Shown here: positions 1-64,000 of the stretch, piece by piece
Position numbering within the stretch: position 1 is the stretch's first letter
How the letters are laid out: each line of letters opens with the position of its first letter
DNA from: an uncultured virus (IMG/VR IMGVR_UViG_3300017761_005195)
Lineage: Duplodnaviria > Heunggongvirae > Uroviricota > Caudoviricetes
Direction: 5' to 3' (one strand)
DNA: 64,000 nt
Virus record (IMG/VR): IMGVR_UViG_3300017761_005195
Translations under genes and position numbers: made by a program
The notes under the pieces: generated by a model
Seen by the model: the letters and a program-made list of their open reading frames with translations, nothing else
Told to the model about the DNA's origin: nothing
Databases searched by the model: none

Positions 1-338
1 AAACCAATATACTCACCAAACGCATAGTTAACCGGTAAGTGAATCTTTATTGTATCATGTCTAGCTGGAAAACCTTCTGAATAGTCTTTTAACTGTAGAA
101 AGGAATAATTAGTTGGATTAACCAACCCAAAAGTATTGCTTATAGAATCAATTTTAAATAACTGATTCTCTGAAGTATTATTAGTAACACTATTATCACC
201 AGCTATATAGGAATAGTTTAATTGATTATCTTTTGTGTTTAATAGAATTTTATAAGAATCGCCGATATTATTACTATCGTCATAGATATATTCTAATAAA
301 ATATTTTTATTTACTTTTATGAATTTAGAAACCCTCAT
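1..338 (-). CDS. hypothetical protein (runs off window), probably late/structural
   Basis: ATG at 338 (MRVSKFIKVNKNILLEYIYDD...) preceded by TAATATATA motif; open toward window edge. Confidence 0.6.
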   Translation of the reverse strand, partial: MRVSKFIKVNKNILLEYIYDDSNNIGDSYKILLNTKDNQLNYSYIAGDNSVTNNTSENQLFKIDSISNTFGLVNPTNYSFLQLKDYSEGFPARHDTIKIHLPVNYAFGEYIG

Positions 339-381
339 CTTTTAAAAAGATTTTGGTTTATATATTAAAAAGTCATTATCT

Positions 382-780
382 TCAAACAAGGTCTTTTATA
401 GTATCACTAACTTCAGATTTAATTTTTTCATCTGATAAGCTTGGATATCTCTTTTTTATGGTTTGATAAAGCACTTCTTCTTCTTGTTGTAGTTTAAGCA
501 AACCTTCGTTTAACGATTCAATTCTTTTTGAAATCTTTTCTTCCTCCTTTTCAATTTCCTGAATTTCATTAACAATTTTCTGAGTTATTACTAATAATTG
601 ATCTTTACTGCCTTTCTGATTCAAATCTTTTTCATTCATGTTTTTGAATACCTCAGCTTTTTCTAATAAAAAGTTAGAAAGTTTTTTAATTTCTTTCTCA
701 TAATCACTCAGGTCACCCATTATGGATAAATATTTCTTTCTTATTTCTCTAGCACTTTGTAATAACTGGCGATCAATCAT
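382..780 (-). CDS. hypothetical coiled-coil protein
   Basis: 132 aa, E/K-rich heptads, overlaps the upstream gene end. Confidence 0.7.
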   Translation of the reverse strand: MIDRQLLQSAREIRKKYLSIMGDLSDYEKEIKKLSNFLLEKAEVFKNMNEKDLNQKGSKDQLLVITQKIVNEIQEIEKEEEKISKRIESLNEGLLKLQQEEEVLYQTIKKRYPSLSDEKIKSEVSDTIKDLV

Positions 781-1684
781 TTTTTATAACTGTTTTTTTT
801 CTAGTAGTAGTTTGTTTTACCTGTGTTTCTGACTTATTTGCTTCTGAATTTGCTTTTTTATGAAGCATTAATGTAATTTGATCTTTAATTTTATTCTTTA
901 TTATTTGAGGATTTAATAAAATTTGATTTGTAAATTCCTCTGCTAAAAAATCGATTATACTTGTGTTATATGAATCCTCCATCATTTCTATAAAATCAAG
1001 CCTAGGTATTTTATTATTTACTTCAAACTTTATATTAAAATCAGTATTCCTTTTAACATTCCTAAACATTTGGATAATTGGATCCATAGATTGTTGTTGT
1101 ATTTGTGATGAAGTAGATAGTTGTTGGTTTATTATATTTTCCATTCTTATTGGGTTTGGTTTTTTTGGAATCTCTATATCCTCAAATGTTTCTGAATTAT
1201 CATAATCCTCTATATTAACTTCATCATTCAAGTCGTTAATCTCATCATCACCCAAAATATCTTTAAATTTATCAAATTGACTAGAAACTTCATTCCTGTT
1301 ATCAAACATTTTTCTAGCTTTCATAATCAATTGTTGTTTTTCTTCCTCTGGATCATACGGCAAAACAGCAGGTGAATCATCCATATATTCATATGGATTC
1401 CCATAGTTATTCAATAACTGTCTTGGTGAGTCGAAATTTTCTTGTTGTTGTAGTACATTATTTGGTAATTGTCTAATCTTCTCAGCAAAAGCATTCACTA
1501 AACCTTCATTTCTAAAAAAGTTCATAGGATCGATATATTCATCATAAAGATTATTATCTAACAATTTGTTAACTTTTATTTTGGTTTTATTATCCAAAAT
1601 AACTATATCTTCGAATTGGTCAGTTACCTGAACAACTTTTCCATTAATAAGATCGGTGAATTTTTTGTTAGTATACATATCCAT
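773..1684 (-). CDS. hypothetical protein
   Basis: 303 aa ORF in operon with SSB gene. Confidence 0.75.
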   Translation of the reverse strand: MDMYTNKKFTDLINGKVVQVTDQFEDIVILDNKTKIKVNKLLDNNLYDEYIDPMNFFRNEGLVNAFAEKIRQLPNNVLQQQENFDSPRQLLNNYGNPYEYMDDSPAVLPYDPEEEKQQLIMKARKMFDNRNEVSSQFDKFKDILGDDEINDLNDEVNIEDYDNSETFEDIEIPKKPNPIRMENIINQQLSTSSQIQQQSMDPIIQMFRNVKRNTDFNIKFEVNNKIPRLDFIEMMEDSYNTSIIDFLAEEFTNQILLNPQIIKNKIKDQITLMLHKKANSEANKSETQVKQTTTRKKTVIKND

Positions 1685-1747
1685 AAATTAGAAAATTAAT
1701 TAAATATAAAGGAGGTGAGTTTCCCCACCACCCTTATATTAATTTTG

Positions 1748-2701
1748 TTATGCGAAGTCTGAAAAGAAATCATCTTCATCAGCAGGAACTTCCTTACTAC
1801 CAGATGAAACGATTCCATCTAATTCAAAATCATCACTAGAAGGTTTTGAATCCTTACTTGATGCAAATGAAGTTGAAGCTTTACCAGTCAAATAAGCAGT
1901 AATCTCATTGATCTTAGCTTGTTGCTCATCAGATAGTTTCTTAGGAGAAAACTCTTCAAGTTCATGTTCTCTTTTGAATAAAAAATCTTTAACCATTCCT
2001 TGAGCCCTAGCATCTACCTTACCATCAGCTACTGGAACATTTTTGAATGTAGACTTTTCTTCATTATAAAGAGGGACTGAACTTACCTCTGGTTTGAACA
2101 TTGAGTTCTTGTAATCAGGATAAGTTTCATCACCAGTTGAGATTTCTTTCACCAACATTACAAAATCTTTACCAGCTGCTAAGTCAAACACATTACAAGG
2201 TACACCTGTGATTTCACCATTTCTTTCAGCTTGGATTTTATCTTTAATAGTTTTCCCATATTGGAAAATCATAATCTTACCAACACACTCTGGTTGTTGA
2301 TCATCTTCAATAACCAAAAAATAAGAATAATACTTCTTTGAATACTTCAAAGATTTTGACCTTTCTTGTAGAATAGCATTCTTTGAATTCTGCATGTTAT
2401 AGTAAAGATCAGTTAGAGGACACTTCTCATTGAAGTTCTTTGGTGAATCAAACCATCCAGAAAGTTCTTTTGCATTTTTGATATCAACATAGTGAGTAAT
2501 TTTCTCAACTGCTGATTGTCCAACTTTACCATCTTTAGTCAAGTTTGGTAGGAATCGTACTACTGAACGATAACCTTTCTTTTTGTCTTTAACCTTAGTT
2601 AAATCTACTCTGTAAATTCCATCTGAATTTACTGCTTTTTTTTCCTTTAGGAAGTCCATCGTATTGTCTAGATTGCCTCCAAATAAATCATCTAATTCCA
2701 T
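1748..2701 (-). CDS. T4 gp32-like single-stranded DNA-binding protein
   Basis: VVRFLP motif, CP, KIMIFQYGKTIKDKI, FDL..GKDF, YPDY..S.F and acidic tail ending DEDDFFSDFA. Confidence 0.9.
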   Translation of the reverse strand: MELDDLFGGNLDNTMDFLKEKKAVNSDGIYRVDLTKVKDKKKGYRSVVRFLPNLTKDGKVGQSAVEKITHYVDIKNAKELSGWFDSPKNFNEKCPLTDLYYNMQNSKNAILQERSKSLKYSKKYYSYFLVIEDDQQPECVGKIMIFQYGKTIKDKIQAERNGEITGVPCNVFDLAAGKDFVMLVKEISTGDETYPDYKNSMFKPEVSSVPLYNEEKSTFKNVPVADGKVDARAQGMVKDFLFKREHELEEFSPKKLSDEQQAKINEITAYLTGKASTSFASSKDSKPSSDDFELDGIVSSGSKEVPADEDDFFSDFA

Positions 2702-2831
2702 AATTGCTTTTTATTATTTTATTTTATACCAAATCATTTTGAGTTGGTTAATAGTTATATCAAATACAGTAAAAAAAGTTTACCACATTTTTCTACCATT
2801 AATTCTACTCCTTGTGAAGGAATCCAATAAA

Positions 2832-3386
2832 TTAGATAAGAGGGATATCAATCTTTTCACCATTGGTTTTTGAGTAAACTATTTTATCAATGGTATTGAT
2901 TTTCATTTTAAAGTTTAAATCCACATAGCTATTTCCATTGCCTTTAGTTAGATACGCGACAGTAATATGTGGTTTATAGTCTGGATAAGTTGAAGTGTGT
3001 GGTAATGTTGAGGCTAACTTATTTAACTCATTTAGTTTCTCAGATTTGATATTCATTTTAAGAACATCATAATCTTTATTATAGAAACAATCCAAACCAT
3101 TTGCTTCTATATCAAAATCAGATTTCTTAATATCAGAGAACATTGCAATAACTTGTTCATCATCTACTTCTTTGTGGATGCCATAAAGAATAGTCAGATG
3201 TGGTTCAGTCTCAACACCATATCTCTCATTTTCTGGGTCAAACAAAAGATTCTTATCAATACCACCAGTGAACTTATCCCAATTCGGAAAAGTAGCATAT
3301 AACATTAAACAACCATATTCATACATAGTTCCAGATTTATCTTCTAAGATAGACATGAACTCTGAGTACCTTTTCAATCTTATCAT
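2832..3386 (-). CDS. 2H phosphoesterase, T4 57B/Acb1-like (candidate anti-CBASS nuclease)
   Basis: Two HxT motifs: EPHLTILYG and YKPHITVAYL; size and layout like T4 57B. Confidence 0.8.
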   Translation of the reverse strand: MIRLKRYSEFMSILEDKSGTMYEYGCLMLYATFPNWDKFTGGIDKNLLFDPENERYGVETEPHLTILYGIHKEVDDEQVIAMFSDIKKSDFDIEANGLDCFYNKDYDVLKMNIKSEKLNELNKLASTLPHTSTYPDYKPHITVAYLTKGNGNSYVDLNFKMKINTIDKIVYSKTNGEKIDIPLI

Positions 3387-3631
3387 TACTTTGATTTAGT
3401 TTTCACTGGTTGGATAGGATCATTATGTTTCCAATAATCTTCTATAGACTCTATACCAGTATCAATTGGATTTTTAATGTATTGAATGTTAGCTCCTTGT
3501 TTATTCATATCAGAAATTTTATCCCCAATATCAATACCCTTTGTTAGCTTTCTAAGTTTTTTTAACTGATCTACCGTTTGTTTCCTTGGTAGATTCTCAT
3601 TTAATTGTTGAAAGCTTAATAGATGTTTCAT
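3386..3631 (-). CDS. hypothetical protein with MKHL..F...NE leader
   Basis: 81 aa, translationally coupled to neighbours. Confidence 0.65.
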   Translation of the reverse strand: MKHLLSFQQLNENLPRKQTVDQLKKLRKLTKGIDIGDKISDMNKQGANIQYIKNPIDTGIESIEDYWKHNDPIQPVKTKSK

Positions 3632-4323
3632 TATTTCCTAACTTTTACCCTAACACTTGATTCAGTAATCATAGGTCTTTTAGGTGTAGATCTACTTTCA
3701 TGCACTTGAACCATAACTTTTTTACTCATTTTAACTTTGAAATCATCTTCCCAAGGAGTAAATATAGTATTTTCGGCAATAACTTCCAATCTTATTTTAC
3801 CAATAGCACCTTCGTCAAATATATTGAGTTTTTTAATTGGTATATTACACTTACCATTTCTATCAATCTCACCTTCGAACATTAAAGTCCAATCATCTGA
3901 TTCTAAAATAAGTCTAGCTTGTGTATCATTTAGTTTAGCACCCTCGACCATTACATCACAAGTAAAGTTTTCGGATTTATCTTTGAAAACTGGATAATAG
4001 TTATCAACTTGTTCTTGTACTTTAGTAAAGTTATTCTTATTTTGGTAAGAACGTAAAGAATCTTCAACCTCTAGTTCCTCAGGTTCATCATCATCAATGA
4101 TAAATTGTTCTGGTTGAACCGGTGGGTTGAAAGCAGGATCTGGTTTAACAGATTTTTCTTTTTTCTCAATTTCATCCACAGTATCAACCAAAAATTCAGA
4201 TTCATCTTCAGCATCTTCATTCAAGAAAAAATCACTAAAATCCTCTTTTTTAAAAGAATTCTTTTTCTTGGTAAAATCACTCTCAAAAAATTTTGAAAAG
4301 TTTACAATTTCTTTATTTTCCAT
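3631..4323 (-). CDS. hypothetical protein
   Basis: 230 aa, acidic N-terminal half, TAATATATA upstream. Confidence 0.7.
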   Translation of the reverse strand: MENKEIVNFSKFFESDFTKKKNSFKKEDFSDFFLNEDAEDESEFLVDTVDEIEKKEKSVKPDPAFNPPVQPEQFIIDDDEPEELEVEDSLRSYQNKNNFTKVQEQVDNYYPVFKDKSENFTCDVMVEGAKLNDTQARLILESDDWTLMFEGEIDRNGKCNIPIKKLNIFDEGAIGKIRLEVIAENTIFTPWEDDFKVKMSKKVMVQVHESRSTPKRPMITESSVRVKVRK

Positions 4324-4340
4324 AAACTTATATATTATTT

Positions 4341-4676
4341 TTAAAAATCTATTTTTACACCAACCTTAATTGATTCATTAAATACTTTCTCAATATGGTT
4401 AGCAGTAACTTTTATTTTTGGGTTTGGATCTATAACATCTTCATACTCTAATCCATTTACCCTACAAACAATTCTTATGAACTTTTTAGTCTTTTCTTCA
4501 CCTAATTCTTTTCTAGTTTTGTCCCAAGGATTTCCCCTAACATAAGCACTTGAACCACCCCCTCTTCTTATTAATTCACCTACTTCTTTGATTATGGCAA
4601 CGTCTTCCCATAACATATCCAGATTATCCCAAGTAAAGTCAACATTTTCCCACTCTAAATAAACTTTAGTAATCAT
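4341..4676 (-). CDS. hypothetical protein
   Basis: 111 aa ORF. Confidence 0.65.
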   Translation of the reverse strand: MITKVYLEWENVDFTWDNLDMLWEDVAIIKEVGELIRRGGGSSAYVRGNPWDKTRKELGEEKTKKFIRIVCRVNGLEYEDVIDPNPKIKVTANHIEKVFNESIKVGVKIDF

Positions 4677-4732
4677 ATAGGTATATATCTATAAATGCTT
4701 TTAAGCCTCCTGCGCTTAATATATAATCAGTC

Positions 4733-5869
4733 ATGACTTATAGTTTAACGGGGAATACCGTAAGTAGTACTTATCAATATCTTGTCCAAGTTAGATCAGG
4801 CAACGAGTATTATGATGGATTAGGAAATCCATTGAATATGAATGTTGGTGTACAAGGAAACACAGGTCCCCAAGGAAACACAGGTCCTCAAGGATTTACA
4901 GGTAACCAAGGTGAAACAGGACCACAAGGTCGTACTGGCGTTCAAGGTGAAACAGGTCCTCAAGGTTCAACCGGTGCAGATGGTATAGTTGTAACTACAA
5001 TTCAGTCATTAGTAGAGTGGAAATATCTATCTGGTGGATCTTTGGGAAGTGTGACACAATCATTTGTTTCAAATAACGATTCTATATCATCTGTTACTGA
5101 TTTAAATTTCTCTAAATATAACTACAACGGTGTCGATTATAGTGGTTGGTTCAATGAGCTAAATGCATTTGTCACATCTGGATTTTCAACATACCTACAG
5201 CTTTTTCAAGTTGGAACTCCAAGTAACATTGGATTATTTAGAGTAGGTACTGTTTCTAGTGGTATAGACTCATTTACTGTAAGTTTCTTAAATTCAATTG
5301 TTTCTGGTGGTACATTAGTAGATAGTTCTTTATATTCATTTACTTGGGTTGCTAACGGTAAAGAAGGTCCACAGGGACCAACTGGATTTGGAACTGGTGG
5401 TACTGGTTCTTCTTCTCTACCATTTTTCTATCAATCAGTAACTCCAACAGCATCATCACTGACTGCTGGTTCTAGATGGTTTCATTCTGATACCGGTGTT
5501 GAGTATGTTTACATAAATGATGGAGATTCTACCCAATGGGTTCAACCAACGAGTACTATTGCTGGTAGTTTAAATCATTATACTTCGGGTATTACTACAG
5601 AAACATATAATATAACATTAAGTTCACAATATGGACCAGAATATTTTGGCGTATCATCAAGTGTAACTAGTTATGTTTATCTACCAACAAATGTCGGTTT
5701 AGGTAAAAGTATAACAGTTAAGGATGAAAGTGGAAGTGCCTCTGTGAATAATATTTACATAGTAGCTTATTCAGGTGAAACCATTGATAATTCTACTCAG
5801 TCCCAAATTACCACAGACTATGGTTCGAAGACTTTATTGAGAAGAAATAATAACTGGTGGTTAATATAA
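4733..5869 (+). CDS. collagen-like tail fibre/virion protein
   Basis: G-X-Y repeats (GPQGNT), S/T-rich beta domains, late-type motif upstream. Confidence 0.8.
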
Positions 5870-5891
5870 TAATAAATAGATATATAAACAA

Positions 5892-8747
5892 ATGGCATTA
5901 AATTTCCCTTTAAACCCTATTTCTGGACAAACCTACTCCAATAATGGAAAGGATTGGGTATTTAACGGTGCTGCTTGGGATTCTGTAAATACACAATCAA
6001 TTGGACCTCAAGGATTCCAAGGACCACAAGGTTTTCAAGGCATATCTGGTCCACAAGGATTTACGGGATTACAAGGTTCTACGGGATTACAGGGCGAAAC
6101 TGGTTCTCAGGGATTCACTGGTCCTCAGGGAGAAACAGGACCACAAGGTGAAACAGGACTTCAAGGTCCAACTGGCCCAATAGGTTCTAGTAGAAATGAT
6201 TCATTTGGCCCAGACACATCATTCAATGTTAATCATGGGTTAGGATTTTATCCACCAGTTTCAGTTGTTGATGATATTGGTAATGTTATTATACCACAAT
6301 CGATAGTTCATAATTCAGTCAATGATTACACTGTTACTTTTGTGACTATGACATCTGGAACAATAGTAACAGGCGGTGGTGGAGATAGAGGACCACAAGG
6401 ATTTAGTGGTGTACAAGGTAATACTGGACCACAAGGTACCGGTCCCCAGGGAGAAACAGGTAATCAAGGAAACACAGGTCCTCAGGGCAATACCGGTGTG
6501 CAGGGTTTTACAGGTCCCCAAGGTTCAACAGGAAACCAAGGTAATACTGGTCCTCAAGGATTTACTGGTATACAAGGTAATACTGGTCCTCAAGGAAGAC
6601 CTGGTGGTTCATCAACATTTTTCAACTATATAGGAAAAACAAGTTCTACCTCTGGTGATCCACTACCATCTTACATAATATGGAATAATCTAACTCAAAT
6701 TGATTCAACTCAAATAAATGTTAGTCACATAGATGAATTAGGTGATGCCATAGATATATTTTTAGCATTAATATCAGATGGTGATAAAATAACAATTCAA
6801 GATAGGGATGATTCTACTTCCTATCAACAATGGTTAGTTTCTGGGCCCATAAATACAATACCAAATGAACATATTGAAATACCAGTAAGTCTTATAACTG
6901 CAACTGGTACTGGCTATACTAATTTTCCAGATGGTAATGAAATAATCTTAGTTACAACACCAGTTGGTGTAGTTGGCCCACAAGGTTTAACTGGTCCACA
7001 AGGTTTAACTGGTCCACAGGGTGCGACTGGAAGTCAAGGAACAACTGGCACGAGTGGTTCAGATGGTGCGAATTCAGTTAGGCTTTCTTTTGGGGCTTCA
7101 TCCTCAGCTGTACCAAGTGCGACTGGAAGTTTTAATGCTAACTTTACAACCGGTGGTTATAGTTTTAGCTCTATCTCACAAATTACTTTCAATTCACCAC
7201 CATCCCCCACAGGATATCCTACAGATATTTATGGAAATATTATCTATGCTGGATTGACCATGGGTTGGTTAGCGAATATTTATAATGACTTTGTGGCGGC
7301 AAAACCAATAATTGTACAAATATCAGAAGTAGGAAATGCTTCAAATTATGGCATATATCAGCTTACTTCTCATTTAACCCCCACACCTTATTGGAGATGG
7401 GGTCTAACATTCGTCTCCGGTGGTGGTACAATATCAAGTTCGGCTATATACACTATTTCGGAATTATCTAATGGTGCTGCTGGTAGTCAGGGATCTAGAG
7501 GTAGTACTGGGTCAACTGGGCCAACTGGGTCCCAAGGTCCAACTGGTTCGGCTGGAGCAACAGGATCTGACGGACCAAATTCTGTGAGATTTAGTTTTGG
7601 AGCATCTGCATCATCTAACCCAAGCACTTCTGGTAGTTTCAATGTAACTGGTGGACTTAGTTTTAGTAGTACCACTATAATATTCTTTAACACACTAAGA
7701 ACAGACGTAAATGGAACAAATATAGTTGGTTGGTTATCAAACATTTATACTGATTACACTAGTTCTAAATCGATTACTGCTCAACTATCGGAAGTTGGAA
7801 ATGCTTCAAATTACGCTATATACACAGTTACCAACATTGGAACACCATCTCCAAATTTTAGTTGGTCTGTATCATTTGTCTCTGGAAATGGTACTTTTTC
7901 CACTGGAAAAGTATATACATTATCTGAGGTTTCTGGTGGACCACCAGGTGGTCCACAAGGGTTCCAAGGACCACAGGGACCACAAGGACTACAAGGTGTA
8001 ACTGGCCCACAAGGAGCCACCGGTGTTCAAGGTCCGAATGCAGGTACCAGTTTTGCTAGTATAGGTAGATTTGGTAGTCAAACCCAATCTATTACTACTG
8101 ATCTATACATAGAAAATATTGTTAATTGGGCTACTGTAGATTCTACAGAAACTATTGGAAATATTGGTTTAACATACAGTGGTGCCTCATATTCTTTTAG
8201 AAATACAAACACATCAACTATTTCTTTATCTGTCACAGGTTTCATTACTGTACGTAGTATTACTTCTGGTTTAATGGTATTTGTTTATGGTGTAAAAAAT
8301 GGTGGACCTGCTGAACCATTTAGTGACGGTACCCCAAATAGTTATAATAGGTATGGTATGAATAGTACTCTAACCAGTTATGATAGTTTTCCTGTGAGCA
8401 TTCAATTTTCCTTTTTGATAAATCTGAATCAAAATGAATATTTTGATATAAGAGTTTATATACAGTCTGACCTTAGTGGTTTGACAGAAATAAATGGAAA
8501 CATAGACTTTGCAGGTGAGCCAAATTCAAGAATTACTATTTCTAAAATAGATGGAATTATTGGGGCACAGGGAAATATAGGTACTACTGGTCCCCAAGGT
8601 GCTACTGGATTGTCGATAGTTGGACCCCAAGGTGCTACTGGTCCTATTGGCCCCACTGGACCTGAAGGTGGACCACCCGGCCCACAAGGTCCAACAGGTC
8701 CAGTACCAATTGACCAAATAATTGCATATTCCTTGATTTTTGGTTGA
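5892..8747 (+). CDS. long collagen-like tail fibre protein
   Basis: Several GPQG collagen blocks; N-terminal LNFP.NP..GQTY...W.FNG.AW fibre motif; internally duplicated domain. Confidence 0.85.
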
Positions 8748-8775
8748 GTGAATAGGAAAAAATAATATATAAGAT

Positions 8776-9357
8776 ATGAAAAACTATATTTCACCAAATT
8801 ATACTTTCACTCCAGGTGATACCGGTGTTGGGACTGTGATAACAGGTATTATAAATTTCAATATAAAATTTCTAATAGTTATATTAAATGTCACAAAAGA
8901 GGAAATAATATATGCTCCTGGTCTTTCTGGTAGAGGATATACTGCTATATCATCTGATACAATAACTTTAGAGTATAACACTTCTAGTCACAGCTCAACT
9001 GATATCTTACAATTTTTGTATGAATCTACTAATGACTATCCTTCTGTAGTAGATTCGGCAAGGAATAATGATCTTTTGGCAAAGTTACAGAGATTGACTA
9101 AAATAGCTGAATCATTACAGGTTGTTGATTCCGCACAGAGACAACGTATTACAATTGACTCAATAGCTGCCTCATTGACACTAGGTACCGTAACTACAGT
9201 TGGTAGTGTTACTTCACTCGGTACTATTACCACAGTCAGTACTGTTACAAGTGTAACTAACATCGCATCAAATGCAGGTATGGATCGTGAACAATATATA
9301 AATATTGCTAAACAAACTTATGCAAATTCCATAAGGTCTAGACTAACAATACAATAA
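8776..9357 (+). CDS. virion/tail-associated protein
   Basis: 193 aa with TVTTV repeats, inside fibre cluster. Confidence 0.65.
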   Translation: MKNYISPNYTFTPGDTGVGTVITGIINFNIKFLIVILNVTKEEIIYAPGLSGRGYTAISSDTITLEYNTSSHSSTDILQFLYESTNDYPSVVDSARNNDLLAKLQRLTKIAESLQVVDSAQRQRITIDSIAASLTLGTVTTVGSVTSLGTITTVSTVTSVTNIASNAGMDREQYINIAKQTYANSIRSRLTIQ

Positions 9358-9376
9358 AAAATAGAATCTATTATAA

Positions 9377-12004
9377 ATGCCAGCTTTAACCTCTAATACT
9401 CTGACTAGACAAGTTGATTTACCAACCTGGGAATGGACCCGTTTTGCTCCAGCAGTTAGTTCAGCTTTATCTTCTACTTGTGCTGCTGAAAATGCTAACT
9501 TTTACCAAGAAGAGCATGGAAGATATATTTATTACTACATATCTCTTACACAATTTTTCCGTTATGATACTTGGACTGATATGTATCAACAGTTGTCGTC
9601 ACCAGCTTTGGGTAGTACATTTACTTCAATGAAATACAATAGTAGTCTTGGTATTGAGGATAAAGTTTTAGGAACATCTTCTAATACAATAACTGTAGCA
9701 GCGGTGACCCAACAATCTTTAGTTGGATATGATGTTGTTATTGTGTCTGGAACTGGTGCTGGTCAAAGAAGAATAATAACAGCTGCTGCAGAACCAGCAA
9801 TAGCTGACTCAGGTATAGTCACTGCAATTTCTAATACACTTGGTTCAATATCAATAACTGATTCAACTAAAACTTGGGCAGTTAACCAGTGGGCTGGTTA
9901 CACACTAAGAACAACCGGTAATACAGGTGTTTCACAAGTGAGGCGTATACTTTCAAACTCAGCGACTGTAATAGTTCTTGGTGATACATTACAAATGAAT
10001 AAGCCATTTAATAATCCAGCAATTTTTGCACCAGCTATTAACGCCACCGCTGGTTCTCAAGCTAATTACGCAATTGAGTCCCAAGTCATAACAGTTGATT
10101 CAAATTGGACTATTGTGCCTGACTCTACTTCAGTATACCGTATACAATCAGGACTGATTTATGTTGTTTCAAATAACCCTAGTGTTACTCCATTTTTTAC
10201 ATTACAAGCTTATGATGTTCTAACTGATACTTGGTATGTGTTACCGTGTAATCAACAAGTTTTCTCAGCTTCAGGAACTGATATTTCTATTGAAAGAACC
10301 TCAGAATCTACATCTATATGGTTCAGAGGAAAAGCTACCGGTGGTTCATCAACAACATTGATTGATTCTGGTCTTGGTATTGATAGGGCTGCTTGGACAA
10401 CTAACCAGTGGGTAAACTATTGGGTTTATATTTTTTCTGGTACTGGGGTTGGACAGATAAGGCAAATCACGGGTAATACAACTACTACTCTTACTTGGGC
10501 GTCATCTGGTACCGCTGCTGATTCAACAAGTAGATATCTAATACTTGGTTTTGATGCTGGAATAGCAACTGCAGGTGCTAGCACCACAATTACTGATTCA
10601 TCAAAATCTTGGTCTGCTAATAGATGGACTAATTATGCTGTAAGGATATTAGCTGGTACTGGCGCTGGGCAAGTAAGGCCAATTGTAAGTAACACCGCTA
10701 CAGTAATCACAATTGTGGGTTCTTGGACCACCAATCCAGATAGTACTTCTGTGTATGCAATACAGGGGGATCCTGATAAATTTTACATACAACTTGGTGG
10801 TATTGCAGCTTTGGGTATTCACAATTCAGATTCAATGGTTACATCTTTTGGTAGACAACAAGATTTTGGTATAGCTAGGTCAGCTTCTGCTACAGTTGCT
10901 GGTCATCAACCCATCGCTATCACATCTGTTTCTAATTCAACTACAACTGCAACTGTTACAACTGTACACAACCACCAATTTAAAGTTGGTAATTTAGTTA
11001 CTGTTAGAGGAGCATCCGACGCAAATTATAATGTGACAAATGTATCAATAGCCACTGTTCCTTCAGCAACCACATTTACATATACAATGGCTGGTACACC
11101 AGCTTCAAATACTATAACTAATTCCAACTCAACAACTGTTTTACAAGATGTTACTAAAAACTGGACTACAAATCAATGGGCTGGATTTATGTTATATATG
11201 TATACAGCTGCTGTGACAGCATCAAGTGGTAGTGTAACTGGTCAAGTAGCTAGAATTACAAGTAATACAGCAACCACACTAACTTTGGTTGTTGCTGGTA
11301 CTGCACCAACAAATGGAGTTTCTAGGTATAGTATTTGCACATCAACTGCAATTGGTGCTGCTGACTTTGGACTTGCTACTGGTGGTTCAACCACAACAGT
11401 TGTTGATAGTGGTAAGAACTGGGTAGTAAACATTTGGGCTGGTAAGCGTTGTAGGATATTGACTACAACTGGTGTAGTTCAAGAAGTTGCAATATCAAGT
11501 AACACCAGTACTACATTAACAGTTAGTACTATGGGTGGTACACCAATTAATGGACAGACTGGATATGCAATATTAGAACAGACAGTTAAAAGTTTAGGTC
11601 TGAGTACTAACTGGGCTTTTGGTACAAGTGATGCTAATTACAAAGGTAGGTATATATTTATGGTTAGAGGTGGTGGTGTTGTTGGATTTGACCGTTTGGA
11701 TATAACAACTGATAGATTTAATCTGATTTATACTACACCATTAACAGAAACCCTCACGACAGGAACAAATACTGCTTATGATGGTCAAGACTTATTGTTC
11801 TTTCATAAAGACGCTACACAAAGAATTATGTCCCTTAATGTAGTAAGTGGGAAAATTAACGGTGGAAGTATGTATCCTTATACAGTACCAACTGCAATTA
11901 TTGGTAACAGAATGGAAATATTCACTACTAAAGATGGTTTAAAATATATGTGGATAAATAGGGCATCTTTTCAAGAATGTTTCAGATGTTTAATATTCTG
12001 GTAA
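9377..12004 (+). CDS. large tail/receptor-binding-like protein with tandem beta repeats
   Basis: About five repeats of D..K.W..NQWAG...GTGAGQ.R.I.SNT.T; propeller-like ends (RYDTWTD, YDVLTDTW). Confidence 0.7.
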   Translation: MPALTSNTLTRQVDLPTWEWTRFAPAVSSALSSTCAAENANFYQEEHGRYIYYYISLTQFFRYDTWTDMYQQLSSPALGSTFTSMKYNSSLGIEDKVLGTSSNTITVAAVTQQSLVGYDVVIVSGTGAGQRRIITAAAEPAIADSGIVTAISNTLGSISITDSTKTWAVNQWAGYTLRTTGNTGVSQVRRILSNSATVIVLGDTLQMNKPFNNPAIFAPAINATAGSQANYAIESQVITVDSNWTIVPDSTSVYRIQSGLIYVVSNNPSVTPFFTLQAYDVLTDTWYVLPCNQQVFSASGTDISIERTSESTSIWFRGKATGGSSTTLIDSGLGIDRAAWTTNQWVNYWVYIFSGTGVGQIRQITGNTTTTLTWASSGTAADSTSRYLILGFDAGIATAGASTTITDSSKSWSANRWTNYAVRILAGTGAGQVRPIVSNTATVITIVGSWTTNPDSTSVYAIQGDPDKFYIQLGGIAALGIHNSDSMVTSFGRQQDFGIARSASATVAGHQPIAITSVSNSTTTATVTTVHNHQFKVGNLVTVRGASDANYNVTNVSIATVPSATTFTYTMAGTPASNTITNSNSTTVLQDVTKNWTTNQWAGFMLYMYTAAVTASSGSVTGQVARITSNTATTLTLVVAGTAPTNGVSRYSICTSTAIGAADFGLATGGSTTTVVDSGKNWVVNIWAGKRCRILTTTGVVQEVAISSNTSTTLTVSTMGGTPINGQTGYAILEQTVKSLGLSTNWAFGTSDANYKGRYIFMVRGGGVVGFDRLDITTDRFNLIYTTPLTETLTTGTNTAYDGQDLLFFHKDATQRIMSLNVVSGKINGGSMYPYTVPTAIIGNRMEIFTTKDGLKYMWINRASFQECFRCLIFW

Positions 12005-12022
12005 TAAAAATAATAATATAAT

Positions 12023-12181
12023 ATGAATTTTGAAAGTCTGATTGAAATACTGAATAATAAAATTAATTATTTGAATAACTTGCGTATTACTTTGGTAAAC
12101 ATAGGTGACATTGCGGAAATAACCAGAGTAGATTTGGAGATAGAAGATATAAGAGCTATTCTAGTAAAGCTAGAGAGTTAA
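12023..12181 (+). CDS. small helical protein, possible fibre assembly factor
   Basis: 52 aa ORF (MNFESLIEILNNKINYL...) directly after the fibre genes; not in the ORF track. Confidence 0.5.
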   Translation: MNFESLIEILNNKINYLNNLRITLVNIGDIAEITRVDLEIEDIRAILVKLES

Positions 12182-12183
12182 TT

Positions 12184-12396
12184 TTAACTAAGTAGTTTAT
12201 CTATTTTTTCCTCTCTATGTTGGTCTTTGAATATACTATCATATTGACTGATAGGTACTAAATCATTTAGATTGAAATAGGATTGGTTAAAAGATTCAGT
12301 GAGCCAAACACATTCAGCAATACTATTTTCGATAGAAATAACTCTCATTTTATTGCCTCCTGTGTTTTTTATTACTATCTCACCAACCTTCACCAT
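12184..12396 (-). CDS. YodC/DUF2158-like small protein
   Basis: VGEIV...TGGNKMRV...ECVW pattern; C-terminal REEKIDKLL. Confidence 0.55.
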   Translation of the reverse strand: MVKVGEIVIKNTGGNKMRVISIENSIAECVWLTESFNQSYFNLNDLVPISQYDSIFKDQHREEKIDKLLS

Positions 12397-12658
12397 TTTT
12401 AAGAATTTCATTTATCAACTCATCCCTTAATTTTTCAACTGGTATGAGATAATTTTTATTCACCTTTGTAATACGAAGTTCTTTTTCATCTAACCCTTGA
12501 ACAAATAAATCATCATTTTCAACTTTTAGAACTTTATAACTTACACCAAATGATAAAGACCTTGGGTGACCATTCTCCTTCTTCCTAACCAATTTAACAA
12601 TGTCCCCTTGTTCATATTTGAAGTATCTATCTTTAACCCAAGCTTTTGATTTCATCAC
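12380..12658 (-). CDS. hypothetical SH3-like protein
   Basis: 92 aa; C-terminal RDELINEIL. Confidence 0.6.
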   Translation of the reverse strand: MMKSKAWVKDRYFKYEQGDIVKLVRKKENGHPRSLSFGVSYKVLKVENDDLFVQGLDEKELRITKVNKNYLIPVEKLRDELINEILKNGEGW

Positions 12659-12661
12659 ATA

Positions 12662-13480
12662 TCAATAATTCATTATTAAAAGTTCTGTTGCTTTGGATTG
12701 TTCTTTACCAGCAGTTGCCATTGATGCCTTTGCAAACTGTCTATTAGCCCAAGCATATTTATTTGAGGGGAACCACTCTGCTAAGTTATCAAAGTAATAA
12801 TAACTCAATGAAAACTTACCATCTATGGATTTCAAAACCCTAGCAAGTCTTTCGTGTGTTGTAATGCCGAACTCATGATTTGCATAATAGTTTTCTGTTT
12901 TATAATATGGTGGATCACAATAGAAATAAGTATTCGGACTATCGTATTTTGTTATTACATCCTCAAAATCTAGATTCTCAACAACTGTAATCTTTTCAAA
13001 AAATGCTTGCCATTTCTTACTATTCAACTTGTTTTTGAAAGAATCAAACTTGGAAGTGTACTTACCCTTCAAGTCAATGAACTTACCCCTTTCTGGATTT
13101 GTACCAGACCAAACTTGGGTAAGTAAATATAAATACTTACAAGCCGAATGATAATCAGGAATAGTTAAATCAATCTTGAAATTTGGATCAAATAACTCTT
13201 TTTGAAATTGATTAAAGAGTTCTTTATTTTGAGAATCATATCCCTTTATAACCTCATTAAATTTTTTATGATCTTTCAAACAATTGAATACATTAACATT
13301 CAATGGATTGAAGTCATTGTAAACAACTGTTTTTAGATTTTTATATTTTGGTAGGTCTAAACAAAAGAATGTCCAATACATTCCTCCGAAACACTCAACG
13401 TATGTTTCAATATCATTTGGAATGTAGTTTCTAATCCATTTCCCTATTCTTGATTTTCCTCCTATGTAACTTACTGGCAT
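12662..13480 (-). CDS. dam: DNA adenine methyltransferase (D12 class)
   Basis: YIGGKS, YVECFGG, VYNDFN and catalytic DPPY. Confidence 0.9.
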   Translation of the reverse strand: MPVSYIGGKSRIGKWIRNYIPNDIETYVECFGGMYWTFFCLDLPKYKNLKTVVYNDFNPLNVNVFNCLKDHKKFNEVIKGYDSQNKELFNQFQKELFDPNFKIDLTIPDYHSACKYLYLLTQVWSGTNPERGKFIDLKGKYTSKFDSFKNKLNSKKWQAFFEKITVVENLDFEDVITKYDSPNTYFYCDPPYYKTENYYANHEFGITTHERLARVLKSIDGKFSLSYYYFDNLAEWFPSNKYAWANRQFAKASMATAGKEQSKATELLIMNY

Positions 13481-14067
13481 TAGTTTGATTTTTGTTTTAA
13501 TTCTACAATCCTATCTCTAAGTTGTGATGCTATCTCATATTCTTCATTTTCAATTGCTTTATTCAACATCTTCTCAAGATTATCAACACTAATAACTGAT
13601 GCATAGCTTCTATCTTTATGATTTTCCTCTATTTGATCCTCGGTCATTGTTCCATCATCATCCATTTCAATTGCAGCCATATCCAAAACTTCTTTACTAC
13701 ATAAGATCGGACATTTATATAAAGCGGCCAATGATAGAGCATCTCCAATGACACAATCAATCTCAAATTCATCTATCATGTTGTGATATACTAGTTTAGC
13801 ATAGAATATACCTTCTAGTATATGTGTAATTTTGACTTGATATAAGTCTGCTCCTAATTTATCAGTGATTGTTTGGAATAAATCATGAGTAAATGGTCTT
13901 TTAGTTTTCATTTTCTCAATCTTTAAAGCTATGTATTGTGCATATTCTTGATTGATAATTATGGGTAATTTTTTCTTACCCCTTTTCTCAGAAAGAACTA
14001 ATACATAAGAACCAACTTGGGTTTGACTATATGATAGTCCAATAATTTTGAGTTCTACTAATTTCAT
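13480..14067 (-). CDS. bifunctional nuclease family (DUF151) with UVR domain
   Basis: LPIII, RPFTHDLF, EGIFYAKL; C-terminal A..NEEYE.A..LRD UVR motif. Confidence 0.85.
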   Translation of the reverse strand: MKLVELKIIGLSYSQTQVGSYVLVLSEKRGKKKLPIIINQEYAQYIALKIEKMKTKRPFTHDLFQTITDKLGADLYQVKITHILEGIFYAKLVYHNMIDEFEIDCVIGDALSLAALYKCPILCSKEVLDMAAIEMDDDGTMTEDQIEENHKDRSYASVISVDNLEKMLNKAIENEEYEIASQLRDRIVELKQKSN

Positions 14068-14101
14068 AATATTTTTATTTAATAAAAGTTAAAAGTTTTA
14101 T

Positions 14102-14761
14102 TTAATCTTGAAGTAATAAATCCGCCGCTGAACTAGCAGCATAAGCTTTTGGTTTGGACCAAACTCTATATCCCATCCCCCTCAACCAAGGAACGAAGCT
14201 TTTATAAGATACATTTGATTTATTAACTGAATAACCACGAGAATCTAACTTACCCTCAAATGGGTTGAAGTCAACATGGATATCTACAAGTTTAAAATCT
14301 TGTACTTTCTCATGTTCTGTTAGGGATAAGTTCCTAGTAAAGTCTAACTCATTCATCAATGTTAGTTGAGTATAATCACCATTACATTGATTTAAATGGA
14401 ACTTATATTTCCTTCTTTCAATCATAGTCAAATCTTGTCTTGTATAAAAAGTTTCTAATTCTGATTGTAAGAAGTCAGCAACTTCTTGTACAATCTCTAC
14501 TTCTTTCTGCAGTCTATCAAAGTTATCCCTAACCTTTTGAATGTTTTGTCTAAAAAATACTAAGTGTGCACCATTTTTATAATCTTCATTATACATCATT
14601 AATGTAACAGCATAGATAGTTTTCCTTCTTCTTTGTACAGAATCACATCCAACACTAATTGTTACATTGGGATTTATACTTACATAGTCTTTAAGATATT
14701 GAACAATATCCGGTATAAAATCTCCCCCGAACTTTTTAAATCTTTCCCTAAGTGGTTTCAT
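14102..14761 (-). CDS. RNase H-like YkuK/DUF458 family protein
   Basis: VGCDS, RL.KEV, IHVDFN, KP.AYAASSAAD. Confidence 0.8.
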   Translation of the reverse strand: MKPLRERFKKFGGDFIPDIVQYLKDYVSINPNVTISVGCDSVQRRRKTIYAVTLMMYNEDYKNGAHLVFFRQNIQKVRDNFDRLQKEVEIVQEVADFLQSELETFYTRQDLTMIERRKYKFHLNQCNGDYTQLTLMNELDFTRNLSLTEHEKVQDFKLVDIHVDFNPFEGKLDSRGYSVNKSNVSYKSFVPWLRGMGYRVWSKPKAYAASSAADLLLQD

Positions 14762-14792
14762 AAGTATTCTAATATAAATTGTTTTTAAGTTT

Positions 14793-14822
14793 AAAAAAGT
14801 CCCTCAATAATGAGGGACTTTT
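14793..14822. terminator. intrinsic terminator
   Basis: AAAAAAGTCCCTCA-ATAA-TGAGGGACTTTT hairpin after the AAA ATPase gene. Confidence 0.8.
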
Positions 14823-14826
14823 AAGA

Positions 14827-15993
14827 TTACTTATCAGAAGATTTCTTATCAGTAGGTTTGTTAATCCTTTTGATGTTGACAAGAACATCACGGAAACTCT
14901 GCATAAACTTCTTAACCTTCGCATCTGACACATCAGGTACATTATCAAGTACGTGAAGTAGATAAGCTGTTAGTTCATCTTCACCAACCCTATTGAGGAA
15001 CTTGGTCACATTAGCCAGTTGCTTATCAGACATCTTCTTAATGTCATGTTCTTTCAGAGAGTTGATAAGTTCAGAGTTCTTATCTCTGTTGTACTTATCC
15101 AATTCCTTCTCAACCTTATCATAACGGTCGATGATGTCTTGGATGGTAATGTTCACCATTTCTTGACAATATTGGAGAAACCTCTGAGCTGAGTTGCCAA
15201 TATAACCGTGAGCCACTTCTTGAACATAAGGTAGGAACTCTCTTGGTGAACAATCCTTACCAAAGTTCTTGGTGATAAACTCACTCAAGAATGTCCAAGA
15301 ACGAGGGGTGGCATATGCCTTAGTGTTCTCAGTTGGGTTTTGATAAAGCTTCTCAGGATAAGCCTTGATGTAGGAAAGAATAACACTGTGGACATTGTCC
15401 TTAGCAAACCCATCAATCCATTCGTCAGCACCAAGTGTGTGTGAGAAGTGAATAAGTCTGTTGTTCAAAGCGTTATCGAACTCTTCTACATCAGTTCCAT
15501 CTTCATCACCCAAGTTGCCAGATGCCATCATAAGAACTGTACCATTGAACTTGAAGTCTCCAATCTGACGCTCAAGTAGGATTTGAAGAGCTGCGTTCCT
15601 AACAAATTGTGGAGCTCTGTTCAACTCTTCAAAGTGAATGATAGTAGGTTGTTGATTAGCTTCGAATGCCCATTCTGGTACAGCGTACCCCGATACTTTG
15701 ATATCTTTGCCATCATAGTTGGCGTCTTTTAGGAAAGGGAATTTAAAGTCTGTTTCATCAGCCATTGATAAACGTAGGTCCATATAACGGAATCCCATCT
15801 TATCAGCGATGGTCCTAGCAATTGCTGACTTAGCAATACCTGGTTTGGAAGTTATGTATAGAACACCAGACTTTGGCCACATAGTCATAAAGTATTTACG
15901 CTCACGGGCGGTTAGTGTTGATAGGATGTCGCGCATTTCTTGTGACATTACATCTGTTTGAGGGGCGGTGGTAATATTTACGAAGTTTGTCAT
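14827..15993 (-). CDS. MoxR-type AAA+ ATPase
   Basis: Walker A variant SKPGIAKS, Walker B variant FEELNRA, ALNNR, TPRSW; start moved to MTNFVNI downstream of the promoter. Confidence 0.85.
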   Translation of the reverse strand: MTNFVNITTAPQTDVMSQEMRDILSTLTARERKYFMTMWPKSGVLYITSKPGIAKSAIARTIADKMGFRYMDLRLSMADETDFKFPFLKDANYDGKDIKVSGYAVPEWAFEANQQPTIIHFEELNRAPQFVRNAALQILLERQIGDFKFNGTVLMMASGNLGDEDGTDVEEFDNALNNRLIHFSHTLGADEWIDGFAKDNVHSVILSYIKAYPEKLYQNPTENTKAYATPRSWTFLSEFITKNFGKDCSPREFLPYVQEVAHGYIGNSAQRFLQYCQEMVNITIQDIIDRYDKVEKELDKYNRDKNSELINSLKEHDIKKMSDKQLANVTKFLNRVGEDELTAYLLHVLDNVPDVSDAKVKKFMQSFRDVLVNIKRINKPTDKKSSDK

Positions 15994-16019
15994 ATTCTTA
16001 TTTGATTTTTTTTGTTTCA

Positions 16020-16050
16020 CAAAGGTAATACTTTTATTTAGATTTGTCAA
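16020..16050 (-). promoter_or_regulatory. Bacteroidota sigma70-type promoter
   Basis: TTGACA...TACCTTTG on minus strand (TAnnTTTG -7 box). Confidence 0.7.
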
Positions 16051-16065
16051 GGGTTTTTTTAAAAA

Positions 16066-16689
16066 TTATCCCTTAACTACTTCTACATTTTTAAGGGATA
16101 CTACTGGCTTAACTTCTTCCATAATCTCACCAATCGGGCCATAGAACTTCATCTTATCAATAGTTCCTTTAGAGATTGAATAAGACGTAGAAGCCTTGAT
16201 AATTTTTTCTTTATCAGAGTCAGAGATACTTTTAGAACTCATAATCAAGTTTGAAAGTACTTCACCATATTTCTCAATCATATCATTATCAAATGAGAAT
16301 GTAGTTTTTTCCTCAATGATGTCTTGACCATATTTCTCAATCAATACCTCAGCCTTATCAGCATTTACTGTGATGTACTTATCTGAGGGAACAAACATAA
16401 CTTGAGCGACTTGTTCGTTTACGATTGATTCCACGAAGATTGAACCAGGATTTTTACCAGTTTTCTCATAGAGACGAACCCACTCCTCCTTAGAGAGATC
16501 TTTGATTTCATCAGCCAACATATCAGCTTGAGCCTTATCGGACTTCATCCGATCTTGAAGGATTTCAAGTTTATAAACTTTGGTGAAGAAGTCTGGATCA
16601 TTTAGATCTACACGAACTTTTTCATCTTTTTTTGCTGCCGTCTTAGGAGCTACTGATTTTGCTGAGGAGAAGAGATTTTTTGTTGCCAT
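16066..16689 (-). CDS. hypothetical protein
   Basis: 207 aa; own TACCTTTG promoter at 16718-16725. Confidence 0.75.
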   Translation of the reverse strand: MATKNLFSSAKSVAPKTAAKKDEKVRVDLNDPDFFTKVYKLEILQDRMKSDKAQADMLADEIKDLSKEEWVRLYEKTGKNPGSIFVESIVNEQVAQVMFVPSDKYITVNADKAEVLIEKYGQDIIEEKTTFSFDNDMIEKYGEVLSNLIMSSKSISDSDKEKIIKASTSYSISKGTIDKMKFYGPIGEIMEEVKPVVSLKNVEVVKG

Positions 16690-16762
16690 ATTTTTTGTAG
16701 TGTTTCTGATTACAATACAAAGGTAAGCGTTTTTTTGGGATTGTCAATACTTTTTTTGAAAA

Positions 16763-17092
16763 TTATACAGAAAAACTTTCACCACATCCGCAAACACGCT
16801 CGGCATTTGGATTCCTAAACTCAAATCCTTTACCATTCAATCCATCTGAATGATCTAATTCAGTTCCTAATAGGTATAGAAGACTTTTTTTATCACAAAC
16901 AATCTTGACACCTTTATCTTCAAACTCTTGGTCACCTGATTTTATTTCACTATCAAAATCTAAAACATATGATAGACCAGAACAACCACCACCTTTAACA
17001 CCAACTCTTATAAAACTTGTAGTTGGATCTAAATTACTTTCTGAGAAAAGTTTAAGTGCTTTCTCTTTTGCACTTTCAGTTAGTGTAATCAT
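16763..17092 (-). CDS. iscA: A-type Fe-S cluster carrier (HesB/IscA)
   Basis: GVKGGGCSG and NPNA...CGCGESF. Confidence 0.92.
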   Translation of the reverse strand: MITLTESAKEKALKLFSESNLDPTTSFIRVGVKGGGCSGLSYVLDFDSEIKSGDQEFEDKGVKIVCDKKSLLYLLGTELDHSDGLNGKGFEFRNPNAERVCGCGESFSV

Positions 17093-17094
17093 AA

Positions 17095-17370
17095 TTAAAA
17101 CTCATCTTCTCCATAGTAATCCTCATCCTCATCATAGTCATCATCTTCATCATAAGGTTCATAATCAAGATAATCTATAACATCATTATCATGGAAGAAT
17201 AAAATCAATTCCTTTGTTTGCTTTTCTGAAAGACTGATATCCTTTATCTTTATGACTTCAGAATCAACAACTTCAAATACAATCATTTCTTCATTCTGTA
17301 ATTCCTCTAGATAATCCATGACAACATTCCTATCATAACATTCATCTAAACTATAATATTTACTTAACAT
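17095..17370 (-). CDS. hypothetical acidic protein
   Basis: D/E-rich tail; coupled to the upstream gene. Confidence 0.6.
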   Translation of the reverse strand: MLSKYYSLDECYDRNVVMDYLEELQNEEMIVFEVVDSEVIKIKDISLSEKQTKELILFFHDNDVIDYLDYEPYDEDDDYDEDEDYYGEDEF

Positions 17371-17371
17371 T

Positions 17372-18112
17372 TTATAATTCTTTAAATTTTTTTTCAATTA
17401 CCACATCAGATAGAATTGGTAATTTCTCATTATCTTGCCATTTACCAGTTATGAAAAACTGATTGTCTATAAAAGCTACTGTTAGATAATCATTCTCACC
17501 ACATCTAAAAGTAGCTGTGGTATCATTTATTTGAATAGGTTCAATAAGTTTGAAAATATCAAAATCAAAATTCTTAATCCCCTTTACAAATTCAAATGTT
17601 TCTCCTTCCTTATAATATGCATTTTTCAACTTTCTCAAAAATGGTTCATTCAATTTAACCAATTCATTCTTTCTAACACCATGTACATCTTTATGTTTGA
17701 AACCAAGTGTTATATGGAAATCTTGTTCTGGTAAGTTATACATCTTTCTTACCTCATCTAATAAATCAGATTTACACACTACAAAGTAAGCAGTATTCTC
17801 ATTCTTTTGAGCCTTACCAAGACCCATAAGTTTCAAATCATCTATTTGTGCTTTTAATATACCATCCAATGAGTTAATAAACTTATCCATTCCATTTTCT
17901 TGGGATAGTCTGTTGTAATCAATAACATTTATTACTGTTATGTGATATCCATCAGAATCTCTTTTCTTTTGGTTAGAAGTATATTCCTCATACTGATCAC
18001 CCAAAATATCTTTTAATTGCCCAAGGAATGGTTGAACCTCTGTTTCTTGTATCTTAATACCCAAGTAATTTGAACTAAGAGTATCTTTCAAGTGTGTAAT
18101 ATTATATTTCAT
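17372..18112 (-). CDS. 2H phosphoesterase (RNA-repair-associated type)
   Basis: RD...YHITVI and QDFHITLGF..KDVHG motifs. Confidence 0.75.
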   Translation of the reverse strand: MKYNITHLKDTLSSNYLGIKIQETEVQPFLGQLKDILGDQYEEYTSNQKKRDSDGYHITVINVIDYNRLSQENGMDKFINSLDGILKAQIDDLKLMGLGKAQKNENTAYFVVCKSDLLDEVRKMYNLPEQDFHITLGFKHKDVHGVRKNELVKLNEPFLRKLKNAYYKEGETFEFVKGIKNFDFDIFKLIEPIQINDTTATFRCGENDYLTVAFIDNQFFITGKWQDNEKLPILSDVVIEKKFKEL

Positions 18113-18169
18113 TAGATTATATATTATTTGGAAAAATCATTTTAATCAATATATTTTAATATATAACAT

Positions 18170-18412
18170 ATGAAATGGTTAAAGTTATTTGAAGATTTTA
18201 AAGATTCGAAAGTTTCAGTAGATGATATAATAGAATGTATAGAAAAGGGTGGTTCTATCTATGCTCAGATTGTAAAAGAATACCCTGATAATGACCCAGA
18301 AAATCCAATAAAGCCTGTAAATATAGACGAAGATGGTTCAATAACTGTTGAGATAGATGGAAACCATTATGAGGTGGAATTAAAAGATGTAGATAGAATT
18401 GACTACGAATGA
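18170..18412 (+). CDS. hypothetical protein with MKWLKLFEDF leader
   Basis: 80 aa, TAATATATA upstream. Confidence 0.7.
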   Translation: MKWLKLFEDFKDSKVSVDDIIECIEKGGSIYAQIVKEYPDNDPENPIKPVNIDEDGSITVEIDGNHYEVELKDVDRIDYE

Positions 18413-18930
18413 AATATTTAAAAAGATTTAATGAGGATATAAAAATCCCAATTATTAGTCAAGATGTAAAGAAGTTATTTCCCAAAAAACTTTCTATAAG
18501 TACGTCAAATGGTGAATTTGAATTAGTTATTTCAGATTATGTTATTAATCTACCAAAAATATATACAGCATATCACCATTTCACACCGGAAAAAACTGGT
18601 GATGCTCTATCTGATGGAGAACCAGATTACTTATGTATCGACCTAAACTTTATGAAAGTTGATAAGAGTTTTGAAATAAATGTTGAAATAACTTATGGAG
18701 ATGCTATGATGTTTGAATTTAAAGTTAGTAATGGTAAAGTAGATGTTTTCCACTATAACGGTTATGGATCTAAGTTTGATCCTGGTTATGAGTTTTCATT
18801 CTATGAGGAATCTATACAAGATTTATTAAGACTATTTAATAGATTTGGATTTGGGTTATCAAGAGATAACTTTAATTTCTTAGACTCTGATAAATCATCA
18901 TATGATACAAGAAAAAATGGGGGTCAATAA
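18409..18930 (+). CDS. hypothetical protein with MKYLKRFNE leader
   Basis: 173 aa, ATGA overlap with previous gene. Confidence 0.7.
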   Translation: MKYLKRFNEDIKIPIISQDVKKLFPKKLSISTSNGEFELVISDYVINLPKIYTAYHHFTPEKTGDALSDGEPDYLCIDLNFMKVDKSFEINVEITYGDAMMFEFKVSNGKVDVFHYNGYGSKFDPGYEFSFYEESIQDLLRLFNRFGFGLSRDNFNFLDSDKSSYDTRKNGGQ

Positions 18931-18942
18931 CCCCCATTTTTA
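18912..18942. terminator. bidirectional terminator
   Basis: AAAAATGGGGGT...ACCCCCATTTTT between convergent genes. Confidence 0.75.
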
Positions 18943-20355
18943 TTAATCATCTACACTAACTTTAATTTGTTTCAATTTACCATTTGACTTACTGATTGGT
19001 ACATCGACTCCTATTGATATAATCAAAACATTACCAGTCAATTTTGAGATGTCAAGACTATCACAATATCCATCAGTAATAATCAGAGTATTGTATTGAT
19101 TGAAGTTATCCTCGACATACTTTACAGCTGGCATCAACATAGTTCCACCAAGTCCTGCGATTCTGATACTTTCAAGTTTCTTCTTGGACTTGATACTCTC
19201 AACCCATTTAACATCTGTATCAGCTTCAATCAAGTTTACCTCAATATCATTTCTGTAGATATAAGACAGAACCCTTTCAAATGTTCCACCCATTGAACCA
19301 GATGTATCAAGGATACAATTAATCTTGTTCTTGATTTTCTTATTACCCTTTACACCAAAGATACCACGTCTGTTTGGTCTAGATATAGTTCTTGTCTTGG
19401 TAGTTCCAAACAACTCATTTGATATAGTTCTTTTGATATACTTTAGGTAATCTTTTCTTTGCTTTCTCAATTTACCAAGAGTCTGCTCGATGTTTCCACC
19501 TTCAAGTCCACGAGCTTGTAGTCTTTCCATAGCGTCCTTAACTATAGACTCACGCATTTCTTCTGGGATTTCATCACCCAAGTGTTGGTCCAGGTACTGA
19601 CCTTGGTTCTTATCCAAGTTGTCTAAGATTTGATCCAAAGACCAAGTATCAATGGTTTCAGAATCATTCCTTGGGTTCTTACCATAAGGACCATATGAAT
19701 CTCCACCTGATGAATCTTTTCCTGGTTGATTACCACTACCATTACAATCATCACAAGGATCGTTTCCTTTTCCATCACCATCTTGTTTATCTTGTGGTTG
19801 ACCTTGACCATCTTGTTTCTCACCAGTTCCTTTACAAGATTTACACTGACCATCTTTCTTTTGTTGCTTCTCACGCTTTTCCTTTTCATCGCGCAACCAC
19901 TCATAGATTTCCTCAAAGATAAGTTTACCTTTATACTCTTTAGGAACAAATAAAGCCATATTCTTACCATCTTTATCCTTTGGGATTTCAACAAATGTAT
20001 GTGGAATATCTTCCCAAATGATGTGATTGATAATCATATCTTGAGCAATGTTTGACAACTTTGGATCATATTGACCAGTAATAGTACGCTTTGGGTGGTT
20101 CCAAAGTAAGTGAAAATCTTCATGTAAGGTAATGAAGTTAACTTCTTTTTGAGAAAGGTTTTGTAAGAACTCTGAGTTATAATAGAAGTTCATACCCTTT
20201 GCAGTCATATTAACAGCACAAGTGTCAATATCCTTTCTTTCATTAAAAGAAACAAAAAGGTTGAAATTTCCATAATAAGGAAGATTTACTTTAGTGTCAA
20301 TCAACATGGTTTGGATTGACTCCATTAGTTTTTCGTGTATATTCTTGATGTGCAT
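18943..20355 (-). CDS. metallopeptidase-like/VWA domain protein (DUF2201 type), MoxR partner
   Basis: HEDFH (HExxH), NIAQD..IN, MIDAS DTSGSM, GGT, TDG; two CxxCxGxG motifs. Confidence 0.85.
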   Translation of the reverse strand: MHIKNIHEKLMESIQTMLIDTKVNLPYYGNFNLFVSFNERKDIDTCAVNMTAKGMNFYYNSEFLQNLSQKEVNFITLHEDFHLLWNHPKRTITGQYDPKLSNIAQDMIINHIIWEDIPHTFVEIPKDKDGKNMALFVPKEYKGKLIFEEIYEWLRDEKEKREKQQKKDGQCKSCKGTGEKQDGQGQPQDKQDGDGKGNDPCDDCNGSGNQPGKDSSGGDSYGPYGKNPRNDSETIDTWSLDQILDNLDKNQGQYLDQHLGDEIPEEMRESIVKDAMERLQARGLEGGNIEQTLGKLRKQRKDYLKYIKRTISNELFGTTKTRTISRPNRRGIFGVKGNKKIKNKINCILDTSGSMGGTFERVLSYIYRNDIEVNLIEADTDVKWVESIKSKKKLESIRIAGLGGTMLMPAVKYVEDNFNQYNTLIITDGYCDSLDISKLTGNVLIISIGVDVPISKSNGKLKQIKVSVDD

Positions 20356-20411
20356 AATTCTTGTTCTGATTTATAATACAAAGATAGAGGAAAAAATCAG
20401 AAAGTCAAAAA

Positions 20412-21092
20412 TTATTTCAAAGAAATTTCCTCATTACTTGGTGTCCAAGAAATCTCAATAAATCCTTCTTTGAAGACTGTCCAGTTAACTCCTTCAATTG
20501 AATTGATTTGAGATTCAATCTTAAACATATCACTAATCTTGATGTCTGAATTATGATTTAAAGTAATAATTCTATCAGAAACTGTTGTGAAAGCACTCTC
20601 ATTAGAAATTACCATAACATTGTGAGATTTAACTTCAACATTAAAATTACTTAAAAAATCACATATAACATCAATTTTTGTCTTTTGTTCTATTTCTTCA
20701 TCAAAAGAAACATCTTCATTGATCATATCAACAATAGGTTCAAGGTTAAAGATATAATCTTCACTAACCCTTCTTTCTTCTACTATATTTGTAATGTCTT
20801 TTGATAAATCTTCAATAGGTGATACTCTATCTAACCAGATACCACTTTCAACTAATGGGTTAGTGGAATAAGACCATCTAACTTGCTCTTGTAATAAGTC
20901 TGGTTGGTTAATAATAACTTTAGCTTCAAGTCTTTTAAATTCTTTAAACTCTTTCAAATAAACTACTTTATTTGCTGATATCTCGAAATACCCAGTTTTA
21001 TAATATTTTTCTTTAATGAAAACATTTTCAAAAACTTGTTTAAGTTCAAAGTCAATTTTATTGATTCTAGATTTTACTTCTGGGTTAATCAT
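20412..21092 (-). CDS. hypothetical protein
   Basis: 226 aa ORF. Confidence 0.7.
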   Translation of the reverse strand: MINPEVKSRINKIDFELKQVFENVFIKEKYYKTGYFEISANKVVYLKEFKEFKRLEAKVIINQPDLLQEQVRWSYSTNPLVESGIWLDRVSPIEDLSKDITNIVEERRVSEDYIFNLEPIVDMINEDVSFDEEIEQKTKIDVICDFLSNFNVEVKSHNVMVISNESAFTTVSDRIITLNHNSDIKISDMFKIESQINSIEGVNWTVFKEGFIEISWTPSNEEISLK

Positions 21093-21153
21093 TTTTAGAT
21101 TATTTATTTTTTATCTTGTATATATTTATATATTAAACCCCTAAAACAAAAAA

Positions 21154-21639
21154 TCAACCCATAACAGGTTGATTTCTTTTTTGTCTCCTCAATACGTCTT
21201 CTTGTTGAAACAACAACTTATCTAGATCATTGTGAATAGATTCTCTCTTTTCAGATTGTCCCAATAACATTCTCCTCTCATTTTCTGTATCAAATAATTC
21301 AATAAGATTGGATGATGACCTATTACCAAATCTTATTTCATATAAACAACTTTTATTGTTATCGACATCCATAATAGTCATCATAGAATCCATTTCATTT
21401 AATGGAGACATTATGATTAACATATTATCTCTTTCAATTTGTCTAATCTTATTTACCATTGAACAAGAAATAACACTATCATTATCTCTCAAAAGTAATT
21501 TCCATAGTTTAGCTGACTTAACTTGAATTGGTAAATTATCATGTGATTCTCTACTTTCAGTTACTTTATCCTTTAAAGACCTACAGTATTCCTTTGTCTT
21601 AATGTATTTTCTTAATAAAAATATTTTAAATGATTTCAT
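21154..21639 (-). CDS. hypothetical protein
   Basis: 161 aa ORF. Confidence 0.65.
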   Translation of the reverse strand: MKSFKIFLLRKYIKTKEYCRSLKDKVTESRESHDNLPIQVKSAKLWKLLLRDNDSVISCSMVNKIRQIERDNMLIIMSPLNEMDSMMTIMDVDNNKSCLYEIRFGNRSSSNLIELFDTENERRMLLGQSEKRESIHNDLDKLLFQQEDVLRRQKRNQPVMG

Positions 21640-21642
21640 TTC

Positions 21643-22845
21643 TTAAAAGGTAGTTTTTTTGTTTTTTATAGTTTCTTTTGTTTCATCGGTAGAAGTATAT
21701 GAGTTAGACCCACAAAGTTTATCAAAATCTGGACTTTGTTCAAACCCCATTTTAATCATCTTATTGACCATTTCACCCCAAGACATTTCGCCCATGTAAA
21801 CCAATTTCTTATCATCAATAGATAAATCAATACTTGATAACTTCTCAAGAACATCAGATGTAATATCTTTAAAATCTTCTACCAAAGAGAATCCATCATC
21901 AGTTTTCTTTGCTATTTTGATGTGGTATTCTCCACTTGTAAAGAGCTTCATAAAGTTTTCTGTATTTATACCCTTTACCTTTGATACCTTATCTTTAATA
22001 ATCTTTTCAATTTCTGGTTCCAAAATAACAGTTTCATTTTGCTTTTCAGATACATTAAAGTAATATCCAATTGGTGGTTCGATTGGTTGGATATCATCAA
22101 TCCTACCTTCTATAACCCTCAAGTCATTTTTAGCTTCTTCCAAGATCTTCTCAATAGAAGAAATTTGAAAAGAATATTTCATAATCTCATCTTCTCTCTT
22201 AGTTTTCTTAGACTTTAGTTCATTTAGTTTATCTAATTTCATTTTAGAAAAAGAGTCCTCAACCAGAGTATTAATATTAGTATCATGATGTTTCATGATT
22301 GTATCATCAATAACCTCAGTATTTTCCTCATTAATCATTTCCTCAATCTCTTTAGCGAACTCTTCATCTTCAAACCAAGAGTTCAAAAGGTCATTGAGAT
22401 TGTCCATAGCACCATCAGAAATATCAATAGTTTCATCTTCAAATAGGGATGTAAGTTTTTCAATTGGTGTCGTGTATTCAACAGCAAGATATAAAGGAAC
22501 ATTTTTATCTTTAACCTTTTCAATAGATAAAAATGGTAGTTCACTAACTACAGTTCTCTTTCTATATGGTGTTAGTGTTTTATCTAAGATAACATTTAAA
22601 AGTCTTTCCCTTTCATCTTTTGTAGTTTTAGTTGTATCTACTTCATCGAAATCAACTGTACCATCTTCATAAATAGTTAGTTTGAAATTAATATCATCCA
22701 TACCAAGACCAGAGAGGCATTTACCCTCAATAGTTGCTTGATTTGAAATAAAGTTTATATAACCCTTACCACCAACAAATTCAATAAATTTGGTTGAGGG
22801 TTTAAAACAACCAGTGGTTTTTTCAGTATTTTCTATTGTATCCAT
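21643..22845 (-). CDS. hypothetical coiled-coil protein
   Basis: Start MDTIENTE lies 4 nt after a TACCTTTG box. Confidence 0.7.
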   Translation of the reverse strand: MDTIENTEKTTGCFKPSTKFIEFVGGKGYINFISNQATIEGKCLSGLGMDDINFKLTIYEDGTVDFDEVDTTKTTKDERERLLNVILDKTLTPYRKRTVVSELPFLSIEKVKDKNVPLYLAVEYTTPIEKLTSLFEDETIDISDGAMDNLNDLLNSWFEDEEFAKEIEEMINEENTEVIDDTIMKHHDTNINTLVEDSFSKMKLDKLNELKSKKTKREDEIMKYSFQISSIEKILEEAKNDLRVIEGRIDDIQPIEPPIGYYFNVSEKQNETVILEPEIEKIIKDKVSKVKGINTENFMKLFTSGEYHIKIAKKTDDGFSLVEDFKDITSDVLEKLSSIDLSIDDKKLVYMGEMSWGEMVNKMIKMGFEQSPDFDKLCGSNSYTSTDETKETIKNKKTTF

Positions 22846-22937
22846 ATTACAAAGGTAAATCAAAAATATAGTTTAACAAAATAATTTTCTGAGAAAATTT
22901 GATAATTTTGATATATAAATAAAAAATAAGATTACCA

Positions 22938-23684
22938 ATGGCAATCAAACATAAAGTTCTGAAAGACTTCCAATTACTAACCGATGATAAGAAAATAATA
23001 ATTTTAAAGGCTAAAACTGTAATAGAGGATTATAAATTTAAGAATAAATCAGAAACAGTCTCTGTACCAGTGGATATTATAAAGAATAATCCAGATTACT
23101 TTTCTTTTATTGATTGGAAAGAAGAACTTCAGTCCTATCTTAAAGTCAATAAGATACCACAACCAGCAGTTATAACCAAGAAATTAGTTCCATTTATAGA
23201 AACAATGATGGACCAGGGAAACACTACTATAAAAGAAGTTATTGTTGAGAAGGAAGTAATAAAAGAAGTTATTGTTGAGAAACCAAAGGTTGTAGAGAAG
23301 GAGGTTATCGTTGAAAAGATGGTAAGTGATCAGAGTTTATCTATTGAGCTAGAAACAAAACTTAAAAAGTTACAATTAAAAGAAAATCAATTAGATAAAG
23401 AAATTGAAGAAGCAAATAAAAAAGAAATAGAAGCTACTAATAGAGAGAAAAGAGCGCAAGAACTAGAAAAAACTTACACGGAGAAACTTAAAGAAGTAGA
23501 AGATAAAGAAATCCATTTAAACTCTAAAGAAATAGAACTGAGTGAGAAAGAATTAAGGTTAAATGAAAAAGAATCTAACCTTTCATCATATGTGGATAGG
23601 GGTCAGATAAGCCAGAAGATTGATGAATATGCAGCAAAGGGATTTCAAATGGATTTTTTCAGAAATATAATGAATGAAATATAA
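22938..23684 (+). CDS. hypothetical coiled-coil protein with KEVIVE repeats
   Basis: 248 aa. Confidence 0.7.
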   Translation: MAIKHKVLKDFQLLTDDKKIIILKAKTVIEDYKFKNKSETVSVPVDIIKNNPDYFSFIDWKEELQSYLKVNKIPQPAVITKKLVPFIETMMDQGNTTIKEVIVEKEVIKEVIVEKPKVVEKEVIVEKMVSDQSLSIELETKLKKLQLKENQLDKEIEEANKKEIEATNREKRAQELEKTYTEKLKEVEDKEIHLNSKEIELSEKELRLNEKESNLSSYVDRGQISQKIDEYAAKGFQMDFFRNIMNEI

Positions 23685-23685
23685 C

Positions 23686-25038
23686 TTATTTTATCTTCTT
23701 CTTCAAATCTGATAAATCTTGAATATACATATCTTTTGGATCAACTTTTTCAAGTTCCTCCAACTCAGACTTTTTAGTTTTGTAATCTTCCTTGAGTTTC
23801 TCAAACATTTCTTTGGTTAGCGACCAAATTGCCATTCTTAAAAGATAATCATAAGAATCATCCATTTTATCCAAACCAAGATTTTCTATATTGGATATGA
23901 TTTCAGTCTTGGGTGTATTCTTAACCTCAATTTTACCATCAAGAATTGCTTTGATAAATCTACCCTTGTTACTCAATAACTTTAACTCAGACTTTAATTT
24001 ATCCATTAGGTAGGATTTTCTCTTATGGTAAAAATCTAACCTGAAATTAACAAAGTAGTTTATGATATCTGAATCTCTTTCAAATATCCTAAGTTTACCA
24101 GTTTCATCAAGAGTTGTGAATATCTCTGTTTCAGTTTCTTCAAGTTTCAATAACTTGATAAGTTTATCCTCTGTGTATTGAGAAAGACTTTCCCTTGTAA
24201 ACTTAATTGTATAATCAATAGAGTCTTTACAATTATCTTCATATGATACAATAGTCTTACTATCAACCAAAGCATCTAATATATTCTCATACTTCTCAAA
24301 AGTCATAGATGGTGGTAGTTCAGTAATCTTAACACTTGTAGTATTCGCGATTGTTAACTTACCCCTAATAAACCATTTCTTATGGTTCTCAGTATCTCTA
24401 ACATAATCACCATTAAAAAAAGGATTAAATGGTTTTATATCAACTAACTTCTTACCCTTTAGGATAGACTCACAAGCATTGATAATATCTAAAGGATTTC
24501 TATTTAAAATATTTGAAGAGAATCCAACAGCAATACCAGAAGAACCATTAATCAAAACAGTTGGTACAATTGGTAAAAAGAAATAAGGTTCAATTGATTC
24601 ACCCTCTTCTTCCTTATATGTTAAGAGTTCAAAATCTTTATAAAGAAGTCTAAAGTTCTTATTGAGTTTTGTTCCAATATACCTAGCTGCTGCAGGTTCT
24701 GGTGACCTTAATGATCCAAACTGACCTATTTCTTCAAGAAGTGGTAGATTGTTCTTAAAACTCTGCGCCATCGTTATGATGGAACTTTCAAGTGATGTAT
24801 TACCATGATGGTAGAAAGCATCTGATGCAACCTTACCTGCTAATTGGAAAACCTTTAATGGTTTCTCAGAACCAGTCTTCCAAATACCATTTGAAATAAA
24901 TATAATTTTCCTATGTGTTGGTTTGAAACCATCAATTACAGAAGGGATTGCCCTATTCTCAATGGTGTATAAGGAGAAGTTCTTATACTCTTGTGAGAGA
25001 AATTCTGATATGGTTTTCGAGGTCGTCATCATTTTCAA
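23686..25038 (-). CDS. DNA topoisomerase II, gp52/GyrA-like subunit
   Basis: RAIPSVIDGFKP, YHHG, AAARYI (catalytic Tyr), NG.SGIAVG. Confidence 0.95.
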   Translation of the reverse strand: MKMMTTSKTISEFLSQEYKNFSLYTIENRAIPSVIDGFKPTHRKIIFISNGIWKTGSEKPLKVFQLAGKVASDAFYHHGNTSLESSIITMAQSFKNNLPLLEEIGQFGSLRSPEPAAARYIGTKLNKNFRLLYKDFELLTYKEEEGESIEPYFFLPIVPTVLINGSSGIAVGFSSNILNRNPLDIINACESILKGKKLVDIKPFNPFFNGDYVRDTENHKKWFIRGKLTIANTTSVKITELPPSMTFEKYENILDALVDSKTIVSYEDNCKDSIDYTIKFTRESLSQYTEDKLIKLLKLEETETEIFTTLDETGKLRIFERDSDIINYFVNFRLDFYHKRKSYLMDKLKSELKLLSNKGRFIKAILDGKIEVKNTPKTEIISNIENLGLDKMDDSYDYLLRMAIWSLTKEMFEKLKEDYKTKKSELEELEKVDPKDMYIQDLSDLKKKIK

Positions 25039-25100
25039 TATATGTAGTTTCTAAACAAAAGTTATTAGTGGATATATATAAACTGAAATTTTACTGAAAT

Positions 25101-26948
25101 ATGTCAATAGAAAAGAAATTTAGGAAACTTGATGATATTACCCACGTCTTACAAAGACCGTCAATGTATATTGGTTCTATAAAACCACATACATCTAAAA
25201 AGTATATTTTAGTTGATGGTAAGATGTGTCCACTTGAATTAACTTATAATCCTGGGCTTCTTAAAATCTTTGATGAAATCATTACAAACTCTGTTGATGA
25301 ACACAAAAGAGAAGGTTCTAAGTTAGATACTATTAAAGTTACCATAAGAGATGGTAAGTTTGAAGTATGGGATAATGGTGGGATTCCTGTGGTTAAACAT
25401 AAAGAAGAAGACCAATGGATTCCTGAAATGATTTTCTCTAATCTAAAGGCTGGTTCCAATTTTGATGATACAGAAGATAGAACTTGGGCTGGTACAAATG
25501 GTGTTGGTTCTAGTTTAACTAATATCTTCTCTAAAGAGTTTACCATATCTACTTGTGATGGTAAGAACTCTTTCCTACAAGTCTTCTCAAATAATATGAG
25601 AGATAAGACTAATCCAACAATCAAAAGAAATAAGAACAACCATACTTGTATAACATTTAAACCAGACTATGAGAAGTTTGGATTAGATGGATTAGATGAG
25701 GCAAATGCTGACCTTATTAAGAAAAGAGTTTATGATATAGCTGGTTGTAATCCAACACTAAAAATCTATTTAGATGATGAGTTAATCAATATAAAATCAT
25801 TTGAAGACTATATTAAGTTTTACAGAGAAGATTACTTCTTTGAAACTAATAAAGATAAATCTTGGAGTTTAGGTGTAGCTCATTCAACTGATGGATTTCA
25901 ACAAATCTCATTTGCTAACACAACAGAAACTTATGATGGGGGTAATCACGTTGATTATATTTTAAACCAAATCATATCTCAGTTAAGAGAGTTCTTTCAA
26001 AAGAAACATAAAGTAGATATAAAACCATCTGAATTAAAAAATCATATTCAGATATTCTTATGTTCAACAGTTATTAATCCTGGATTCTCATCACAGACAA
26101 AGGAGAAACTTATTACAGAAGTAAAAGACTTTGGATTTACATTTGAAGTATCTGAAAAGTTAATAAAATCCATATTAAAATCAGAGATTGTTAATTCAGT
26201 CCTTGATTGGATTCAACAAAAGAAATCTGCTGATGAGAATAAATTAGCAAGAGAACTAAATAAAAACCTTTCAAAGATTAAAGTTGAGAAACTTATTGAT
26301 GCTAAAGGTAAAGACAGGTGGAAGTGCTCATTAGCACTCTTTGAGGGTGATTCAGCTTCTTCAGCATTTAGAAAATATAGAGATCCACAATCACAAGGAG
26401 CTTTCTCATTGAGGGGTAAGTTCATAAATGCTATGGAGATTACTAACCAGAAGTTAGTTGGTAATAATGAAGTGGTGAACTTGATGGGAGCTTTGGGTTT
26501 GAAGTTAGGGCAGAAGGTAGTACCAGGGACTTTAAGGTATGGTAAGATTTTATTTTATTGTGATGCTGACCATGATGGTAGTTCTATTGTTGGACTTCTT
26601 ATTAATTTCCTTTTTAAGTATTGGCCAGAGTTATTTGAAAATCCAATGGTTTTTAAAGCTGAGACACCTATTGTAGTATCAAAGAACAATAAAACAAAGA
26701 AAAAGATTTCATTTTATACCCAAGAGGATTATAATAACTGGATGAATTCAGTTAATATAAAGGAGTGGGAAATTGAATATAAGAAAGGTTTGGGTGCTCT
26801 TGTTGATGATGAGTACAAGGAGATTATTAATAACCCAAGACTTACACAAATAACATCAGATGAAATGTCTAAAGGTTCTTTAAATATATGGTTTGGGAAA
26901 GACGCTGATCTAAGGAAGACTGAATTGTTATCTAATAACATCGAATAA
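25101..26948 (+). CDS. DNA topoisomerase II, gp39+60/GyrB-like subunit
   Basis: RPSMYIGS, EIITNSVDE, GTNGVG, EGDSA, LRGK, DADHDG, KGLG. Confidence 0.95.
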   Translation: MSIEKKFRKLDDITHVLQRPSMYIGSIKPHTSKKYILVDGKMCPLELTYNPGLLKIFDEIITNSVDEHKREGSKLDTIKVTIRDGKFEVWDNGGIPVVKHKEEDQWIPEMIFSNLKAGSNFDDTEDRTWAGTNGVGSSLTNIFSKEFTISTCDGKNSFLQVFSNNMRDKTNPTIKRNKNNHTCITFKPDYEKFGLDGLDEANADLIKKRVYDIAGCNPTLKIYLDDELINIKSFEDYIKFYREDYFFETNKDKSWSLGVAHSTDGFQQISFANTTETYDGGNHVDYILNQIISQLREFFQKKHKVDIKPSELKNHIQIFLCSTVINPGFSSQTKEKLITEVKDFGFTFEVSEKLIKSILKSEIVNSVLDWIQQKKSADENKLARELNKNLSKIKVEKLIDAKGKDRWKCSLALFEGDSASSAFRKYRDPQSQGAFSLRGKFINAMEITNQKLVGNNEVVNLMGALGLKLGQKVVPGTLRYGKILFYCDADHDGSSIVGLLINFLFKYWPELFENPMVFKAETPIVVSKNNKTKKKISFYTQEDYNNWMNSVNIKEWEIEYKKGLGALVDDEYKEIINNPRLTQITSDEMSKGSLNIWFGKDADLRKTELLSNNIE

Positions 26949-26979
26949 TCTATCAATGGATATGAATATATAGATTCAT

Positions 26980-27594
26980 ATGAAACATCTTAAATTATTT
27001 GAATCATTTAAAGACATTAAATCTATCTGTAAAAAGTATGATATAAAAAATTATACTATAAATCCTGATGGTTCTGTTGATGTTGATGGTCATGTTAGTC
27101 TATCTAATTATAGATTTGCAAAACTTCCACTTAAATTTGGTAGAGTTAGTGGGGTTTTTGATTGTGGTCTTAACAAATTAACCACATTAGAAGGATCGCC
27201 AAGAGAAGTTGGTTTGACATTTGATTGTAGTGTTAACAAATTAACCACATTAGAAGGAGCACCAGAAATGGTTGGTCGGCATTTTAATTGTTATGATAAC
27301 CAATTAACCACATTAGAGGGAGCGCCTAGAGAAGTTGGTGGGGCTTTTGATTGTAAAAATAACCAATTAACCACATTAAAAGGAGCACCAGAAAGGATTG
27401 GTCAGAGTTTTCTTTGTAGATCTAACCCAGTATTTAATATTTATGAACTATTCAAAAGTCACAAAGATTTTATGGATTCATTAGATTGGGATTATATCAG
27501 GGGAAATAAAATAGTCAAATCAAGATTTATAGATGCTTGTGAAGAAACGGAAATTGAAGTACCAAAATCTATTAAAGGATACAAATATATCTAA
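26980..27594 (+). CDS. leucine-rich-repeat-like protein with MKHLKLFESF leader
   Basis: Four 22-aa repeats F.C..N.LTTLEG.P..VG. Confidence 0.75.
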   Translation: MKHLKLFESFKDIKSICKKYDIKNYTINPDGSVDVDGHVSLSNYRFAKLPLKFGRVSGVFDCGLNKLTTLEGSPREVGLTFDCSVNKLTTLEGAPEMVGRHFNCYDNQLTTLEGAPREVGGAFDCKNNQLTTLKGAPERIGQSFLCRSNPVFNIYELFKSHKDFMDSLDWDYIRGNKIVKSRFIDACEETEIEVPKSIKGYKYI

Positions 27595-28127
27595 GAAAGA
27601 AATACACTCAATTTTATCTCCCTCTCAATTGTTTGATAATATTCCCTAACATCTTCTCTCTTTACAACAAAGTAATTTTTATTTGCATACCAATCCATCC
27701 AACTTCTTTCAAAATGTGATGATTTTAGTTTTTCATAAACTTCCTTGAAATTTGTATGACAATCGTATAAGTTTAAAAACCTAGTTAAGATTTCAATATA
27801 GTCAAATCTACCAGAAACTATTAAGTCAAAAAACTTATCTTCTTCTATACACATAAGTGTATTAGATATTATACTTTGTAAATTTTCATTATAGATATGT
27901 TTTTCAGTTATTGTTGTTCTATCACAAAATAAGTAATAAATTTTTTTATTCTCACAATACATTATAAGACTTATAAATGGTTTTACACACCTTCTATCAA
28001 GACAAATATAAAGTTCATCATCAATTATATTTGCTAGGGGTATCATACCATATTTTCTATAGTAAAGAATATTATTTCTTATTTCCCAATTCTTATCTTT
28101 ATTGGGTATAATCCCTCTAATATCCAT
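27591..28127 (-). CDS. hypothetical protein
   Basis: 178 aa ORF. Confidence 0.65.
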   Translation of the reverse strand: MDIRGIIPNKDKNWEIRNNILYYRKYGMIPLANIIDDELYICLDRRCVKPFISLIMYCENKKIYYLFCDRTTITEKHIYNENLQSIISNTLMCIEEDKFFDLIVSGRFDYIEILTRFLNLYDCHTNFKEVYEKLKSSHFERSWMDWYANKNYFVVKREDVREYYQTIEREIKLSVFLS

Positions 28128-28431
28128 ATTCTCTCAATTCTTTTAAGAACATTATCTTTTGTTTAACTCTGGTATTTGGGTCAGAACTATAATCCCAGTG
28201 TCTTTTACCTTTTTTCCCCCATTTGTTTTTATGTCTTGAATCCCATTTGGTAGTAGTTATAGATTTAGCTTTGTAAGCTGATTGAAGTCCAATTGAATCA
28301 ATCCAAGTAGGTTTATTTATTCTGATTTTATTAACATCGGTAAATCTATACCAATGGTAGCTAGACCATTTTCTAACCCTTCTAAGGACAACACATTCTT
28401 CTTTATACCTTCTCCACATTCTTCCTCTCAT
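28117..28431 (-). CDS. hypothetical basic protein
   Basis: 104 aa, R/K/W-rich; TAACTTTG box upstream. Confidence 0.6.
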   Translation of the reverse strand: MRGRMWRRYKEECVVLRRVRKWSSYHWYRFTDVNKIRINKPTWIDSIGLQSAYKAKSITTTKWDSRHKNKWGKKGKRHWDYSSDPNTRVKQKIMFLKELREYGY

Positions 28432-28483
28432 GACTGAACAAAGTTAATTACATTTAGTATAAATAAAAAATATTAATAAAAAT

Positions 28484-29458
28484 ATGTTATGTGATTTACT
28501 TATTGATGGGAATTATCTTCTCAGCAAAATGGTTTTCACACTCCATAAGAATAATCTTTTATTTGGAGCACTACATAAAAGTTTAGAAACGGCTGTCAAT
28601 AATTACAAAAAATGGTATCCTTTCGCAAATGTTTATCTAGTTTCAGACTCAAAAGAAAAATCTTGGAGGAAGAAAATCAATACGAATTATAAGGCTAATA
28701 GAAAAAAAGACTCTGATATTGATTGGGAATTTGTTTATGAATGTTATAATGAATTCAAAACATCTTTGAAACCAAAAGGTATTAAAGTCTTAGAAGCACC
28801 TAATGTAGAAGGTGATGATTGGATTTCATTCTTGATAGAAAAGTCCAACCATGATGGTAGATCCACTATCACAGTTACTAATGACCACGATATTAAACAG
28901 TTGATTAAATATGTATTAGATCCACCATTTATTAATATCATGTCAAATGAAATGTATAGTAAACAAAAGTTATTCTTACCAAAGAATTATAAATTGTTTA
29001 TATCTAACCTAAAGAAAGAAATTGACGATGATATTTTTAATTTAAATGATAATCAAGAATTTATAAAATTACTTTCTACATTCACGGATAGATGCGAAAC
29101 ATCTGAGGTGGATCCAATGGAATCTTTGATTATAAAATTAATTTCTGGTGATACTTCTGATAATATATCATCTGCTTGGTCACAAGTAAAGAATGGTAAG
29201 AAAAGAGGAATTGCTGAGAGAGGTGCTAAATCTATATTTGATGAATATCTGACTTCATTTGGTGAACCAAGTTTGAAGGATCCTGATTTTACTGAAAATA
29301 TAGCTGATTTGATTTGTGAAAAGAAAAAGTTATCAAAGAGTTCTATTAATAATATAAAGTCAAATATTGAAGATAATATGAGATTGATATTACTAAATAC
29401 AGAATATATGCCAGATGAAATTGTTTTGAAAATGTCTAATGTTTACGAAAATATATGA
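28484..29458 (+). CDS. 5'-3' exonuclease / T4 RNase H-like
   Basis: LIDGNY, SWRK...YKANR, EGDD, NDHD, GDTSDNI. Confidence 0.9.
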   Translation: MLCDLLIDGNYLLSKMVFTLHKNNLLFGALHKSLETAVNNYKKWYPFANVYLVSDSKEKSWRKKINTNYKANRKKDSDIDWEFVYECYNEFKTSLKPKGIKVLEAPNVEGDDWISFLIEKSNHDGRSTITVTNDHDIKQLIKYVLDPPFINIMSNEMYSKQKLFLPKNYKLFISNLKKEIDDDIFNLNDNQEFIKLLSTFTDRCETSEVDPMESLIIKLISGDTSDNISSAWSQVKNGKKRGIAERGAKSIFDEYLTSFGEPSLKDPDFTENIADLICEKKKLSKSSINNIKSNIEDNMRLILLNTEYMPDEIVLKMSNVYENI

Positions 29459-29853
29459 TTGATAATAACATCTTAGCAATTTCAAATGTTATGTTTAGAA
29501 ATAAAGAAGATTGGTCAAAGGTTTCTGATGATCAAAAAGATCAATTCTTCTTTATTTTTAATAGATACTTTTCCAAGAAGTATCCACAACAATCTCAATT
29601 CTTAAATAATAAAAACATAGATAAGAGTATTGGAATGGATTTATGGTTTGAGTTTATGAAAACCCAGCCATATCCAAAATGGTTTTGGTCTAAACCTAAA
29701 GAAGAAAAGACTAAAGATGATATTTCTGAAAAAGAATTCAAAAGGTTATTAAGTTATCTTGAAATAAAATCAGAAGAATTAGACTTTTTAATAAAACATC
29801 ATAAAGATGAAGTAATAGAAGAACTTGAATATTTAAAAAAAACAGATAAATAA
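29455..29853 (+). CDS. hypothetical protein, possibly clamp-loader small subunit (gp62)-like
   Basis: F..NRYFS motif, size, replication-gene context; similarity is weak. Confidence 0.4.
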   Translation: MIDNNILAISNVMFRNKEDWSKVSDDQKDQFFFIFNRYFSKKYPQQSQFLNNKNIDKSIGMDLWFEFMKTQPYPKWFWSKPKEEKTKDDISEKEFKRLLSYLEIKSEELDFLIKHHKDEVIEELEYLKKTDK

Positions 29854-29854
29854 A

Positions 29855-30382
29855 ATGGAAACCATAGATAAAAAGTGGTACACAGTAAAAGTACAAAACA
29901 ATAGGGAAAACAGTGTTTCAGATAAACTAAAAACTGAAATGATCAGAGACTTTAATGAAGATGTTAATGTCCTAATTCCAACCAAAACAGTTTCATCAGT
30001 AAAAGCAGGTAAGATTAAACACAAACAACAAGTTATGTATCCTGGATATATCTTTGTTGAAACAGCATCTGTAGATAAAGTATTACACTTTGTTAAAGTA
30101 ATTAATGGTATGAGTGGTGTCCTTAAAGATCCACAAGGCAATCCCATAGTCATGAGGAGATCTGAAATTGAAAAGATGACCGGCATTATTGAAGAAGTAA
30201 ATAGAAATAGTAAAGATTTATTTGTATTGGGAGAAGAAGTAACAGTAATAAATGGACCATTTTCCACATTCAGAGGTAAAATTCAATCTATTGATTTCGA
30301 GAAAGATAAAATAAAACTAGAGGTTAGTATCTTCGGACGAGCCACCATTGTAGACTTAACCTTAGCAGATATCTCTAAATAA
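29855..30382 (+). CDS. nusG: transcription elongation/antitermination factor NusG
   Basis: KWY.V, YPGYIFVE, KOW GEEV.VINGPF..F.G, VSIFGR. Confidence 0.9.
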   Translation: METIDKKWYTVKVQNNRENSVSDKLKTEMIRDFNEDVNVLIPTKTVSSVKAGKIKHKQQVMYPGYIFVETASVDKVLHFVKVINGMSGVLKDPQGNPIVMRRSEIEKMTGIIEEVNRNSKDLFVLGEEVTVINGPFSTFRGKIQSIDFEKDKIKLEVSIFGRATIVDLTLADISK

Positions 30383-30385
30383 AAA

Positions 30386-30898
30386 ATGTCTGCTCTACAC
30401 AAATTATGGCTCGAAGAATTGATAAAGAGTAGAAAATTCAATGATCGAGATCGAAAAATAACAGAGTTGTTAGATTTGAAAAGGGAAAGATACGATAAGG
30501 TTTATATGAAAATGGCCCTTGAATGGGCCAAACTCTCATACTGTAAAAGAGCCCAAGTTGGCTCTTTAATAGTAAAAGATGGTATGATTATATCAGATGG
30601 GTTCAATGGTGCTCCAACAGGTTATAATAACGATTGTGAAGATTGTGATGATACCACACATTGGTATGTATTACACTCAGAAGCCAATGCAATCTTAAAA
30701 TGTGCTAAGAATGGTGTTTCTTGTAAAGATGCTACAATCTATCTGACACATTCACCTTGTAAAGATTGTGCTAAACTAATATACCAATCTGGTATAAAAA
30801 GATTAGTCTACAATATAGAATATAGAGACAACGAAGGTATTGAGTTCCTTTGGGAATCTGGCCTAGAAATTGAATTTTTAGATAATAAATTAAATTAA
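30386..30898 (+). CDS. dCMP deaminase (ComEB type)
   Basis: HSEANAI and SPCKDC zinc motifs; N-terminal extension containing RDRKITELL. Confidence 0.92.
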   Translation: MSALHKLWLEELIKSRKFNDRDRKITELLDLKRERYDKVYMKMALEWAKLSYCKRAQVGSLIVKDGMIISDGFNGAPTGYNNDCEDCDDTTHWYVLHSEANAILKCAKNGVSCKDATIYLTHSPCKDCAKLIYQSGIKRLVYNIEYRDNEGIEFLWESGLEIEFLDNKLN

Positions 30899-30902
30899 AA
30901 AT

Positions 30903-31343
30903 ATGGAACTTATATCAACACACATTTGTAAAGCATCAGAAACAGGATTACATCAAAATATGTTCGGTGGTCATATGTTAAGTCTTATAGATGAATCAGC
31001 AGTGGTTTATGCTATGCAACTTTGTGATACACCAAGAATGGTTACTGTTATGATTGACCAACTAGTTTTCAAGAAACCAGTAAAGATTGGTAACTTGATT
31101 AAAATATATGGAAAAGTTGAAGAGTTTGGAAAAACATCAATCAAACTCTATATCGAGGTTAGAAAACATAATGTATATACCGGTGTTCAAGATATAGTTA
31201 CACATACTAATATAAAGTTTGTTAGGATAGATGAAGAAGGAAACCCCCTAGTCATATCTGAAAGAGTCAAAGATAGATACTATGAAAGACTCGGTAAATT
31301 TGGTAGGGGACTTCTAACCTCAGAAGAAAAAAGTACTAAATAG
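30903..31343 (+). CDS. acyl-CoA thioesterase (hotdog, YciA type)
   Basis: MFGG..LSLIDE, VTV....F.KPV..G. Confidence 0.85.
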   Translation: MELISTHICKASETGLHQNMFGGHMLSLIDESAVVYAMQLCDTPRMVTVMIDQLVFKKPVKIGNLIKIYGKVEEFGKTSIKLYIEVRKHNVYTGVQDIVTHTNIKFVRIDEEGNPLVISERVKDRYYERLGKFGRGLLTSEEKSTK

Positions 31344-32256
31344 AATTGAATTCCCTTATATACTTTACCAAAGCTATATCCTTTTGCTTACATTCCAATT
31401 CAATATCTAACTCAAAACCACAAGAATCAAAGGATTCATATAGAAAATCTGCGTGTGCAGATAAAATAACTTTTTCATCTTCATGTAATTTCTTTGATGA
31501 TGAATGGTGACAAAGTGGTTTTGTTGTCCAAGTAGATAAACCAAGTTTCAAAGTATCTTCCCATGACATATTGTCAGTATGGCAAGCATAATGTAAACTA
31601 TCAACTACAATAGGAATTCCAATAACCTTGTGTACCATATCATAAAGCATCTTAACAGAATACTGTGATGGTTTATCATCATTCTCAACTGTTAATCTTT
31701 TCTTACAAGAGTCAGATAACTTTTGAAACCCTTCACAGAATCTTCTTGTAGATTCTTGGTGGTTAGGTGTAGTAACATTCACGTGGATGTTTATTGGATA
31801 GTATGTTGATTGGTCCAATCCCATTAGATCCATTAACTCAGCATGTTTGTTTAGTTCATCAACAGTTTTATCCACAACATCTGGTCTCTCACTACCCAAT
31901 ATGTTAAATGGACCTGGATGGTATGATACTCTCAAATCATTTTCCTTTACAATGTTTCCGATTTGTGAAAGGAGTCTTTGTATTTTGGTGAAGTTTGGTA
32001 GATTAAAAAATGTGTAGTGGCTCATCCAAGGAAATGAGTCTGAGGACATTCTATATACTTTAATCTTATTTTTGATATTATACTTGAGTACTTTGATTGT
32101 GTCCTCTAAGTTGAGAACCACAAGTTCTGAAACATAGCTTAGACCTTTGGCCTCAAATGTTTTTTTAACCATACCTCTATTAACTGAGATATGATCTTTC
32201 TTCTTTAAACCTTCATTTACACCTAAGCAAATGCAGCAATACCCAATATTATTCAT
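31336..32256 (-). CDS. uvsE: UV damage endonuclease
   Basis: GYCC, RMSS, SYHPG, ENDDK, HAD, ELECK.KD; start reassigned to MNNIGY. Confidence 0.92.
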   Translation of the reverse strand: MNNIGYCCICLGVNEGLKKKDHISVNRGMVKKTFEAKGLSYVSELVVLNLEDTIKVLKYNIKNKIKVYRMSSDSFPWMSHYTFFNLPNFTKIQRLLSQIGNIVKENDLRVSYHPGPFNILGSERPDVVDKTVDELNKHAELMDLMGLDQSTYYPINIHVNVTTPNHQESTRRFCEGFQKLSDSCKKRLTVENDDKPSQYSVKMLYDMVHKVIGIPIVVDSLHYACHTDNMSWEDTLKLGLSTWTTKPLCHHSSSKKLHEDEKVILSAHADFLYESFDSCGFELDIELECKQKDIALVKYIREFNSI

Positions 32257-32292
32257 AACACAAATATAAAAGAATATTTTAATATATACACT

Positions 32293-32895
32293 ATGAAGCA
32301 AGATAAAGTTTATAGATTCTATGAATATCTAAAAGAAAACATGAATGATGTTCCTGAGAAGTATGTTGAGAATGTTTTGAGAAAACTTAAGACAAAGTTT
32401 GAGAAAATGTTTTCATTTGATACTGCTGTTGATGGTGAAGTTAAAAAGTTTGGTGAAGTATCTAAGGAAGAAGAAAAGAAAGAAAAAGTTTCTTTAAAGG
32501 ATTTTAACTTAGAGTTACAGAGTTGTGAGTTTTCTAAATATTCTAAAGTATTTGATAATCTTAGAGTTAAGTTTTCTGATGAACAATATTTATATGACTT
32601 ATTAGTAACAATAGATTTAAAGGATGCTGTTCCAACAGATGCTACGAAAGATTTTACTGACGATGATATAAAAACTTGTCAGGTTAAATTCAAGAAATAT
32701 GATGTAGATACATTTGAATTACTTGGGGAGATGACTAAGACAGTTGATGTTAAAGATGTAGATGAAGATCTATTGGTAGAATTGAAGATTCAGATAGATA
32801 AAGAATATGGAGAAGAAGAAGAAGAATTTGAGATTGAAACTGAGGAAGAACCAGGTGAAGGTGGTGAGAATGAGGAAGAGGAAACTACTGAATAA
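32293..32895 (+). CDS. hypothetical protein with acidic tail
   Basis: 200 aa; TAATATATA upstream. Confidence 0.7.
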   Translation: MKQDKVYRFYEYLKENMNDVPEKYVENVLRKLKTKFEKMFSFDTAVDGEVKKFGEVSKEEEKKEKVSLKDFNLELQSCEFSKYSKVFDNLRVKFSDEQYLYDLLVTIDLKDAVPTDATKDFTDDDIKTCQVKFKKYDVDTFELLGEMTKTVDVKDVDEDLLVELKIQIDKEYGEEEEEFEIETEEEPGEGGENEEEETTE

Positions 32896-32903
32896 ATAGT
32901 TCT

Positions 32904-33434
32904 ATGGAATATAACATAGTATCAAATTTAAAATTAAATCAATTAATCAAACAAGGTAGTAAATACTACACAGTACAATTGGGTCTAGCCACCACAAAAA
33001 TCGACCAAGCTGGTGATAGACAACCAAATAGAGATGACCAATTTGCTTTTGTTTATAGTCAATACTATAAGACAAATATACACGGACAAGGTTTCATTGG
33101 TAATATAAGATTTTATACAGACCATCAGATTAAAGATGATGTATTAATCTTTTATTATGAAAGAGAGGAATTTATATTTGAATGGGATCCAATTAAAATT
33201 AGGGAAAAAGGTATTGATTCTTTTCTTGGTGGATGTATTAAGAATATTGAGACTCAGTACAAGGAGAGAATTGAAAAGGCTAAAGAAGAAAGTAGAAAAG
33301 CTGAGGAAGAAGCTAAAAAACCAGTACAGGCTCAAGGAAGTGCTGATAAGATTTTTGAAAATCCAGGTGCTGTAAGTTATGCTGATTTAAAGGCTTATTT
33401 AGACAAACAAAATGCTGAAAGATTAAAAGTTTAA
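32904..33434 (+). CDS. hypothetical protein
   Basis: 176 aa. Confidence 0.7.
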   Translation: MEYNIVSNLKLNQLIKQGSKYYTVQLGLATTKIDQAGDRQPNRDDQFAFVYSQYYKTNIHGQGFIGNIRFYTDHQIKDDVLIFYYEREEFIFEWDPIKIREKGIDSFLGGCIKNIETQYKERIEKAKEESRKAEEEAKKPVQAQGSADKIFENPGAVSYADLKAYLDKQNAERLKV

Positions 33435-33457
33435 TTGAAAATACTAATATATATGTT

Positions 33458-34753
33458 ATGTTACATAGATTTTCAGAATTCTCATTAGAAAAGTTATTTG
33501 AATCATTAATTCTTGAAAGTAAGTTAGAATTTTCAGATAAGTTTAAAAGGGTTTTATCATTTATTCCAAATGATAATGAAATTAAGAATTATATTTTGGG
33601 TATGAGAGGTACTGACCTTACCCTAAATCAAAATTATATTGATGTTTCTGATAATAAAGAAGAAGTTACTTTTATTCAAGATAGAAGAGCTCAACAACTT
33701 ATAAGAGACAACCCACCAGTTTGGAAAACTAATTCAAGTTTGCCAGGTTCTAAGTTTTTAACCTTTAATAAAAATGATCAAGGTGAATATAAAAACAAAA
33801 AAATATTTGATGCTCTTGGATTTGAACCAATGGAACCCATAAGTGAAAATCACCCAGTTCCTGGTCCAAATGTAGTTGGTAAGATATTGTCTGAACACAT
33901 AAGTACTTTGAGTGGCAAAACCTATGTTTTGTTTGCATGGAATGACAGTGGCACTGATAAATTTATTTGTTTGAATAAAGATGCCGTTGATTCATACTCA
34001 GATACAGAAAAAAAGTTATACAATACAAATAGAAACCCAATCAGAATTGGTAGATTAGTTAATTCTATTATGTCAGCAGCAAAAAACCCTGTTACACCAA
34101 AACAAGTTGAAGATTTCTCAAATGCTTATAAATCAGCTTGGGATATGATGAATGATGCTTTCTCAAAGTTTGATGTTGTTAGTGGGTATGTTATTGTTAA
34201 ATGGTATAATCAAAGTTCTTATGAATCAAGTGATTCAACATTAGGTTCTTCTTGTATGCAATATGATGAATGTGAAGACTATTTTGGTATCTATACTGAT
34301 AACTCAGATGTATGTAAATTAGTTATTCTTTATTCTGACAAAGGTTCGAGTATAACTAATGGTAAATTTACAAGTAGTTATATAAAAGGCAGAGCACTAC
34401 TTTGGAAAACAAATCAAGGTGATATGTTTATGGATAGAATCTACACTAATAATGATTCAGATGTAGAACTATTCAAACAATTTGCCGAAAAGAATGGTTG
34501 GTGGTGTAAAAAGACACAGAATTCATCCACTGACTTCACAGCACAAAGGGGTAGTTCATTCAAAGAGCCTACCTATTCAGTGGATTTGAAATGGGCTGAA
34601 CATGAATCTTATCCATATGTAGATACACTCTCTTACTTGAGTATGAACGAATTGGATTCTAGAGATTCATCTGGTATATTATCTAATGATCCTGATTTAA
34701 TCAGCGCTCAATATAGTTTGAGAGATACAGAAGGTGCTAGAGATCCATATTAA
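33458..34753 (+). CDS. hypothetical phage protein (SCM / RALLW / MDRIY motifs)
   Basis: 431 aa, late-type motif upstream, F.EF...E leader. Confidence 0.7.
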   Translation: MLHRFSEFSLEKLFESLILESKLEFSDKFKRVLSFIPNDNEIKNYILGMRGTDLTLNQNYIDVSDNKEEVTFIQDRRAQQLIRDNPPVWKTNSSLPGSKFLTFNKNDQGEYKNKKIFDALGFEPMEPISENHPVPGPNVVGKILSEHISTLSGKTYVLFAWNDSGTDKFICLNKDAVDSYSDTEKKLYNTNRNPIRIGRLVNSIMSAAKNPVTPKQVEDFSNAYKSAWDMMNDAFSKFDVVSGYVIVKWYNQSSYESSDSTLGSSCMQYDECEDYFGIYTDNSDVCKLVILYSDKGSSITNGKFTSSYIKGRALLWKTNQGDMFMDRIYTNNDSDVELFKQFAEKNGWWCKKTQNSSTDFTAQRGSSFKEPTYSVDLKWAEHESYPYVDTLSYLSMNELDSRDSSGILSNDPDLISAQYSLRDTEGARDPY

Positions 34754-34883
34754 TTTTTTTTAAACTTTTTACTTTTCCGCCAATATATTATCTACACACA
34801 CAGAAACTAATATATGACATTGTGTCATATATTTTTTTGTGGCACAAAAATTGTAAATCTTAAAAGAAAAAAAAAGTTTAATT

Positions 34884-36770
34884 ATGGCAAAAGAATATGT
34901 TATCGGAATTGACCTTGGAACAACAAACAGTGCATTAGCTGTTGTACAAGGTGGGGATCCAGTAGTTATCCCAAACGCAGAAGGAAAAAGAACAACTCCA
35001 TCAATCGTTGGTTTCACAGACAGTGATAGAAAAGTAGGTGATCCAGCAAAAAGACAAGCAGTTACCAACCCAACAAAAACTGTTTACTCAATCAAAAGAT
35101 TCATTGGTAAAGACTTTAAAAACTGTACCGATGAAGTAACAAGAGTTCCTTATAAAGTTGAAAACTCAGGTAATGGTGTACCAGGAGTAAATATCGATGG
35201 TCGTCACTATACACCACAAGAAATCTCAGCTATGATTCTTCAAAAGTTGAAAAAAACCGCTGAAGATTATCTTGGTCAAGAAGTAAAGAAAGCTGTAATC
35301 ACAGTACCTGCTTATTTCGGTGATGCTGAAAGAACCGCAACTATTGAAGCTGGTAAGATTGCTGGTCTTGAAGTGGAAAGAATTATCAATGAACCAACCG
35401 CAGCAGCTCTTGCTTATGGACTTGATAAGAAAGGAACTGACCAAAAGATTATTGTATTTGACCTTGGTGGTGGAACATTTGATATCTCTGTACTTGAAAT
35501 TGGTGATGGGGTATTTGAAGTAAAATCAACTGATGGTGATACACACCTCGGTGGCGATGACTTTGATAACGCAATTATCACTTGGATGGTTAATGAGTTC
35601 AAAACTGAAAACAATATGGATTTGAGTAAAGATCCAATGGCTCTTCAGCGTTTGAAAGATGCAGCTGAAAAAGCAAAGATTGAACTTTCTTCTTCTGCTC
35701 AGTCTGAAATCAACCTACCTTATATCACTGCTATTGATGGTGTACCTCAACACTTTGTTAAGACACTCACAAGAGCTAAGTTTGAATCAATGATTGCACC
35801 TCACATTGATAGAACAATCGCTTGTTGTAAGTCAGCACTTAAAAATGCTAAAATCAAAACTGATGATATTAATGAAGTTATTCTAGTAGGTGGTTCTACA
35901 AGGGTTCCAGCAGTACAAGAAGCAGTTGAAAAGTTTTTCAATAAGAAAGCTAACAAATCAGTTAATCCTGATGAGGTAGTAGCTATTGGAGCAGCTATCC
36001 AAGGAGCAGTACTTTCTGGTGAAATCACTGATGTTCTTTTACTTGATGTAACACCACTTTCACTTGGCATTGAAACTATGGGTGGAGTTACGACAAGACT
36101 TATCGAAGCTAACACCACAATCCCTACAAGAAAATCTGAAACATTCTCAACTGCTTCAGATAATCAACCATCTGTAGAAATCCATGTTCTTCAAGGTGAA
36201 AGACCAATGGCTAAAGATAATAGAGACCTTGGTAGGTTCCACTTGGATGGTATTATGCCAGCACCAAGAGGTATTCCTCAAGTTGAAGTAACTCTTGATA
36301 TTGATGCTAATGGTATTCTTTCTGTGTCTGCTAAAGATAAGGCTACTGGTAAAGAAAATAAGATTAGGATTGAAGGTGGATCTCAACTTTCTAAAGATGA
36401 AATCGAAAGAATGAAGAGAGAAGCTGAAGAATTCGCAGAAGCGGATAAGTTGGAAAAAGAAAAAGTTGAAAAACTAAACTCAGCTGACTCTATGATTTTC
36501 CAAACTGAAAAACAAATGAAAGAGTTTGGTGAGAAACTAACTGAAGATGATACTAACCAACTAACCGAGGTTTTGAGTAAACTTAAAACAGCACACTCCG
36601 AACAAAATCTTGAACAGATTGATGTTGTTATGAATGAACTAAATGAGGTATGGCAAAAGATTTCAACTAATCTTTACTCACAAACCCAAGGTGAAACAAC
36701 GGTCGAAGAAGGTGAAACTCCTTCGGACGCATCAGCTGAAGAAGTTCAGTTTGAAGAAGTTAAAGATTAA
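34884..36770 (+). CDS. dnaK: Hsp70 chaperone DnaK
   Basis: [36 protein letters not shown]; full length. Confidence 0.98.
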
Positions 36771-36789
36771 TAGAAACTTCAGTTTTTTT

Positions 36790-36821
36790 GAAAAAATCCC
36801 CAATTTTTGGGGATTTTTTTT
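36790..36821. terminator. intrinsic terminator after dnaK
   Basis: AAAAATCCCCAA-TTT-TTGGGGATTTTT. Confidence 0.8.
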
Positions 36822-36858
36822 ATACGTATGGATACATGATGTTTTGATATATAAATCC

Positions 36859-37176
36859 ATGTATAAGGTTTATTTATTAGAATGTGGTGATAAGCATAAG
36901 ATTGGTTTTACTAGAAACTCTATTGAAAAAAGGATAAAACAAATGAAAACTGGTAACTCTGATGAGTTCAAGATTTTAGGATCTTTTGAATCTAAATGGG
37001 GAACAAAAATAGAATCACATTTTCATAAGAAATTTAAGTTTAAAAAGGTATCTGGTGAATGGTTTAACTTAACTGAAGAAGATATATTAACATTTGAATT
37101 GGAATGTCAACAGTGGCATAATATATTCGAGGATATAGATAAAAACTCAACTTGGGTATTGAACAAATCCTTTTAA
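36859..37176 (+). CDS. GIY-YIG-related (T5orf172/MUG113-like) protein
   Basis: VYLL...KIGFT...RIKQMKTGN, E..FH, GEWF; true start after the terminator. Confidence 0.8.
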   Translation: MYKVYLLECGDKHKIGFTRNSIEKRIKQMKTGNSDEFKILGSFESKWGTKIESHFHKKFKFKKVSGEWFNLTEEDILTFELECQQWHNIFEDIDKNSTWVLNKSF

Positions 37177-37207
37177 TTAATATATAAATTAAAACTAAAT
37201 TATTGTT

Positions 37208-37471
37208 ATGTATTCAATGAAAGAAAGTGCAATTAGGGATTATCTTGGTAAGATTGATTGGAAAAAAGATAACTGGTCTTATGTACGGGTAGAAGAAGAT
37301 ATGAAAAGATTCCTTGGTGAAAGACCATCTCTTGATATTAAATATCAAAAAGATGTTATAGTAAATGAAGTTAGTGGAACAGCTAAAGAATATAAAAAGA
37401 TTCAATCTATATCTGTTGTTTTTACTGACTTAGATGATAAAATTAAAAAAGTTGAAATTCTAATTGATTAA
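37208..37471 (+). CDS. hypothetical protein
   Basis: 87 aa. Confidence 0.65.
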   Translation: MYSMKESAIRDYLGKIDWKKDNWSYVRVEEDMKRFLGERPSLDIKYQKDVIVNEVSGTAKEYKKIQSISVVFTDLDDKIKKVEILID

Positions 37472-37703
37472 TATGCAAAATATAAAAGAATACTACCTAA
37501 TTATTGAAAAAATAATAGACCTACCATCTCCTAAAAGAAATTTAATTATGGATATGTATAGGGATATGGTACATAGATTAGGTGATAAAAGCTCTGAAGG
37601 TATGGTTCAATCTTATTTCAACACACTAGAGATGGGTGGTTATATCGCCAATAGAACCGAGGTTGAAAGACATCAAAAACTTACTGATTTAGTAGATGGG
37701 TGA
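37464..37703 (+). CDS. hypothetical protein
   Basis: 79 aa; C-terminal RHQKLTDLV. Confidence 0.6.
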   Translation: MINMQNIKEYYLIIEKIIDLPSPKRNLIMDMYRDMVHRLGDKSSEGMVQSYFNTLEMGGYIANRTEVERHQKLTDLVDG

Positions 37704-38058
37704 GGTTGAAGTTTCCATACTTGAATATCTTGGTAAGTTTGAACTCGGTATCTTAGTCCTAGTTAGTCTAAGTATAGAAAAAGAATACTACGAAGCTACA
37801 TTCTATTACGACCAAGAAAATATGGTATTAACCATCTCAGAAGAAATGGAAGAAAAATATGGAGATATTAAAAAATATAAACAATATCCCCTTATTCTAA
37901 AATCATTACTAAAAAAAGTAGTACCATTTAACGATATGTATAACAGATTAGATCCTGTTGATTTCTCGAAATGGATTAAAGGAATAATAGAAGTTCAAAG
38001 CCAAGATGTTCCAGAACTTATTAACCAATCAGATATTCAACCATTCTCTGGCACCTGA
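37696..38058 (+). CDS. hypothetical protein
   Basis: 120 aa. Confidence 0.65.
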   Translation: MGEVEVSILEYLGKFELGILVLVSLSIEKEYYEATFYYDQENMVLTISEEMEEKYGDIKKYKQYPLILKSLLKKVVPFNDMYNRLDPVDFSKWIKGIIEVQSQDVPELINQSDIQPFSGT

Positions 38059-39120
38059 TAATCTATAAGTTACCTTCTTTATAAGAAACTTTATAACTTC
38101 CATCTTATCCCTTCCACTTATTACTTGAGTCATAAGACCAAACAATTTATGGTTATTATACTCTAAAGCAAATGATTTTCTATCACCATTATAAGTAGAT
38201 AAAACTCTATCAATCTCATTCGATATATCCATAACTCTCCTATTAGTAGTATCTAAAACTAACTCAACAAACTTTCTGTTCTCAGAACCATAATCTAATA
38301 CAGATAAAACATCATCTATCTTTTCATCAAGAATCATATCTATTAGATAATCCTCACGATTTGAATAATCTTTGAATATCTTATGTAATGAGAAATACCA
38401 ATCAGTCTTTATCTTTACCTTCTGACCATCTATAAACTCAACTATCCAACCCTCAATACCATCTAAGTTATCTTTAAGATTCATTAAATCATTTAAAGTG
38501 AATTTGAATACAGTGGGTTTTGATAAATCATACCCATCTATTGAAAGATACTCACCAGTCCTATTATCTCTTAATCTAAGTAATATCAAATCAGAGTTAT
38601 TATACTTAACAACAACCCTATTCATTGGACCAACATACTCAAATATCGGAACTAAATCCTTTGATATACAATCCTTAACAAACTTATTTATATTCTCATT
38701 AGATTCAAATAAATCCTGAGCCATTAAAGCTTGCTCTGATTCGAAACTCATTTTACTCTTAGCTAAAATCTTACCATTAGGTAACTCTATAAAGTTTATT
38801 ATAGAACCATCTTCCTTTAGATATACAGACTTTACTTTCTTACCTTTTACAACATCAAATAAGGTAGATTCATTTTCATTTATATTGAAGAACTTCTCCA
38901 TTAATATGAATCTCTTATAAAGAGAACCATCTGAATTAAAGACAAAGGTTAATCCTCTTAATTCAAATGCACCATAAGTAACAAAGTCATTATAGGTAGA
39001 AAGTCTATAATTGAATATAGAGATATTATATCCTTCTATGGATAACTTAGACTCATAGAATAAACCATCTGATTTCTTACAGATTTCTAAACAGTCGATA
39101 TAATTAGGTAGGTGAAACAT
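38029..39120 (-). CDS. T4 Rnl1-like RNA ligase
   Basis: ELRGLTF, KFFN, KEDGS (motif I), FEY, EGW, KIKTDWY. Confidence 0.9.
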   Translation of the reverse strand: MFHLPNYIDCLEICKKSDGLFYESKLSIEGYNISIFNYRLSTYNDFVTYGAFELRGLTFVFNSDGSLYKRFILMEKFFNINENESTLFDVVKGKKVKSVYLKEDGSIINFIELPNGKILAKSKMSFESEQALMAQDLFESNENINKFVKDCISKDLVPIFEYVGPMNRVVVKYNNSDLILLRLRDNRTGEYLSIDGYDLSKPTVFKFTLNDLMNLKDNLDGIEGWIVEFIDGQKVKIKTDWYFSLHKIFKDYSNREDYLIDMILDEKIDDVLSVLDYGSENRKFVELVLDTTNRRVMDISNEIDRVLSTYNGDRKSFALEYNNHKLFGLMTQVISGRDKMEVIKFLIKKVTYRLSGAREWLNI

Positions 39121-39187
39121 TTTACAAATATAACTAAAAACTTATATATCTAGAAATAATATAAGTTAAAAACAAATTTATTATAAT

Positions 39188-39601
39188 ATGATCGCACAAG
39201 GAAATACAGTAAATGTTCATTATACAGGTAAACTTACTAATGGAGAACAATTTGATTCTTCTGAAGGTAGAGAACCTTTAAAGTTCAAAGTTGGTGCTCT
39301 CCAAGTTATCCCTGGTTTTGAAGACGCAGTGATTGGTAAATCTGTTGGTGATAAGGTAACTGTAAATATCCCATTTGATCAAGCATATGGACCAGTTAGA
39401 GATGACCTTAACCAACAAGTACCAGTCGCACAATTACCAGAAGGAGTTAAGATTGGAGATTCCCTTCAAGCAATGACTGAACAAGGACCAATTGATGTTA
39501 CAGTAACTGAACTCAATGAAGAATTTGGAGATATTGATGCTAATCACAGATTGGCTGGAGAAGATTTATTATTCGATATTGAAATCGTCTCAATAGACTA
39601 A
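39188..39601 (+). CDS. FKBP-type peptidyl-prolyl isomerase (SlyD-like)
   Basis: VHYTG.L..G..FDSS, IPGFE, AYG, DANH.LAG..L.F. Confidence 0.92.
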   Translation: MIAQGNTVNVHYTGKLTNGEQFDSSEGREPLKFKVGALQVIPGFEDAVIGKSVGDKVTVNIPFDQAYGPVRDDLNQQVPVAQLPEGVKIGDSLQAMTEQGPIDVTVTELNEEFGDIDANHRLAGEDLLFDIEIVSID

Positions 39602-39606
39602 ACTTA

Positions 39607-39641
39607 AAAAAAACCCACCAAAATCTGGTGGGTTTTTTTTT
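39607..39641. terminator. bidirectional terminator
   Basis: AAAAAAACCCACCA...TGGTGGGTTTTTTT between convergent genes. Confidence 0.85.
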
Positions 39642-39654
39642 ATATACATATATC

Positions 39655-41469
39655 TTATCTCACAAATAAAAAGTATGGAGTCCAAAATAATTGACCTTGT
39701 ACTTTTATAGATGCCCTATAACACCAAGAGCCAGCAGAAGGAGGTTGAGGTTGTCCATTTAACTCTCTATCTATTAAACCTGCCTGAGATTCACTCACAG
39801 TTGGAGTATAAGTTCCTCTACTACCACAAGTAGGAATAACAGTACCTGCCATATTACAATCTTGTCCATATCTACACAAATTAATTGCATGTGGGGAAGT
39901 TGATCCAATTGGAATATTGAATTTAAGCCTCCATTTCCCATTTGCTACATAACATACCTGATTTGAAACTAGACTTGTTGCAGTTGTACAAGTCTGAGTT
40001 AATATAGGAGTTCCTACACATCCAGCCGGAGAAGAAAGTGCAGTTCTAGTCTGTATTCCATTGATACAAGAAGACCAAGCGGAATAAGTATAAACACAAG
40101 GAATAACAGGGTTTAAAGTTGAAGATCTAACAGTAAATGAATCTGATCTATGTACTTGACCAATACCTTCTAATTGTACTCTATATCTGTTAGTTCCAGA
40201 TTTTACGATCGTATCAAAACGATTAATCGCAGCAGAACCAACTGAAAAAGATTTAATCTGTATTCCATTCTCAAATAGCCTACAGATTGAAGCTCTACTA
40301 TTTGCTAATATTTCAGTTCTTAAGATAAACCTGTTATCTCTATTCTGTAAAGAATCTACAAATAAATTTGGTGCACCAAGATAAGTACCTGCAATGGTCG
40401 TTGCTTGGTTCCAAGTATTCTGGATTTTTATCCGCACCTTATTTCCATGGTCTGGTACTACACCACCACAATTCTGGCCGTATCCCATTACAAAAGTCTG
40501 AGAACCTCCCTTTGCTGGTGAAGAGGGAGTACAATTCTCACTTCTACAAGAATCTATAGGTGCAAACTTACCCTCATGATTCTTCCATTCACCACATCTA
40601 TGCGTATGCCTTGAACCATCATTGTGTCCTTCTTCATGAAGAACAACCACAGAATGCCATAACTGACTAAAGTTTGTACCATTCATTAGTCTTCTCCAGT
40701 TAGGAGAGATAGCACTTGAGTAGATACAACTTACAGCTACTCTAGCAGATTTATTGTTTAATGCTCCAATATAAGCAATACCACCACCATTAAAGGTTGT
40801 ATTAATAATATGAACCCTATCTCCATTATAGTTGCCATTGTTAAACCAAGATTCAACTGATGATTGAGATAAGACCAAAGAAGTCCTTAAAGAAGAATTT
40901 ACATTTGGACTTGTCCATAGAGAATCAATCTTGTTTTTTGCATTCTTATAAAAGAATACATTAAAAGTCGGATCGATATTGATATCCAAGATTTCTTTAT
41001 TCATCTCCACTTTGTTTTGATGGAGAGCTATTAAGTGGTTCATCATTGCTGTCTCACCACCCTGCTTCTGTATAGTACCAAAATCTACAACATATAAAGT
41101 CTTAATTGTTTTTTGACCTGGAATAATGTTTTGATTCTCAATAGTACTTGATAAAGGTTCTGTATTGATTATTGGAACAAGAGGAACAAACTCCATCTCA
41201 TCAATTGCCGGTATATTTGGTAATTCCAAAGGTGCACGATTTGCTGCCTTATTGGATGGTTCTGGTTCCTCATACCAAGTCTTTACTTTGGTAATCGAAT
41301 CTTCTGTCCAACCAAACCATTTGTTTCCACTTAGTTTAGAAAGATTCCCCCATTTACCTGTAAAAGTCTTTGGTGAGGTTTGTTTTAGATTAAATTTTTT
41401 AGGTAAGTTAGTTTGTGCCTGTGCCATTACTCCTGATAGGAACAAGCAAAATATTAGTAAGTTTTTCAT
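39655..41469 (-). CDS. secreted zinc metalloprotease (metzincin, M12B/reprolysin-like)
   Basis: Signal peptide, GGIAY, HEEGHNDGSRH zinc motif, Met-turn VMGY, Cys-rich WSSC module. Confidence 0.75.
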   Translation of the reverse strand: MKNLLIFCLFLSGVMAQAQTNLPKKFNLKQTSPKTFTGKWGNLSKLSGNKWFGWTEDSITKVKTWYEEPEPSNKAANRAPLELPNIPAIDEMEFVPLVPIINTEPLSSTIENQNIIPGQKTIKTLYVVDFGTIQKQGGETAMMNHLIALHQNKVEMNKEILDINIDPTFNVFFYKNAKNKIDSLWTSPNVNSSLRTSLVLSQSSVESWFNNGNYNGDRVHIINTTFNGGGIAYIGALNNKSARVAVSCIYSSAISPNWRRLMNGTNFSQLWHSVVVLHEEGHNDGSRHTHRCGEWKNHEGKFAPIDSCRSENCTPSSPAKGGSQTFVMGYGQNCGGVVPDHGNKVRIKIQNTWNQATTIAGTYLGAPNLFVDSLQNRDNRFILRTEILANSRASICRLFENGIQIKSFSVGSAAINRFDTIVKSGTNRYRVQLEGIGQVHRSDSFTVRSSTLNPVIPCVYTYSAWSSCINGIQTRTALSSPAGCVGTPILTQTCTTATSLVSNQVCYVANGKWRLKFNIPIGSTSPHAINLCRYGQDCNMAGTVIPTCGSRGTYTPTVSESQAGLIDRELNGQPQPPSAGSWCYRASIKVQGQLFWTPYFLFVR

Positions 41470-41549
41470 ATAGTTATTTTTTTTTTTTAGTTATTTTTTT
41501 TTTATATTATATTTATTTTCTATATATAACATAAAAATAATCGATTATA

Positions 41550-41675
41550 ATGAAAAAATCCACTATATTACTTATTATCCTATTATCTATTGGAATAGTA
41601 CAATCTTGCGGAAGCCCCAAGACCTGCCCTACATATAGTCAATCACCTAAAACAAATACTATCTTTTACATATAA
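41550..41675 (+). CDS. small lipoprotein
   Basis: MKKSTILLIILLSIGIVQSC lipobox followed by CPTY; 41 aa. Confidence 0.55.
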   Translation: MKKSTILLIILLSIGIVQSCGSPKTCPTYSQSPKTNTIFYI

Positions 41676-41694
41676 AAAGAAAAATATTTTAATA

Positions 41695-42408
41695 ATGATT
41701 CATTTCTTTTCCTATGGTAATGATGGTTATAAAAACTCTAAAATAAGAATCCAACAAGAAGCAAAAAATATGGGCTTCGATAAGATTTATATCTATGGAC
41801 CAGAAAACCTACCAAAAGAGTTTTTAGAAAAAACCCAACCACATATATTCCACCAAAGAGGCGGTGGTTATTGGTTATGGAAATCTTATTTCCTTAAACA
41901 ATTAATCGATTCTATAGAAGATAATGATGTAATCATTTATGCAGATGCCGGCTGCCATTTAAATATACATGGTAAACCAAGATTAGATGAATATCTTAAA
42001 ATGATATCTGATCACGAATCTGGTTTTCTTTCCCTAACAATGGATTATTTCTCAGAAGAAACTTTCACAAATGAAATGGTATTTGAACACTTCGGAATAG
42101 ATAAAAACAACCCAATAAGAAAGTTAGGACAATATGTCGGTGGCATTCTTTTCCTAAGAAAATGCCCAATATCAATCGAAATTGTAAATGAATATTATAA
42201 CATCGCAATAACAAGACCAGACCTATTCTCAGATGTTCATAATGATTATAAAAGAACAGAAGTCTTTAGAGACCATAGACACGATCAAAGTATTCTCGGA
42301 ATCCTAAGAAAAAAATATGGCTCTGTTACTATACCAGATGAAACTTGGGATGAAGACTTTAGAAAGAAACTCCACGTTCCAATACTAGCAACAAGAATAA
42401 GAGGTTGA
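41695..42408 (+). CDS. putative glycosyltransferase (GT-A-like)
   Basis: GYWLWK, YADAGC, HRHDQS motifs. Confidence 0.65.
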   Translation: MIHFFSYGNDGYKNSKIRIQQEAKNMGFDKIYIYGPENLPKEFLEKTQPHIFHQRGGGYWLWKSYFLKQLIDSIEDNDVIIYADAGCHLNIHGKPRLDEYLKMISDHESGFLSLTMDYFSEETFTNEMVFEHFGIDKNNPIRKLGQYVGGILFLRKCPISIEIVNEYYNIAITRPDLFSDVHNDYKRTEVFRDHRHDQSILGILRKKYGSVTIPDETWDEDFRKKLHVPILATRIRG

Positions 42409-42418
42409 TTTTTTTAAA

Positions 42419-42613
42419 TCAACCCCTTTTTTTAATAAACTCAACTCCCTCAACCATTACTATCTGACCAACTATTTCTTGACCATCCTCATACTCAATC
42501 CCCTCAGTTATAAAAGTAAATCTCCTAGGGATTAAATCCTTACCAATCTTCTCATAAGTCTTGAAAATCCAAAGATTATCTAACTTGTGTATTAAGTGTA
42601 AAGTTCCTTTCAT
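42419..42613 (-). CDS. hypothetical protein
   Basis: 64 aa. Confidence 0.5.
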   Translation of the reverse strand: MKGTLHLIHKLDNLWIFKTYEKIGKDLIPRRFTFITEGIEYEDGQEIVGQIVMVEGVEFIKKRG

Positions 42614-42619
42614 ATATAA

Positions 42620-43018
42620 TTAATCTAAAGATATAACTTTATACATTAACTCCAAATTCGAAAAACCAAAGATAACATAACTCCCATCATCACCACTATG
42701 ATACCAAATCATCTTACACTTAGTACCATTCTCATCTACACACATAACAGAATAAATAGGATTACCCTTATCATCATATGATTTAGAAACAGTCTCAATC
42801 ATATCATAAGTCTGTGGTGTAGATGAATAAATATTAACCCTCTCATTCTGAGCCACTATTAAAACCCCAGATGTATACCACTCACTCCAACTTCCCCAAC
42901 CTTGACCATTATTAAGTCTCGATGAATAATCAGAAGCCCTCCACTTATATACCTGTTGTGAAAAAGATATGTTAATAATGAAGAATAAGAGTAAGGTTGT
43001 TAGTAGTATTTTTTTCAT
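42620..43018 (-). CDS. secreted hypothetical protein
   Basis: Signal peptide MKKILLTTLLLF...SFSQ. Confidence 0.7.
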   Translation of the reverse strand: MKKILLTTLLLFFIINISFSQQVYKWRASDYSSRLNNGQGWGSWSEWYTSGVLIVAQNERVNIYSSTPQTYDMIETVSKSYDDKGNPIYSVMCVDENGTKCKMIWYHSGDDGSYVIFGFSNLELMYKVISLD

Positions 43019-43023
43019 AGTGA

Positions 43024-43084
43024 TACAAATATATGAATAAAATTTGATAATGTTGATTTTTTTGAAAATTTTGTTAGTTCAGAT
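43024..43084. repeat. promoter-bearing direct repeat, copy 1
   Basis: acaaatata...aaatttgataatgttgatttttttgaaaattttgttag.tcagat repeated at about 43824-43883. Confidence 0.85.
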
Positions 43085-43097
43085 TTTAAACAAATCC

Positions 43098-43820
43098 CTA
43101 GACTATTTCTACCGAACCACCTAAATTATACCTTTCAAAAATAGATAAAATAAATTTTCTTTTCATATCAGTAGATGAATGAGTGTCCACCCAAAAATCT
43201 TTTACTTTAACAGCAACATTCTGTTTGTAATCAGCGAAATTATTCTTATCAGTCTTTAACATATTTGGAAAGTCTAAAGCAATCTGAACTAAATCAATTG
43301 TCTCAGAAACCTCTAATAAAAAATCTGTTAAACAATTCTTAGCCTTATTAGAAGTTATTACCCTATCACCATATGTTATCTTTAATGTAGTCCACTCAGC
43401 TTTTTTCCCAGCCCTTATCTCCTTCTCTAACTCCTTCTCAATCAAATCATCAGTCTTAACATCTATATCTAAATTAACCTCATTGAAAACAAAATTACCA
43501 TCTATTACCATATCACTTATAATCTGAAATAAAGTAGTAACCTTAGATTGAAATAAATCCCCATCTACATCATACCACTCACACCCATCATACTTATACT
43601 CAGCAAATATATTAGATATCAACTTCTCAACCTTCTCCCTATTTACATTAATGGGAATCTCCCAAGCCTTTAATATCATATACTTAATAGGTGATTTAGT
43701 CCTGCCTAATGAAAACTCCCTCTGATCCAAATTATCAGTAACACCAAACTTATAGTCTAATGGTAACTCCTTATTCTTTATGTGGTAATACCTACCAATG
43801 TAAACATATTGCTTTTTCAT
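43098..43820 (-). CDS. GIY-YIG/T5orf172-like domain protein
   Basis: YVYI...YKFGVT...RE, VEK, EWY. Confidence 0.65.
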   Translation of the reverse strand: MKKQYVYIGRYYHIKNKELPLDYKFGVTDNLDQREFSLGRTKSPIKYMILKAWEIPINVNREKVEKLISNIFAEYKYDGCEWYDVDGDLFQSKVTTLFQIISDMVIDGNFVFNEVNLDIDVKTDDLIEKELEKEIRAGKKAEWTTLKITYGDRVITSNKAKNCLTDFLLEVSETIDLVQIALDFPNMLKTDKNNFADYKQNVAVKVKDFWVDTHSSTDMKRKFILSIFERYNLGGSVEIV

Positions 43821-43823
43821 ATC

Positions 43824-43883
43824 ACAAATATACGAAATAAATTTGATAATGTTGATTTTTTTGAAAATTTTGTTAGATCAGAT
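43824..43883. repeat. promoter-bearing direct repeat, copy 2
   Basis: Near-identical to 43024-43084; contains TATATTTG on the minus strand. Confidence 0.85.
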
Positions 43884-43923
43884 GAACATCCAAACGAAAC
43901 CGTAAAAAACCGATAAATACTAA

Positions 43924-44523
43924 ATGTCAACACGTCAGGTCAAACTAATCCGAAACTGTCTCACCTGTGGGAACCCATTCCCAATCGACAATTCATATTA
44001 CATCGAAAAGCGTCCAGTACTCTATTGTTCTAAAACCTGTAAGAATCAGAAGTATACACTCAATCACAATTACTTCACACCCCCTCTGACTCCAGACAAA
44101 CTAATCACATTGGGTCAGATGGTTGCTACCTCATACATACAAAATGACCATACTATATTTGTTCGTTCAGACCTTCAGACTATTACAGACCTTCAGACTA
44201 AACTGAACTCAAATCAACCTGTCATTAAGTCAGATCAAAATAAATTAAGGTTAAAGATCTCATCTAGTCAGATGGTAAAAGATTTATCTAGTTATGGTAT
44301 TGTACATAATCAACTCTTCCAAGAGTTCATACCATATGACATATTCCAAGGACTCCTACAGACTGATTGTTATAAAATAGTAGATGGGGTTCAGACATTC
44401 CGAACCCCATCATCTAAGCTAGCTATGGAGGTGTGTTATAGGGTGAGTGGTGAGATTATCACAGAGACGTTTAAAGATGTCCCCAAGGGGGTTTTGGGTT
44501 GTTACTGGGTGGTTGTTTGGTGA
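43924..44523 (+). CDS. Zn-finger plus degenerate LAGLIDADG-like protein
   Basis: CLTC...YCSKTC; KY.LN.NYF...LG.M.A(TS)...L.ISS..MVKDL..YGI resembles phage LAGLIDADG endonucleases but lacks the catalytic DG. Confidence 0.5.
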   Translation: MSTRQVKLIRNCLTCGNPFPIDNSYYIEKRPVLYCSKTCKNQKYTLNHNYFTPPLTPDKLITLGQMVATSYIQNDHTIFVRSDLQTITDLQTKLNSNQPVIKSDQNKLRLKISSSQMVKDLSSYGIVHNQLFQEFIPYDIFQGLLQTDCYKIVDGVQTFRTPSSKLAMEVCYRVSGEIITETFKDVPKGVLGCYWVVVW

Positions 44524-44528
44524 TGTTA

Positions 44529-45773
44529 TTATTCAGTAGATTTTGCATATTCTTGTACTTCAGTGATAGATTGGACTAGTTCTGGGAACATCTTTTCCAA
44601 TAGTACATAATTCTTTATATTTTTTATATCTGTGTTAATTAGGGGTAGGCTATAAAACTTATCATCTAATCCTTTTTTGGTGGTGGTTTTTAAGTTTAGT
44701 GATTTCTTTTCATTATTGAACCTATCATATTCACCATCAACCCAGGATCTAAATTTTTTAATAATTTCCCTCAATTGTTTTTTATCAACTGATTTTTCTG
44801 AAATTTGGAGAGTTGGATTATTCTTATTGGAGGTAATGCCAAAGTGTTTTAGTACACTTTCTTTATCTTTTTTTATGAGATTGGATGTATCAATACTTAT
44901 TAACATTCTACCACCGACCCATTTATTATTAGTTCCATCTATCCCCCATCCGTTACCTAGTTTCAGGATTCTACCATTAAGACTTATGTAAATGCCTTGG
45001 TAATCGTGTGGGAAACCTTTTTTACCTTTTTTATCTAGTTCATTTTTGTTGGTATTTCTTGAGATATAATATCCTTGGAAGTCGATATCAAATGGTGTAT
45101 CATTAATTATTAGAGTTTGTGTTTTTGGATTATCCCAGGGTACAGTTTGTTCAGAACTTCTATAGAAGAGGTCAATGGGTGTTACTTCAATTGAATTTCC
45201 ATCATCAATTTTGAGTAGTATTGAATATGTTTCTGTTTTCAAGATATCATGATAATGAGCTCCTAAGTCATATCCCAATGTTTGTACACTATCAAAGATA
45301 TCATAGCTATTAGTTTTACAAGTTATGTAAAGATTATCATTATTAGGATCCTTTTCTGTGTGGTATTGGTATTCCATAGGTTTATTACTTTTGAAATTCA
45401 AATTAGCCACAATCTTTTCATTTTTAAGTGTTGTTTCTACATCTACTGTTCCGTTTTCACCAAGAAAAGTTAGTGCATAGAAAGCCCCAAGTCCATAATT
45501 ACCTATGTTATCTGAACCATAATCACCAGACTTACCTACTGAGAGGAGTTTTTTTAACTCAGGAAAGTCTAGACCTTTTTCATCATTTAGTATAGTAGTA
45601 ATACCTTTTTTCGTATCTATTTGAATATGGATATAACTGTTACCAGCATCGATGGAATTGTCAATTATTTCCATTATTGATGATTTAATGTCAAATCCAG
45701 CAGCTCTACCACCGTTCTTTGTAGGAAGATCAGTAGATACTTCTATGAGTGCTTTTTGATATGTTTGTGTCAT
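44529..45773 (-). CDS. GHKL (HATPase_c) ATPase domain protein
   Basis: EIIDNSIDA, NDEKG, IGNYGLG motifs. Confidence 0.8.
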   Translation of the reverse strand: MTQTYQKALIEVSTDLPTKNGGRAAGFDIKSSIMEIIDNSIDAGNSYIHIQIDTKKGITTILNDEKGLDFPELKKLLSVGKSGDYGSDNIGNYGLGAFYALTFLGENGTVDVETTLKNEKIVANLNFKSNKPMEYQYHTEKDPNNDNLYITCKTNSYDIFDSVQTLGYDLGAHYHDILKTETYSILLKIDDGNSIEVTPIDLFYRSSEQTVPWDNPKTQTLIINDTPFDIDFQGYYISRNTNKNELDKKGKKGFPHDYQGIYISLNGRILKLGNGWGIDGTNNKWVGGRMLISIDTSNLIKKDKESVLKHFGITSNKNNPTLQISEKSVDKKQLREIIKKFRSWVDGEYDRFNNEKKSLNLKTTTKKGLDDKFYSLPLINTDIKNIKNYVLLEKMFPELVQSITEVQEYAKSTE

Positions 45774-45900
45774 AATTTTAAATTGTTTTTTATTATATAT
45801 ATATAAAAGTTAATTACTTGTTTATATATAAAATGAAAAAATGATTTAATATATTTCTTTTTTAAAAACTATTATTGTTAGTGGGTGGTTATATGGTAGA

Positions 45901-47595
45901 TCAGAAACTATTATTTATAAGATTTATTTCTGATTTTATTTTATTTTTTATTAGGTTTAATGATTCATAATGATTTTTTAGAGATTCATTAAATTTAATT
46001 AGATTTTCCAAATTTGGTATTTTAACTGATAGGAAATCATCATCTGTTATAGATGACATGATAGAACCAGTGGTTTTGCTTTTTATTTGATTTTGTATTA
46101 GATCAGATTTGAGTAAACCGAGTATAAATTCTGGTGTATGGTTTTTTGGTTTTATTACTACAAATCCTGTACTTACTACACAATCGTTATAATCTTCTGT
46201 GATAATTGATATTTTATCTGAGGATTGTTTAAGTCTAGCAATTATTATATCACCTGTTTTTACTACGATTTTGGCTCTTGATGGTAGTTCTGTGTATTCG
46301 AGTTCATCGCATCCATTAATAAATCCAAAATCATCTATATTAGAGAATTCTATATATTTTTTAGTTCCTGTGAATGGTCTTATTCTTGTACCTGATTTAT
46401 CGCAGATAGTAGATAGGTTATGGCCAGAAACTATTGATAGGTAAAATTTAGCATCAAATCTAGTATCTTTTACTTCTTTGAAATAATTTTCATTATGATT
46501 TGTATATGAATCGATGCAATCAATTAGTTCATTTTGGGATATTTCTTTAGCGAATTTTGTTTTTCTTTCAAATCCAACTTCTTTGGGATTATAAAGGAAA
46601 GTTTTGTTGGTATTATTATCAATTTTTTTCCTAATAAATAGGATACTAGTATCACATCCTGTGCCAGAGGATTTGAATGTATTTTCTGGAAGATCTATTG
46701 AGGCTATGATATCACAATTAGATTGGATATATTTTCTCACCATTCTATCAGAGGAATTTGACAGAATCCCATCTGGTAGAACAATTGATGCTATTCCACC
46801 CTTTTTTAAGGATTTTATAATTTTTTCTATAAAGATTATTTCTAATACTTCTTCTCTTTTACCCATTGATAGGAAGAAGTTATCTAATCTATCTTTTCTT
46901 TTTTCTTTAACTCCGAATGGTGGGTTAGTTAGAATTACATCATAGAAATTTTCTTTATCATTATCAATGAAATCTTTATTATCAATCTCACAGTTAATTA
47001 TTTTATGTGCTAATAGATTTCTTTTACATACTGAAATAATTCTAGGATTTATATCTGATCCATAGTATTTTATATCATTACCATATAATTTGTGGAAATC
47101 AACTAGGAATCCACCACTTCCACAAGTTGGATCAAATACGTTTTCTATATTTAAGTCTAACTTTTTAATTATTTCATGAGTAAATTTTGAGATAAAGTTG
47201 ACTATCTTTTTGGGTGTGAAAAACTGACCTAAATCACCAGTGAAAGTTCTTCCTAAAAACTTCTCAAAAGTTCTTCCTTTAACATCCTCAGTTTCATTAA
47301 AAAGATCGTATTCTGAAAGTACAGTTAATATAGTTTCTAAAGTAGAATCTTTTAAATTAATTTGATTATCTGAAAATATATCAGTATTACCTTCATATAG
47401 TTCTTGATACTTTTTTCTTAAATCAGATGGTGTAATTATTTCATTTTTATTCATCAAACAAAAAAGAACTTTACTCATTTCATCAAAAGCATCTGATGAT
47501 GTTAAGCCGTCTATGTTTCTAATTGCATCTTGACAAGATTCAATTGCTATATTAATATTCGCCATTTTTAAAATTGTTTTTTTATTTATATACAA
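45901..47595 (-). CDS. N6-adenine DNA methyltransferase with C-terminal specificity (HsdS-like) domain
   Basis: GQFFTP, DPTCGSGGF, NPPFG, VLPDG; C-terminal SRA...GDIII, VSTGF, TGS pattern. Confidence 0.88.
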   Translation of the reverse strand: MYINKKTILKMANINIAIESCQDAIRNIDGLTSSDAFDEMSKVLFCLMNKNEIITPSDLRKKYQELYEGNTDIFSDNQINLKDSTLETILTVLSEYDLFNETEDVKGRTFEKFLGRTFTGDLGQFFTPKKIVNFISKFTHEIIKKLDLNIENVFDPTCGSGGFLVDFHKLYGNDIKYYGSDINPRIISVCKRNLLAHKIINCEIDNKDFIDNDKENFYDVILTNPPFGVKEKRKDRLDNFFLSMGKREEVLEIIFIEKIIKSLKKGGIASIVLPDGILSNSSDRMVRKYIQSNCDIIASIDLPENTFKSSGTGCDTSILFIRKKIDNNTNKTFLYNPKEVGFERKTKFAKEISQNELIDCIDSYTNHNENYFKEVKDTRFDAKFYLSIVSGHNLSTICDKSGTRIRPFTGTKKYIEFSNIDDFGFINGCDELEYTELPSRAKIVVKTGDIIIARLKQSSDKISIITEDYNDCVVSTGFVVIKPKNHTPEFILGLLKSDLIQNQIKSKTTGSIMSSITDDDFLSVKIPNLENLIKFNESLKNHYESLNLIKNKIKSEINLINNSF

Positions 47596-47624
47596 AAAAT
47601 GTAAATTGTTTTACAAAAAATGTA

Positions 47625-48644
47625 CTAAAACTTAGAAGTGAAATACATCTTTTCTAGTTCATCTGTTGAGTATGAATCTAATTCAGATTGAAGGGTTAGA
47701 TGGTTTTCCTTTGTAGCTTTCATATCATAGATTCTCATTATGAGTTGTTTCCTCCAAGTAAAGTCGTGTGAATAACCCCCTTGATGTCTATTGCTTTCAG
47801 AAGTACCAATAACTGTGTTTTTGGATGTTGTTGTATAGTCTAGTTCTGGGTTAATGTGGCAGAATTCTAGTCCTTTCACTTTTGAGTGGTGTGTATTAGA
47901 ATCGAAATATTTCCAAGAGATAGGGGTTTTATAGTAATAGTCTACAAGGTAGAATTCTCTTGGTGCATATCCTTTAGTAGCCCAGAAATCTTTAATATCT
48001 TGTGGGGTGTCAATTATACTAAGTATATCAATAAGTCTTTCTTCGAATATTTTAATAGCTTGGGAGAATCCACACTGGTCGGACTTTCTAATTCCATTCG
48101 GAAGAAGGGTAGAATCATCAGTTTCCCATTTTTGGATATCAGATACTCTTGACTGTCTAGTTCCACGGTTCTTATGTGGTGAACCAGGTTTAGCTTTCAT
48201 ACCAGTCCTTAATACGGTTTCATTTAAAACTTTATTTTTATCCTTTTGAAATAAGATTTCTTCACTAATCGTAGCTGCTGGACTTCCTTTAGCTTGGAAT
48301 ACCCAGGTTGAAAAGGTAGTGAACTGTTTTTGATATTGTGGGTATTTATTAGTGAATTCAGACAGCCACTTTTTAAGTGTTGAGTATTTTTCTGGTTCAA
48401 TAACATATTCGTTTATGGTGTCTGAAAGTTCCTGAGTCAATTGGATTTCCTCTATAAGATTACTATTTAGTAGATCATTGAACTTATCAATATTAAGGAG
48501 ACTATCTTGCCCTTGGCAATAAATTTCGGTTTTATAAGACTTCTTAGTAGGCACTTGTTGGAAAACTATAATAGAGTTTTCTACTAAATAGCTTTTCTGT
48601 CCTGTTACGACCGATGTTATAACTTTATAATATTTTTTTTTCAT
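47625..48644 (-). CDS. putative restriction endonuclease (HNH/beta-beta-alpha-Me type)
   Basis: FCHINP...N.......SNRHQG motif next to the methyltransferase. Confidence 0.55.
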   Translation of the reverse strand: MKKKYYKVITSVVTGQKSYLVENSIIVFQQVPTKKSYKTEIYCQGQDSLLNIDKFNDLLNSNLIEEIQLTQELSDTINEYVIEPEKYSTLKKWLSEFTNKYPQYQKQFTTFSTWVFQAKGSPAATISEEILFQKDKNKVLNETVLRTGMKAKPGSPHKNRGTRQSRVSDIQKWETDDSTLLPNGIRKSDQCGFSQAIKIFEERLIDILSIIDTPQDIKDFWATKGYAPREFYLVDYYYKTPISWKYFDSNTHHSKVKGLEFCHINPELDYTTTSKNTVIGTSESNRHQGGYSHDFTWRKQLIMRIYDMKATKENHLTLQSELDSYSTDELEKMYFTSKF

Positions 48645-48729
48645 AATACAAATATAATAAAGTTTGAGTTAGTTACCAAATCTTTTTTGAAATTGTACTA
48701 TCCTTTCATTAATCTCTTCATCATATGGG

Positions 48730-48930
48730 TTATCGATTATCTATTAAACTAATTATACCTTTTTCACAGAAAAAGCTTTCCAACACAAAAGTGTTATAAC
48801 TTTTATCTTTGTGAATAATTTTACCATCTTTAAGTATTTCTAAACACGGTTTGCTAAACCAAGTTTTTCCTTGTGAAAAATAATTTGCTACATACTTTTC
48901 ACCATTATAAGTTACTTCTATTGTTTTCAT
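48730..48930 (-). CDS. hypothetical protein
   Basis: 66 aa; TACCTTTG box upstream. Confidence 0.6.
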   Translation of the reverse strand: MKTIEVTYNGEKYVANYFSQGKTWFSKPCLEILKDGKIIHKDKSYNTFVLESFFCEKGIISLIDNR

Positions 48931-48981
48931 ATGGGTACAAAGGTAATAATTTTATTTGAGATTTCCAAAAGGAGTTTAGAG

Positions 48982-48997
48982 TGTAGATATATGTTAG
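48982..48997 (+). other. candidate attI-like site
   Basis: TGTAGATATATGTTAG directly before a solo cassette; identical at 50835, one mismatch at 61948. Confidence 0.55.
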
Positions 48998-49003
48998 TTA
49001 TAG

Positions 49004-49183
49004 TTAATTTATCTTTATTTCCTTGTAGTATTTCTTTTTACCTTTGTAGATACAATCTTCAACATTAACATCATCACCATTTAGTTTTTTAGATAAACTA
49101 ACTATAACATCAGATATATCCAATTTTTTATCCAATGTTAATTCAACTTCTGTTCCATTTACTTCTACTTTACCTTTTATCAT
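49004..49183 (-). CDS. solo-cassette ORF (KKLDISDV leader type)
   Basis: 59 aa; body 48997-49108 bounded by GTTATAGTTAATTTATCT / AGATAAACTAACTATAAC. Confidence 0.6.
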   Translation of the reverse strand: MIKGKVEVNGTEVELTLDKKLDISDVIVSLSKKLNGDDVNVEDCIYKGKKKYYKEIKIN

Positions 49184-49239
49184 AATTTTATCTTTTTAAT
49201 TTTAAAAAACTGTATATTCTAATATAAAAAAATTATTTA

Positions 49240-49470
49240 TTATTTCTTTTCAACCAAGACCCAATTATGTTGTCCGGTATTAATAACGATGGCTTGGTGT
49301 TTTTCACCATCAAACCCTGTATACTCTAAGGTTTTCTGGGTACTTTCTCTTACTTCAAGAGGGTCATATGTTTTATGTGCAAAGATTATTATGACTCCAA
49401 TAAAAAAGATAGAGAAGATTACTGCTAAGGCCGCCTTTTGTGGTGCAGATAACGAATTAATATTTTTCAT
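49240..49470 (-). CDS. membrane-anchored hypothetical protein
   Basis: One TM helix; TATCTTTG box upstream. Confidence 0.6.
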   Translation of the reverse strand: MKNINSLSAPQKAALAVIFSIFFIGVIIIFAHKTYDPLEVRESTQKTLEYTGFDGEKHQAIVINTGQHNWVLVEKK

Positions 49471-49508
49471 ATGGGTACAAAGATATTAACTTTATTTGAA
49501 ATTTCCAA

Positions 49509-49760
49509 TTAATCTAACAATTCTTCAATTTTAAAATTTCTATACTCTTCTAACTTCATAAAGTTTGATCTTTCAAATAGTCCAAGATAATCCCCATCTG
49601 ATGAAAATAATCTTGCCAAATTTAAATAAAAGAAATCGGATGTAGTAAAAATTTGACCATTTTTTATTCTTATAGGAATTTCCGTATTCCACGGCCAAGG
49701 CTCCTGGCGTGCTTCTTCACAATTTTTTATACAGATTACTTTGAATTCATAATTCTCCAT
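49509..49760 (-). CDS. hypothetical protein
   Basis: 83 aa; C-terminal RNFKIEELL; its 3' end is duplicated at about 49763-49822. Confidence 0.6.
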   Translation of the reverse strand: MENYEFKVICIKNCEEARQEPWPWNTEIPIRIKNGQIFTTSDFFYLNLARLFSSDGDYLGLFERSNFMKLEEYRNFKIEELLD

Positions 49761-50130
49761 AACTAATCTAACAATTTTTCAATTTTAAAATTTCTATACA
49801 CTTCTAACTTCATAAAGTTTGAGTTATCGAATACCTTAAATTCCAATTTTATTTCCATACGACAAAGATAATGAATTATTCTAATATAAAAAAATTATTT
49901 AATATATTTGTTTTTTTCAAAAAAATCAATTATCTTTGTATCGGTTCAAATTTTTAGTCGGTTCTTATATTATGGTGGGGAGCAAACCCAAGGTGTATCG
50001 CCGGCAGGTCGCCCTTTTTTATATAAAAAAAAATAAGCGAATTACCTTCGATTAACCTTCCATTTTTCTCTGGCTTCTGTCATAGTGTTTCAATGACAAT
50101 ACAAAGATAGGGAAATATTCTATCACTTCC

Positions 50131-50189
50131 AAATTTATTTTAAGATTTCGTAATGATTGGTTTTTTTCACTTGCCAGTTTGGTTAAAGG
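50131..50189. repeat. direct repeat flanking the 50167-50724 gene, copy 1
   Basis: atttattttaagatttcgtaatgattggtttttttcacttgccagtttggttaaa also at about 50761-50816. Confidence 0.85.
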
Positions 50190-50724
50190 TCATAATTATA
50201 AGGGATTTGTTGGGTTTTAAGTCTAACTGCTTGCGTGGATTAATCCAGTCCCAGAAATCTTCATTTGAATTATCGATATGATTTTTGATATCTAAGGATT
50301 CAAATTTTTTCTGTAAGGACTTTGATTTCCCTATATTTTGGTTTATAATACTTTCTATATAATTTAGAACCTCTTGGCCAGCATTTCCAATGAAATTACC
50401 ATTATCATCTATTTTATCAATGTGTCCTATTTTAAAGAAAATAGAATCATCTTGAGAAACATCTAGTATTTCAGAAATTTTATTATCTCTAATTTTAAGT
50501 GGGTCTATTGTATTAAGCTTGTAAAAATCATCTAATGATTTAATAGAGCCATTTATTTCAAGACCTAATCTACTAATAGCTGGTCCGATAGTTTTATACT
50601 TGTTAGCATCAAACCAATTTTGTGAGAATTCATCAGAACATTTATTTTTCCACTTTACGAAATAACCATCACCTTGTGCATAGTCATATAACTTAAAGGG
50701 GGTTCTCCAAACAATATATTTCAT
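50167..50724 (-). CDS. hypothetical protein
   Basis: 185 aa; TATCTTTG box 4 nt before ATG. Confidence 0.65.
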   Translation of the reverse strand: MKYIVWRTPFKLYDYAQGDGYFVKWKNKCSDEFSQNWFDANKYKTIGPAISRLGLEINGSIKSLDDFYKLNTIDPLKIRDNKISEILDVSQDDSIFFKIGHIDKIDDNGNFIGNAGQEVLNYIESIINQNIGKSKSLQKKFESLDIKNHIDNSNEDFWDWINPRKQLDLKPNKSLIIMTFNQTGK

Positions 50725-50760
50725 AAAACAAAGATACTAACTTTATTTGAAAAAACCACA

Positions 50761-50819
50761 ATTTATTTTAAGATTTCGTAATGATTGGTTTTTTTCACTT
50801 GCCAGTTTGGTTAAAAGGT
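50761..50819. repeat. direct repeat flanking the 50167-50724 gene, copy 2
   Basis: Near-identical to 50131-50189. Confidence 0.85.
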
Positions 50820-50834
50820 GGAAAATGGGGTTAT

Positions 50835-50850
50835 TGTAGATATATGTTAG
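50835..50850 (+). other. candidate attI-like site at the head of the cassette array
   Basis: TGTAGATATATGTTAG then TTAGTAGT; first cassette starts at its final G. Confidence 0.55.
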
Positions 50851-50863
50851 TTAGTAGTAATGT

Positions 50864-51097
50864 TTATTTAGGTGTTCCTGTAATTATAACTTTACTACTA
50901 ATTTCTGATGATTTTGGATAACATTCATCCCACATTTTTTGTAGTTGTTCTGGCGTATATCTTCTTTTCAAATCTTCCAAATCATCAGAAATTGGATAGT
51001 TTGGTCTAAATCCGTTATAAACACTACTACTAACATCAGATATATGTAATTTTTTATCTGATTTATCGAGTTCTCCGCTATTATTATCTTTATCCAT
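50864..51097 (-). CDS. cassette 1 ORF (starts inside attC-like loop)
   Basis: KKLHISDVSSS reads through the TAAC core. Confidence 0.65.
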   Translation of the reverse strand: MDKDNNSGELDKSDKKLHISDVSSSVYNGFRPNYPISDDLEDLKRRYTPEQLQKMWDECYPKSSEISSKVIITGTPK

Positions 51098-51157
51098 ATT
51101 ATTTAAGTTTATTGTTTCAATTTAAGTAAAAACTACATATATCTGTAATAGTTATAA
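51028..51157 (+). repeat. attC-like site A (ISDV family)
   Basis: TAAC at CAGATATATGTA ... TACATATATCTG taata GTTA. Confidence 0.8.
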
Positions 51158-51165
51158 GTAATAAA

Positions 51166-51480
51166 TTAAAAACCAGTTTGTCTAAAATCTTTACACATCT
51201 TAGCAATTATATCTCTACTTTTGTAAGATTTTTCTATTTCTTCTTTTGATAGAAAATAAACTTCACTATTGATACAATAGTTAAGAAATAGTGATGATAT
51301 ATGTTGTAAAAATAGAAAAATCTTACTCCTAACATCATAGTCAGAAGTATCCATATTACCAATAAAAGATTTTAGAGAAACTTGAATATGAAATTCTATC
51401 TTTTCATCATCAAGTCTCAATGTTTCATCAACTATTTTTTTACTAAATTCGTAATCTTTATATTCTAATTTCATATTCAA
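51166..51480 (-). CDS. cassette 2 ORF
   Basis: About 104 aa between sites A and B. Confidence 0.65.
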   Translation of the reverse strand: MNMKLEYKDYEFSKKIVDETLRLDDEKIEFHIQVSLKSFIGNMDTSDYDVRSKIFLFLQHISSLFLNYCINSEVYFLSKEEIEKSYKSRDIIAKMCKDFRQTGF

Positions 51481-51499
51481 ATGTTTTTAATTTACATAC

Positions 51500-51553
51500 T
51501 TATAACAAATGATAAACAACATTAAAACGATTGTTTATCATCGGACGTTATGT
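51500..51553 (+). repeat. attC-like site B (short 54-bp family)
   Basis: TAAC aa ATGATAAACAA cattaaaacga TTGTTTATCAT cggac GTTA. Confidence 0.85.
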
Positions 51554-51564
51554 GTAATAATTTT

Positions 51565-51822
51565 TTATCCGCCTAACTCTGAAATTCTATTTTGAATTTT
51601 CTTTTTTAAATTAAGAAACCCCTCTTTTTGTTGTTTCTCCATTTCTTCAACAGATAGATTTCTCATTTTCGCTTTCATCTTTTTAATAACATCACTATCT
51701 TTACCAATATTATCAATATCCATATCAACATATCTTTCTAATTCTTTAAGATATTCTATATCTGTTGATTTTTCAATATCCTTATTAATGTCAAAGTTAT
51801 TAAAATTTTCTAAGTATTTCAT
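51565..51822 (-). CDS. cassette 3 ORF (MKYLENF leader)
   Basis: 85 aa with its own TATATA motif upstream. Confidence 0.65.
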   Translation of the reverse strand: MKYLENFNNFDINKDIEKSTDIEYLKELERYVDMDIDNIGKDSDVIKKMKAKMRNLSVEEMEKQQKEGFLNLKKKIQNRISELGG

Positions 51823-51887
51823 AATTTAAGTTTATTTAGTTTATATATAAAAATTCAAAATAGAAATCCCTCCCACAAAATTACTAC

Positions 51888-51941
51888 ACATAACAAATGA
51901 TAAACAACATTAAAACGATTGTTTATCATCAGACGTTATAT
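51888..51941 (+). repeat. attC-like site C (short family)
   Basis: One mismatch from site B between the cores. Confidence 0.85.
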
Positions 51942-51947
51942 TCAATT

Positions 51948-52208
51948 TTAATATTCGAATGGTTTATCCATATGTGTTTTTAATAATTGAACAAACTTTT
52001 CATAAATGATATTGAAGTCTTCATCTTCTAACTCCAATGAAGAATTTTCTTCCATTACTTTTGCTAATTGATATATCATGTCAATATCATTTATTCCAAC
52101 ACTATTTAGTGCTAAATTTGATGCTAAGATGTTTCTATTACCACAAACAGGATAATTAAGGTTTGTGTAAAAAGTTTGTTCAATTATTTTTCTTACTTTA
52201 TCTTTCAT
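51948..52208 (-). CDS. cassette 4 ORF
   Basis: 86 aa. Confidence 0.65.
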   Translation of the reverse strand: MKDKVRKIIEQTFYTNLNYPVCGNRNILASNLALNSVGINDIDMIYQLAKVMEENSSLELEDEDFNIIYEKFVQLLKTHMDKPFEY

Positions 52209-52236
52209 TGTATTTGTATTTGAATATTATAACTAA

Positions 52237-52328
52237 ATATAACAAGGTATATATGAAATACCTTATAAAGTTTATACTAAATTTAAAGTTTTGTGGTAAG
52301 GTACTTCACATATACCCAACCGTTATAA
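52237..52328 (+). repeat. attC-like site D (GGTATAT family)
   Basis: TAAC aa GGTATATATGAAATACCT ... AGGTACTTCACATATACC caacc GTTA. Confidence 0.85.
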
Positions 52329-52339
52329 GTAGTTAAGAA

Positions 52340-52424
52340 AGTGGTGGTTGGACTCGAACCAACGTCCTCCGAAATTCCTGATTGGTTACAGCAAATCGTA
52401 CTCTCCCATCTGAGTTACACCACT
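52340..52424 (-). ncRNA. tRNA-like element with expanded anticodon arm (cassette 5)
   Basis: AGTGGTG/CACCACT acceptor, ACTC/GAGT D-stem, GTTGG-TTCGAGT-CCAAC T-arm; about 30-nt anticodon region containing CTGTAAC. Confidence 0.65.
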
Positions 52425-52435
52425 TTCTTAACTAC

Positions 52436-52557
52436 TTATAACAACAAATATAAAACATTTTATTCGTTTTTCAAAATAAAGTTTATACTAATTGTCAAGT
52501 TTATTCATTTTATTTAAGTTCTGTGTTAAAACGTTTTATATTTGCAATACGTTATAG
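52436..52557 (+). repeat. attC-like site E
   Basis: TAAC aa CAAATATAAAAC ... GTTTTATATTTG caatac GTTA. Confidence 0.8.
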
Positions 52558-52566
52558 GTAATAAAA

Positions 52567-52731
52567 TTAAACCTCATACCTATAAAGTATAGTCAAAAAC
52601 GAACCACTGTCTAATATACTTATAATAGCATCCGCATCAATGTTCCTGTTTTGCAAACCTTCATCAATACGTTCAAGTTCGTTTTTCCCACAAGTAAAGT
52701 AACCAATTCTTTTTTTAATAGTAATATTCAT
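52567..52731 (-). CDS. cassette 6 ORF
   Basis: 54 aa (MNITIKKRIGYFTC...), below the ORF-track cutoff. Confidence 0.55.
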   Translation of the reverse strand: MNITIKKRIGYFTCGKNELERIDEGLQNRNIDADAIISILDSGSFLTILYRYEV

Positions 52732-52750
52732 AATGTTTAATTTTACATAC

Positions 52751-52844
52751 CTATAACAAAGTGTATAAGAAAGTTTGCTACAGCAGTTGTGATAATTTGA
52801 AAATTAGTTTAAGCAAACCTTCTCATACACCCAATCCGTTATAT
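52751..52844 (+). repeat. attC-like site F
   Basis: TAAC aa aGTGTATaAGAAaGTTTGCT ... AGCAAACcTTCTcATACACc caatcc GTTA. Confidence 0.8.
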
Positions 52845-52848
52845 TCAA

Positions 52849-53049
52849 TTAAATTATTGTTTTGATTTTTAATAACTTATCAGATATTCTATAATCCTCG
52901 TTTTTATTATGATATTTTATCAATTCATCTATTTCATTATTTGAGACTTCCAAACCTTCTCTTAGTATCTGATAAGTTTTCCAAACCATTGAAAAATTAT
53001 TGTGTGATGATTTAAAACCATCCATTTCTATTTTATCTAATATATCCAT
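52849..53049 (-). CDS. cassette 7 ORF b
   Basis: 66 aa. Confidence 0.6.
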   Translation of the reverse strand: MDILDKIEMDGFKSSHNNFSMVWKTYQILREGLEVSNNEIDELIKYHNKNEDYRISDKLLKIKTII

Positions 53050-53050
53050 C

Positions 53051-53176
53051 TTAATCTTTAAATTTGAATAAGTCTTTTAATTTACCTGACCATGTTGTAT
53101 CTATACAACGCATCAATATAAATATAATAAACCACAATATAATACCACCTAAAATTAAAAGACTTATTTTTATCAT
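53051..53176 (-). CDS. cassette 7 ORF a, small membrane protein
   Basis: 41 aa hydrophobic ORF coupled to ORF b. Confidence 0.5.
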   Translation of the reverse strand: MIKISLLILGGIILWFIIFILMRCIDTTWSGKLKDLFKFKD

Positions 53177-53217
53177 AAACAAGATTTTTATAATTTGTAA
53201 AACAATAATTTAACTAA

Positions 53218-53303
53218 ATATAACAACAAATATAAGAAATAAATTTTGATTTATCTAGTTTTTTATAGGAAAAATTTACTTCTCATATTTGCAAACGTTA
53301 GGT
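53218..53303 (+). repeat. attC-like site G (CAAATATAAGAA family)
   Basis: TAAC aa CAAATATaAGAAaTAAAT ... ATTTAcTTCTcATATTTG caaac GTTA. Confidence 0.85.
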
Positions 53304-53492
53304 TCAATCATTAATTTGTTTTGAACGTTCTATTACTTTCTTCAATAATTCATCTTTCCATTTAGAAAATATTTCAACCGACCTGTCTGTTGTATCAGTT
53401 TGGTATAATGATGAGTAATATCCTTTATCAAAGAATTCACCACAAATATTTTCTAATTCACTTTCTGTTAAAATTACAAATCCCTTTTCCAT
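53304..53492 (-). CDS. cassette 8 ORF
   Basis: MEKGFVIL start; own TACCTTTG promoter at 53517-53524. Confidence 0.6.
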   Translation of the reverse strand: MEKGFVILTESELENICGEFFDKGYYSSLYQTDTTDRSVEIFSKWKDELLKKVIERSKQIND

Positions 53493-53542
53493 ATTATTTA
53501 TTGTTTTTAATTTATACAAAGGTAAAACAAATTAATGACAAA

Positions 53543-53596
53543 ACCTAACAAATGATAAACAACATTAAAACGATTGTTTATCATCAGACGTTATGT
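53543..53596 (+). repeat. attC-like site H (short family)
   Basis: Same internal sequence as site C. Confidence 0.85.
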
Positions 53597-53776
53597 TTAA
53601 TTATTATAATATTTTGACATTTTTTTATCAACATCACTAATTTTTATTCCAATTTTAGTTATCCAATCACTAAATTTATTACTTGAAATTAATGTAGTAA
53701 TTAATGATAATATTACTATTATAATTGTAATAAAAATTAAAATAACCCACCACATTATCCCTATTATTTTTTTCAT
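53597..53776 (-). CDS. cassette 9 ORF, membrane protein
   Basis: MKKIIGIMWWVILIF hydrophobic helix. Confidence 0.6.
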   Translation of the reverse strand: MKKIIGIMWWVILIFITIIIVILSLITTLISSNKFSDWITKIGIKISDVDKKMSKYYNN

Positions 53777-53801
53777 ATTGTAAAATATTATAATAACTAA
53801 A

Positions 53802-53855
53802 ACATAACAACAAATATATTGCATTAAAACGACAATATATTTGCAACCGTTATAT
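53802..53855 (+). repeat. attC-like site I (short-family loop, different arms)
   Basis: TAAC aa CAAATATATTG cattaaaacga CAATATATTTG caacc GTTA. Confidence 0.85.
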
Positions 53856-53861
53856 GAAATA

Positions 53862-54065
53862 TTAATTTTTAGAGTGCCAGTCCCATTTTGTAATCCAACA
53901 TACTTCCAAATTCTTCATCAACCAACCTCTCGATATTTTACCATTTTCGTCAAATATACTCTTTATTTTACTAATTTGATATGAAGAATTTGTAACCCAT
54001 CCTATCCAAGCTTCATCATAACCTTCAAGTTTAACCTTGTCGCCAATTTTAAGTTCTGTAATCAT
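53862..54065 (-). CDS. cassette 10 ORF
   Basis: 67 aa, LKIGDKV SH3-like start. Confidence 0.6.
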   Translation of the reverse strand: MITELKIGDKVKLEGYDEAWIGWVTNSSYQISKIKSIFDENGKISRGWLMKNLEVCWITKWDWHSKN

Positions 54066-54093
54066 ATTATTTAGTTTTAAAAATTAATACATC

Positions 54094-54178
54094 ATATAAC
54101 AACAAATATAAGAAATAAATCTTACTTTGTCTATTTTTTAATGAAAAGATTTACTTCTCATATTTGCAACCGTTAGAA
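54094..54178 (+). repeat. attC-like site J (CAAATATAAGAA family)
   Basis: Near-identical to site T. Confidence 0.85.
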
Positions 54179-54191
54179 GTAATAAAATAAA

Positions 54192-54449
54192 TTATATATC
54201 AAACTTCTCTGATTCAAGTTTTTTAATCTTTCTATCAAGTATTTCATTAAACTCTTCAGTTGAAATATTATATCCCTTAATTCTTTCAAACATAGATTTC
54301 AAAACTTGAATCGCATAGTCAATCTGACCATTTATTATTTCCTTTTCCATATCATCCATAGATTCATTTATTTTACTACTTCTAACATCAGATATATTCA
54401 AGTTTTCTTCTGACTCGTTAAATCTTTTTATGTGTTTTAAATCTTTCAT
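54192..54449 (-). CDS. cassette 11 ORF (leader encoded in attC-like loop)
   Basis: MKDLKHIKRFNESEENLNISDV reads through the core. Confidence 0.65.
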   Translation of the reverse strand: MKDLKHIKRFNESEENLNISDVRSSKINESMDDMEKEIINGQIDYAIQVLKSMFERIKGYNISTEEFNEILDRKIKKLESEKFDI

Positions 54450-54513
54450 CTTCGTAAGTTATTTTTTAGTATATATTAAAAGAAAACCTAAATATATCTG
54501 AGTATCGTTATGT
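54380..54513 (+). repeat. attC-like site K (ISDV family, carries promoter and start codon)
   Basis: TAAC at CAGATATATT ... AATATATCTG agtatc GTTA; TAATATATA on minus strand in loop. Confidence 0.8.
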
Positions 54514-54582
54514 GTAAGTGTTCCGTTCATCATTCTAATTAACATTTAGGTAGAAAATTTTTAAAGAAAAACCCGCCACACA

Positions 54583-55008
54583 TTATAAAAAAGATTGACC
54601 ATCCCAACCATAAACCACACCGTATTCATCAACCATTAAACCTAATTTTCTTGCTAAATCATCAGCCTTATAATCATTTGGTAATCTCCCAAATAATGCT
54701 TCATCATCACTTGGAGAATCTAATCTTTGAACTTGCCAATAATACCCATTCAACTTTTTACCATTAAAAGTTCTCTCACTGTGATATTTCTCGTTTGGTG
54801 CTTCTGTATCGGAATCGAATACAGCCCAACCTTGTTTATGAGTATAATCACTATATTCACTTTGAAACCAATCTATGAATTTTTTAATTTTATCAAAATC
54901 ATAAAATATTTTATCATCAAAGTCTTTCAAATTACCATCCTTATCAATATATGATTCATTCAAAAACTCTCGTATGGTTGTTTTAATAAATTGTTTTAAG
55001 TCTTTCAT
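54583..55008 (-). CDS. cassette 12 ORF (MKDLKQFIKTTIREFLNE leader)
   Basis: 141 aa. Confidence 0.7.
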   Translation of the reverse strand: MKDLKQFIKTTIREFLNESYIDKDGNLKDFDDKIFYDFDKIKKFIDWFQSEYSDYTHKQGWAVFDSDTEAPNEKYHSERTFNGKKLNGYYWQVQRLDSPSDDEALFGRLPNDYKADDLARKLGLMVDEYGVVYGWDGQSFL

Positions 55009-55120
55009 CCTTTTCTTTTATATATAAATATTAAGAATTAAAATACCAACCCTTCTTTTTCTTTTAAAATTTTTGTTCAGTTCTTCGAATAAACATTTTA
55101 CCTTAATAATCCACACCTAT

Positions 55121-55174
55121 ACATAACAAAGTGTAAAAAACATTAAAACGATTTTTTACACTCAACCGTTATAA
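55121..55174 (+). repeat. attC-like site L (short-family loop)
   Basis: TAAC aa AGTGTAAAAAA cattaaaacga TTTTTTACACT caacc GTTA. Confidence 0.85.
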
Positions 55175-55184
55175 AACATAAAAA

Positions 55185-55379
55185 TTATTGCGGTTCTAAC
55201 TGAGCAATATGGAATGCAAATATATAACCATTTATTTTTCCATCATACATTGTATCCATACCAGACCATTGTCTTCCTTCAATAACAATTCCATAATGCT
55301 CATTTCGCTTATCTATAACTTTGAACTTTGATAATTTGCCTTTAAGTTTATCCATATAATACATAATTTTTACATTCAT
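55185..55379 (-). CDS. cassette 13 ORF
   Basis: Up to 64 aa; start codon uncertain. Confidence 0.55.
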   Translation of the reverse strand: MNVKIMYYMDKLKGKLSKFKVIDKRNEHYGIVIEGRQWSGMDTMYDGKINGYIFAFHIAQLEPQ

Positions 55380-55470
55380 ATAACAAGGTATATGTGAAAT
55401 ACCTCATAAAGTTTCTACTAATTATTTAAGTTTCGTGGTAAGGTACTTCACATATACCCAACCGTTATAA
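55378..55470 (+). repeat. attC-like site M (GGTATAT family)
   Basis: Near-identical to sites D and R. Confidence 0.85.
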
Positions 55471-55653
55471 GCCATTTTGGGAACCCCACTCTTGAAACAA
55501 CTTTTCCAGTTCTTCACAGTCATATACAGGCTCATCGCTTTCTCCCATAGTTACTGTCCAATTTTCACTTGAGTGCCTTGTGTATTTGTTTAGTTCGTTT
55601 TCATCTGTTTCAACATAAAAAACGATTGACTTTGTTGCGTTTATAATTTTCAT
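55465..55653 (-). CDS. cassette 14 ORF
   Basis: 62 aa; stop codon is the TTA of the GTTA core. Confidence 0.65.
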   Translation of the reverse strand: MKIINATKSIVFYVETDENELNKYTRHSSENWTVTMGESDEPVYDCEELEKLFQEWGSQNGL

Positions 55654-55682
55654 TTTATTTTAAATTTGTGAAGAAAAACGGC

Positions 55683-55814
55683 TTATAACAGCACATACCC
55701 AAAAGAGGGGTTTTAGTGGTTATATGAACATTTTTACTTCGATTAAACATTTGTTTTTATATTAAATTTTGTGCTTCGTAATCACCTCCTTCGGGTATCT
55801 GCAAAATGTTATGA
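55683..55814 (+). repeat. attC-like site N
   Basis: TAAC aGCAcATACCC..AAGAGG ... CCTCcTTcGGGTATcTGC aaaat GTTA. Confidence 0.75.
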
Positions 55815-56030
55815 AACATATTTCCACACACCTATTTCCATAAACAAGTACTTTAGTGATTTGATTCTTCTATCCAAGTTATCATAATCAAAAGAATCGT
55901 TGCATTTACTTATGTTAATTTTTGCTTGTTTATATTCATCTATCAACTCTTCAATACGTTTCATAACATCAGATATATGTAATTTTTTATCTGTGTCATT
56001 AACTTCTGTGTTCTTATTTTCTGTATTCAT
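55809..56030 (-). CDS. cassette 15 ORF (starts in attC-like loop)
   Basis: DKKLHISDVMKR; stop codon in the GTTA core. Confidence 0.65.
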   Translation of the reverse strand: MNTENKNTEVNDTDKKLHISDVMKRIEELIDEYKQAKINISKCNDSFDYDNLDRRIKSLKYLFMEIGVWKYVS

Positions 56031-56090
56031 ATTATTTAATTTTTGTATTTCAATTTAAGAAAAAACTACATATATCTGTGTCCGTTATAA
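55961..56090 (+). repeat. attC-like site O (ISDV family)
   Basis: Paralogous to site A. Confidence 0.8.
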
Positions 56091-56105
56091 GTAATAAAAA
56101 TAAAA

Positions 56106-56288
56106 TTATTGATATAACACATATATACCTTCATAATCACCAAAAATAGTTAATTTTTCATTTGGTATATTGTAATCAAATTTTAGTCTATTACCTTCTG
56201 TGTCCCATACATCAGTTATGTATTCCGCTTTGATGAAAAATAAACTATTATTTCCATCATATTCTTTTCTTATTAATCTTGTTTTCAT
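56106..56288 (-). CDS. cassette 16 ORF
   Basis: 60 aa. Confidence 0.6.
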   Translation of the reverse strand: MKTRLIRKEYDGNNSLFFIKAEYITDVWDTEGNRLKFDYNIPNEKLTIFGDYEGIYVLYQ

Positions 56289-56312
56289 TTGTATAATTTT
56301 ATTTTTACATAC

Positions 56313-56422
56313 TTATAACAATGTGTAAAAAACATTTAAACGATTTTTTACACGCCAAAAAGCGGTTTTACATTTATTTAAGTTTTTCGGTGGCGTACCT
56401 CTCATATACGCAACCGTTAGCA
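56313..56422 (+). repeat. attC-like site P (hybrid of two families)
   Basis: Left part is a short-family hairpin; right end ctcatatacgcaaccGTTA resembles the long families. Confidence 0.65.
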
Positions 56423-56701
56423 GTAATTGCTAAGAGCCTTGATATTAATAAATCCTATTTCTTGGGCGTGTTCCATTGAAAAACTAACTGTGTAAACCTT
56501 CAACCCTTTTTCAATTGTTACTTTAACCATTGAACTAAAACTATCTATAAATATATTAGTTACATTATGGGTTATATCTTTACCTTCTTTTACATCGTAA
56601 AACCCTACACCCCAAGAAATAACACAACCGCAACTACTGCTAACAATAGGTTTATTCAATGCGGGGTTCCTGCTCCCAAATAACATTTTTAGTAATTTCA
56701 T
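56417..56701 (-). CDS. cassette 17 ORF (starts in attC-like loop)
   Basis: NPALNKPIVSSS reads through the core. Confidence 0.6.
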   Translation of the reverse strand: MKLLKMLFGSRNPALNKPIVSSSCGCVISWGVGFYDVKEGKDITHNVTNIFIDSFSSMVKVTIEKGLKVYTVSFSMEHAQEIGFINIKALSNYC

Positions 56702-56767
56702 ATTTTCTGCTTTTAAATTAATTTATCTGTTCAATCCCGCACTAAATAAACCTGCAAAACGTTATAA
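56638..56767 (+). repeat. attC-like site Q
   Basis: TAAC aa tAGGTTTATT..aTGCGGG ... CCCGCAc..AATAAACCTg caaaac GTTA. Confidence 0.8.
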
Positions 56768-56956
56768 AACATTTTTCAATACACCAAGTTCCTTTGATTT
56801 TACTAAAAATTCTGTTTCATCTTCCAAAGAAAGAGTTGAAAACAAATGATGTTCTACTAAATAAGATGGTGCGTTTGATGTAACCAAATCATTTAATTTA
56901 GCTTTATCCCAGAATTTTTCAACTCTTTCTTCTTGTTCTTTTGTTAATTTTTCCAT
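56762..56956 (-). CDS. cassette 18 ORF
   Basis: 64 aa; stop codon in core. Confidence 0.65.
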   Translation of the reverse strand: MEKLTKEQEERVEKFWDKAKLNDLVTSNAPSYLVEHHLFSTLSLEDETEFLVKSKELGVLKNVL

Positions 56957-56967
56957 ATTAAAACGTT

Positions 56968-57060
56968 TTATAACAAGGTATATGTGAAATACCTTATAAA
57001 GTTTCTACTAATTTTTAAAGTTTTGTGGTAAGGTACTTCACATATACCCAACCGTTAGTG
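56968..57060 (+). repeat. attC-like site R (GGTATAT family)
   Basis: Near-identical to sites D and M. Confidence 0.85.
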
Positions 57061-57074
57061 ATAATAAATTTGAA

Positions 57075-57386
57075 TTATTTAGTCTTATATAACTTACAAT
57101 CAAAATTATTTTCAGATAACATATCATTCATAAATCCGATGTGTCTATTTTCATCACCCTCTGGTTCAAATTTCACAAAAATGGAATAGTTATCTGAAAC
57201 TAATAGTGACCAATCCATAGGTTTTAATTTAACAGAATCATCATAATTTTGATTGATAAAGTTTATACCATCCAAAATCTCATCCATATCTGGACCTATC
57301 ATTTCAAATTTACTATCACTAACATTAGATATATTCAAGTTTTCTTGATGTTCGTTAAATAATTTAACGTGTTTTAAATTTTTCAT
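57075..57386 (-). CDS. cassette 19 ORF (leader in attC-like loop)
   Basis: MKNLKHVKLFNEHQENLNISNV. Confidence 0.65.
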   Translation of the reverse strand: MKNLKHVKLFNEHQENLNISNVSDSKFEMIGPDMDEILDGINFINQNYDDSVKLKPMDWSLLVSDNYSIFVKFEPEGDENRHIGFMNDMLSENNFDCKLYKTK

Positions 57387-57450
57387 CTTTGTTTATTATT
57401 TTTTAGTATATATTAAAAGAAAATCTAAATATATCTGAGTATCGTTATAT
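57317..57450 (+). repeat. attC-like site S (ISDV family)
   Basis: Paralogous to site K, including the promoter and leader. Confidence 0.8.
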
Positions 57451-57463
57451 TCAATACCAAAAA

Positions 57464-57703
57464 TTATTCAAATTCTATAATAAAAAAATCATCGAAGTCC
57501 ATATCACCAGCACCGTAAGTATAATTCACTTTCAGTTTTGTTTCAGATATTATATCATATCCATCATAAGCGTGATATGTTCCAATCGGTTTTTCTTCAT
57601 TACTAAATCGTTCAATATACTTACTACGAGCAAAGTCATTTACTACTGCTCTATGATTAGCAACCTTAGCTAATACTTCTAATGATTTTTTTATATTTTC
57701 CAT
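57464..57703 (-). CDS. cassette 20 ORF
   Basis: 79 aa. Confidence 0.65.
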   Translation of the reverse strand: MENIKKSLEVLAKVANHRAVVNDFARSKYIERFSNEEKPIGTYHAYDGYDIISETKLKVNYTYGAGDMDFDDFFIIEFE

Positions 57704-57726
57704 GTGTTAATAATTTTTGATACTAA

Positions 57727-57812
57727 ATATAACAACAAATATAAGAAATAAATCTTAATTTGTCTAATTTTTTAATGAAAAGATTTACTTCTCATATTTG
57801 CAACCGTTAGTG
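57727..57812 (+). repeat. attC-like site T (CAAATATAAGAA family)
   Basis: Near-identical to site J; last site of the continuous array. Confidence 0.85.
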
Positions 57813-57964
57813 GCAATTTGAGCCAAATAAAAAATTATATTCGTTCATATACCATTTTTCGTCTATTGAATGTTGTATAAATCTAAGTGGATGCGTACCG
57901 GCATCATGCCATGTTGCCCAGGTCATAAAACAAAGATAAGGGAAATAAGTTAGAAAAACAAATA

Positions 57965-58004
57965 AAAAAAAATAGTTAAGAGTATTTCTTAACTATTTTT
58001 TTTT
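57965..58004. terminator. probable terminator
   Basis: A-run TAGTTAAGA..TCTTAACTA T-run, downstream of 58027-58521. Confidence 0.6.
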
Positions 58005-58026
58005 ATAAGTTCCTCCTTGGTCATTA

Positions 58027-58521
58027 TTATTCCCAGCTGTCTCGTACTGGTCTTCCTCTGTCTCTCCACTCTTTATCAGCTTTTACACTCTTACCTGGAA
58101 TGACTTTACCATTTGACCATTTCTCCCATACATCACCATTGAGCTGATATACCTCTACTCCACTAACGTTAACCTTATTCTTAAAATCATTAACTATAGT
58201 ATCATAATCACCAGGTCCTCTAAACTCTGGTAGGTCAGGGAAAGTATCATGAACGATTCCAAAGATTCCATCAGGTTGAAATCCTTTACCTCCCATTCCA
58301 AGTGGAACTTTAACACCAAATTCTGAGTTTAGTTCTGACTTACTTATCATATCTACATTTTTTTGATTTTCACTAGGTATTCTTAACTTATCAAAAATCA
58401 CCTTCTTACAAGCAAGTTCAAAACTATACTCATTATCACGACTTTCTTGTCCACCAAATTCGTCATAGGCACTACCACCCTGAGCCTCATTAACAAACTT
58501 ATTGAATTTCTTAATAATCAT
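58027..58521 (-). CDS. hypothetical protein with IKKFNKFVNE leader
   Basis: 164 aa; AATATATA upstream. Confidence 0.7.
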   Translation of the reverse strand: MIIKKFNKFVNEAQGGSAYDEFGGQESRDNEYSFELACKKVIFDKLRIPSENQKNVDMISKSELNSEFGVKVPLGMGGKGFQPDGIFGIVHDTFPDLPEFRGPGDYDTIVNDFKNKVNVSGVEVYQLNGDVWEKWSNGKVIPGKSVKADKEWRDRGRPVRDSWE

Positions 58522-58590
58522 ATATTGTTATATTTTTTTTTATATATTTAATTGAAAAAACAGATTATTTAATTCTAATATAGAATGTTT

Positions 58591-58818
58591 TTATGAGTTT
58601 TTTATTTCTGATAATTTGCTTATAACATTATCAATTACACCTTTACAAAAATCTCTTTCCAAAGTTAATGTAAGTGCTTGTTCAGCATCTATTCCAACGC
58701 CATTTGACGCTCTTTCAATTATTTGTTCATCTGTAAGCATTCCAAATTCTGCAAGATGCTTCATCAAGTCATTTTGCGTTGGAAATAGTTTTCCTAATAT
58801 GTGTCCACTTTCATTCAT
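58591..58818 (-). CDS. hypothetical protein
   Basis: 75 aa. Confidence 0.55.
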   Translation of the reverse strand: MNESGHILGKLFPTQNDLMKHLAEFGMLTDEQIIERASNGVGIDAEQALTLTLERDFCKGVIDNVISKLSEIKNS

Positions 58819-58905
58819 ATTTGATTTGGTTTTAATTTACTAAATTAAAAATTAGAGGCATCTACTAATAGTTTATCTAAATAGTCTTTAGTAAAAAACT
58901 CTTCA

Positions 58906-59100
58906 TCACTCATAATTACATTTATCACATATTCGCTCTCTAACATCATAAGTTAGATTTTCTTCATTCTCTTGAATTGTGAGTTCCAACCCACAAACAC
59001 AGCACATAACATCAGATAAACTCAATTTTTTATCGAGCAATCCAACTCTATTCAAGTGCTGATTTAACCAATTGTTTTTGTAATATATTTTCTTTTCCAT
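58906..59100 (-). CDS. cassette-type ORF starting in attC-like loop, Zn-ribbon-like
   Basis: KKLSLSDVMCCVC...CDKC. Confidence 0.55.
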   Translation of the reverse strand: MEKKIYYKNNWLNQHLNRVGLLDKKLSLSDVMCCVCGLELTIQENEENLTYDVRERICDKCNYE

Positions 59101-59133
59101 AATAAAAACTGAGTTTATCTGCAACCGTTATAA
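59004..59133 (+). repeat. attC-like site U
   Basis: TAAC at CAGATAAACTCA ... TGAGTTTATCTG caacc GTTA. Confidence 0.8.
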
Positions 59134-59149
59134 GTAATAAAAACTAAAA

Positions 59150-59371
59150 TTAAACTACCCCAACTTTATATATAGTTCTATTACCTAAATTTTCTTTTGA
59201 AAAACTTTTAATTACATCATTATTTTTGTGTGAAATAGCTTCCACATCCGAATTGTTTTTAAATTCTTCTAACACTTTACTTAATCTGTTAAAATATATT
59301 TGATTCCACAAAAATATACTAGTCCATCGTAAGTTTTTCAAAATAAAATCTGTTAATTTAGTTCTTTTCAT
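59150..59371 (-). CDS. cassette ORF
   Basis: 73 aa inside body 59127-59638 with matching ends. Confidence 0.6.
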   Translation of the reverse strand: MKRTKLTDFILKNLRWTSIFLWNQIYFNRLSKVLEEFKNNSDVEAISHKNNDVIKSFSKENLGNRTIYKVGVV

Positions 59372-59388
59372 TTGTTCAATTTTTAAAA

Positions 59389-59604
59389 TTATTTACCATA
59401 TATACTATTAACAAAAACTCTATTAGCACCTATTGTAAGTGATAGTTGATTTTGTTCTTTCATGAGTGTCTCAAATTGATTTTCTATTTTTAATCTATCT
59501 GAATTACTTTTTAACATATTAACCAATTTTTCCAACTCTATATCTCTTTTTGAAGTTAGAAAATCAATTTGTTCATTGTAATTTAATTCGAGTTTTTGTT
59601 CCAT
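59389..59604 (-). CDS. cassette ORF
   Basis: 71 aa in the same two-gene cassette. Confidence 0.6.
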   Translation of the reverse strand: MEQKLELNYNEQIDFLTSKRDIELEKLVNMLKSNSDRLKIENQFETLMKEQNQLSLTIGANRVFVNSIYGK

Positions 59605-59631
59605 TTATATAATTTTTTTAGTTTTTACTAC

Positions 59632-59668
59632 TTATAACAACAAATATAAGAAATAAATCTTACTTTGT
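59632..59668 (+). repeat. truncated attC-like site V
   Basis: Left arm of the J/T family only. Confidence 0.7.
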
Positions 59669-59778
59669 TTAAGTTCTGTAATCATATTATTTATTTTTCT
59701 AAAACCGCCACTTTTATAAAAAGTCTTTAGTAAAGGTAAGGAAATATTCTATCAATTCCAAATTTATTTTCCTGTATA

Positions 59779-59913
59779 TTATTCATATATATCAAAGGCA
59801 TCAATACCAACCATAGGGTCAAAATCTTCTTTAATATTTTCACTACTTCTAACATCAGATATATTCAATTCTGAGTTCTCGTTAAATCTTTTTATATGTT
59901 TTAAATCTTTCAT
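59779..59913 (-). CDS. short or remnant ORF with MKDLKHIKRFNE..LNISDV leader
   Basis: 44 aa; contains attC-like left arm at 59847. Confidence 0.45.
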   Translation of the reverse strand: MKDLKHIKRFNENSELNISDVRSSENIKEDFDPMVGIDAFDIYE

Positions 59914-60007
59914 CTCCTTTATTACATTTTATGTATATATTAAAAGAAAACCCAACAAATGTTTATCCGAAATAGATTTTAATATATAATGAAAATTGAA
60001 AAACTTT

Positions 60008-60649
60008 ATGAAGTATTTACAAAAATTTGAAAATTTTGATTCTACAAACGAGGAAATAAATCTCAAAAAGGCTTTAATTGGAGGGGCTATGGCCGGTGCT
60101 ATTGGATATGGAGTTTATCAAACCTCTCAGATAAATAAATTTGCTAAATTAGAAGATACTGAAGTTATATCAGGAATGAAGTTTAATCAATATGATGTTT
60201 ATGTAAATGATAAAACATTTAACTTAAATATATCAGAAGATGGTATTATTTCAGCAGAATGGTCTGAAGAGGATGAAAAAAATACTAACACATATAATTG
60301 TATAACTATACCAAATAAAACTCAAAAAATATGGATATCTTCAAATATGGATATGGATAATGGAATTTTTGTAAGTGGGAAACCAATTCCAGGTAGTGAA
60401 AGTATTTCTATTTCTGATTTAGATATTTATGACCAATCAGAAACTTATATAATTTATGAATCTCCTATGTTTTCTTCTGTTAATTATATTATTATGAATA
60501 AAGAACATAAACAAGGAGAAGATTTTGAGATTGAAAATAAAATGGGAAAATATATTTGTGATGAGTTAGATTCAAAAATATATATTTTCACCTTTAAAAG
60601 CTTCGGTGATGGGTCAATGGGTGGTGCTGGATCGGAAAGTGATTATTAA
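60008..60649 (+). CDS. hypothetical protein with MKYLQKFENF leader and hydrophobic segment
   Basis: NEEINLKKALIGGAMAGAIG; TAATATATA upstream. Confidence 0.7.
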   Translation: MKYLQKFENFDSTNEEINLKKALIGGAMAGAIGYGVYQTSQINKFAKLEDTEVISGMKFNQYDVYVNDKTFNLNISEDGIISAEWSEEDEKNTNTYNCITIPNKTQKIWISSNMDMDNGIFVSGKPIPGSESISISDLDIYDQSETYIIYESPMFSSVNYIIMNKEHKQGEDFEIENKMGKYICDELDSKIYIFTFKSFGDGSMGGAGSESDY

Positions 60650-60650
60650 A

Positions 60651-60676
60651 ATATAACAAATGATAAACAACATTAG
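60651..60676 (+). repeat. attC-like half site (short family)
   Basis: ATATAACAAATGATAAACAACATTA with no right arm. Confidence 0.7.
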
Positions 60677-60697
60677 GAAAATAATTATCTTTGTAAA

Positions 60698-60964
60698 ATG
60701 GAATATGAGAAGAATAAAATACAGGAATTAGAGGGGGAGATTTTTGAGATGGAATCTATTCTTAGGGACAATAGAGATAAGGAAAGAATTTATCAAGAGA
60801 TATTATCTGATATCAATAGTTCCATTATTAATTTATTTAAGAGAGAAGAAGAGAATATAAGATTTAATTTTGGGGAAGAGATTGATTATCGTCAGTGCAT
60901 GATTGGAATTAAAGAATATTTGGATAATATTAAATCTGTGTATAAGGGAAAGATTAATTTTTAA
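60698..60964 (+). CDS. hypothetical protein
   Basis: 88 aa; TATCTTTG 4 nt before ATG. Confidence 0.65.
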   Translation: MEYEKNKIQELEGEIFEMESILRDNRDKERIYQEILSDINSSIINLFKREEENIRFNFGEEIDYRQCMIGIKEYLDNIKSVYKGKINF

Positions 60965-60998
60965 TGGAGTTTGTGTAAACCACCGACCACCCGAAAAT

Positions 60999-61391
60999 CT
61001 ATATTACACTTAATAATTTTAATAATCCATCAAACTGATCACATAAGTAATATTTTTGATCAACACTGTGGTAAGAAGGTTCTCTACCAGAAACTGAGAC
61101 TTTCAAATCTATATTAATAGTAATAACTTTAAACCATTCATCTTCCATAGAACTTATTTCAATTTTAATACCCATTCTAGTTCTAGGTATTGATTCTTTA
61201 TGGAAAACAATAGTTTTTGATTCTGAGGCTGAAGTATACCAATCTAGGAAACCTTTTTTTTCCATAATTTCAATTATTTTATTTAGTTCAGTATCATTCC
61301 AAATGGAAATAACCCCAAATTTAATACATTGGTCACGATCAACTTCTTTATATTCACCACCAAATGATTCAAATAACTTCAAATGTTTCAT
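60999..61391 (-). CDS. hypothetical protein, DQ.DGLLKLL family
   Basis: MKHLKLFESF leader; DEWF...Y.CDQFDGLLKLL. Confidence 0.7.
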   Translation of the reverse strand: MKHLKLFESFGGEYKEVDRDQCIKFGVISIWNDTELNKIIEIMEKKGFLDWYTSASESKTIVFHKESIPRTRMGIKIEISSMEDEWFKVITINIDLKVSVSGREPSYHSVDQKYYLCDQFDGLLKLLSVI

Positions 61392-61765
61392 AGTTTATCA
61401 TTTAATAATTTTAATAATCCATCTATTTGATCTGCTTTATAAAAAGTAGATGAAGATATTGGAAAACGATTTGCTAGTCTATCAACATTAAACCCAAATA
61501 AAAAATATTCATCTTTTATTTTATAAATAAGTGATAACCCAACCCCACTTACATTTGTATTAAGCGTAAGTTCATATACCTCATTATCTAAATCTATCAC
61601 CTTAGGCGCTTTTAACTTTGTATTAGTCTCATCACATATAGATTTTATGATTTCTATTTCTCTATTAGTAAATGGTAATATATCATCTTGAGATTCCAAA
61701 AAATAATCTTCTGGAATTTCTTCATAATAATCTTTCGATTCATTAAATTTTTTCAAATGTTTCAC
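61388..61765 (-). CDS. paralogous hypothetical protein, DQ.DGLLKLL family
   Basis: GTG start KHLKKFNES; DEYF...YKADQIDGLLKLL. Confidence 0.65.
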   Translation of the reverse strand: MKHLKKFNESKDYYEEIPEDYFLESQDDILPFTNREIEIIKSICDETNTKLKAPKVIDLDNEVYELTLNTNVSGVGLSLIYKIKDEYFLFGFNVDRLANRFPISSSTFYKADQIDGLLKLLNDKL

Positions 61766-61947
61766 CTTTGTATTATAGTTTGATTTATATATAAATTTAA
61801 CAAAAACCAATTATTTAATCCTACCCAGGTTGATTTATTTTATCTGATTGATACAAAGTATAACCTAAACTAATTCATTTGACTGGCGACCCCTTTCTGA
61901 AAGAAATAGTCACTCTTTGACTCCCTCGGTAGAGGGTAGAGGTGATT

Positions 61948-61963
61948 TGTAGATATGTGTTAG
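61948..61963 (+). other. candidate attI-like site
   Basis: TGTAGATATGTGTTAG before solo cassette body 61963-62120. Confidence 0.55.
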
Positions 61964-61976
61964 TTAGAAGTAATGA

Positions 61977-62306
61977 TTAGACACCATCAGTTGGGTCTAT
62001 ACCCAAAAATATACAAATTCTGTATGATGTATCTGACCAAATACCTAAACCTCTATCAACATCGTTCATAAATTGTTGCAATTCACCCTTTGTGAGTGTA
62101 ATAGTATCACTACTTCTAACATCAGATATATTCAAGTTTCCCAATACCTCACTTTTTGTGGGTTTCATAACTTCACCACCACCCATTTCTGGCTTTAGAT
62201 TGTCAATCATATAAGGTCTTAATTTTCTACCTGTTGGAACTTCTGGTACTTGTCCAGAACCTTCCGCTGATTGGAATGTAGCTTCAAATGTCTTTAGGTG
62301 TTTCAT
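61977..62306 (-). CDS. chimeric ORF: MKHLKTFE leader fused through NLNISDV core to a cassette body
   Basis: 109 aa; GTTAGAAGTAATGAT / ATCACTACTTCTAAC ends. Confidence 0.65.
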   Translation of the reverse strand: MKHLKTFEATFQSAEGSGQVPEVPTGRKLRPYMIDNLKPEMGGGEVMKPTKSEVLGNLNISDVRSSDTITLTKGELQQFMNDVDRGLGIWSDTSYRICIFLGIDPTDGV

Positions 62307-62825
62307 TCTTTATAGTTTAATTTTAATTATATATTAAAACAGAAAAACCCAATTATTTATTTTAATATATAATTATAGTTATTTAGTTAGAAAAGTAGCA
62401 TCAGCACAAATAAGTCCACTGGCATAGATAAGTCTGAGTAATGTGAAAAGTAAAATAGAATAACTTGGGAGGCAATGGGATAAATGGTTTAAGGGCGACA
62501 TCGGATTGTGTTATCTGAGTATTGTCTTTAAAACCAAAATAAAAGGTTCTGGGAGGTTTTAATAGTTAAGTGATAGTGAGTGTGGTTTTAATGATTTGAG
62601 TTGAATGTGAGTTGATTGTGGAAGTCTGGTAAGGTTTTATGAAGATGGGTTGAAAATTATTGGTTAATTATAAATGTGAAACGCCTGTTTAGGGTTTCTT
62701 TGATTTGGCACTGGGAGGTTTATAAATGAAAAAAATGGTATAAAAGTCATAACAGGAAAAGTATGCTCTATCCAATTCTCTTTAAAAAAAGAGATTAAAG
62801 TTGGAATGATTTTTTATTGCCTAAA

Positions 62826-63179
62826 TTAATTTAGTATATCTTCAATAATATCATCTCTAAGCAAATGTGCTTTTGATTTTACCAAATGATCGATTGGTGT
62901 TTGGTAGAAGTCATTTTTATAGGATTTAAGTGATTTAATAATCTTATATTCAAGTTCTTCTGAATTTTCTATTAGTTTACCAAGGGCTCCGCGATTCCAA
63001 CACCTTCCATGGAAAAATCCTTGCTGGTGGCGCATATCATCATCCATTGGATAACCATAATATAATCTACCTTTAGTTGTGGAACCTAATCTACCATCAA
63101 AGCAGAAAATTCCTTCATTGGTGGTTATTTTTATAGTTCCACCATCTCTATACATATCAAATCCTTTAATTTCAATCAT
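62826..63179 (-). CDS. hypothetical protein
   Basis: 117 aa; RDGGT motif; C-terminal RDDIIEDIL. Confidence 0.65.
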   Translation of the reverse strand: MIEIKGFDMYRDGGTIKITTNEGIFCFDGRLGSTTKGRLYYGYPMDDDMRHQQGFFHGRCWNRGALGKLIENSEELEYKIIKSLKSYKNDFYQTPIDHLVKSKAHLLRDDIIEDILN

Positions 63180-63185
63180 TTTATT

Positions 63186-63344
63186 TTATCTTGTTTCAAT
63201 CCAATTAACAAATTTACTATAGGTTCCTCTTCCATATTTAGTTTTAATATCTCTGTATGCCAGGTCCAAAGCAATTCTATCATCGTGACCAAATTCAATG
63301 TGTTGGTCTTTCATTTTATCTAAGTAATCTAATATCTCGTTCAT
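63186..63344 (-). CDS. small hypothetical protein
   Basis: 52 aa ORF in a tight operon. Confidence 0.5.
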   Translation of the reverse strand: MNEILDYLDKMKDQHIEFGHDDRIALDLAYRDIKTKYGRGTYSKFVNWIETR

Positions 63345-63347
63345 AAA

Positions 63348-63506
63348 TTAAATAAGTCCTTTTTCTTTTAACATATTTACAATTCTTTTTGCTGCATCAT
63401 CAATAGAATTTGGATCTACATCCACATCATCTGAATAGGGTACATTTCTTGTATACACCTCATCACTAATTATATCTGCTATCATATACATTAAATCATT
63501 TTCCAT
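63348..63506 (-). CDS. small hypothetical protein
   Basis: 52 aa; TACCTTTG 4 nt before ATG. Confidence 0.55.
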   Translation of the reverse strand: MENDLMYMIADIISDEVYTRNVPYSDDVDVDPNSIDDAAKRIVNMLKEKGLI

Positions 63507-63583
63507 AAGACAAAGGTAGTCATTTGGTTTGAGAGTTCCAAATTTATTAAAGATAAGGTTATTGTTGAAAACCTAATAAAAAG

Positions 63584-63669
63584 ACCACTGGTGGGATTTG
63601 AACCCCAAAGACCTTGCGTATCGGTCACCCTCCTGTTCGTCCGTTCCAAACGTAACTTACATCAGTGGT
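63584..63669 (-). ncRNA. degenerate tRNA-like element
   Basis: ACCACTG/CAGTGGT closing stem and GGG-TTCAAAT-CCC T-arm; D and anticodon arms non-canonical. Confidence 0.4.
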
Positions 63670-63725
63670 TTTTAATCAATAGGGGGATTACGAATCCCTA
63701 GAACAGGTACTCCTATTGAAGTTTG

Positions 63726-63828
63726 TAGTCAGGACAGGATTCGAACCTGCGGTCATCAGGGTATAGGTACTAGGTTACCACCCCTCAGACTCTTCCTAGT
63801 TAGCGTTAGCCCACTCCGCCACCTGACT
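63726..63828 (-). ncRNA. tRNA-like element with expanded anticodon region
   Basis: AGTCAGG/CCTGACT acceptor, TGGCGGAGTGGGCTAACGC D-arm, GCAGG-TTCGAAT-CCTGT T-arm; ACTAGG/CCTAGT stem with about 20-nt loop. Confidence 0.6.
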
Positions 63829-64000
63829 ATACCTTTTACTTTTTAATCAAGTCTGCAATCAATCTACTTTTTTCAATCATTGAAAGCTTACCATCATCTA
63901 GTAATTTTAAAGTTTGATAAACTTTAAACTCATCCTCTGAAAAGTTTTCAGATCCTGTTTCTTTCATCCAATCAATTTTTGATTGAACAGTGTCTAGGTT

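What the first reader, a model, noticed from the sequence alone, without database searches (positions are those of the whole stretch)
50850..57733. Every cassette body has its own extended terminal inverted repeat with a fixed mismatch at position 11
Seen in sequence: complementarity between the two ends of each body runs about 12-28 nt, well beyond a 7-bp R box, and is unique to each cassette. Examples (left end vs reverse complement of right end): GTTAGCAGTAATTGC vs GTTAGCAGTAGTTGC; GTTAGTGATAATAAATTTGAA vs GTTAGTGATAGTAAATTTGAA; GTTAGGTTCAATCATTAATTTGTTTT vs GTTAGGTTTTGTCATTAATTTGTTTT. By my count 19 of 20 left ends have A at position 11. It faces a C on the right end in register in 14 cases and shifted by one extra base in 5. 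The same pattern occurs at 48997, 59127 and 61963. This gives an A-C mismatch on the top strand and a T-G pair on the bottom. The stop codon usually lies within this repeat, and in cassettes 14, 15, 17 and 18 it is the TTA of the core. Inference: an outer ssDNA stem with a programmed mismatch is part of the recognition site, or is a footprint of how cassettes are built. This is not part of the classical attC model as I know it.
Basis: partly seen in the sequence, partly recalled or inferred. Interest (0 to 1): 0.88.

Follow-up and report, generated by a model that had tools for sequence, protein, structure and literature searches.

The report
Wobble-marked ends of phage gene cassettes
Each small swappable gene cassette in this large phage has two ends that pair with each other around one fixed mismatch, which most likely completes the folded DNA site that an integron-like enzyme cuts and tells it which strand to use.

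Summary
Confirmed. Each of the 20 cassette bodies pairs best with its own other end (20 of 20). A at position 11 faces C in register in 14 and one base shifted in 5; the tRNA cassette is the exception. The pattern holds in 427 other cassettes picked without using these ends (A in 99-100%).

The same A/C mismatch sits at the mirror position of the inner hairpin (487 of 505 viral sites). The site therefore has two 11-bp recombinase arms, each with a T-G pair on the bottom strand only. The full stem forms only in the excised circle, so it should matter for insertion more than excision.

The array starts at an attI-like site beside an 11-codon remnant of a Xer-like recombinase whose relatives lack the IntI insertion. 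Homologous bodies carry different hairpin cores, switching right after AAC (12 of 32 families).

Vibrio cassettes also pair privately to about 10-12 bp, but without a fixed mismatch. I did not find this design in the papers searched. This scan has noted it, and core swapping, on other DNA before. No activity was measured.

The parts
50763..50798 (-). 5' remnant of the array recombinase gene: GTG start, 11 codons, then a stop
   Evidence: 9 of 11 residues identical to the recombinase N-terminus of related phage record G006, at the same 51-nt distance from the crossover
50135..50170 (-). Second copy of the recombinase 5' remnant
50833..50861 (+). attI-like insertion site (11-bp arm, 7-bp centre, 11-bp arm from cassette 1); crossover G|TT between 50850 and 50851
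   Evidence: Same platform with a different first cassette in L387; motif found 34-51 nt upstream of recombinases in related phages. The arm/centre split is my inference.
50850..51034 (.). Body 1: 18-bp stem, A/C in register; 77-aa ORF on minus strand starting inside core 1
51151..51506 (.). Body 2: 23-bp stem, shifted class
51547..51894 (.). Body 3: 18-bp stem, in register; identical body in L011 behind another neighbour
51935..52243 (.). Body 4: 26-bp stem, in register
52322..52442 (.). Body 5: tRNA-Tyr(GTA) gene at 52337-52425 on minus strand; G at position 11, no mismatch
52551..52757 (.). Body 6: 22-bp stem, shifted class
52838..53224 (.). Body 7: 26-bp stem, in register
53297..53549 (.). 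Body 8: 26-bp stem, in register; same ends and core on a 280-bp body in L079
53590..53808 (.). Body 9: 26-bp stem, shifted class; ORF starts inside core 9
53849..54100 (.). Body 10: 23-bp stem, in register
54172..54386 (.). Body 11: 21-bp stem, in register; ORF starts inside core 11
54507..55127 (.). Body 12: 15-bp stem, in register; homologues carry other cores in L326/L031 and L357
55168..55384 (.). Body 13: 21-bp imperfect stem, shifted class
55464..55689 (.). Body 14: 15-bp stem; stop codon is the core TTA
55808..55967 (.). Body 15: 15-bp stem; stop is the core TTA; 80% homologue with the same first 15 bases at both ends in L366
56084..56319 (.). Body 16: 26-bp stem, shifted class; its core (56320-56415) looks chimeric and failed the detector
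56416..56644 (.). Body 17: 15-bp stem; stop is the core TTA; ORF starts inside core 17
56761..56974 (.). Body 18: 15-bp stem; stop is the core TTA; 97% copies in L195 and L208 behind other neighbours
57054..57323 (.). Body 19: 21-bp stem, in register; ORF starts inside core 19
57444..57733 (.). Body 20: 25-bp stem; first cassette at an attI-like site in L185/L372; unrelated 40-nt core in L200/L191
51035..57805 (+). 20 hairpin cores of 40-120 nt between bodies: 51035-51150, 51507-51546, 51895-51934, 52244-52321, 52443-52550, 52758-52837, 53225-53296, 53550-53589, 53809-53848, 54101-54171, 54387-54506, 55128-55167, 55385-55463, 55690-55807, 55968-56083, 56320-56415, 56645-56760, 56975-57053, 57324-57443, 57734-57805. 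Layout: AAC, 2 nt, 12-bp stem, A ... C, stem, 5-6 nt, GTT.
48980..49108 (+). Second attI-like site followed by a 112-bp body (48997-49108) and only the left part of a core
59011..59638 (+). Detached core (59011-59126) and body (59127-59638); 98% copy inside the array of G006
61946..62120 (+). Third attI-like site followed by a 158-bp body (61963-62120) and only the left part of a core

Best explanation
The terminal repeats are the two halves of the outer arm of each cassette's own recombination site, in an integron-like system run by a compact Xer-type tyrosine recombinase without the IntI insertion. Shown: when a body and its core are closed into a circle, the ends join the core into one long hairpin with two mirror-image 11-bp arms. 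Each arm has a fixed A/C at position 11, which is a T-G pair on the bottom strand and a true mismatch on the top. Cassettes move as units cut at G|TT. Inferred: one monomer binds each arm and needs the T at position 11 on the strand it cuts. Keeping C rather than T at the partner position makes the top-strand hairpin and the double-stranded site poor substrates. The fixed pair would thus select the strand and the orientation of insertion, the job that extrahelical bases and the I2 domain do in classical integrons. Every cassette passes through the circle to be inserted, which selects for private pairing to about 15 bp. Occasional exchange at the other AAC (top strand) swaps cores between bodies and leaves the private stem intact. 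In this window the recombinase gene is deleted, so the array is frozen or served in trans.
For: Pairing and mismatch: (143 of 143 distinct end types have A at 11; 107 face C in register, 36 shifted, none Watson-Crick, against 31% A and 18% C in body DNA). Mirror mismatch in the inner arm, outside the 12 bp used for detection: 487 of 505 viral and 44 of 48 cellular sites. The outer and inner consensus agree at positions 3, 4, 5, 8, 10, 11 and 12. The A/C pair is also present at 573 of 606 composite array junctions. Folding: bottom strand more stable in 19 of 20 circle junctions (mean -22.4 vs -19.3 kcal/mol); the circle is more stable than the array junction in 20 of 20, by 9.2 kcal/mol on average. 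Recombinase link: 55 of 62 viral recombinase loci have a divergent site within 3 kb, against 3 on the same strand; remnant and attI-like site in the window. No IntI insertion in relatives. Mobility at G|TT: 6 of 21 window bodies found full length elsewhere, all behind other neighbours. Core change right after AAC in 12 of 32 body families.
Against: No activity, binding or circle was observed. Stem stability in the circle is partly circular reasoning, since the ends were shown to pair beforehand. The folding model already pairs the TTA core on both strands of the circle (20 of 20), so energy alone does not select the strand there. Cassette 5 lacks the mismatch yet sits in the array. Array junctions lack the private stem, and only 13 of 20 fold the TTA core on the bottom strand with probability above 0.5, so excision must tolerate a poor outer arm. 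The extension to 18-26 bp (98 of 315 viral, 0 of 32 cellular) is not explained. Only 14 of 64 cellular recombinase loci had a site upstream and none of 70 had the phage attI motif. Loci were found with window-derived patterns or related recombinases, so they are not an unbiased sample.
Confidence: 0.68

Rival explanations
1. Footprint of cassette building. The ends are copied from each other by fold-back or template switching when a cassette is made or repaired. The stem has no role in recognition beyond about 7 bp, and position 11 is a by-product of the copying.
For: Viral stem lengths are two-peaked, with a mode at 15 and a ceiling near 26-28. Identical cores sit on unrelated, self-matching ends (104 pairs among 37 cassettes). 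Many long stems are A/T-rich and differ between cassettes.
Against: A copying scar would not place the same mismatch at the mirror position of the inner arm, nor keep it in 143 of 143 end types. The sharp drop after position 15 (0.81 to 0.48 viral, 0.66 to 0.16 cellular) fits a structural limit. This reading may still be right for positions 16-26.
Confidence: 0.13
2. Two separately conserved binding motifs. The recombinase reads A-T at one end and A-C at the other on double-stranded DNA, as Xer enzymes read dif arms. The mismatch is incidental and no single-strand fold is needed.
For: The recombinase is closest to XerA/XerC/XerD models. Exchange at AAC could occur on this double-stranded half-site.
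Against: Private, sequence-variable complementarity between distant ends and within cores has no use on double-stranded DNA. The right half has a 9-10 bp centre. Other mismatches also lean to G-T on the bottom strand (42 vs 15 in viral outer stems, with 145 of other kinds).
Confidence: 0.1
3. RNA-level or homologous-recombination device. The ends pair in the transcript or act as terminators, and genes are shuffled by homologous recombination between repeated cores, as with PeSLs of T4-type phages.
For: The T-G-bearing strand is also the coding strand here, so G-U pairs would form in RNA. Cores are repeated, some identically. The window and several related records lack an intact recombinase.
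Against: In cellular arrays most genes lie on the other strand (20 of 27 with an ORF call) while the mismatch keeps the same polarity. Moved cassettes break exactly at G|TT next to unrelated cores. The arrays sit beside a recombinase and an attI-like site.
Confidence: 0.05
4. Chance pairing in A/T-rich DNA.
For: The region is about 26-28% G+C; 6% of cross pairs in the window reach 18 bp by the X-drop rule.
Against: No permutation of 20,000 came near the observed match; replicated in 427 other cassettes.
Confidence: 0.01

Closest known systems
Classical integrons (IntI, attI, attC cassettes); strand selection at attC (Nivina et al. 2016, PMC5027507, passages read)
   Same: Divergent tyrosine recombinase, attI-like site, cassettes cut at G|TT, hairpin sites whose bottom strand folds better, partly through G:T pairs. 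R''/R' pair fully only within one cassette; 35 Vibrio cassettes pair privately to about 10-12 bp.
   Different: Fixed A/C at position 11 in both arms; 15-bp edge; no extrahelical base in the 12-bp inner stem; spacer of 2 versus 5-6 nt; recombinase without the I2 insertion; genes antisense to the top strand in phages; cores often replaced at AAC.
Phage CALINs, especially Polaribacter phage P12002L (Qi et al. 2023, PMC9892861; results part 2, passages and supplement rows read)
   Same: P12002L holds this class of site: 8 detected on the plus strand, each followed by A at position 11. Its attC1 shares the 11-nt loop of the window's 40-nt cores.
   Different: In the passages I read the paper treats them as ordinary attC sites, cloned with 7-bp boxes. 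attC1 was the only one of six that IntI1 did not recombine. I saw no mention of an outer stem, a fixed mismatch or another recombinase in those passages.
CTXphi integration by host XerCD through a folded single strand (as described in PMC4792948, passage read)
   Same: A Xer-type enzyme without I2 acting on a folded single strand whose stem mimics double-stranded DNA and has no extrahelical bases.
   Different: CTXphi uses the host enzymes and one chromosomal dif site. Here a dedicated recombinase sits beside arrays of many variable sites.
PeSL cassettes of T4-type phages (PMC2839356, abstract only)
   Same: Repeated stem-loops between small accessory phage genes, linked to gene shuffling and small circles.
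   Different: The abstract describes promoter-terminator repeats; it mentions no site-specific recombinase, GTT/AAC crossover or paired cassette ends.

Membership tests
Classical integron | Integrase with the IntI-specific insertion (I2, intI_Cterm) | tested here: not met
   Two array recombinases from related phages score 138 bits against TIGR02249 (cut-off 265), in two stretches. Against VchIntIA (2a3v), 37 query residues stand where it has 85. The window keeps only 11 codons.
Classical integron | attI site beside a divergent recombinase, first cassette joined at G|TT | tested here: met
   (34 of 76 viral loci carry the strict motif)
Classical integron | R boxes RYYYAAC / GTTRRRY | tested here: not met
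   GTTA is invariant, but position 5 is T in 15 of 20
Classical integron | Unpaired central spacer of 5-6 nt on each arm | tested here: not met
   2 nt on one arm and 5-6 on the other in 19 of 20 window sites; the definition is from PMC5027507
Classical integron | Two or three extrahelical bases near L'' | tested here: not met
   Ungapped 12-bp inner stem in 19 of 20 sites. An extra base occurs only next to the fixed mismatch, on the other arm, in 91 of 505 viral sites.
Classical integron | Bottom strand folds more stably, with a G:T bias | tested here: met
   19 of 20 for circle and for array junctions
Classical integron | Cassettes move as units bounded by G|TT | tested here: met
   6 of 21 window bodies found full length behind other neighbours
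Classical integron | Genes mostly read along the top strand | tested here: not met
   19 of 19 ORF calls in the window and 304 of 313 in viral loci are antisense; 20 of 27 cellular ones are sense
Classical integron | Single-strand exchange resolved by replication | not testable with these tools
   Needs an assay
CALIN (attC cluster without integrase) | Two or more sites with no intact integrase nearby | tested here: met
   No recombinase among 80 window ORFs or by tblastn. The rest of the genome is not held.
Xer/dif or CTXphi-type site | Two 11-bp arms around a 6-8 bp centre, acted on by host XerCD | tested here: inconclusive
   Arm length fits (dif layout recalled); the centre is 6 nt on one side and 9-10 on the other; host enzyme use not testable
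PeSL | Strong early promoter plus terminator stem-loop | not tested
   No promoter or terminator scan was run

The most novel reading that the evidence does not exclude
A distinct integron-like system in which a Xer-type enzyme without I2 reads two symmetric T-G pairs instead of extrahelical bases, and cuts at both AAC triplets. The heritable unit would be the body with its private terminal repeat, and hairpin cores, some carrying start codons, would be exchangeable modules. That would decouple a gene from its recombination site and give a testable route by which new gene-site combinations arise.
Probability: 0.4. Interest if true: 0.82.

Novelty: new variant of a known kind. Interest (0 to 1): 0.6.

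Why it matters
Integron integrases are defined by an insertion that holds extrahelical bases and blocks the second strand exchange (PMC4792948, passages). [quoted passage not shown] A related system that seems to get strand choice from a fixed T-G pair would show another way to recombine folded single strands. It would also be a candidate intermediate between Xer and IntI.

Core exchange at AAC bears on how cassettes acquire their sites, which both papers call unexplained. The position-11 rule gives a simple signature for finding these arrays.

A 2026 Riemerella paper reports homology-independent integration of a gene with an attC-like 3' hairpin by an unknown mechanism (PMC13148043, section 11 read). 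I did not check whether that site belongs to this class.

Tried and rejected
No whole genome is held for the window, so a recombinase elsewhere in this phage could not be sought.

No Pfam hit for the cassette ORFs scanned (cassette 6's 54-aa ORF was not among them). PHROGs gave one weak hit, cassette 1 to a terminase family at E 2e-5, which I did not trust.

A search for relatives of the gene at 58027-58521 found none.

My Vibrio site pattern found no sites in the V. anguillarum phage record L373, so the classical control rests on one Vibrio record. Some of its 35 spans may cover more than one cassette, which lowers its match rate.

Sequencing runs: no RNA holder listed. Four runs were laid, all as contigs. 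The listed joints have short sides or come from repeats and other phages, and none could be read as a clean excision (101 joints were not shown).

Three of four loci with the window's attI variant (L385, L386, L388) had no array behind it and look like chance matches.

Cultured Freya and Ingeline phages carry a roughly 35% identical recombinase. The Ingeline region had no detected site, and the Freya region had three scattered ones.

Literature searches listed no paper on this design, judged from listings and abstract starts. Most subscription papers and bioRxiv supplements are outside the library. One search opened an unrelated paper.


Full report
Setting. The window looks like part of a large phage: gp32-like protein, topoisomerase subunits, DnaK and an RNA ligase, with no recombinase among 80 ORFs scanned. 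A related record is 464 kb. A Bacteroidota host is my inference from the closest named relatives of the recombinase and from the same sites in a Polaribacter phage. The nine sequencing runs with the largest share of the array are freshwater metagenomes.

Observation. I paired 20 left ends (GTTA) with 20 right ends (TAAC) by eye. Own pairs match at 294 of 420 positions (5-25); 20,000 permutations give a mean of 166 and a maximum of 216. Each left end ranks its own right end first, 20 of 20. Position 11 is A in 19; it faces C in register in 14 and shifted by one in 5. Cassette 5, a tRNA-Tyr gene, has a perfect pair. Stems run 15-26 bp, and 14 different hexamers occur at positions 5-10, so ends fall into small families. 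The stop-codon claims hold.

Replication. I wrote a detector that uses only the cores and the 12-bp inner stem. It finds 19 of the 20 junctions and gives 1-3 hits on each of three shuffled windows. I ran it on all 372 loci then held, which came from three window-derived patterns and from recombinase relatives. It gave 671 spans and 427 after removing duplicates: 393 viral from 93 loci, 34 from 13 genome loci, some of which may be prophage or mis-binned contigs. Position 11 is A in 99% and 100%. Among spans whose ends match at 4 or more of positions 5-10 (315 and 32; the other 80 were left out of this count), A faces C in register in 238 and 25, shifted in 68 and 6, otherwise in 9 and 1. Taking one cassette per distinct hexamer gives 143 of 143 with A and none with a Watson-Crick partner. 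Stem length peaks at 15 bp (108 of 315 viral, 17 of 32 cellular); 98 viral and no cellular stems reach 18 or more, with a ceiling near 26-28.

The base just beyond the 12-bp inner stem is A in 98% of 505 viral sites and faces C in register in 396 and shifted in 91; cellular 36 and 8 of 48. Numbered from the third stem base, the inner and outer consensus agree at positions 3, 4, 5, 8, 10, 11 and 12. The folded site therefore has two 11-bp arms, each closed by a T-G pair on the bottom strand. In both arms the A is the near-invariant side and the partner varies in register. By standard tyrosine-recombinase chemistry (established knowledge), the strand bearing the complementary T is the one cut. 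That fits a T readout, which is inference.

Folding. Circle junctions modelled from the window fold at a mean of -22.4 kcal/mol on the bottom strand and -19.3 on the top; array junctions at -13.3 and -11.3. The bottom strand is more stable in 19 of 20 in both sets. The TTA core pairs with probability above 0.5 in all 20 circles on both strands, but in only 13 (bottom) and 4 (top) array junctions. The private stem belongs to the circle, the substrate for insertion. The A/C pair itself is present at 573 of 606 composite junctions.

The enzyme and platform. Related arrays start beside a divergent recombinase of about 265-275 aa. Of 62 viral recombinase loci with enough DNA, 55 have a divergent site within 3 kb and 3 have one on the same strand; 34 of 76 carry a strict attI-like motif. 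For genome loci the figures are 14 of 64 and 0 of 70. The two proteins tested lack the IntI insertion. Record G006 has the window's platform with a different first cassette. Its recombinase starts 51 nt from the crossover; the window has the first 11 codons at the same distance and then a stop. Two of five records searched and three of five had no match, and one more had only a short one, so arrays without an intact enzyme are common.

Mobility and core exchange. Six of 21 window bodies occur full length in other phages, always behind another neighbour, with the break at G|TT. Identical cores sit on unrelated bodies in 104 pairs, identity falling from 1.0 to 0.3-0.5 within two bases outside TAAC. 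The Vibrio control has the same shared-core, private-end pattern, so this alone proves little. The reverse test is stronger: among 766 unique junctions, 32 families share a body end, and 12 of them carry different core stems, usually diverging 1-3 bases after AAC. These include window bodies 12 and 20. Two of the 12 are weak: one differs only within the 40-nt family, and one may be a shared end motif rather than one cassette. Exchange at G|TT cannot change a body-core join; exchange at the top-strand AA|C can. Illegitimate joins filtered by selection for both stems would give the same picture, and I cannot separate the two.

Classical comparison. In 35 cassettes of a Vibrio superintegron, private pairing is strong at positions 8-10 (70 of 105 vs 33 by permutation), fades by 11-12, and is absent at 12-15 (26 of 140 vs 31). 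Position 11 is A in only 54%, with no fixed partner. So pairing beyond 7 bp is shared; the fixed mismatch and the 15-bp edge are not. Nivina et al. report 1.24 G:T pairs per bottom strand versus 0.39 per top strand, and top-strand recombination 1,000-10,000 times rarer (PMC5027507, passages). In the passages I read of a paper on synthetic sites, the features named are the R box and the apical stem (PMC7439510). Qi et al. tested a P12002L site with the same 11-nt loop as the window's 40-nt cores, one base longer and cloned with 7-bp boxes; it was the only one of six that IntI1 did not recombine. That is one site, and the second P12002L site, which did recombine on its bottom strand, appears to be an atypical inverted junction.

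Verdict. The feature is real and best read as the outer arm of a twofold-symmetric folded site in an integron-like system that fails several defining tests of classical integrons. The strand-selection role is inferred, not shown. The searches listed under Tried and rejected found no paper describing it. This scan has noted the same ends, the missing insertion and core swapping on other genomes; those notes are unchecked and are not counted as support. I saw the inner mismatch and the core swaps before reading the notes on them.

Noticed in passing
L389 1500-2900 (record G006): The recombinase gene of the closest relative is split by a 261-aa GIY-YIG-type homing endonuclease ORF on the opposite strand, and about 60 central codons have no match.
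   Followed up: partly
window 51035-51150, 53809-53848, 54387-54506, 55968-56083, 56645-56760, 57324-57443: ORFs of cassettes 1, 9, 11, 15, 17 and 19 start inside the core and read through the AAC arm, so a core swap would change their N-termini.
   Followed up: partly
window 52322-52442: A tRNA-Tyr gene is carried as a cassette, and it is the only one without the mismatch.
   Followed up: no
window 56320-56415: Core 16 looks like a nearly complete 40-nt core fused to the right arm of another family.
   Followed up: no
window 57806-60670: Decayed end of the array: an unmatched left end at 57806, unmatched right ends at 59010 and 59853, and a half core after 60657.
   Followed up: no
window 48980-49108 and 61946-62120: Two further attI-like sites, each with one body and only half a core.
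   Followed up: partly
L374 29200-41000 (Polaribacter phage P12002L): At least nine bodies with paired ends, several carrying DNA methyltransferase genes; the left end at 29237 follows an inverted left arm, as expected from a wrong-strand event.
   Followed up: partly
window 2832-3386: Protein with an Acb1 (anti-CBASS) Pfam hit, E 1e-8.
   Followed up: no
window 63590-63830: Two or three tRNA-like stretches seen by eye that neither ARAGORN nor Rfam called.
   Followed up: no
L186 and L030: Bodies as short as 75 bp, near-identical in two phages but followed by cores that differ in their inner parts.
   Followed up: no

Follow-up and report, generated by a model that had tools for sequence, protein, structure and literature searches.

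Architecture of the Cassette Array

The window (the whole 64,000-nt stretch of DNA that was analysed) carries an integron-like cassette array in a T4-like giant phage. The host of this freshwater phage probably belongs to the Bacteroidota. The site finder located 20 attC-like sites between 51031 and 59130, all on the plus strand and none on the minus strand (Table 1). They are co-oriented, imperfect palindromes with the R''/L''/L'/R' layout of attC. Beyond the core, pairing between the two ends of one cassette extends to 11 nt, with a fixed mismatch. Folding of the bottom strand is the more stable in 310 of 336 sites. This count, like those of codon positions and site swaps below, was made after removal of site 43739, a false positive of the site finder; the 192-site tallies (A at −3, leader classes and motif counts) include it. 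Hybrid, broken and half sites and one deletion chimera are also present in the window. A tRNA was the sole find of an Rfam scan of the window, and PHROGs gave names to 3 of its 34 proteins. The idea of a host −7 box in the arm of ordinary sites was dropped because the arm is palindromic.

Table 1. Coordinates of the sites, leader-fused ORFs and related features in the window.
Feature	Position	Strand	Description
attI-like site 1	48980..49000	+	core G 48997; fits AT-rich consensus (35–52 nt from integrase start in relatives)
Leader-fused ORF	49004..49183	−	25-aa leader + 34-aa body without Met; far arm of site lost
attI-like site 2	50833..50853	+	core G 50850; main array begins; no integrase gene adjoining
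Leader-fused ORF	50864..51097	−	21 + 56 aa
Leader-type attC-like site	51031..51154	+	124 bp
Nine non-leader attC-like sites	51503, 51891, 52240, 52439, 52754, 53221, 53546, 53805, 54097 (51503..54175)	+	48–116 bp
tRNA-Tyr cassette	52322..52442		within the 51503..54175 stretch
Leader-fused ORF	54192..54449	−	late-type 21-aa leader + 64-aa body akin to native phage gene
Leader-type site K	54383..54510	+	128 bp; TAATATATA motif in loop, minus strand
Three non-leader sites	55124, 55381, 55686 (55124..55811)	+	from site finder
Leader-fused ORF	55809..56030	−	21 + 52 aa; core flank encodes Met at body position 2
Leader-type site	55964..56087	+	124 bp
Hybrid site	56317..56418	+	near part of 48-bp class, far part of 87-bp class; read from sequence, missed by site finder
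Leader-fused ORF	56417..56701	−	19 + 75 aa; leader partly from long host-like stem
Leader-type site, host-like class	56641..56764	+	124 bp
Non-leader site	56971..57057	+	87 bp
Leader-fused ORF	57075..57386	−	late-type 21-aa leader + 82-aa body
Leader-type site S	57320..57447	+	128 bp; TAATATATA motif in loop
Non-leader site	57730..57809	+	80 bp
Leader-fused ORF	58906..59100	−	30 + 34 aa; four-Cys body; paired far end not found
Leader-type site	59007..59130	+	124 bp
Broken non-leader site	59626..59671	+	near arm only
Remnant leader-fused ORF	59779..59913	−	20 + 24 aa; near arm 59850; without far arm or paired far end
attI-like site 3	61946..61966	+	core G 61963
Chimera ORF	61977..62306	−	56 residues of native phage gene + cassette; near arm 62117

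Nine ORFs, all on the minus strand, read the core in frame as valine (GTT on the coding strand, TAAC on the plus strand), as the original prediction had it. The start codon lies inside an intact two-armed site in six of them (50864, 54192, 55809, 56417, 57075, and 58906), again as claimed. At 49004, 59779, and 61977 the site finder returned no intact site and only the near arm is visible. A homologue of the 49004 cassette in locus L073 has an intact 125-bp site and is also preceded by an attI-like site. The predicted peptides at the core (KKLHISDV, NLNISDV, and KKLSLSDV) recur as a pattern, with departures at 49004 (KKLDISDV), 57075 (NLNISNV), and 56417 (NKPIV). The predicted TAATATATA motif with a start of the form MK.LKH.K.FNE is present at 54383, 57320, and 59850. 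Sites of the leader class span 110–140 bp; the loop holds an ATG followed by 10–40 codons, which run through the near arm and the core into the body.

The genes are inverted relative to the polarity of attC, and a cassette is a gene with a hairpin site in front of it. The leader-bearing site is therefore the cassette's own attC, and the site that moves the gene can supply its start signals and the first ~20 amino acids. The longest ORF is on the bottom strand in 217 of 227 non-leader units, and the nine non-leader sites in 51503..54175 bound inverted cassettes with starts of their own. Integron genes usually point the same way as attC and rely on Pc for expression; the phage arrays depart from this arrangement.

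Recombinase and Movement of Cassettes

Related phages encode a divergent recombinase of 266 aa that is not an IntI. All three recombinases score 146–171 bits against TIGR02249, in two stretches (cut-off 265). About 25 residues separate the YLF and HxLRH motifs, and at what we take to be its position the integron-specific insertion is missing from all three. Since the enzyme lies below the cut-off, its recombination of hairpins is proposed by analogy, and it may act on the sites described here. No integrase gene was found in the 64,000-nt window, nor in 4 of 10 records searched, though such sites are present there; no integrase of >40% identity was found among GenBank phages. The source of the recombinase would be another part of the genome, a co-infecting phage, or the host.

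The three attI-like sites in the window fit an AT-rich consensus, found in most of 49 loci at 35–52 nt from the integrase start. In 41 of the 49, this consensus occurs together with pairing of the core with the end of the first cassette. Judged from sequence, these sites probably function as attI. At least two sites adjoin the recombinase gene in 48 of the 55 related-phage loci with enough flank. Sites upstream of the integrase and divergent from it number 347, and the other three arrangements together give 15.

Comparison of homologous bodies shows which end of the cassette is constant. Of 25 such pairs, 21 retain the leader-side site; 6 retain the opposite site, in no case by itself. A second comparison, of 13 pairs, gave 9 that retain the leader-side site, and again none with only the opposite one. 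Loci L287 and L288 match cassette K core to core and have different neighbours; a close copy of cassette K was not found among GenBank phages. These alignments show that a cassette acquires new neighbours at its far core from one genome to the next; judged by comparison, it moves as a unit, and the crossover falls at G|TT of R'. As the changing neighbour sits at the far end, a normal round of excision and insertion does not separate a leader from its body. The IntI-like tyrosine recombinase would excise and insert both as one unit, via the folded coding strand, and expression would thus be independent of position in the array.

Leaders are also exchanged at the valine end. Sequence alignments indicate that this process is real but secondary. 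One leader can head many bodies, and in relatives a given body stands behind several leaders, as had been anticipated. For the 50864 body, the core peptide is present in 68 of 75 homologues, and the leaders in front of it fall into about 12 families. The bodies of L015 and L021 are 92% identical and have one base in common 5' of the core. Clear swaps at the DNA level are few (6 of 31 pairs with <75% site identity, two of them borderline), and most fit site-specific and short-homology exchange alike. A second, less frequent event at the near (Val) core would exchange leaders: either the hairpin of the other strand is recombined, or short homologies in the shared arm and core recombine. The fixed GTT = Val frame would keep such swaps in frame. 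The predicted break of homology at the valine is seen when one body is compared across different site classes. When the leader is held constant, identity runs 3 to 8 residues beyond the valine. In ORF 61977, a deletion chimera, the joint lies six codons before the valine. Overall, we consider an inverted integron-like array, with units moving at the far core and rarer leader exchange at the near core, to be the probable explanation.

The sites could instead be repeats without a current site-specific enzyme, swapped through short homologies by general phage recombination. The absence of an integrase from the window, its degenerate sites and chimera, and the 11 nt that L097 and L048 have in common 5' of the core are in keeping with this. 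However, the neighbour changes exactly at the far core, end pairing is specific to each cassette out to 11 nt with the fixed mismatch, and attI and integrase keep a fixed geometry, which makes this explanation unlikely.

We rate lower still, as quite improbable, the strong first reading, in which the Val core is the normal crossover and each shuffle gives the following body a leader. It accounts for the many-to-many pairing of leaders with bodies. A contig found in two runs, which links 61966 to 62127 across unknown letters, favours it weakly. Contigs were drawn from 4 of 24 runs, and apart from this joint they were set aside, since most joints are short-sided or have unknown inserts and may come from other phages. 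The retention of the leader-side site speaks against it, as do the open bodies behind all 67 ISD sites, compared with 23 of 58 segments across such sites. Random shuffling also predicts leaders before cassettes with 5' UTRs, and the core-to-core matches of cassette K largely refute the strong reading. The module of start and leader that was predicted holds up: it is a real start under coding-type constraint, many bodies lack a start, and leader and body recombine naturally. Its routine joining at the core does not, because the Val core corresponds to the near, R''-like end of the site that belongs to the cassette itself.

Evidence that the Leaders are Coding

All 112 distinct sites of the ISD class, 107 of them taken from viral contigs and 5 from the window, have an in-frame ATG in the loop. 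A body of at least 30 codons is open in the Val frame at 107 of the 112, and in the other frames at 1 and 4, although the arm places stops in one of those frames and many of the loci are related to one another. Comparison with leaderless sites is fairer: bodies are open behind 65 of 66 ISD sites and behind 32 of 227 leaderless ones. In a second site class, leader and body were found in only 76 of 108. Substitutions by codon position number 99/76/137 in leaders (p = 1e-4) versus 77/80/90 upstream of the ATG. These counts supersede pN/pS values (leaders, 0.32; bodies, 0.23), which are biased low since the pairs were chosen by protein identity. An A occupies position −3 of the loop ATG in 148 of 192 sites.

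Many bodies have no other obvious start. Methionine is absent from 27 of 121 bodies and from the first half of 54. Complete methylase and exonuclease domains start 7–23 residues past the valine. It is hardly credible that translation starts at an internal Met, with the loop ATG incidental and the read-through a by-product: early Met codons in 54192, 55809, 57075, and 58906, and 40 of 388 units with a loop ATG and no open body, fit this, but the 49004 body is free of Met, the first body Met comes at 34 (50864) and 39 (56417), 67 of 68 homologues of the 50864 body have none in the 28 residues after the anchor, and codon-position bias is seen in the leaders.

One query gave 454 matches with a shared leader-type N-terminus. 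None of the eight fused ORFs tested exceeded the Pfam cut-off. The 50864 body weakly matches part of a large terminase; the model of this protein (pLDDT 61.7, low confidence) has an unstructured leader and two helices.

Late-Type Leaders

The motif is present in 35 of 38 phage-style leaders versus 16 of 154 others. Its occurrence ahead of tail-fibre genes, 4 of 5 protease genes, and 1 of 5 capsid genes supports the proposed "late" label in part; TATATA also stands in front of genes for topoisomerase, ligase, and methylase, which does not support it. With crude start calls, TATATA shows a weak genome-wide link to phage-style starts, with an odds ratio of 2.7 in loci and no link in the window. 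The subclass that combines TAATATATA with MK.LKH.K.FNE would reuse the 5' end of native phage genes. T4-type capsid-targeting sequences direct packaging into the prohead, where the prohead protease cleaves them. The leader motif is presumably similar to the T4 peptide, and a gp23-like capsid protein and a gp21-like protease are encoded in 5 of 5 related-phage records. By analogy, the subclass may direct its products into the head, which we put at somewhat below an even chance.

The original prediction paired leaders with arbitrary bodies. This is contradicted by late-type leaders on 14 of 14 homologues of the 54192 body and 1 of 68 of the 50864 body, with leader class judged by eye and searches biased towards the query's own leader. 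Viral-contig searches with the 61977 N-terminus and the 54192 body gave no matches; a metagenome scan beside them gave at least three loci.

Tentatively, and with considerable doubt, the sites might form an interchangeable library of expression and address modules, swapped at the near core by the phage recombinase, which would also turn native genes into cassettes. Such a module comprises promoter class, start, and N-terminal tag, including the capsid-targeting class. The conversion of native genes is suggested because the 54192 body has a site-less relative (L289). If this were true, the genesis of integron cassettes would be directly testable.

Comparison with Known Systems

A literature search, covering mostly the main texts of openly available papers, found no description of attC-like sites that start a gene and code for its leader. 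A recombination site here has three jobs: it moves a gene, expresses it wherever it has landed, and codes for its N-terminus. This extends integron-like shuffling to giant phages using a recombinase under the IntI cut-off, and accounts for a large set of small phage proteins with common N-termini. Cases in which cassette body, native gene, and site can be aligned are traceable and bear on how cassettes arise.

In integrons, attC is recombined as a folded single strand with replicative resolution. Vibrio VCRs, homogeneous attC families, are not known to be coding and are located after the gene; they are alike in that one site family occurs on many unrelated genes, with homology ending at R''. 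In same-type sites of bacterial forward arrays, an antisense leader was found in 1 of 24 and a leader with body in 0 of 24.

Integrons, including phage-borne integrons and CALINs (PMC9892861), share with the arrays described here an attI-like site adjoined, in the related phages, by a tyrosine recombinase, hairpin sites that face one way and have GTT cores, and self-paired cassette ends; methylase cargo also occurs in phages. The words Bacteroid, Flavobacter, jumbo, and opposite are absent from the main text of that paper. The bottom strand is preferred, as here (PMC8946536). In contrast to integrons, the phage recombinase is shorter and under the IntI cut-off, the genes are nearly all inverted, so that the site precedes its gene, and the sites encode the start and N-terminus.

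In class 1 integrons, the attI1 recombination site contains a short reading frame, ORF-11, which aids genes with poor initiation regions (PMC9410878). ORF-11 is a single platform element serving the first cassette, whereas the phage leaders are part of attC-like sites, move together with the cassette, join the body in frame, and form many families. The internal proteins of T4 likewise have short N-terminal capsid-targeting sequences common to unrelated proteins (PMC5694885). The phage leaders resemble these in being short N-terminal peptides shared across unrelated proteins; most of them (about 138 of 192) are of another type than the putative capsid-targeting-like one.

Sites and leaders

A search based on the TAAC...GTTA hairpin found 20 sites on the plus strand of the window and none on the minus strand. 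A further call at 43739 was discarded as a false positive. The original prediction described nine ORFs in which the core is read as a Val codon, with the start codon inside the loop of intact sites. This anatomy was right. All nine (9/9) read across the core; six start inside an intact site, and the other three keep the near arm (Val core side) only. The far arm missing at 49004 is retained in L073, a locus in another sequence, and 59779 is a truncated remnant.

A pattern search for leader-type sites with ISDV peptides (ISD class) returned 119 viral loci. The loop ATG is in frame at 112/112 distinct sites. A body of at least 30 codons follows in the Val frame at 107 of the 112 (1 and 4 in the other frames), and three of the five remaining sites end at a locus edge. 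Open bodies follow 32 of 227 leaderless sites; a second site class that was tested has leader and body in 76/108. The ISDV peptide is the conserved arm translated in frame. Other arms yield GA-V, PV-V or TD-V.

Features in the window and in one related locus
Feature	Position (strand)	Observation
Leader-fused ORFs	49004, 50864, 54192, 55809, 56417, 57075, 58906, 59779, 61977 (-)	Val at core
Sites	51031-59130 (+)	hairpin finder
attI-like consensus	48997, 50850, 61963	
Cassette K	54383-54510	leader-type site, with ORF 54192
Terminase-like stretch	50864-51030	conserved body of the window protein and of two homologues matches large-terminase profile positions 400-451 (E 2e-5)
tRNA-Tyr gene	52322-52442	is itself a cassette; ends pair over 25 nt
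Leaderless cassettes	52838-53224, 53297-53549, 53590-53808	end pairing >20 nt vs the usual 11
Direct repeat, ~90 nt	50098-50187, 50725-50815	brackets the next ORF
ORF	50167-50724	with the repeats, just left of attI-like site 2, the integrase position in related phages
Lone near half of 48-bp class site	60654-60674	directly after a plus-strand ORF
attI-like core joined to near arm	61966-62127	body skipped or replaced (a single contig from each of two runs)
Two collagen-like ORFs	4733-8747	18-nt repeats; probably fibres
Cluster beside array	44529-48644	methylase with specificity-like tail (PHROG match); GHKL-like ATPase and nuclease-like ORF, named by eye
Recombinase fusion	L121:1471-2193 (-)	catalytic half of recombinase fused to late-type leader and cassette body

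The leaders look translated. Between leaders paired by DNA identity, substitutions by codon position number 99/76/137 (p = 1e-4), with an even distribution upstream of the ATG. The loop ATG has A at -3 in 148/192 cases, reported as the positive determinant in Flavobacterium (PMC6847099, in extract). Among 121 leader units, the body is devoid of Met in 27 and lacks Met in its first half in 54, and the stop is the TAA of the far core in 45. Methylase domains of the C5 and N6/N4 types and exonuclease domains, all complete, begin 7-23 residues past Val. Translation from internal Met codons, named at the outset as grounds for refutation, is unlikely for 49004, which has none, and for 50864 and 56417, where Met comes late. 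Early internal Met codons are present in 54192, 55809, 57075 and 58906; the start in each, taken singly, is ambiguous. The terminase-like stretch of the 50864 body may be a fragment that was captured, or else a mimic.

Polarity and leader exchange

With attI and integrase placed left, so that the top strand is plus, genes are inverted in 217/227 leaderless units. In bacterial loci, 13/19 units are forward (11/80 loci had at least two sites). Four bacterial loci with the same site type (L225, L248, L255, L256) have arrays downstream of a co-oriented recombinase with genes forward, unlike the phage layout. Because the genes are inverted relative to site polarity, the site with the leader is the attC of the cassette itself, with the Val core as its near, R''-like end. 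Among 13 pairs of homologous bodies, the leader-side site was retained in nine and the far neighbour in none. Across 25 pairs from more loci, the leader-side site was retained in 21 and the far one in 6, never by itself. Cassette K is matched core to core in two other loci (L287 and L288), where both flanking neighbours differ. Leader and body thus appear to travel together in ordinary shuffling, and the proposed routine crossover at the Val core was misplaced.

Leaders are nevertheless exchanged, as sequence comparison shows, and the predicted combinatorial outcome is supported. Among 77 matches to the 50864 protein, the body is common to 75 and the core peptide is present in 68; about 12 leader families (50% identity; for roughly every second row the anchor sat three residues too early) precede this body. 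Among 120 listed of 454 matches, the 54192 body is almost unchanged across 14 proteins with four leader families, and its leader heads at least 101 matches with other bodies, in 57 families. Pairing is biased by class: late-type leaders precede the 54192 body in 14/14 cases vs 1/68 for the 50864 body. At the DNA level, the site differed in 6/31 pairs, two of the six borderline. The bases common 5' of the core number 1 in the locus pair L015/L021 and 11 in L097/L048. A swap could arise by recombination of the other strand's hairpin, about 1000 times rarer for classical attC (PMC8946536, in extract), or by short-homology recombination. Homology does not always break at Val: when the leader is kept constant, identity is lost gradually between V+4 and V+8 (residues past Val; search-biased), and in ORF 61977 the first 56 residues of a native gene are fused six codons before Val. 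The N-terminal relatives of this ORF diverge in their continuation. Its body elsewhere follows ordinary 20-21-aa leaders.

Phage, host and expression

The window belongs to a T4-like giant phage; translations of its ORFs resemble gp32, topoisomerase subunits, DnaK and collagen-like fibres. At least half of its words are present in 7/24 listed runs, all seven freshwater metagenomes. The host is probably in the Bacteroidota. Among the 80 closest cellular recombinases, most belong to this phylum, in whose chromosomes the same site type also occurs. Boxes of the form TAnnTTTG, given as the -7 consensus in PMC6847099 (in extract), lie upstream of 24/111 window ORFs (uncontrolled count). A close topoisomerase (56%) occurs in only 1/5 records tested (G010), so the system spans diverse phages. 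A Flavobacterium prophage-like region is among the carriers.

TATATA is found in the loop of 35/38 phage-style leaders vs 16/154 others, most of these 16 being phage-style by eye. The motif is not confined to structural genes, and its predicted late character is partly supported. A gene without a site, L289, has the same promoter block, first ten codons and body as cassette K. The loop thus appears to reuse the start of a native gene, and either could derive from the other. T4 directs foreign proteins into heads through a 10-20 residue peptide (PMC5694885, in extract), and gp23- and gp21-like genes are present in related phages. By analogy, products with phage-style leaders may be packaged into virions, a tentative reading.

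Relation to integrons

The array resembles that of an integron. The two ends of a cassette pair with each other, with five or all six of the flank bases matching in 230/278 cases (shuffled mean 2.4), and the pairing is cassette-specific to 11 nt, with a constant mismatch at position 7. Related phages encode a 266-aa tyrosine recombinase (6/10 records by Pfam; 206 viral stretches by search); no gene of this type was found in the window. In 347 cases the sites are upstream of the recombinase gene and point away from it, vs 15 otherwise arranged. An AT-rich attI-like core lies 35-52 nt from the recombinase start in most loci.

Phage attC sites and CALINs are already published (PMC9892861), ORF-11 is a precedent for a helper ORF encoded within a recombination site (PMC9410878), and Bacteroidota are among the integron-containing phyla (PMC8618304), each according to extracts of these papers. 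No description of inverted arrays with leader-coding sites was found in the literature searched; a preprint on a myxophage had no bearing on the question. The feature is real and widespread, a variant of the integron kind. Its recombinase scores under the IntI cut-off; the system therefore works like an integron and is not a member.

Follow-up and report, generated by a model that had tools for sequence, protein, structure and literature searches.

A mobile cassette with its own promoter motif carries a probably non-decoding tRNA-shaped RNA in an integron-like phage array

The common view of cassette arrays is that they store protein genes, and sRNA-Xcc1 is the sole RNA-coding cassette named in the sections of the reviews covered here. 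What is an ORF-less cassette with a tRNA-shaped fold doing in a phage-borne array: does it move as a cassette, and does its RNA decode? We addressed these questions by computational analysis of one window, meaning the whole 64,000-nt stretch of DNA, which is part of a large AT-rich freshwater phage (a megaphage) and is present in freshwater metagenomes. Its translations include topoisomerase II-like, DnaK-like and UV-endonuclease-like genes. Because perfect TTTG-N19-21-TAnnTTTG motifs number 12 in the window, where 200 shuffles averaged 1.9 and never exceeded 8, the host is probably a member of the Bacteroidota. A block at 43098-48644 encodes a T5orf172/MUG113 protein, a GHKL ATPase, an N6-methyltransferase and a 339-aa protein of no assigned family, and looks like an acquired restriction-modification-type module. 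Coordinates of the main features are collected in Table 1.

Table 1. Features of the RNA cassette, its surroundings and ORF-less bodies of related arrays
Feature	Position	Strand	Basis or remarks
tRNA-shaped RNA gene	52339..52424	-	ARAGORN, Rfam RF00005, covariation in 13 homologues
Extended arm in place of anticodon arm, 29 nt	52370..52398	-	
RNA cassette body	52322..52442	.	Closed by a perfect 25-bp inverted repeat, in which the cassette-end repeat prolongs the acceptor stem outwards
Complete mobile cassette, 229 bp	52323..52551	+	G↓TTA crossover points; inferred from order changes and the neighbour insertion in L072 vs L079
attC-like hairpin travelling with the RNA cassette	52439..52554	+	TAAC, 2 nt, arm ... 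arm', 6 nt, GTTA
Neighbouring cassette's att	52240..52325	+	Strong hairpin; immediately follows the RNA as it is transcribed
Predicted Bacteroidota sigma-A type promoter inside att	52445..52475	-	TTTG, 19 nt, TATATTTG; -33 box and spacing assumed
Integron-like cassette array	51031..59130	+	20 att sites called; bodies mostly with small minus-strand ORFs
T4 Rnl1-type RNA ligase	38029-39120		PF09511
Window member of the shared-acceptor superfamily, 102 nt	63723-63828	-	
ORF-less folded body, L094	5315-5485 (oriented)		171 nt, three T-loop-like hairpins
ORF-less folded body, L100	6174-6276 (oriented)		103 nt
ORF-less folded body, L102/L107	9902-10004 (oriented)		103 nt
ORF-less folded bodies, L108	4990-5097, 5500-5574 (oriented)		108 nt and 75 nt

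An earlier note on this DNA, made from the letters alone, had described a 121-bp unit without an ORF, closed by a perfect 25-bp inverted repeat. The repeat is as described: 52322-52346 and 52418-52442 are 100% complementary over 25 nt. The size is right for the body and too small for the mobile unit, which is the body plus its right-hand att, 229 bp in all. A mechanical list does contain two ORFs that overlap the body, at 52163-52336 (57 codons) and 52341-52517 (58 codons, GTG start), which are unsupported as genes. For the 121-nt minus strand the predicted fold has -50.7 kcal/mol (z -7.8; 0/200 shuffles equally stable), and since the 86-nt tRNA part alone reaches only z -0.79, this stability is due to the terminal repeat.

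Body ends in this system (window 51151-59010, L083-L111) are complementary over ~10-27 bp, except that position 11 is almost always mismatched. The RNA cassette had been singled out as the only body without this mismatch, and among the 19 window bodies between called att sites it is indeed the sole one whose ends match uninterrupted through position 11; one further body matches there, but only via a 1-nt shift. Related arrays contain 122 distinct bodies, 95 of which were kept for comparison (at least 10/14 terminal matches and >60 nt). Position 11 was matched in 5% of these and a perfect repeat longer than 10 nt occurred in 0/95, while in 72/95 the mismatch was A opposite C on the top strand, that is G.T on the bottom strand. 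It is possibly a strand-selection signal of the cassette system.

The att sites read, on the plus strand, TAAC, 2-3 nt, arm ... arm', 5-7 nt, GTTA. Their arms pair over 9-11 bp with no early extra base, and the spacers are uneven (2 vs 4-7 nt). Comparison of the window with loci L081 and L070 showed that each body travels together with its right-hand att (e.g. W_b7 with an 80-nt att and W_b4 with an 86-nt att), so the RNA cassette has the limits given in Table 1 and the plus strand corresponds to the integron top strand. In five long att hairpins (51031-51154, 54383-54510, 55964-56087, 57320-57447 and 59007-59130) the cassette's own ORF starts in the hairpin and runs through it, the att arm thus doubling as coding sequence. 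A 17-nt motif ending TTA↓GTTA is repeated at window positions 48983, 50836 and 61949, ahead of solo or first cassettes, and these are candidate attI-like insertion sites. The 7 small ORFs of the array region had no Pfam match, and the neighbouring ORF at 51948-52208 had no relatives among viral contigs.

Homologues of the RNA occupy cassettes at five other loci (L068, L070, L072, L079 and L081). Across the six cassette copies, resemblance to the window breaks off at the TAAC/GTTA boundary and what comes next downstream differs, with five neighbours among the six, the change falling exactly at G↓TTA; cassette order differs among the window, L081 and L070. L079 has one cassette more than L072: 659 nt long and encoding a Dam methyltransferase, it sits next to the RNA cassette with its insertion point precisely at TTTA↓GTTA, a proximal-type insertion at a locus with no recombinase in view. 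The bodies of L070 and L081 are identical to the window's, so these two are not independent lineages. The proposal that the system mobilises structured RNA genes is thus borne out by one RNA cassette with different neighbours in six loci, and by further ORF-less folded bodies in related arrays. At least 4 such short bodies other than the RNA's were recognised by inspection of predicted folds among the 122 distinct bodies (Table 1); their folded interiors are GC-richer, Rfam has no family for them, and a perfect -7 box lies in the att of 4/5. An SmpB-like protein (translation inspected) is encoded within 10 kb of the arrays in L099, L102, L107 and L111.

We looked for the enzyme among the related arrays, 29 viral loci found by an att-pattern scan. 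In 11 of the 29 the array is flanked by a divergently oriented tyrosine recombinase gene; two of these loci are one contig, and three of the copies are short pieces. The array-side recombinases match PF00589 and PF13495 (2/2 scanned). Against the integron integrase model TIGR02249 they score 147-160 bits in two stretches (4/4), where the cut-off is 265, and no integrase above the family cut-off with the IntI-specific insertion was seen; judged by these profiles, the array-side recombinase is not a true IntI. The 64,000-nt window yielded no recombinase, and neither the related 462-kb record LR756500.1 nor two short viral records contained a PF00589 recombinase. Polaribacter phage Freya_10 (37%) is among the nearest GenBank relatives of the recombinase; it was discarded as a model for the system, its positions 1-9000 containing no att sites. 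As for membership among integron cassettes, the hairpin bounds RYYYAAC...GTTRRRY and exchange at G↓TT are both present. Canonical attC geometry includes an extrahelical base in the L'' box, and this is missing here, as are top-strand sense genes expressed from Pc; the RNA is antisense with its own promoter.

What is the cargo? ARAGORN called tRNA-Tyr(gta) at 52337-52425 on the minus strand, and Rfam RF00005 matched with 41.6 bits (gathering 29, E 4.4e-6), leaving the anticodon arm unaligned; no other Rfam family matched, and the RNA did not qualify as YrlA, tmRNA or allo-tRNA. These results uphold the minus-strand tRNA-like fold, with canonical D- and T-arms and an acceptor stem inside the repeat, that had been read from the letters. 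It comprises a 7-bp acceptor (A1-U72, U73, no encoded CCA), a 4-bp D stem, a 6-nt variable loop and a canonical T arm, with an acceptor/T branch of 7/5 rather than 8/4 or 9/3. The anticodon region, put at about 30 nt with a CTGTAAC, proved to be 29-30 nt long and does contain that sequence. It forms an extended arm of 3 bp, a 1x2 internal loop, 2 bp, G.G, 3 bp and an 8-nt loop, UAACCAAU, and holds a 17-nt core identical in all aligned homologues.

The alignment contained 13 distinct sequences, 11 types over positions 1-72. All 24 pairs of this fold are kept in all 13 sequences (100% of 312 cells). Eleven pairs show changes on both sides, 3 of them in the extended arm, and all four helices have some; 0/500 shuffles reached the observed level and slid controls paired at no more than 45%. 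Since the homologues are few (11 sequence types) and related, the compensatory changes represent few independent events. The supported fold pairs CUG with CAG and so buries GUA; in 4/13 single-sequence ensembles the inner CUG/CAG pairing probability is ≤0.09.

The GTA had earlier been taken as a Tyr-like anticodon, and one can imagine a functional tRNA-Tyr(GUA) making good the loss of host tRNA-Tyr when a defence such as retron-Eco7 PtuAB cleaves it, as T5 tRNA-Tyr rescues from retron-Eco7 (PMC11555353, in part). Besides the ARAGORN call, CUGUAAC resembles an anticodon loop and could be closed by a bulged 6-bp stem. Covariation and energies nevertheless favour the arm in which GUA is buried: the Tyr-type arm has 0 compensatory pairs and one pair broken in 7/13 sequences, is 6-8 kcal/mol less stable, and has a probability of ≤0.01 in all 13, and we rejected it on these grounds. 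For the other homologues the ARAGORN label is Ile(gat) or an intron-containing Ser. Bacterial Tyr identity requires G1-C72 and A73 (according to the part of PMC9976931 covered here), whereas this RNA has A1-U72 and U73, a buried GUA and no long variable arm. More generally, of the features of a decoding tRNA it has the cloverleaf with 7-bp acceptor, D and T arms, and lacks the 5-bp anticodon stem and the 7-nt loop with U33 and R37. With GUA buried in a covariation-backed arm and the Tyr identity elements absent, the RNA is probably non-decoding, as far as sequence can tell, and we rank a working tRNA-Tyr as the least likely of the readings considered here. One practical consequence is that tRNA finders mislabel such genes as Tyr, Ile or Ser.

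Could the long arm instead contain an intron, spliced out to give a decoding tRNA and sealed by a phage RNA ligase? The window does encode a suitable T4 Rnl1-type enzyme, tRNA introns occur in Lak megaphages (PMC6784885, in part), and one 12-nt removal leaves a perfect 5-bp stem in 4/4 arm types. That product, however, has C33 rather than U33, and among excisions of 8-16 nt none combined a 5-pair stem with a canonical 7-nt loop bearing U33/R37. Excision would also break the compensatory pairs that hold the arm, and the Lak Tyr intron in the supplement of PMC6784885 (the part consulted) is 93 nt long and unrelated in sequence. Intron excision to a canonical anticodon arm was rejected because its sole perfect-stem product has C33, and we consider a spliced pre-tRNA improbable.

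The att that travels with the RNA contains a promoter motif aimed at it, with a predicted transcription start at ~52440, 15-16 nt before the first base of the RNA. For the motif scan we took the -33 box and spacing to be those of Bacteroidota sigma-A type promoters. The -7 box position is that given in the relevant part of PMC9723704. The full motif is present in 6/6 cassette copies, in three different att sequences, and ends 2 nt before the GTTA crossover; in L070 it is retained although an 80-nt deletion took the remainder of that site. Of the 20 window atts only this one has the full motif, and of the 95 other cassettes 2 do (the -7 box alone occurs in 22/95). Metatranscriptome contigs X21, X22 and X24 extend over adjacent sequence but leave 52338-52404 uncovered, so that neither expression nor its absence is shown; one X21 contig reaches 52405 and has the same 80-nt att deletion as L070. 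Metatranscriptome libraries often lose short structured RNAs.

The same promoter could serve the array rather than the RNA, driving downstream cassettes while the tRNA-like fold acts as RNase P/RNase Z punctuation (t-element-like) that cuts and stabilises the message, with no role in trans. Among the window atts the full motif is confined to the RNA cassette's own; the longest ORF is antisense, on the same minus strand, in 83/85 bodies of related arrays; no intrinsic terminator was found in 51800-52800; and promoter-bearing ORF-less cassettes are known (PMC6557892 and PMC8876359, in part). All this fits punctuation. The neighbouring att downstream of the RNA forms a minus-strand hairpin of -30.2 kcal/mol (z -5.8). 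Processing, however, needs the top half only, yet it is the 17-nt core of the lower arm that is invariant and the top half that is remodelled in 6 bp. Moreover, the same RNA exists free, and 0/12 free copies have the full motif within ~270 nt. We regard punctuation as unlikely, and prefer a cargo that works in its own right.

A search for homologues outside arrays had been proposed, and it succeeded. A family pattern hit 16 metagenome loci, all of them members, 5 in arrays and 11 free-standing, and free-standing homologues were also present in 7 viral contigs; other ARAGORN tRNA calls lie within 1.5 kb of 5/11 free-standing metagenome copies. Two of the homologue searches fixed all or part of the core in the pattern and two left it free, and the latter recovered the same 17-nt core in all 7 member contigs (7/16 and 7/8 matches). 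The core 16-mer by itself is not diagnostic, 34/41 of its matches lying outside a tRNA-like context. An exact search for the 25-nt repeat in viral contigs gave 0 matches, a D-arm pattern search 1 that was not tRNA-like, and the family pattern 0 in GTDB genome contigs. GenBank phages contained no full-length family member, DNA search of five large array-bearing virus records found none, and model R1 gave only tRNA-level scores in five further array-bearing records (≤46 bits vs 108 for the window copy).

In an unrooted tree of these short sequences the cassette copies group together on a single branch with support 1.0, and the L069/L080 type is their neighbour. That branch is long and has six remodelled top-half pairs, which fits an origin from a free copy. 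Free-standing homologues have a 7-8-bp acceptor stem only, with no extended repeat; in L068, L072 and L079 the body is 119 nt long, shares the 5' leader and has the usual position-11 mismatch plus a 2-nt bulge at its 3' end. The idea that a pre-existing stem-closed element became a cassette is therefore not supported. Since three cassette relatives retain the mismatch, the perfect 25-bp repeat is probably a late, derived change. It is most simply explained if, in one lineage, the 5' end served as template for the 3' end, and quasi-palindrome correction is a mechanism for such copying. The RNA most likely began as a free-standing phage copy that acquired cassette ends and whose top half was remodelled; the end copying in this lineage would have come later.

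A large set of phage tRNA-like genes, 70-195 nt long and with unrelated lower halves, has the same acceptor stem and T arm as the free copies; one of these genes lies in the window. Three tandem tRNA-top-half-like elements occupy 63583-63828 (minus): beside the 102-nt member are a short mini-helix (~63665-63715) and an 85-nt element with an acceptor and T-like arm (~63586-63670). The shared T-arm/acceptor motif also occurs in 22 genome-contig loci (L112-L133), all in metagenome-assembled genomes and about half labelled Bacteroidota, which are possibly phage contigs in bins. Further phage tRNA-like genes, unrelated to these, have a long replacement of the anticodon arm (L044, L051-L053 and L055-L059), and some of them belong to GC-rich phages.

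An RNA that persisted only through cassette copying would be a neutral or selfish passenger. Empty 29-nt bodies do exist in related arrays (L100 5775-5803 and L108 3302-3330, oriented; they resemble a nested 48-bp-type att arm). Against a passenger stand the compensatory changes in all four helices, the invariant core and the promoter kept in three att sequences; a mere passenger is very improbable, ranking just above the tRNA-Tyr reading.

We therefore return to a cargo with a function of its own, and lean, with slightly better than even confidence, towards a mobile self-promoted cassette whose non-decoding tRNA-shaped RNA acts in trans as a putative tRNA mimic or decoy. A short Xer/IntI-like tyrosine recombinase, as found beside related arrays, would move the cassette, and host RNA polymerase would initiate at the predicted start. 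Host RNase P, 3' trimming and CCA addition would mature the RNA via its tRNA top half; a possible obstacle is the 25-bp closing helix, which might impede RNase P or become a substrate for RNase III. The product would present a tRNA elbow and acceptor helix with a fixed 29-nt hairpin replacing the anticodon arm, and as a stable mimic may bind or soak up a host tRNA-handling or tRNA-attacking protein during infection, the array keeping it as an optional module for counter-defence or host takeover. Neither a target protein nor a defence system nor a co-occurring partner gene was identified for the RNA. A broader picture, which we offer as possible and somewhat doubtful, is that Bacteroidota megaphages use a non-IntI integron-like system to reshuffle a library of non-coding RNA genes (the tRNA mimic, the three-T-loop RNA and several folded others), the recombination hairpin doubling as promoter and the cargo serving as swappable RNA decoys against host tRNA-targeting defences.

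Because a tRNA-shaped RNA is a swappable cassette, the system shuffles RNA genes as well as protein genes. An optional cassette of this kind, with a promoter in its recombination site, extends the cargo range to structured RNA, and cassette status marks the RNA as an accessory gene under selection. We know of no job for phage tRNA-like RNAs, either T5 RNA1 and RNA2 or the large shared-acceptor family; a 229-bp self-contained unit with natural present and absent variants makes their role directly testable.

How does the cassette compare with known systems? sRNA-Xcc1 of Xanthomonas campestris is an ORF-less, RNA-coding integron cassette (cited in the parts of PMC6557892 and PMC8876359 covered here), and promoter-bearing gene-less cassettes have been described (bioRxiv 10.1101/2023.11.21.568050, in part). 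Like these ORF-less cassettes, as portrayed in those parts, ours has TAAC...GTT hairpin bounds, crossover at G↓TT, and an RNA gene with its own promoter. Unlike them, it carries tRNA-shaped cargo antisense to the top strand, its promoter lies inside the att, the att has uneven spacers (2 vs 5-6 nt) and no canonical extra base, and the neighbouring recombinase is, by its profile scores, not a true IntI. The CALINs and integrons reported from phage genomes (PMC9892861, in part) likewise comprise attC-like arrays in phages with methyltransferase cassettes, whereas here we find a megaphage, up to 18-20 called sites, extended body-end repeats with the position-11 mismatch, a phage-borne 265-aa recombinase (in related arrays) and RNA cargo. 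The word 'tRNA' is absent from the main text of the integron literature searched, including PMC9892861, and a literature search covering mostly open-access papers and bioRxiv main texts yielded no tRNA-like cassette and none of the RNA's sequences.

On the RNA side, the cloverleaf frame and above-gathering score are those of canonical tRNA-Tyr(GUA) and RF00005; unlike bacterial tRNA-Tyr, the RNA has a 29-nt arm with an 8-nt loop, a buried GUA, A1-U72, U73 and no long variable arm. It is an irregular tRNA-shaped RNA like allo-tRNAs and other non-translating tRNAs, and, in the part of PMC5389517 covered, some irregular tRNAs are not used in translation and lie near mobile or toxin-antitoxin genes. 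Allo-tRNAs differ in having an 8/4 or 9/3 acceptor branch, whereas here the branch is the standard 7/5 and the anticodon arm is altered. T5 RNA1 and RNA2, annotated as tRNA-like stable RNAs of unknown functions (AY543070), also keep acceptor, D-like and T arms with the anticodon region replaced, and the T-arm sequence of RNA2 equals that of some family members; they do not share the family's core sequence, are longer (125-144 nt), and are fixed in the T5 tRNA region rather than carried as a cassette. In a combination absent from the literature searched, the cassette thus unites two known kinds, a phage integron-like array and a tRNA-like RNA.
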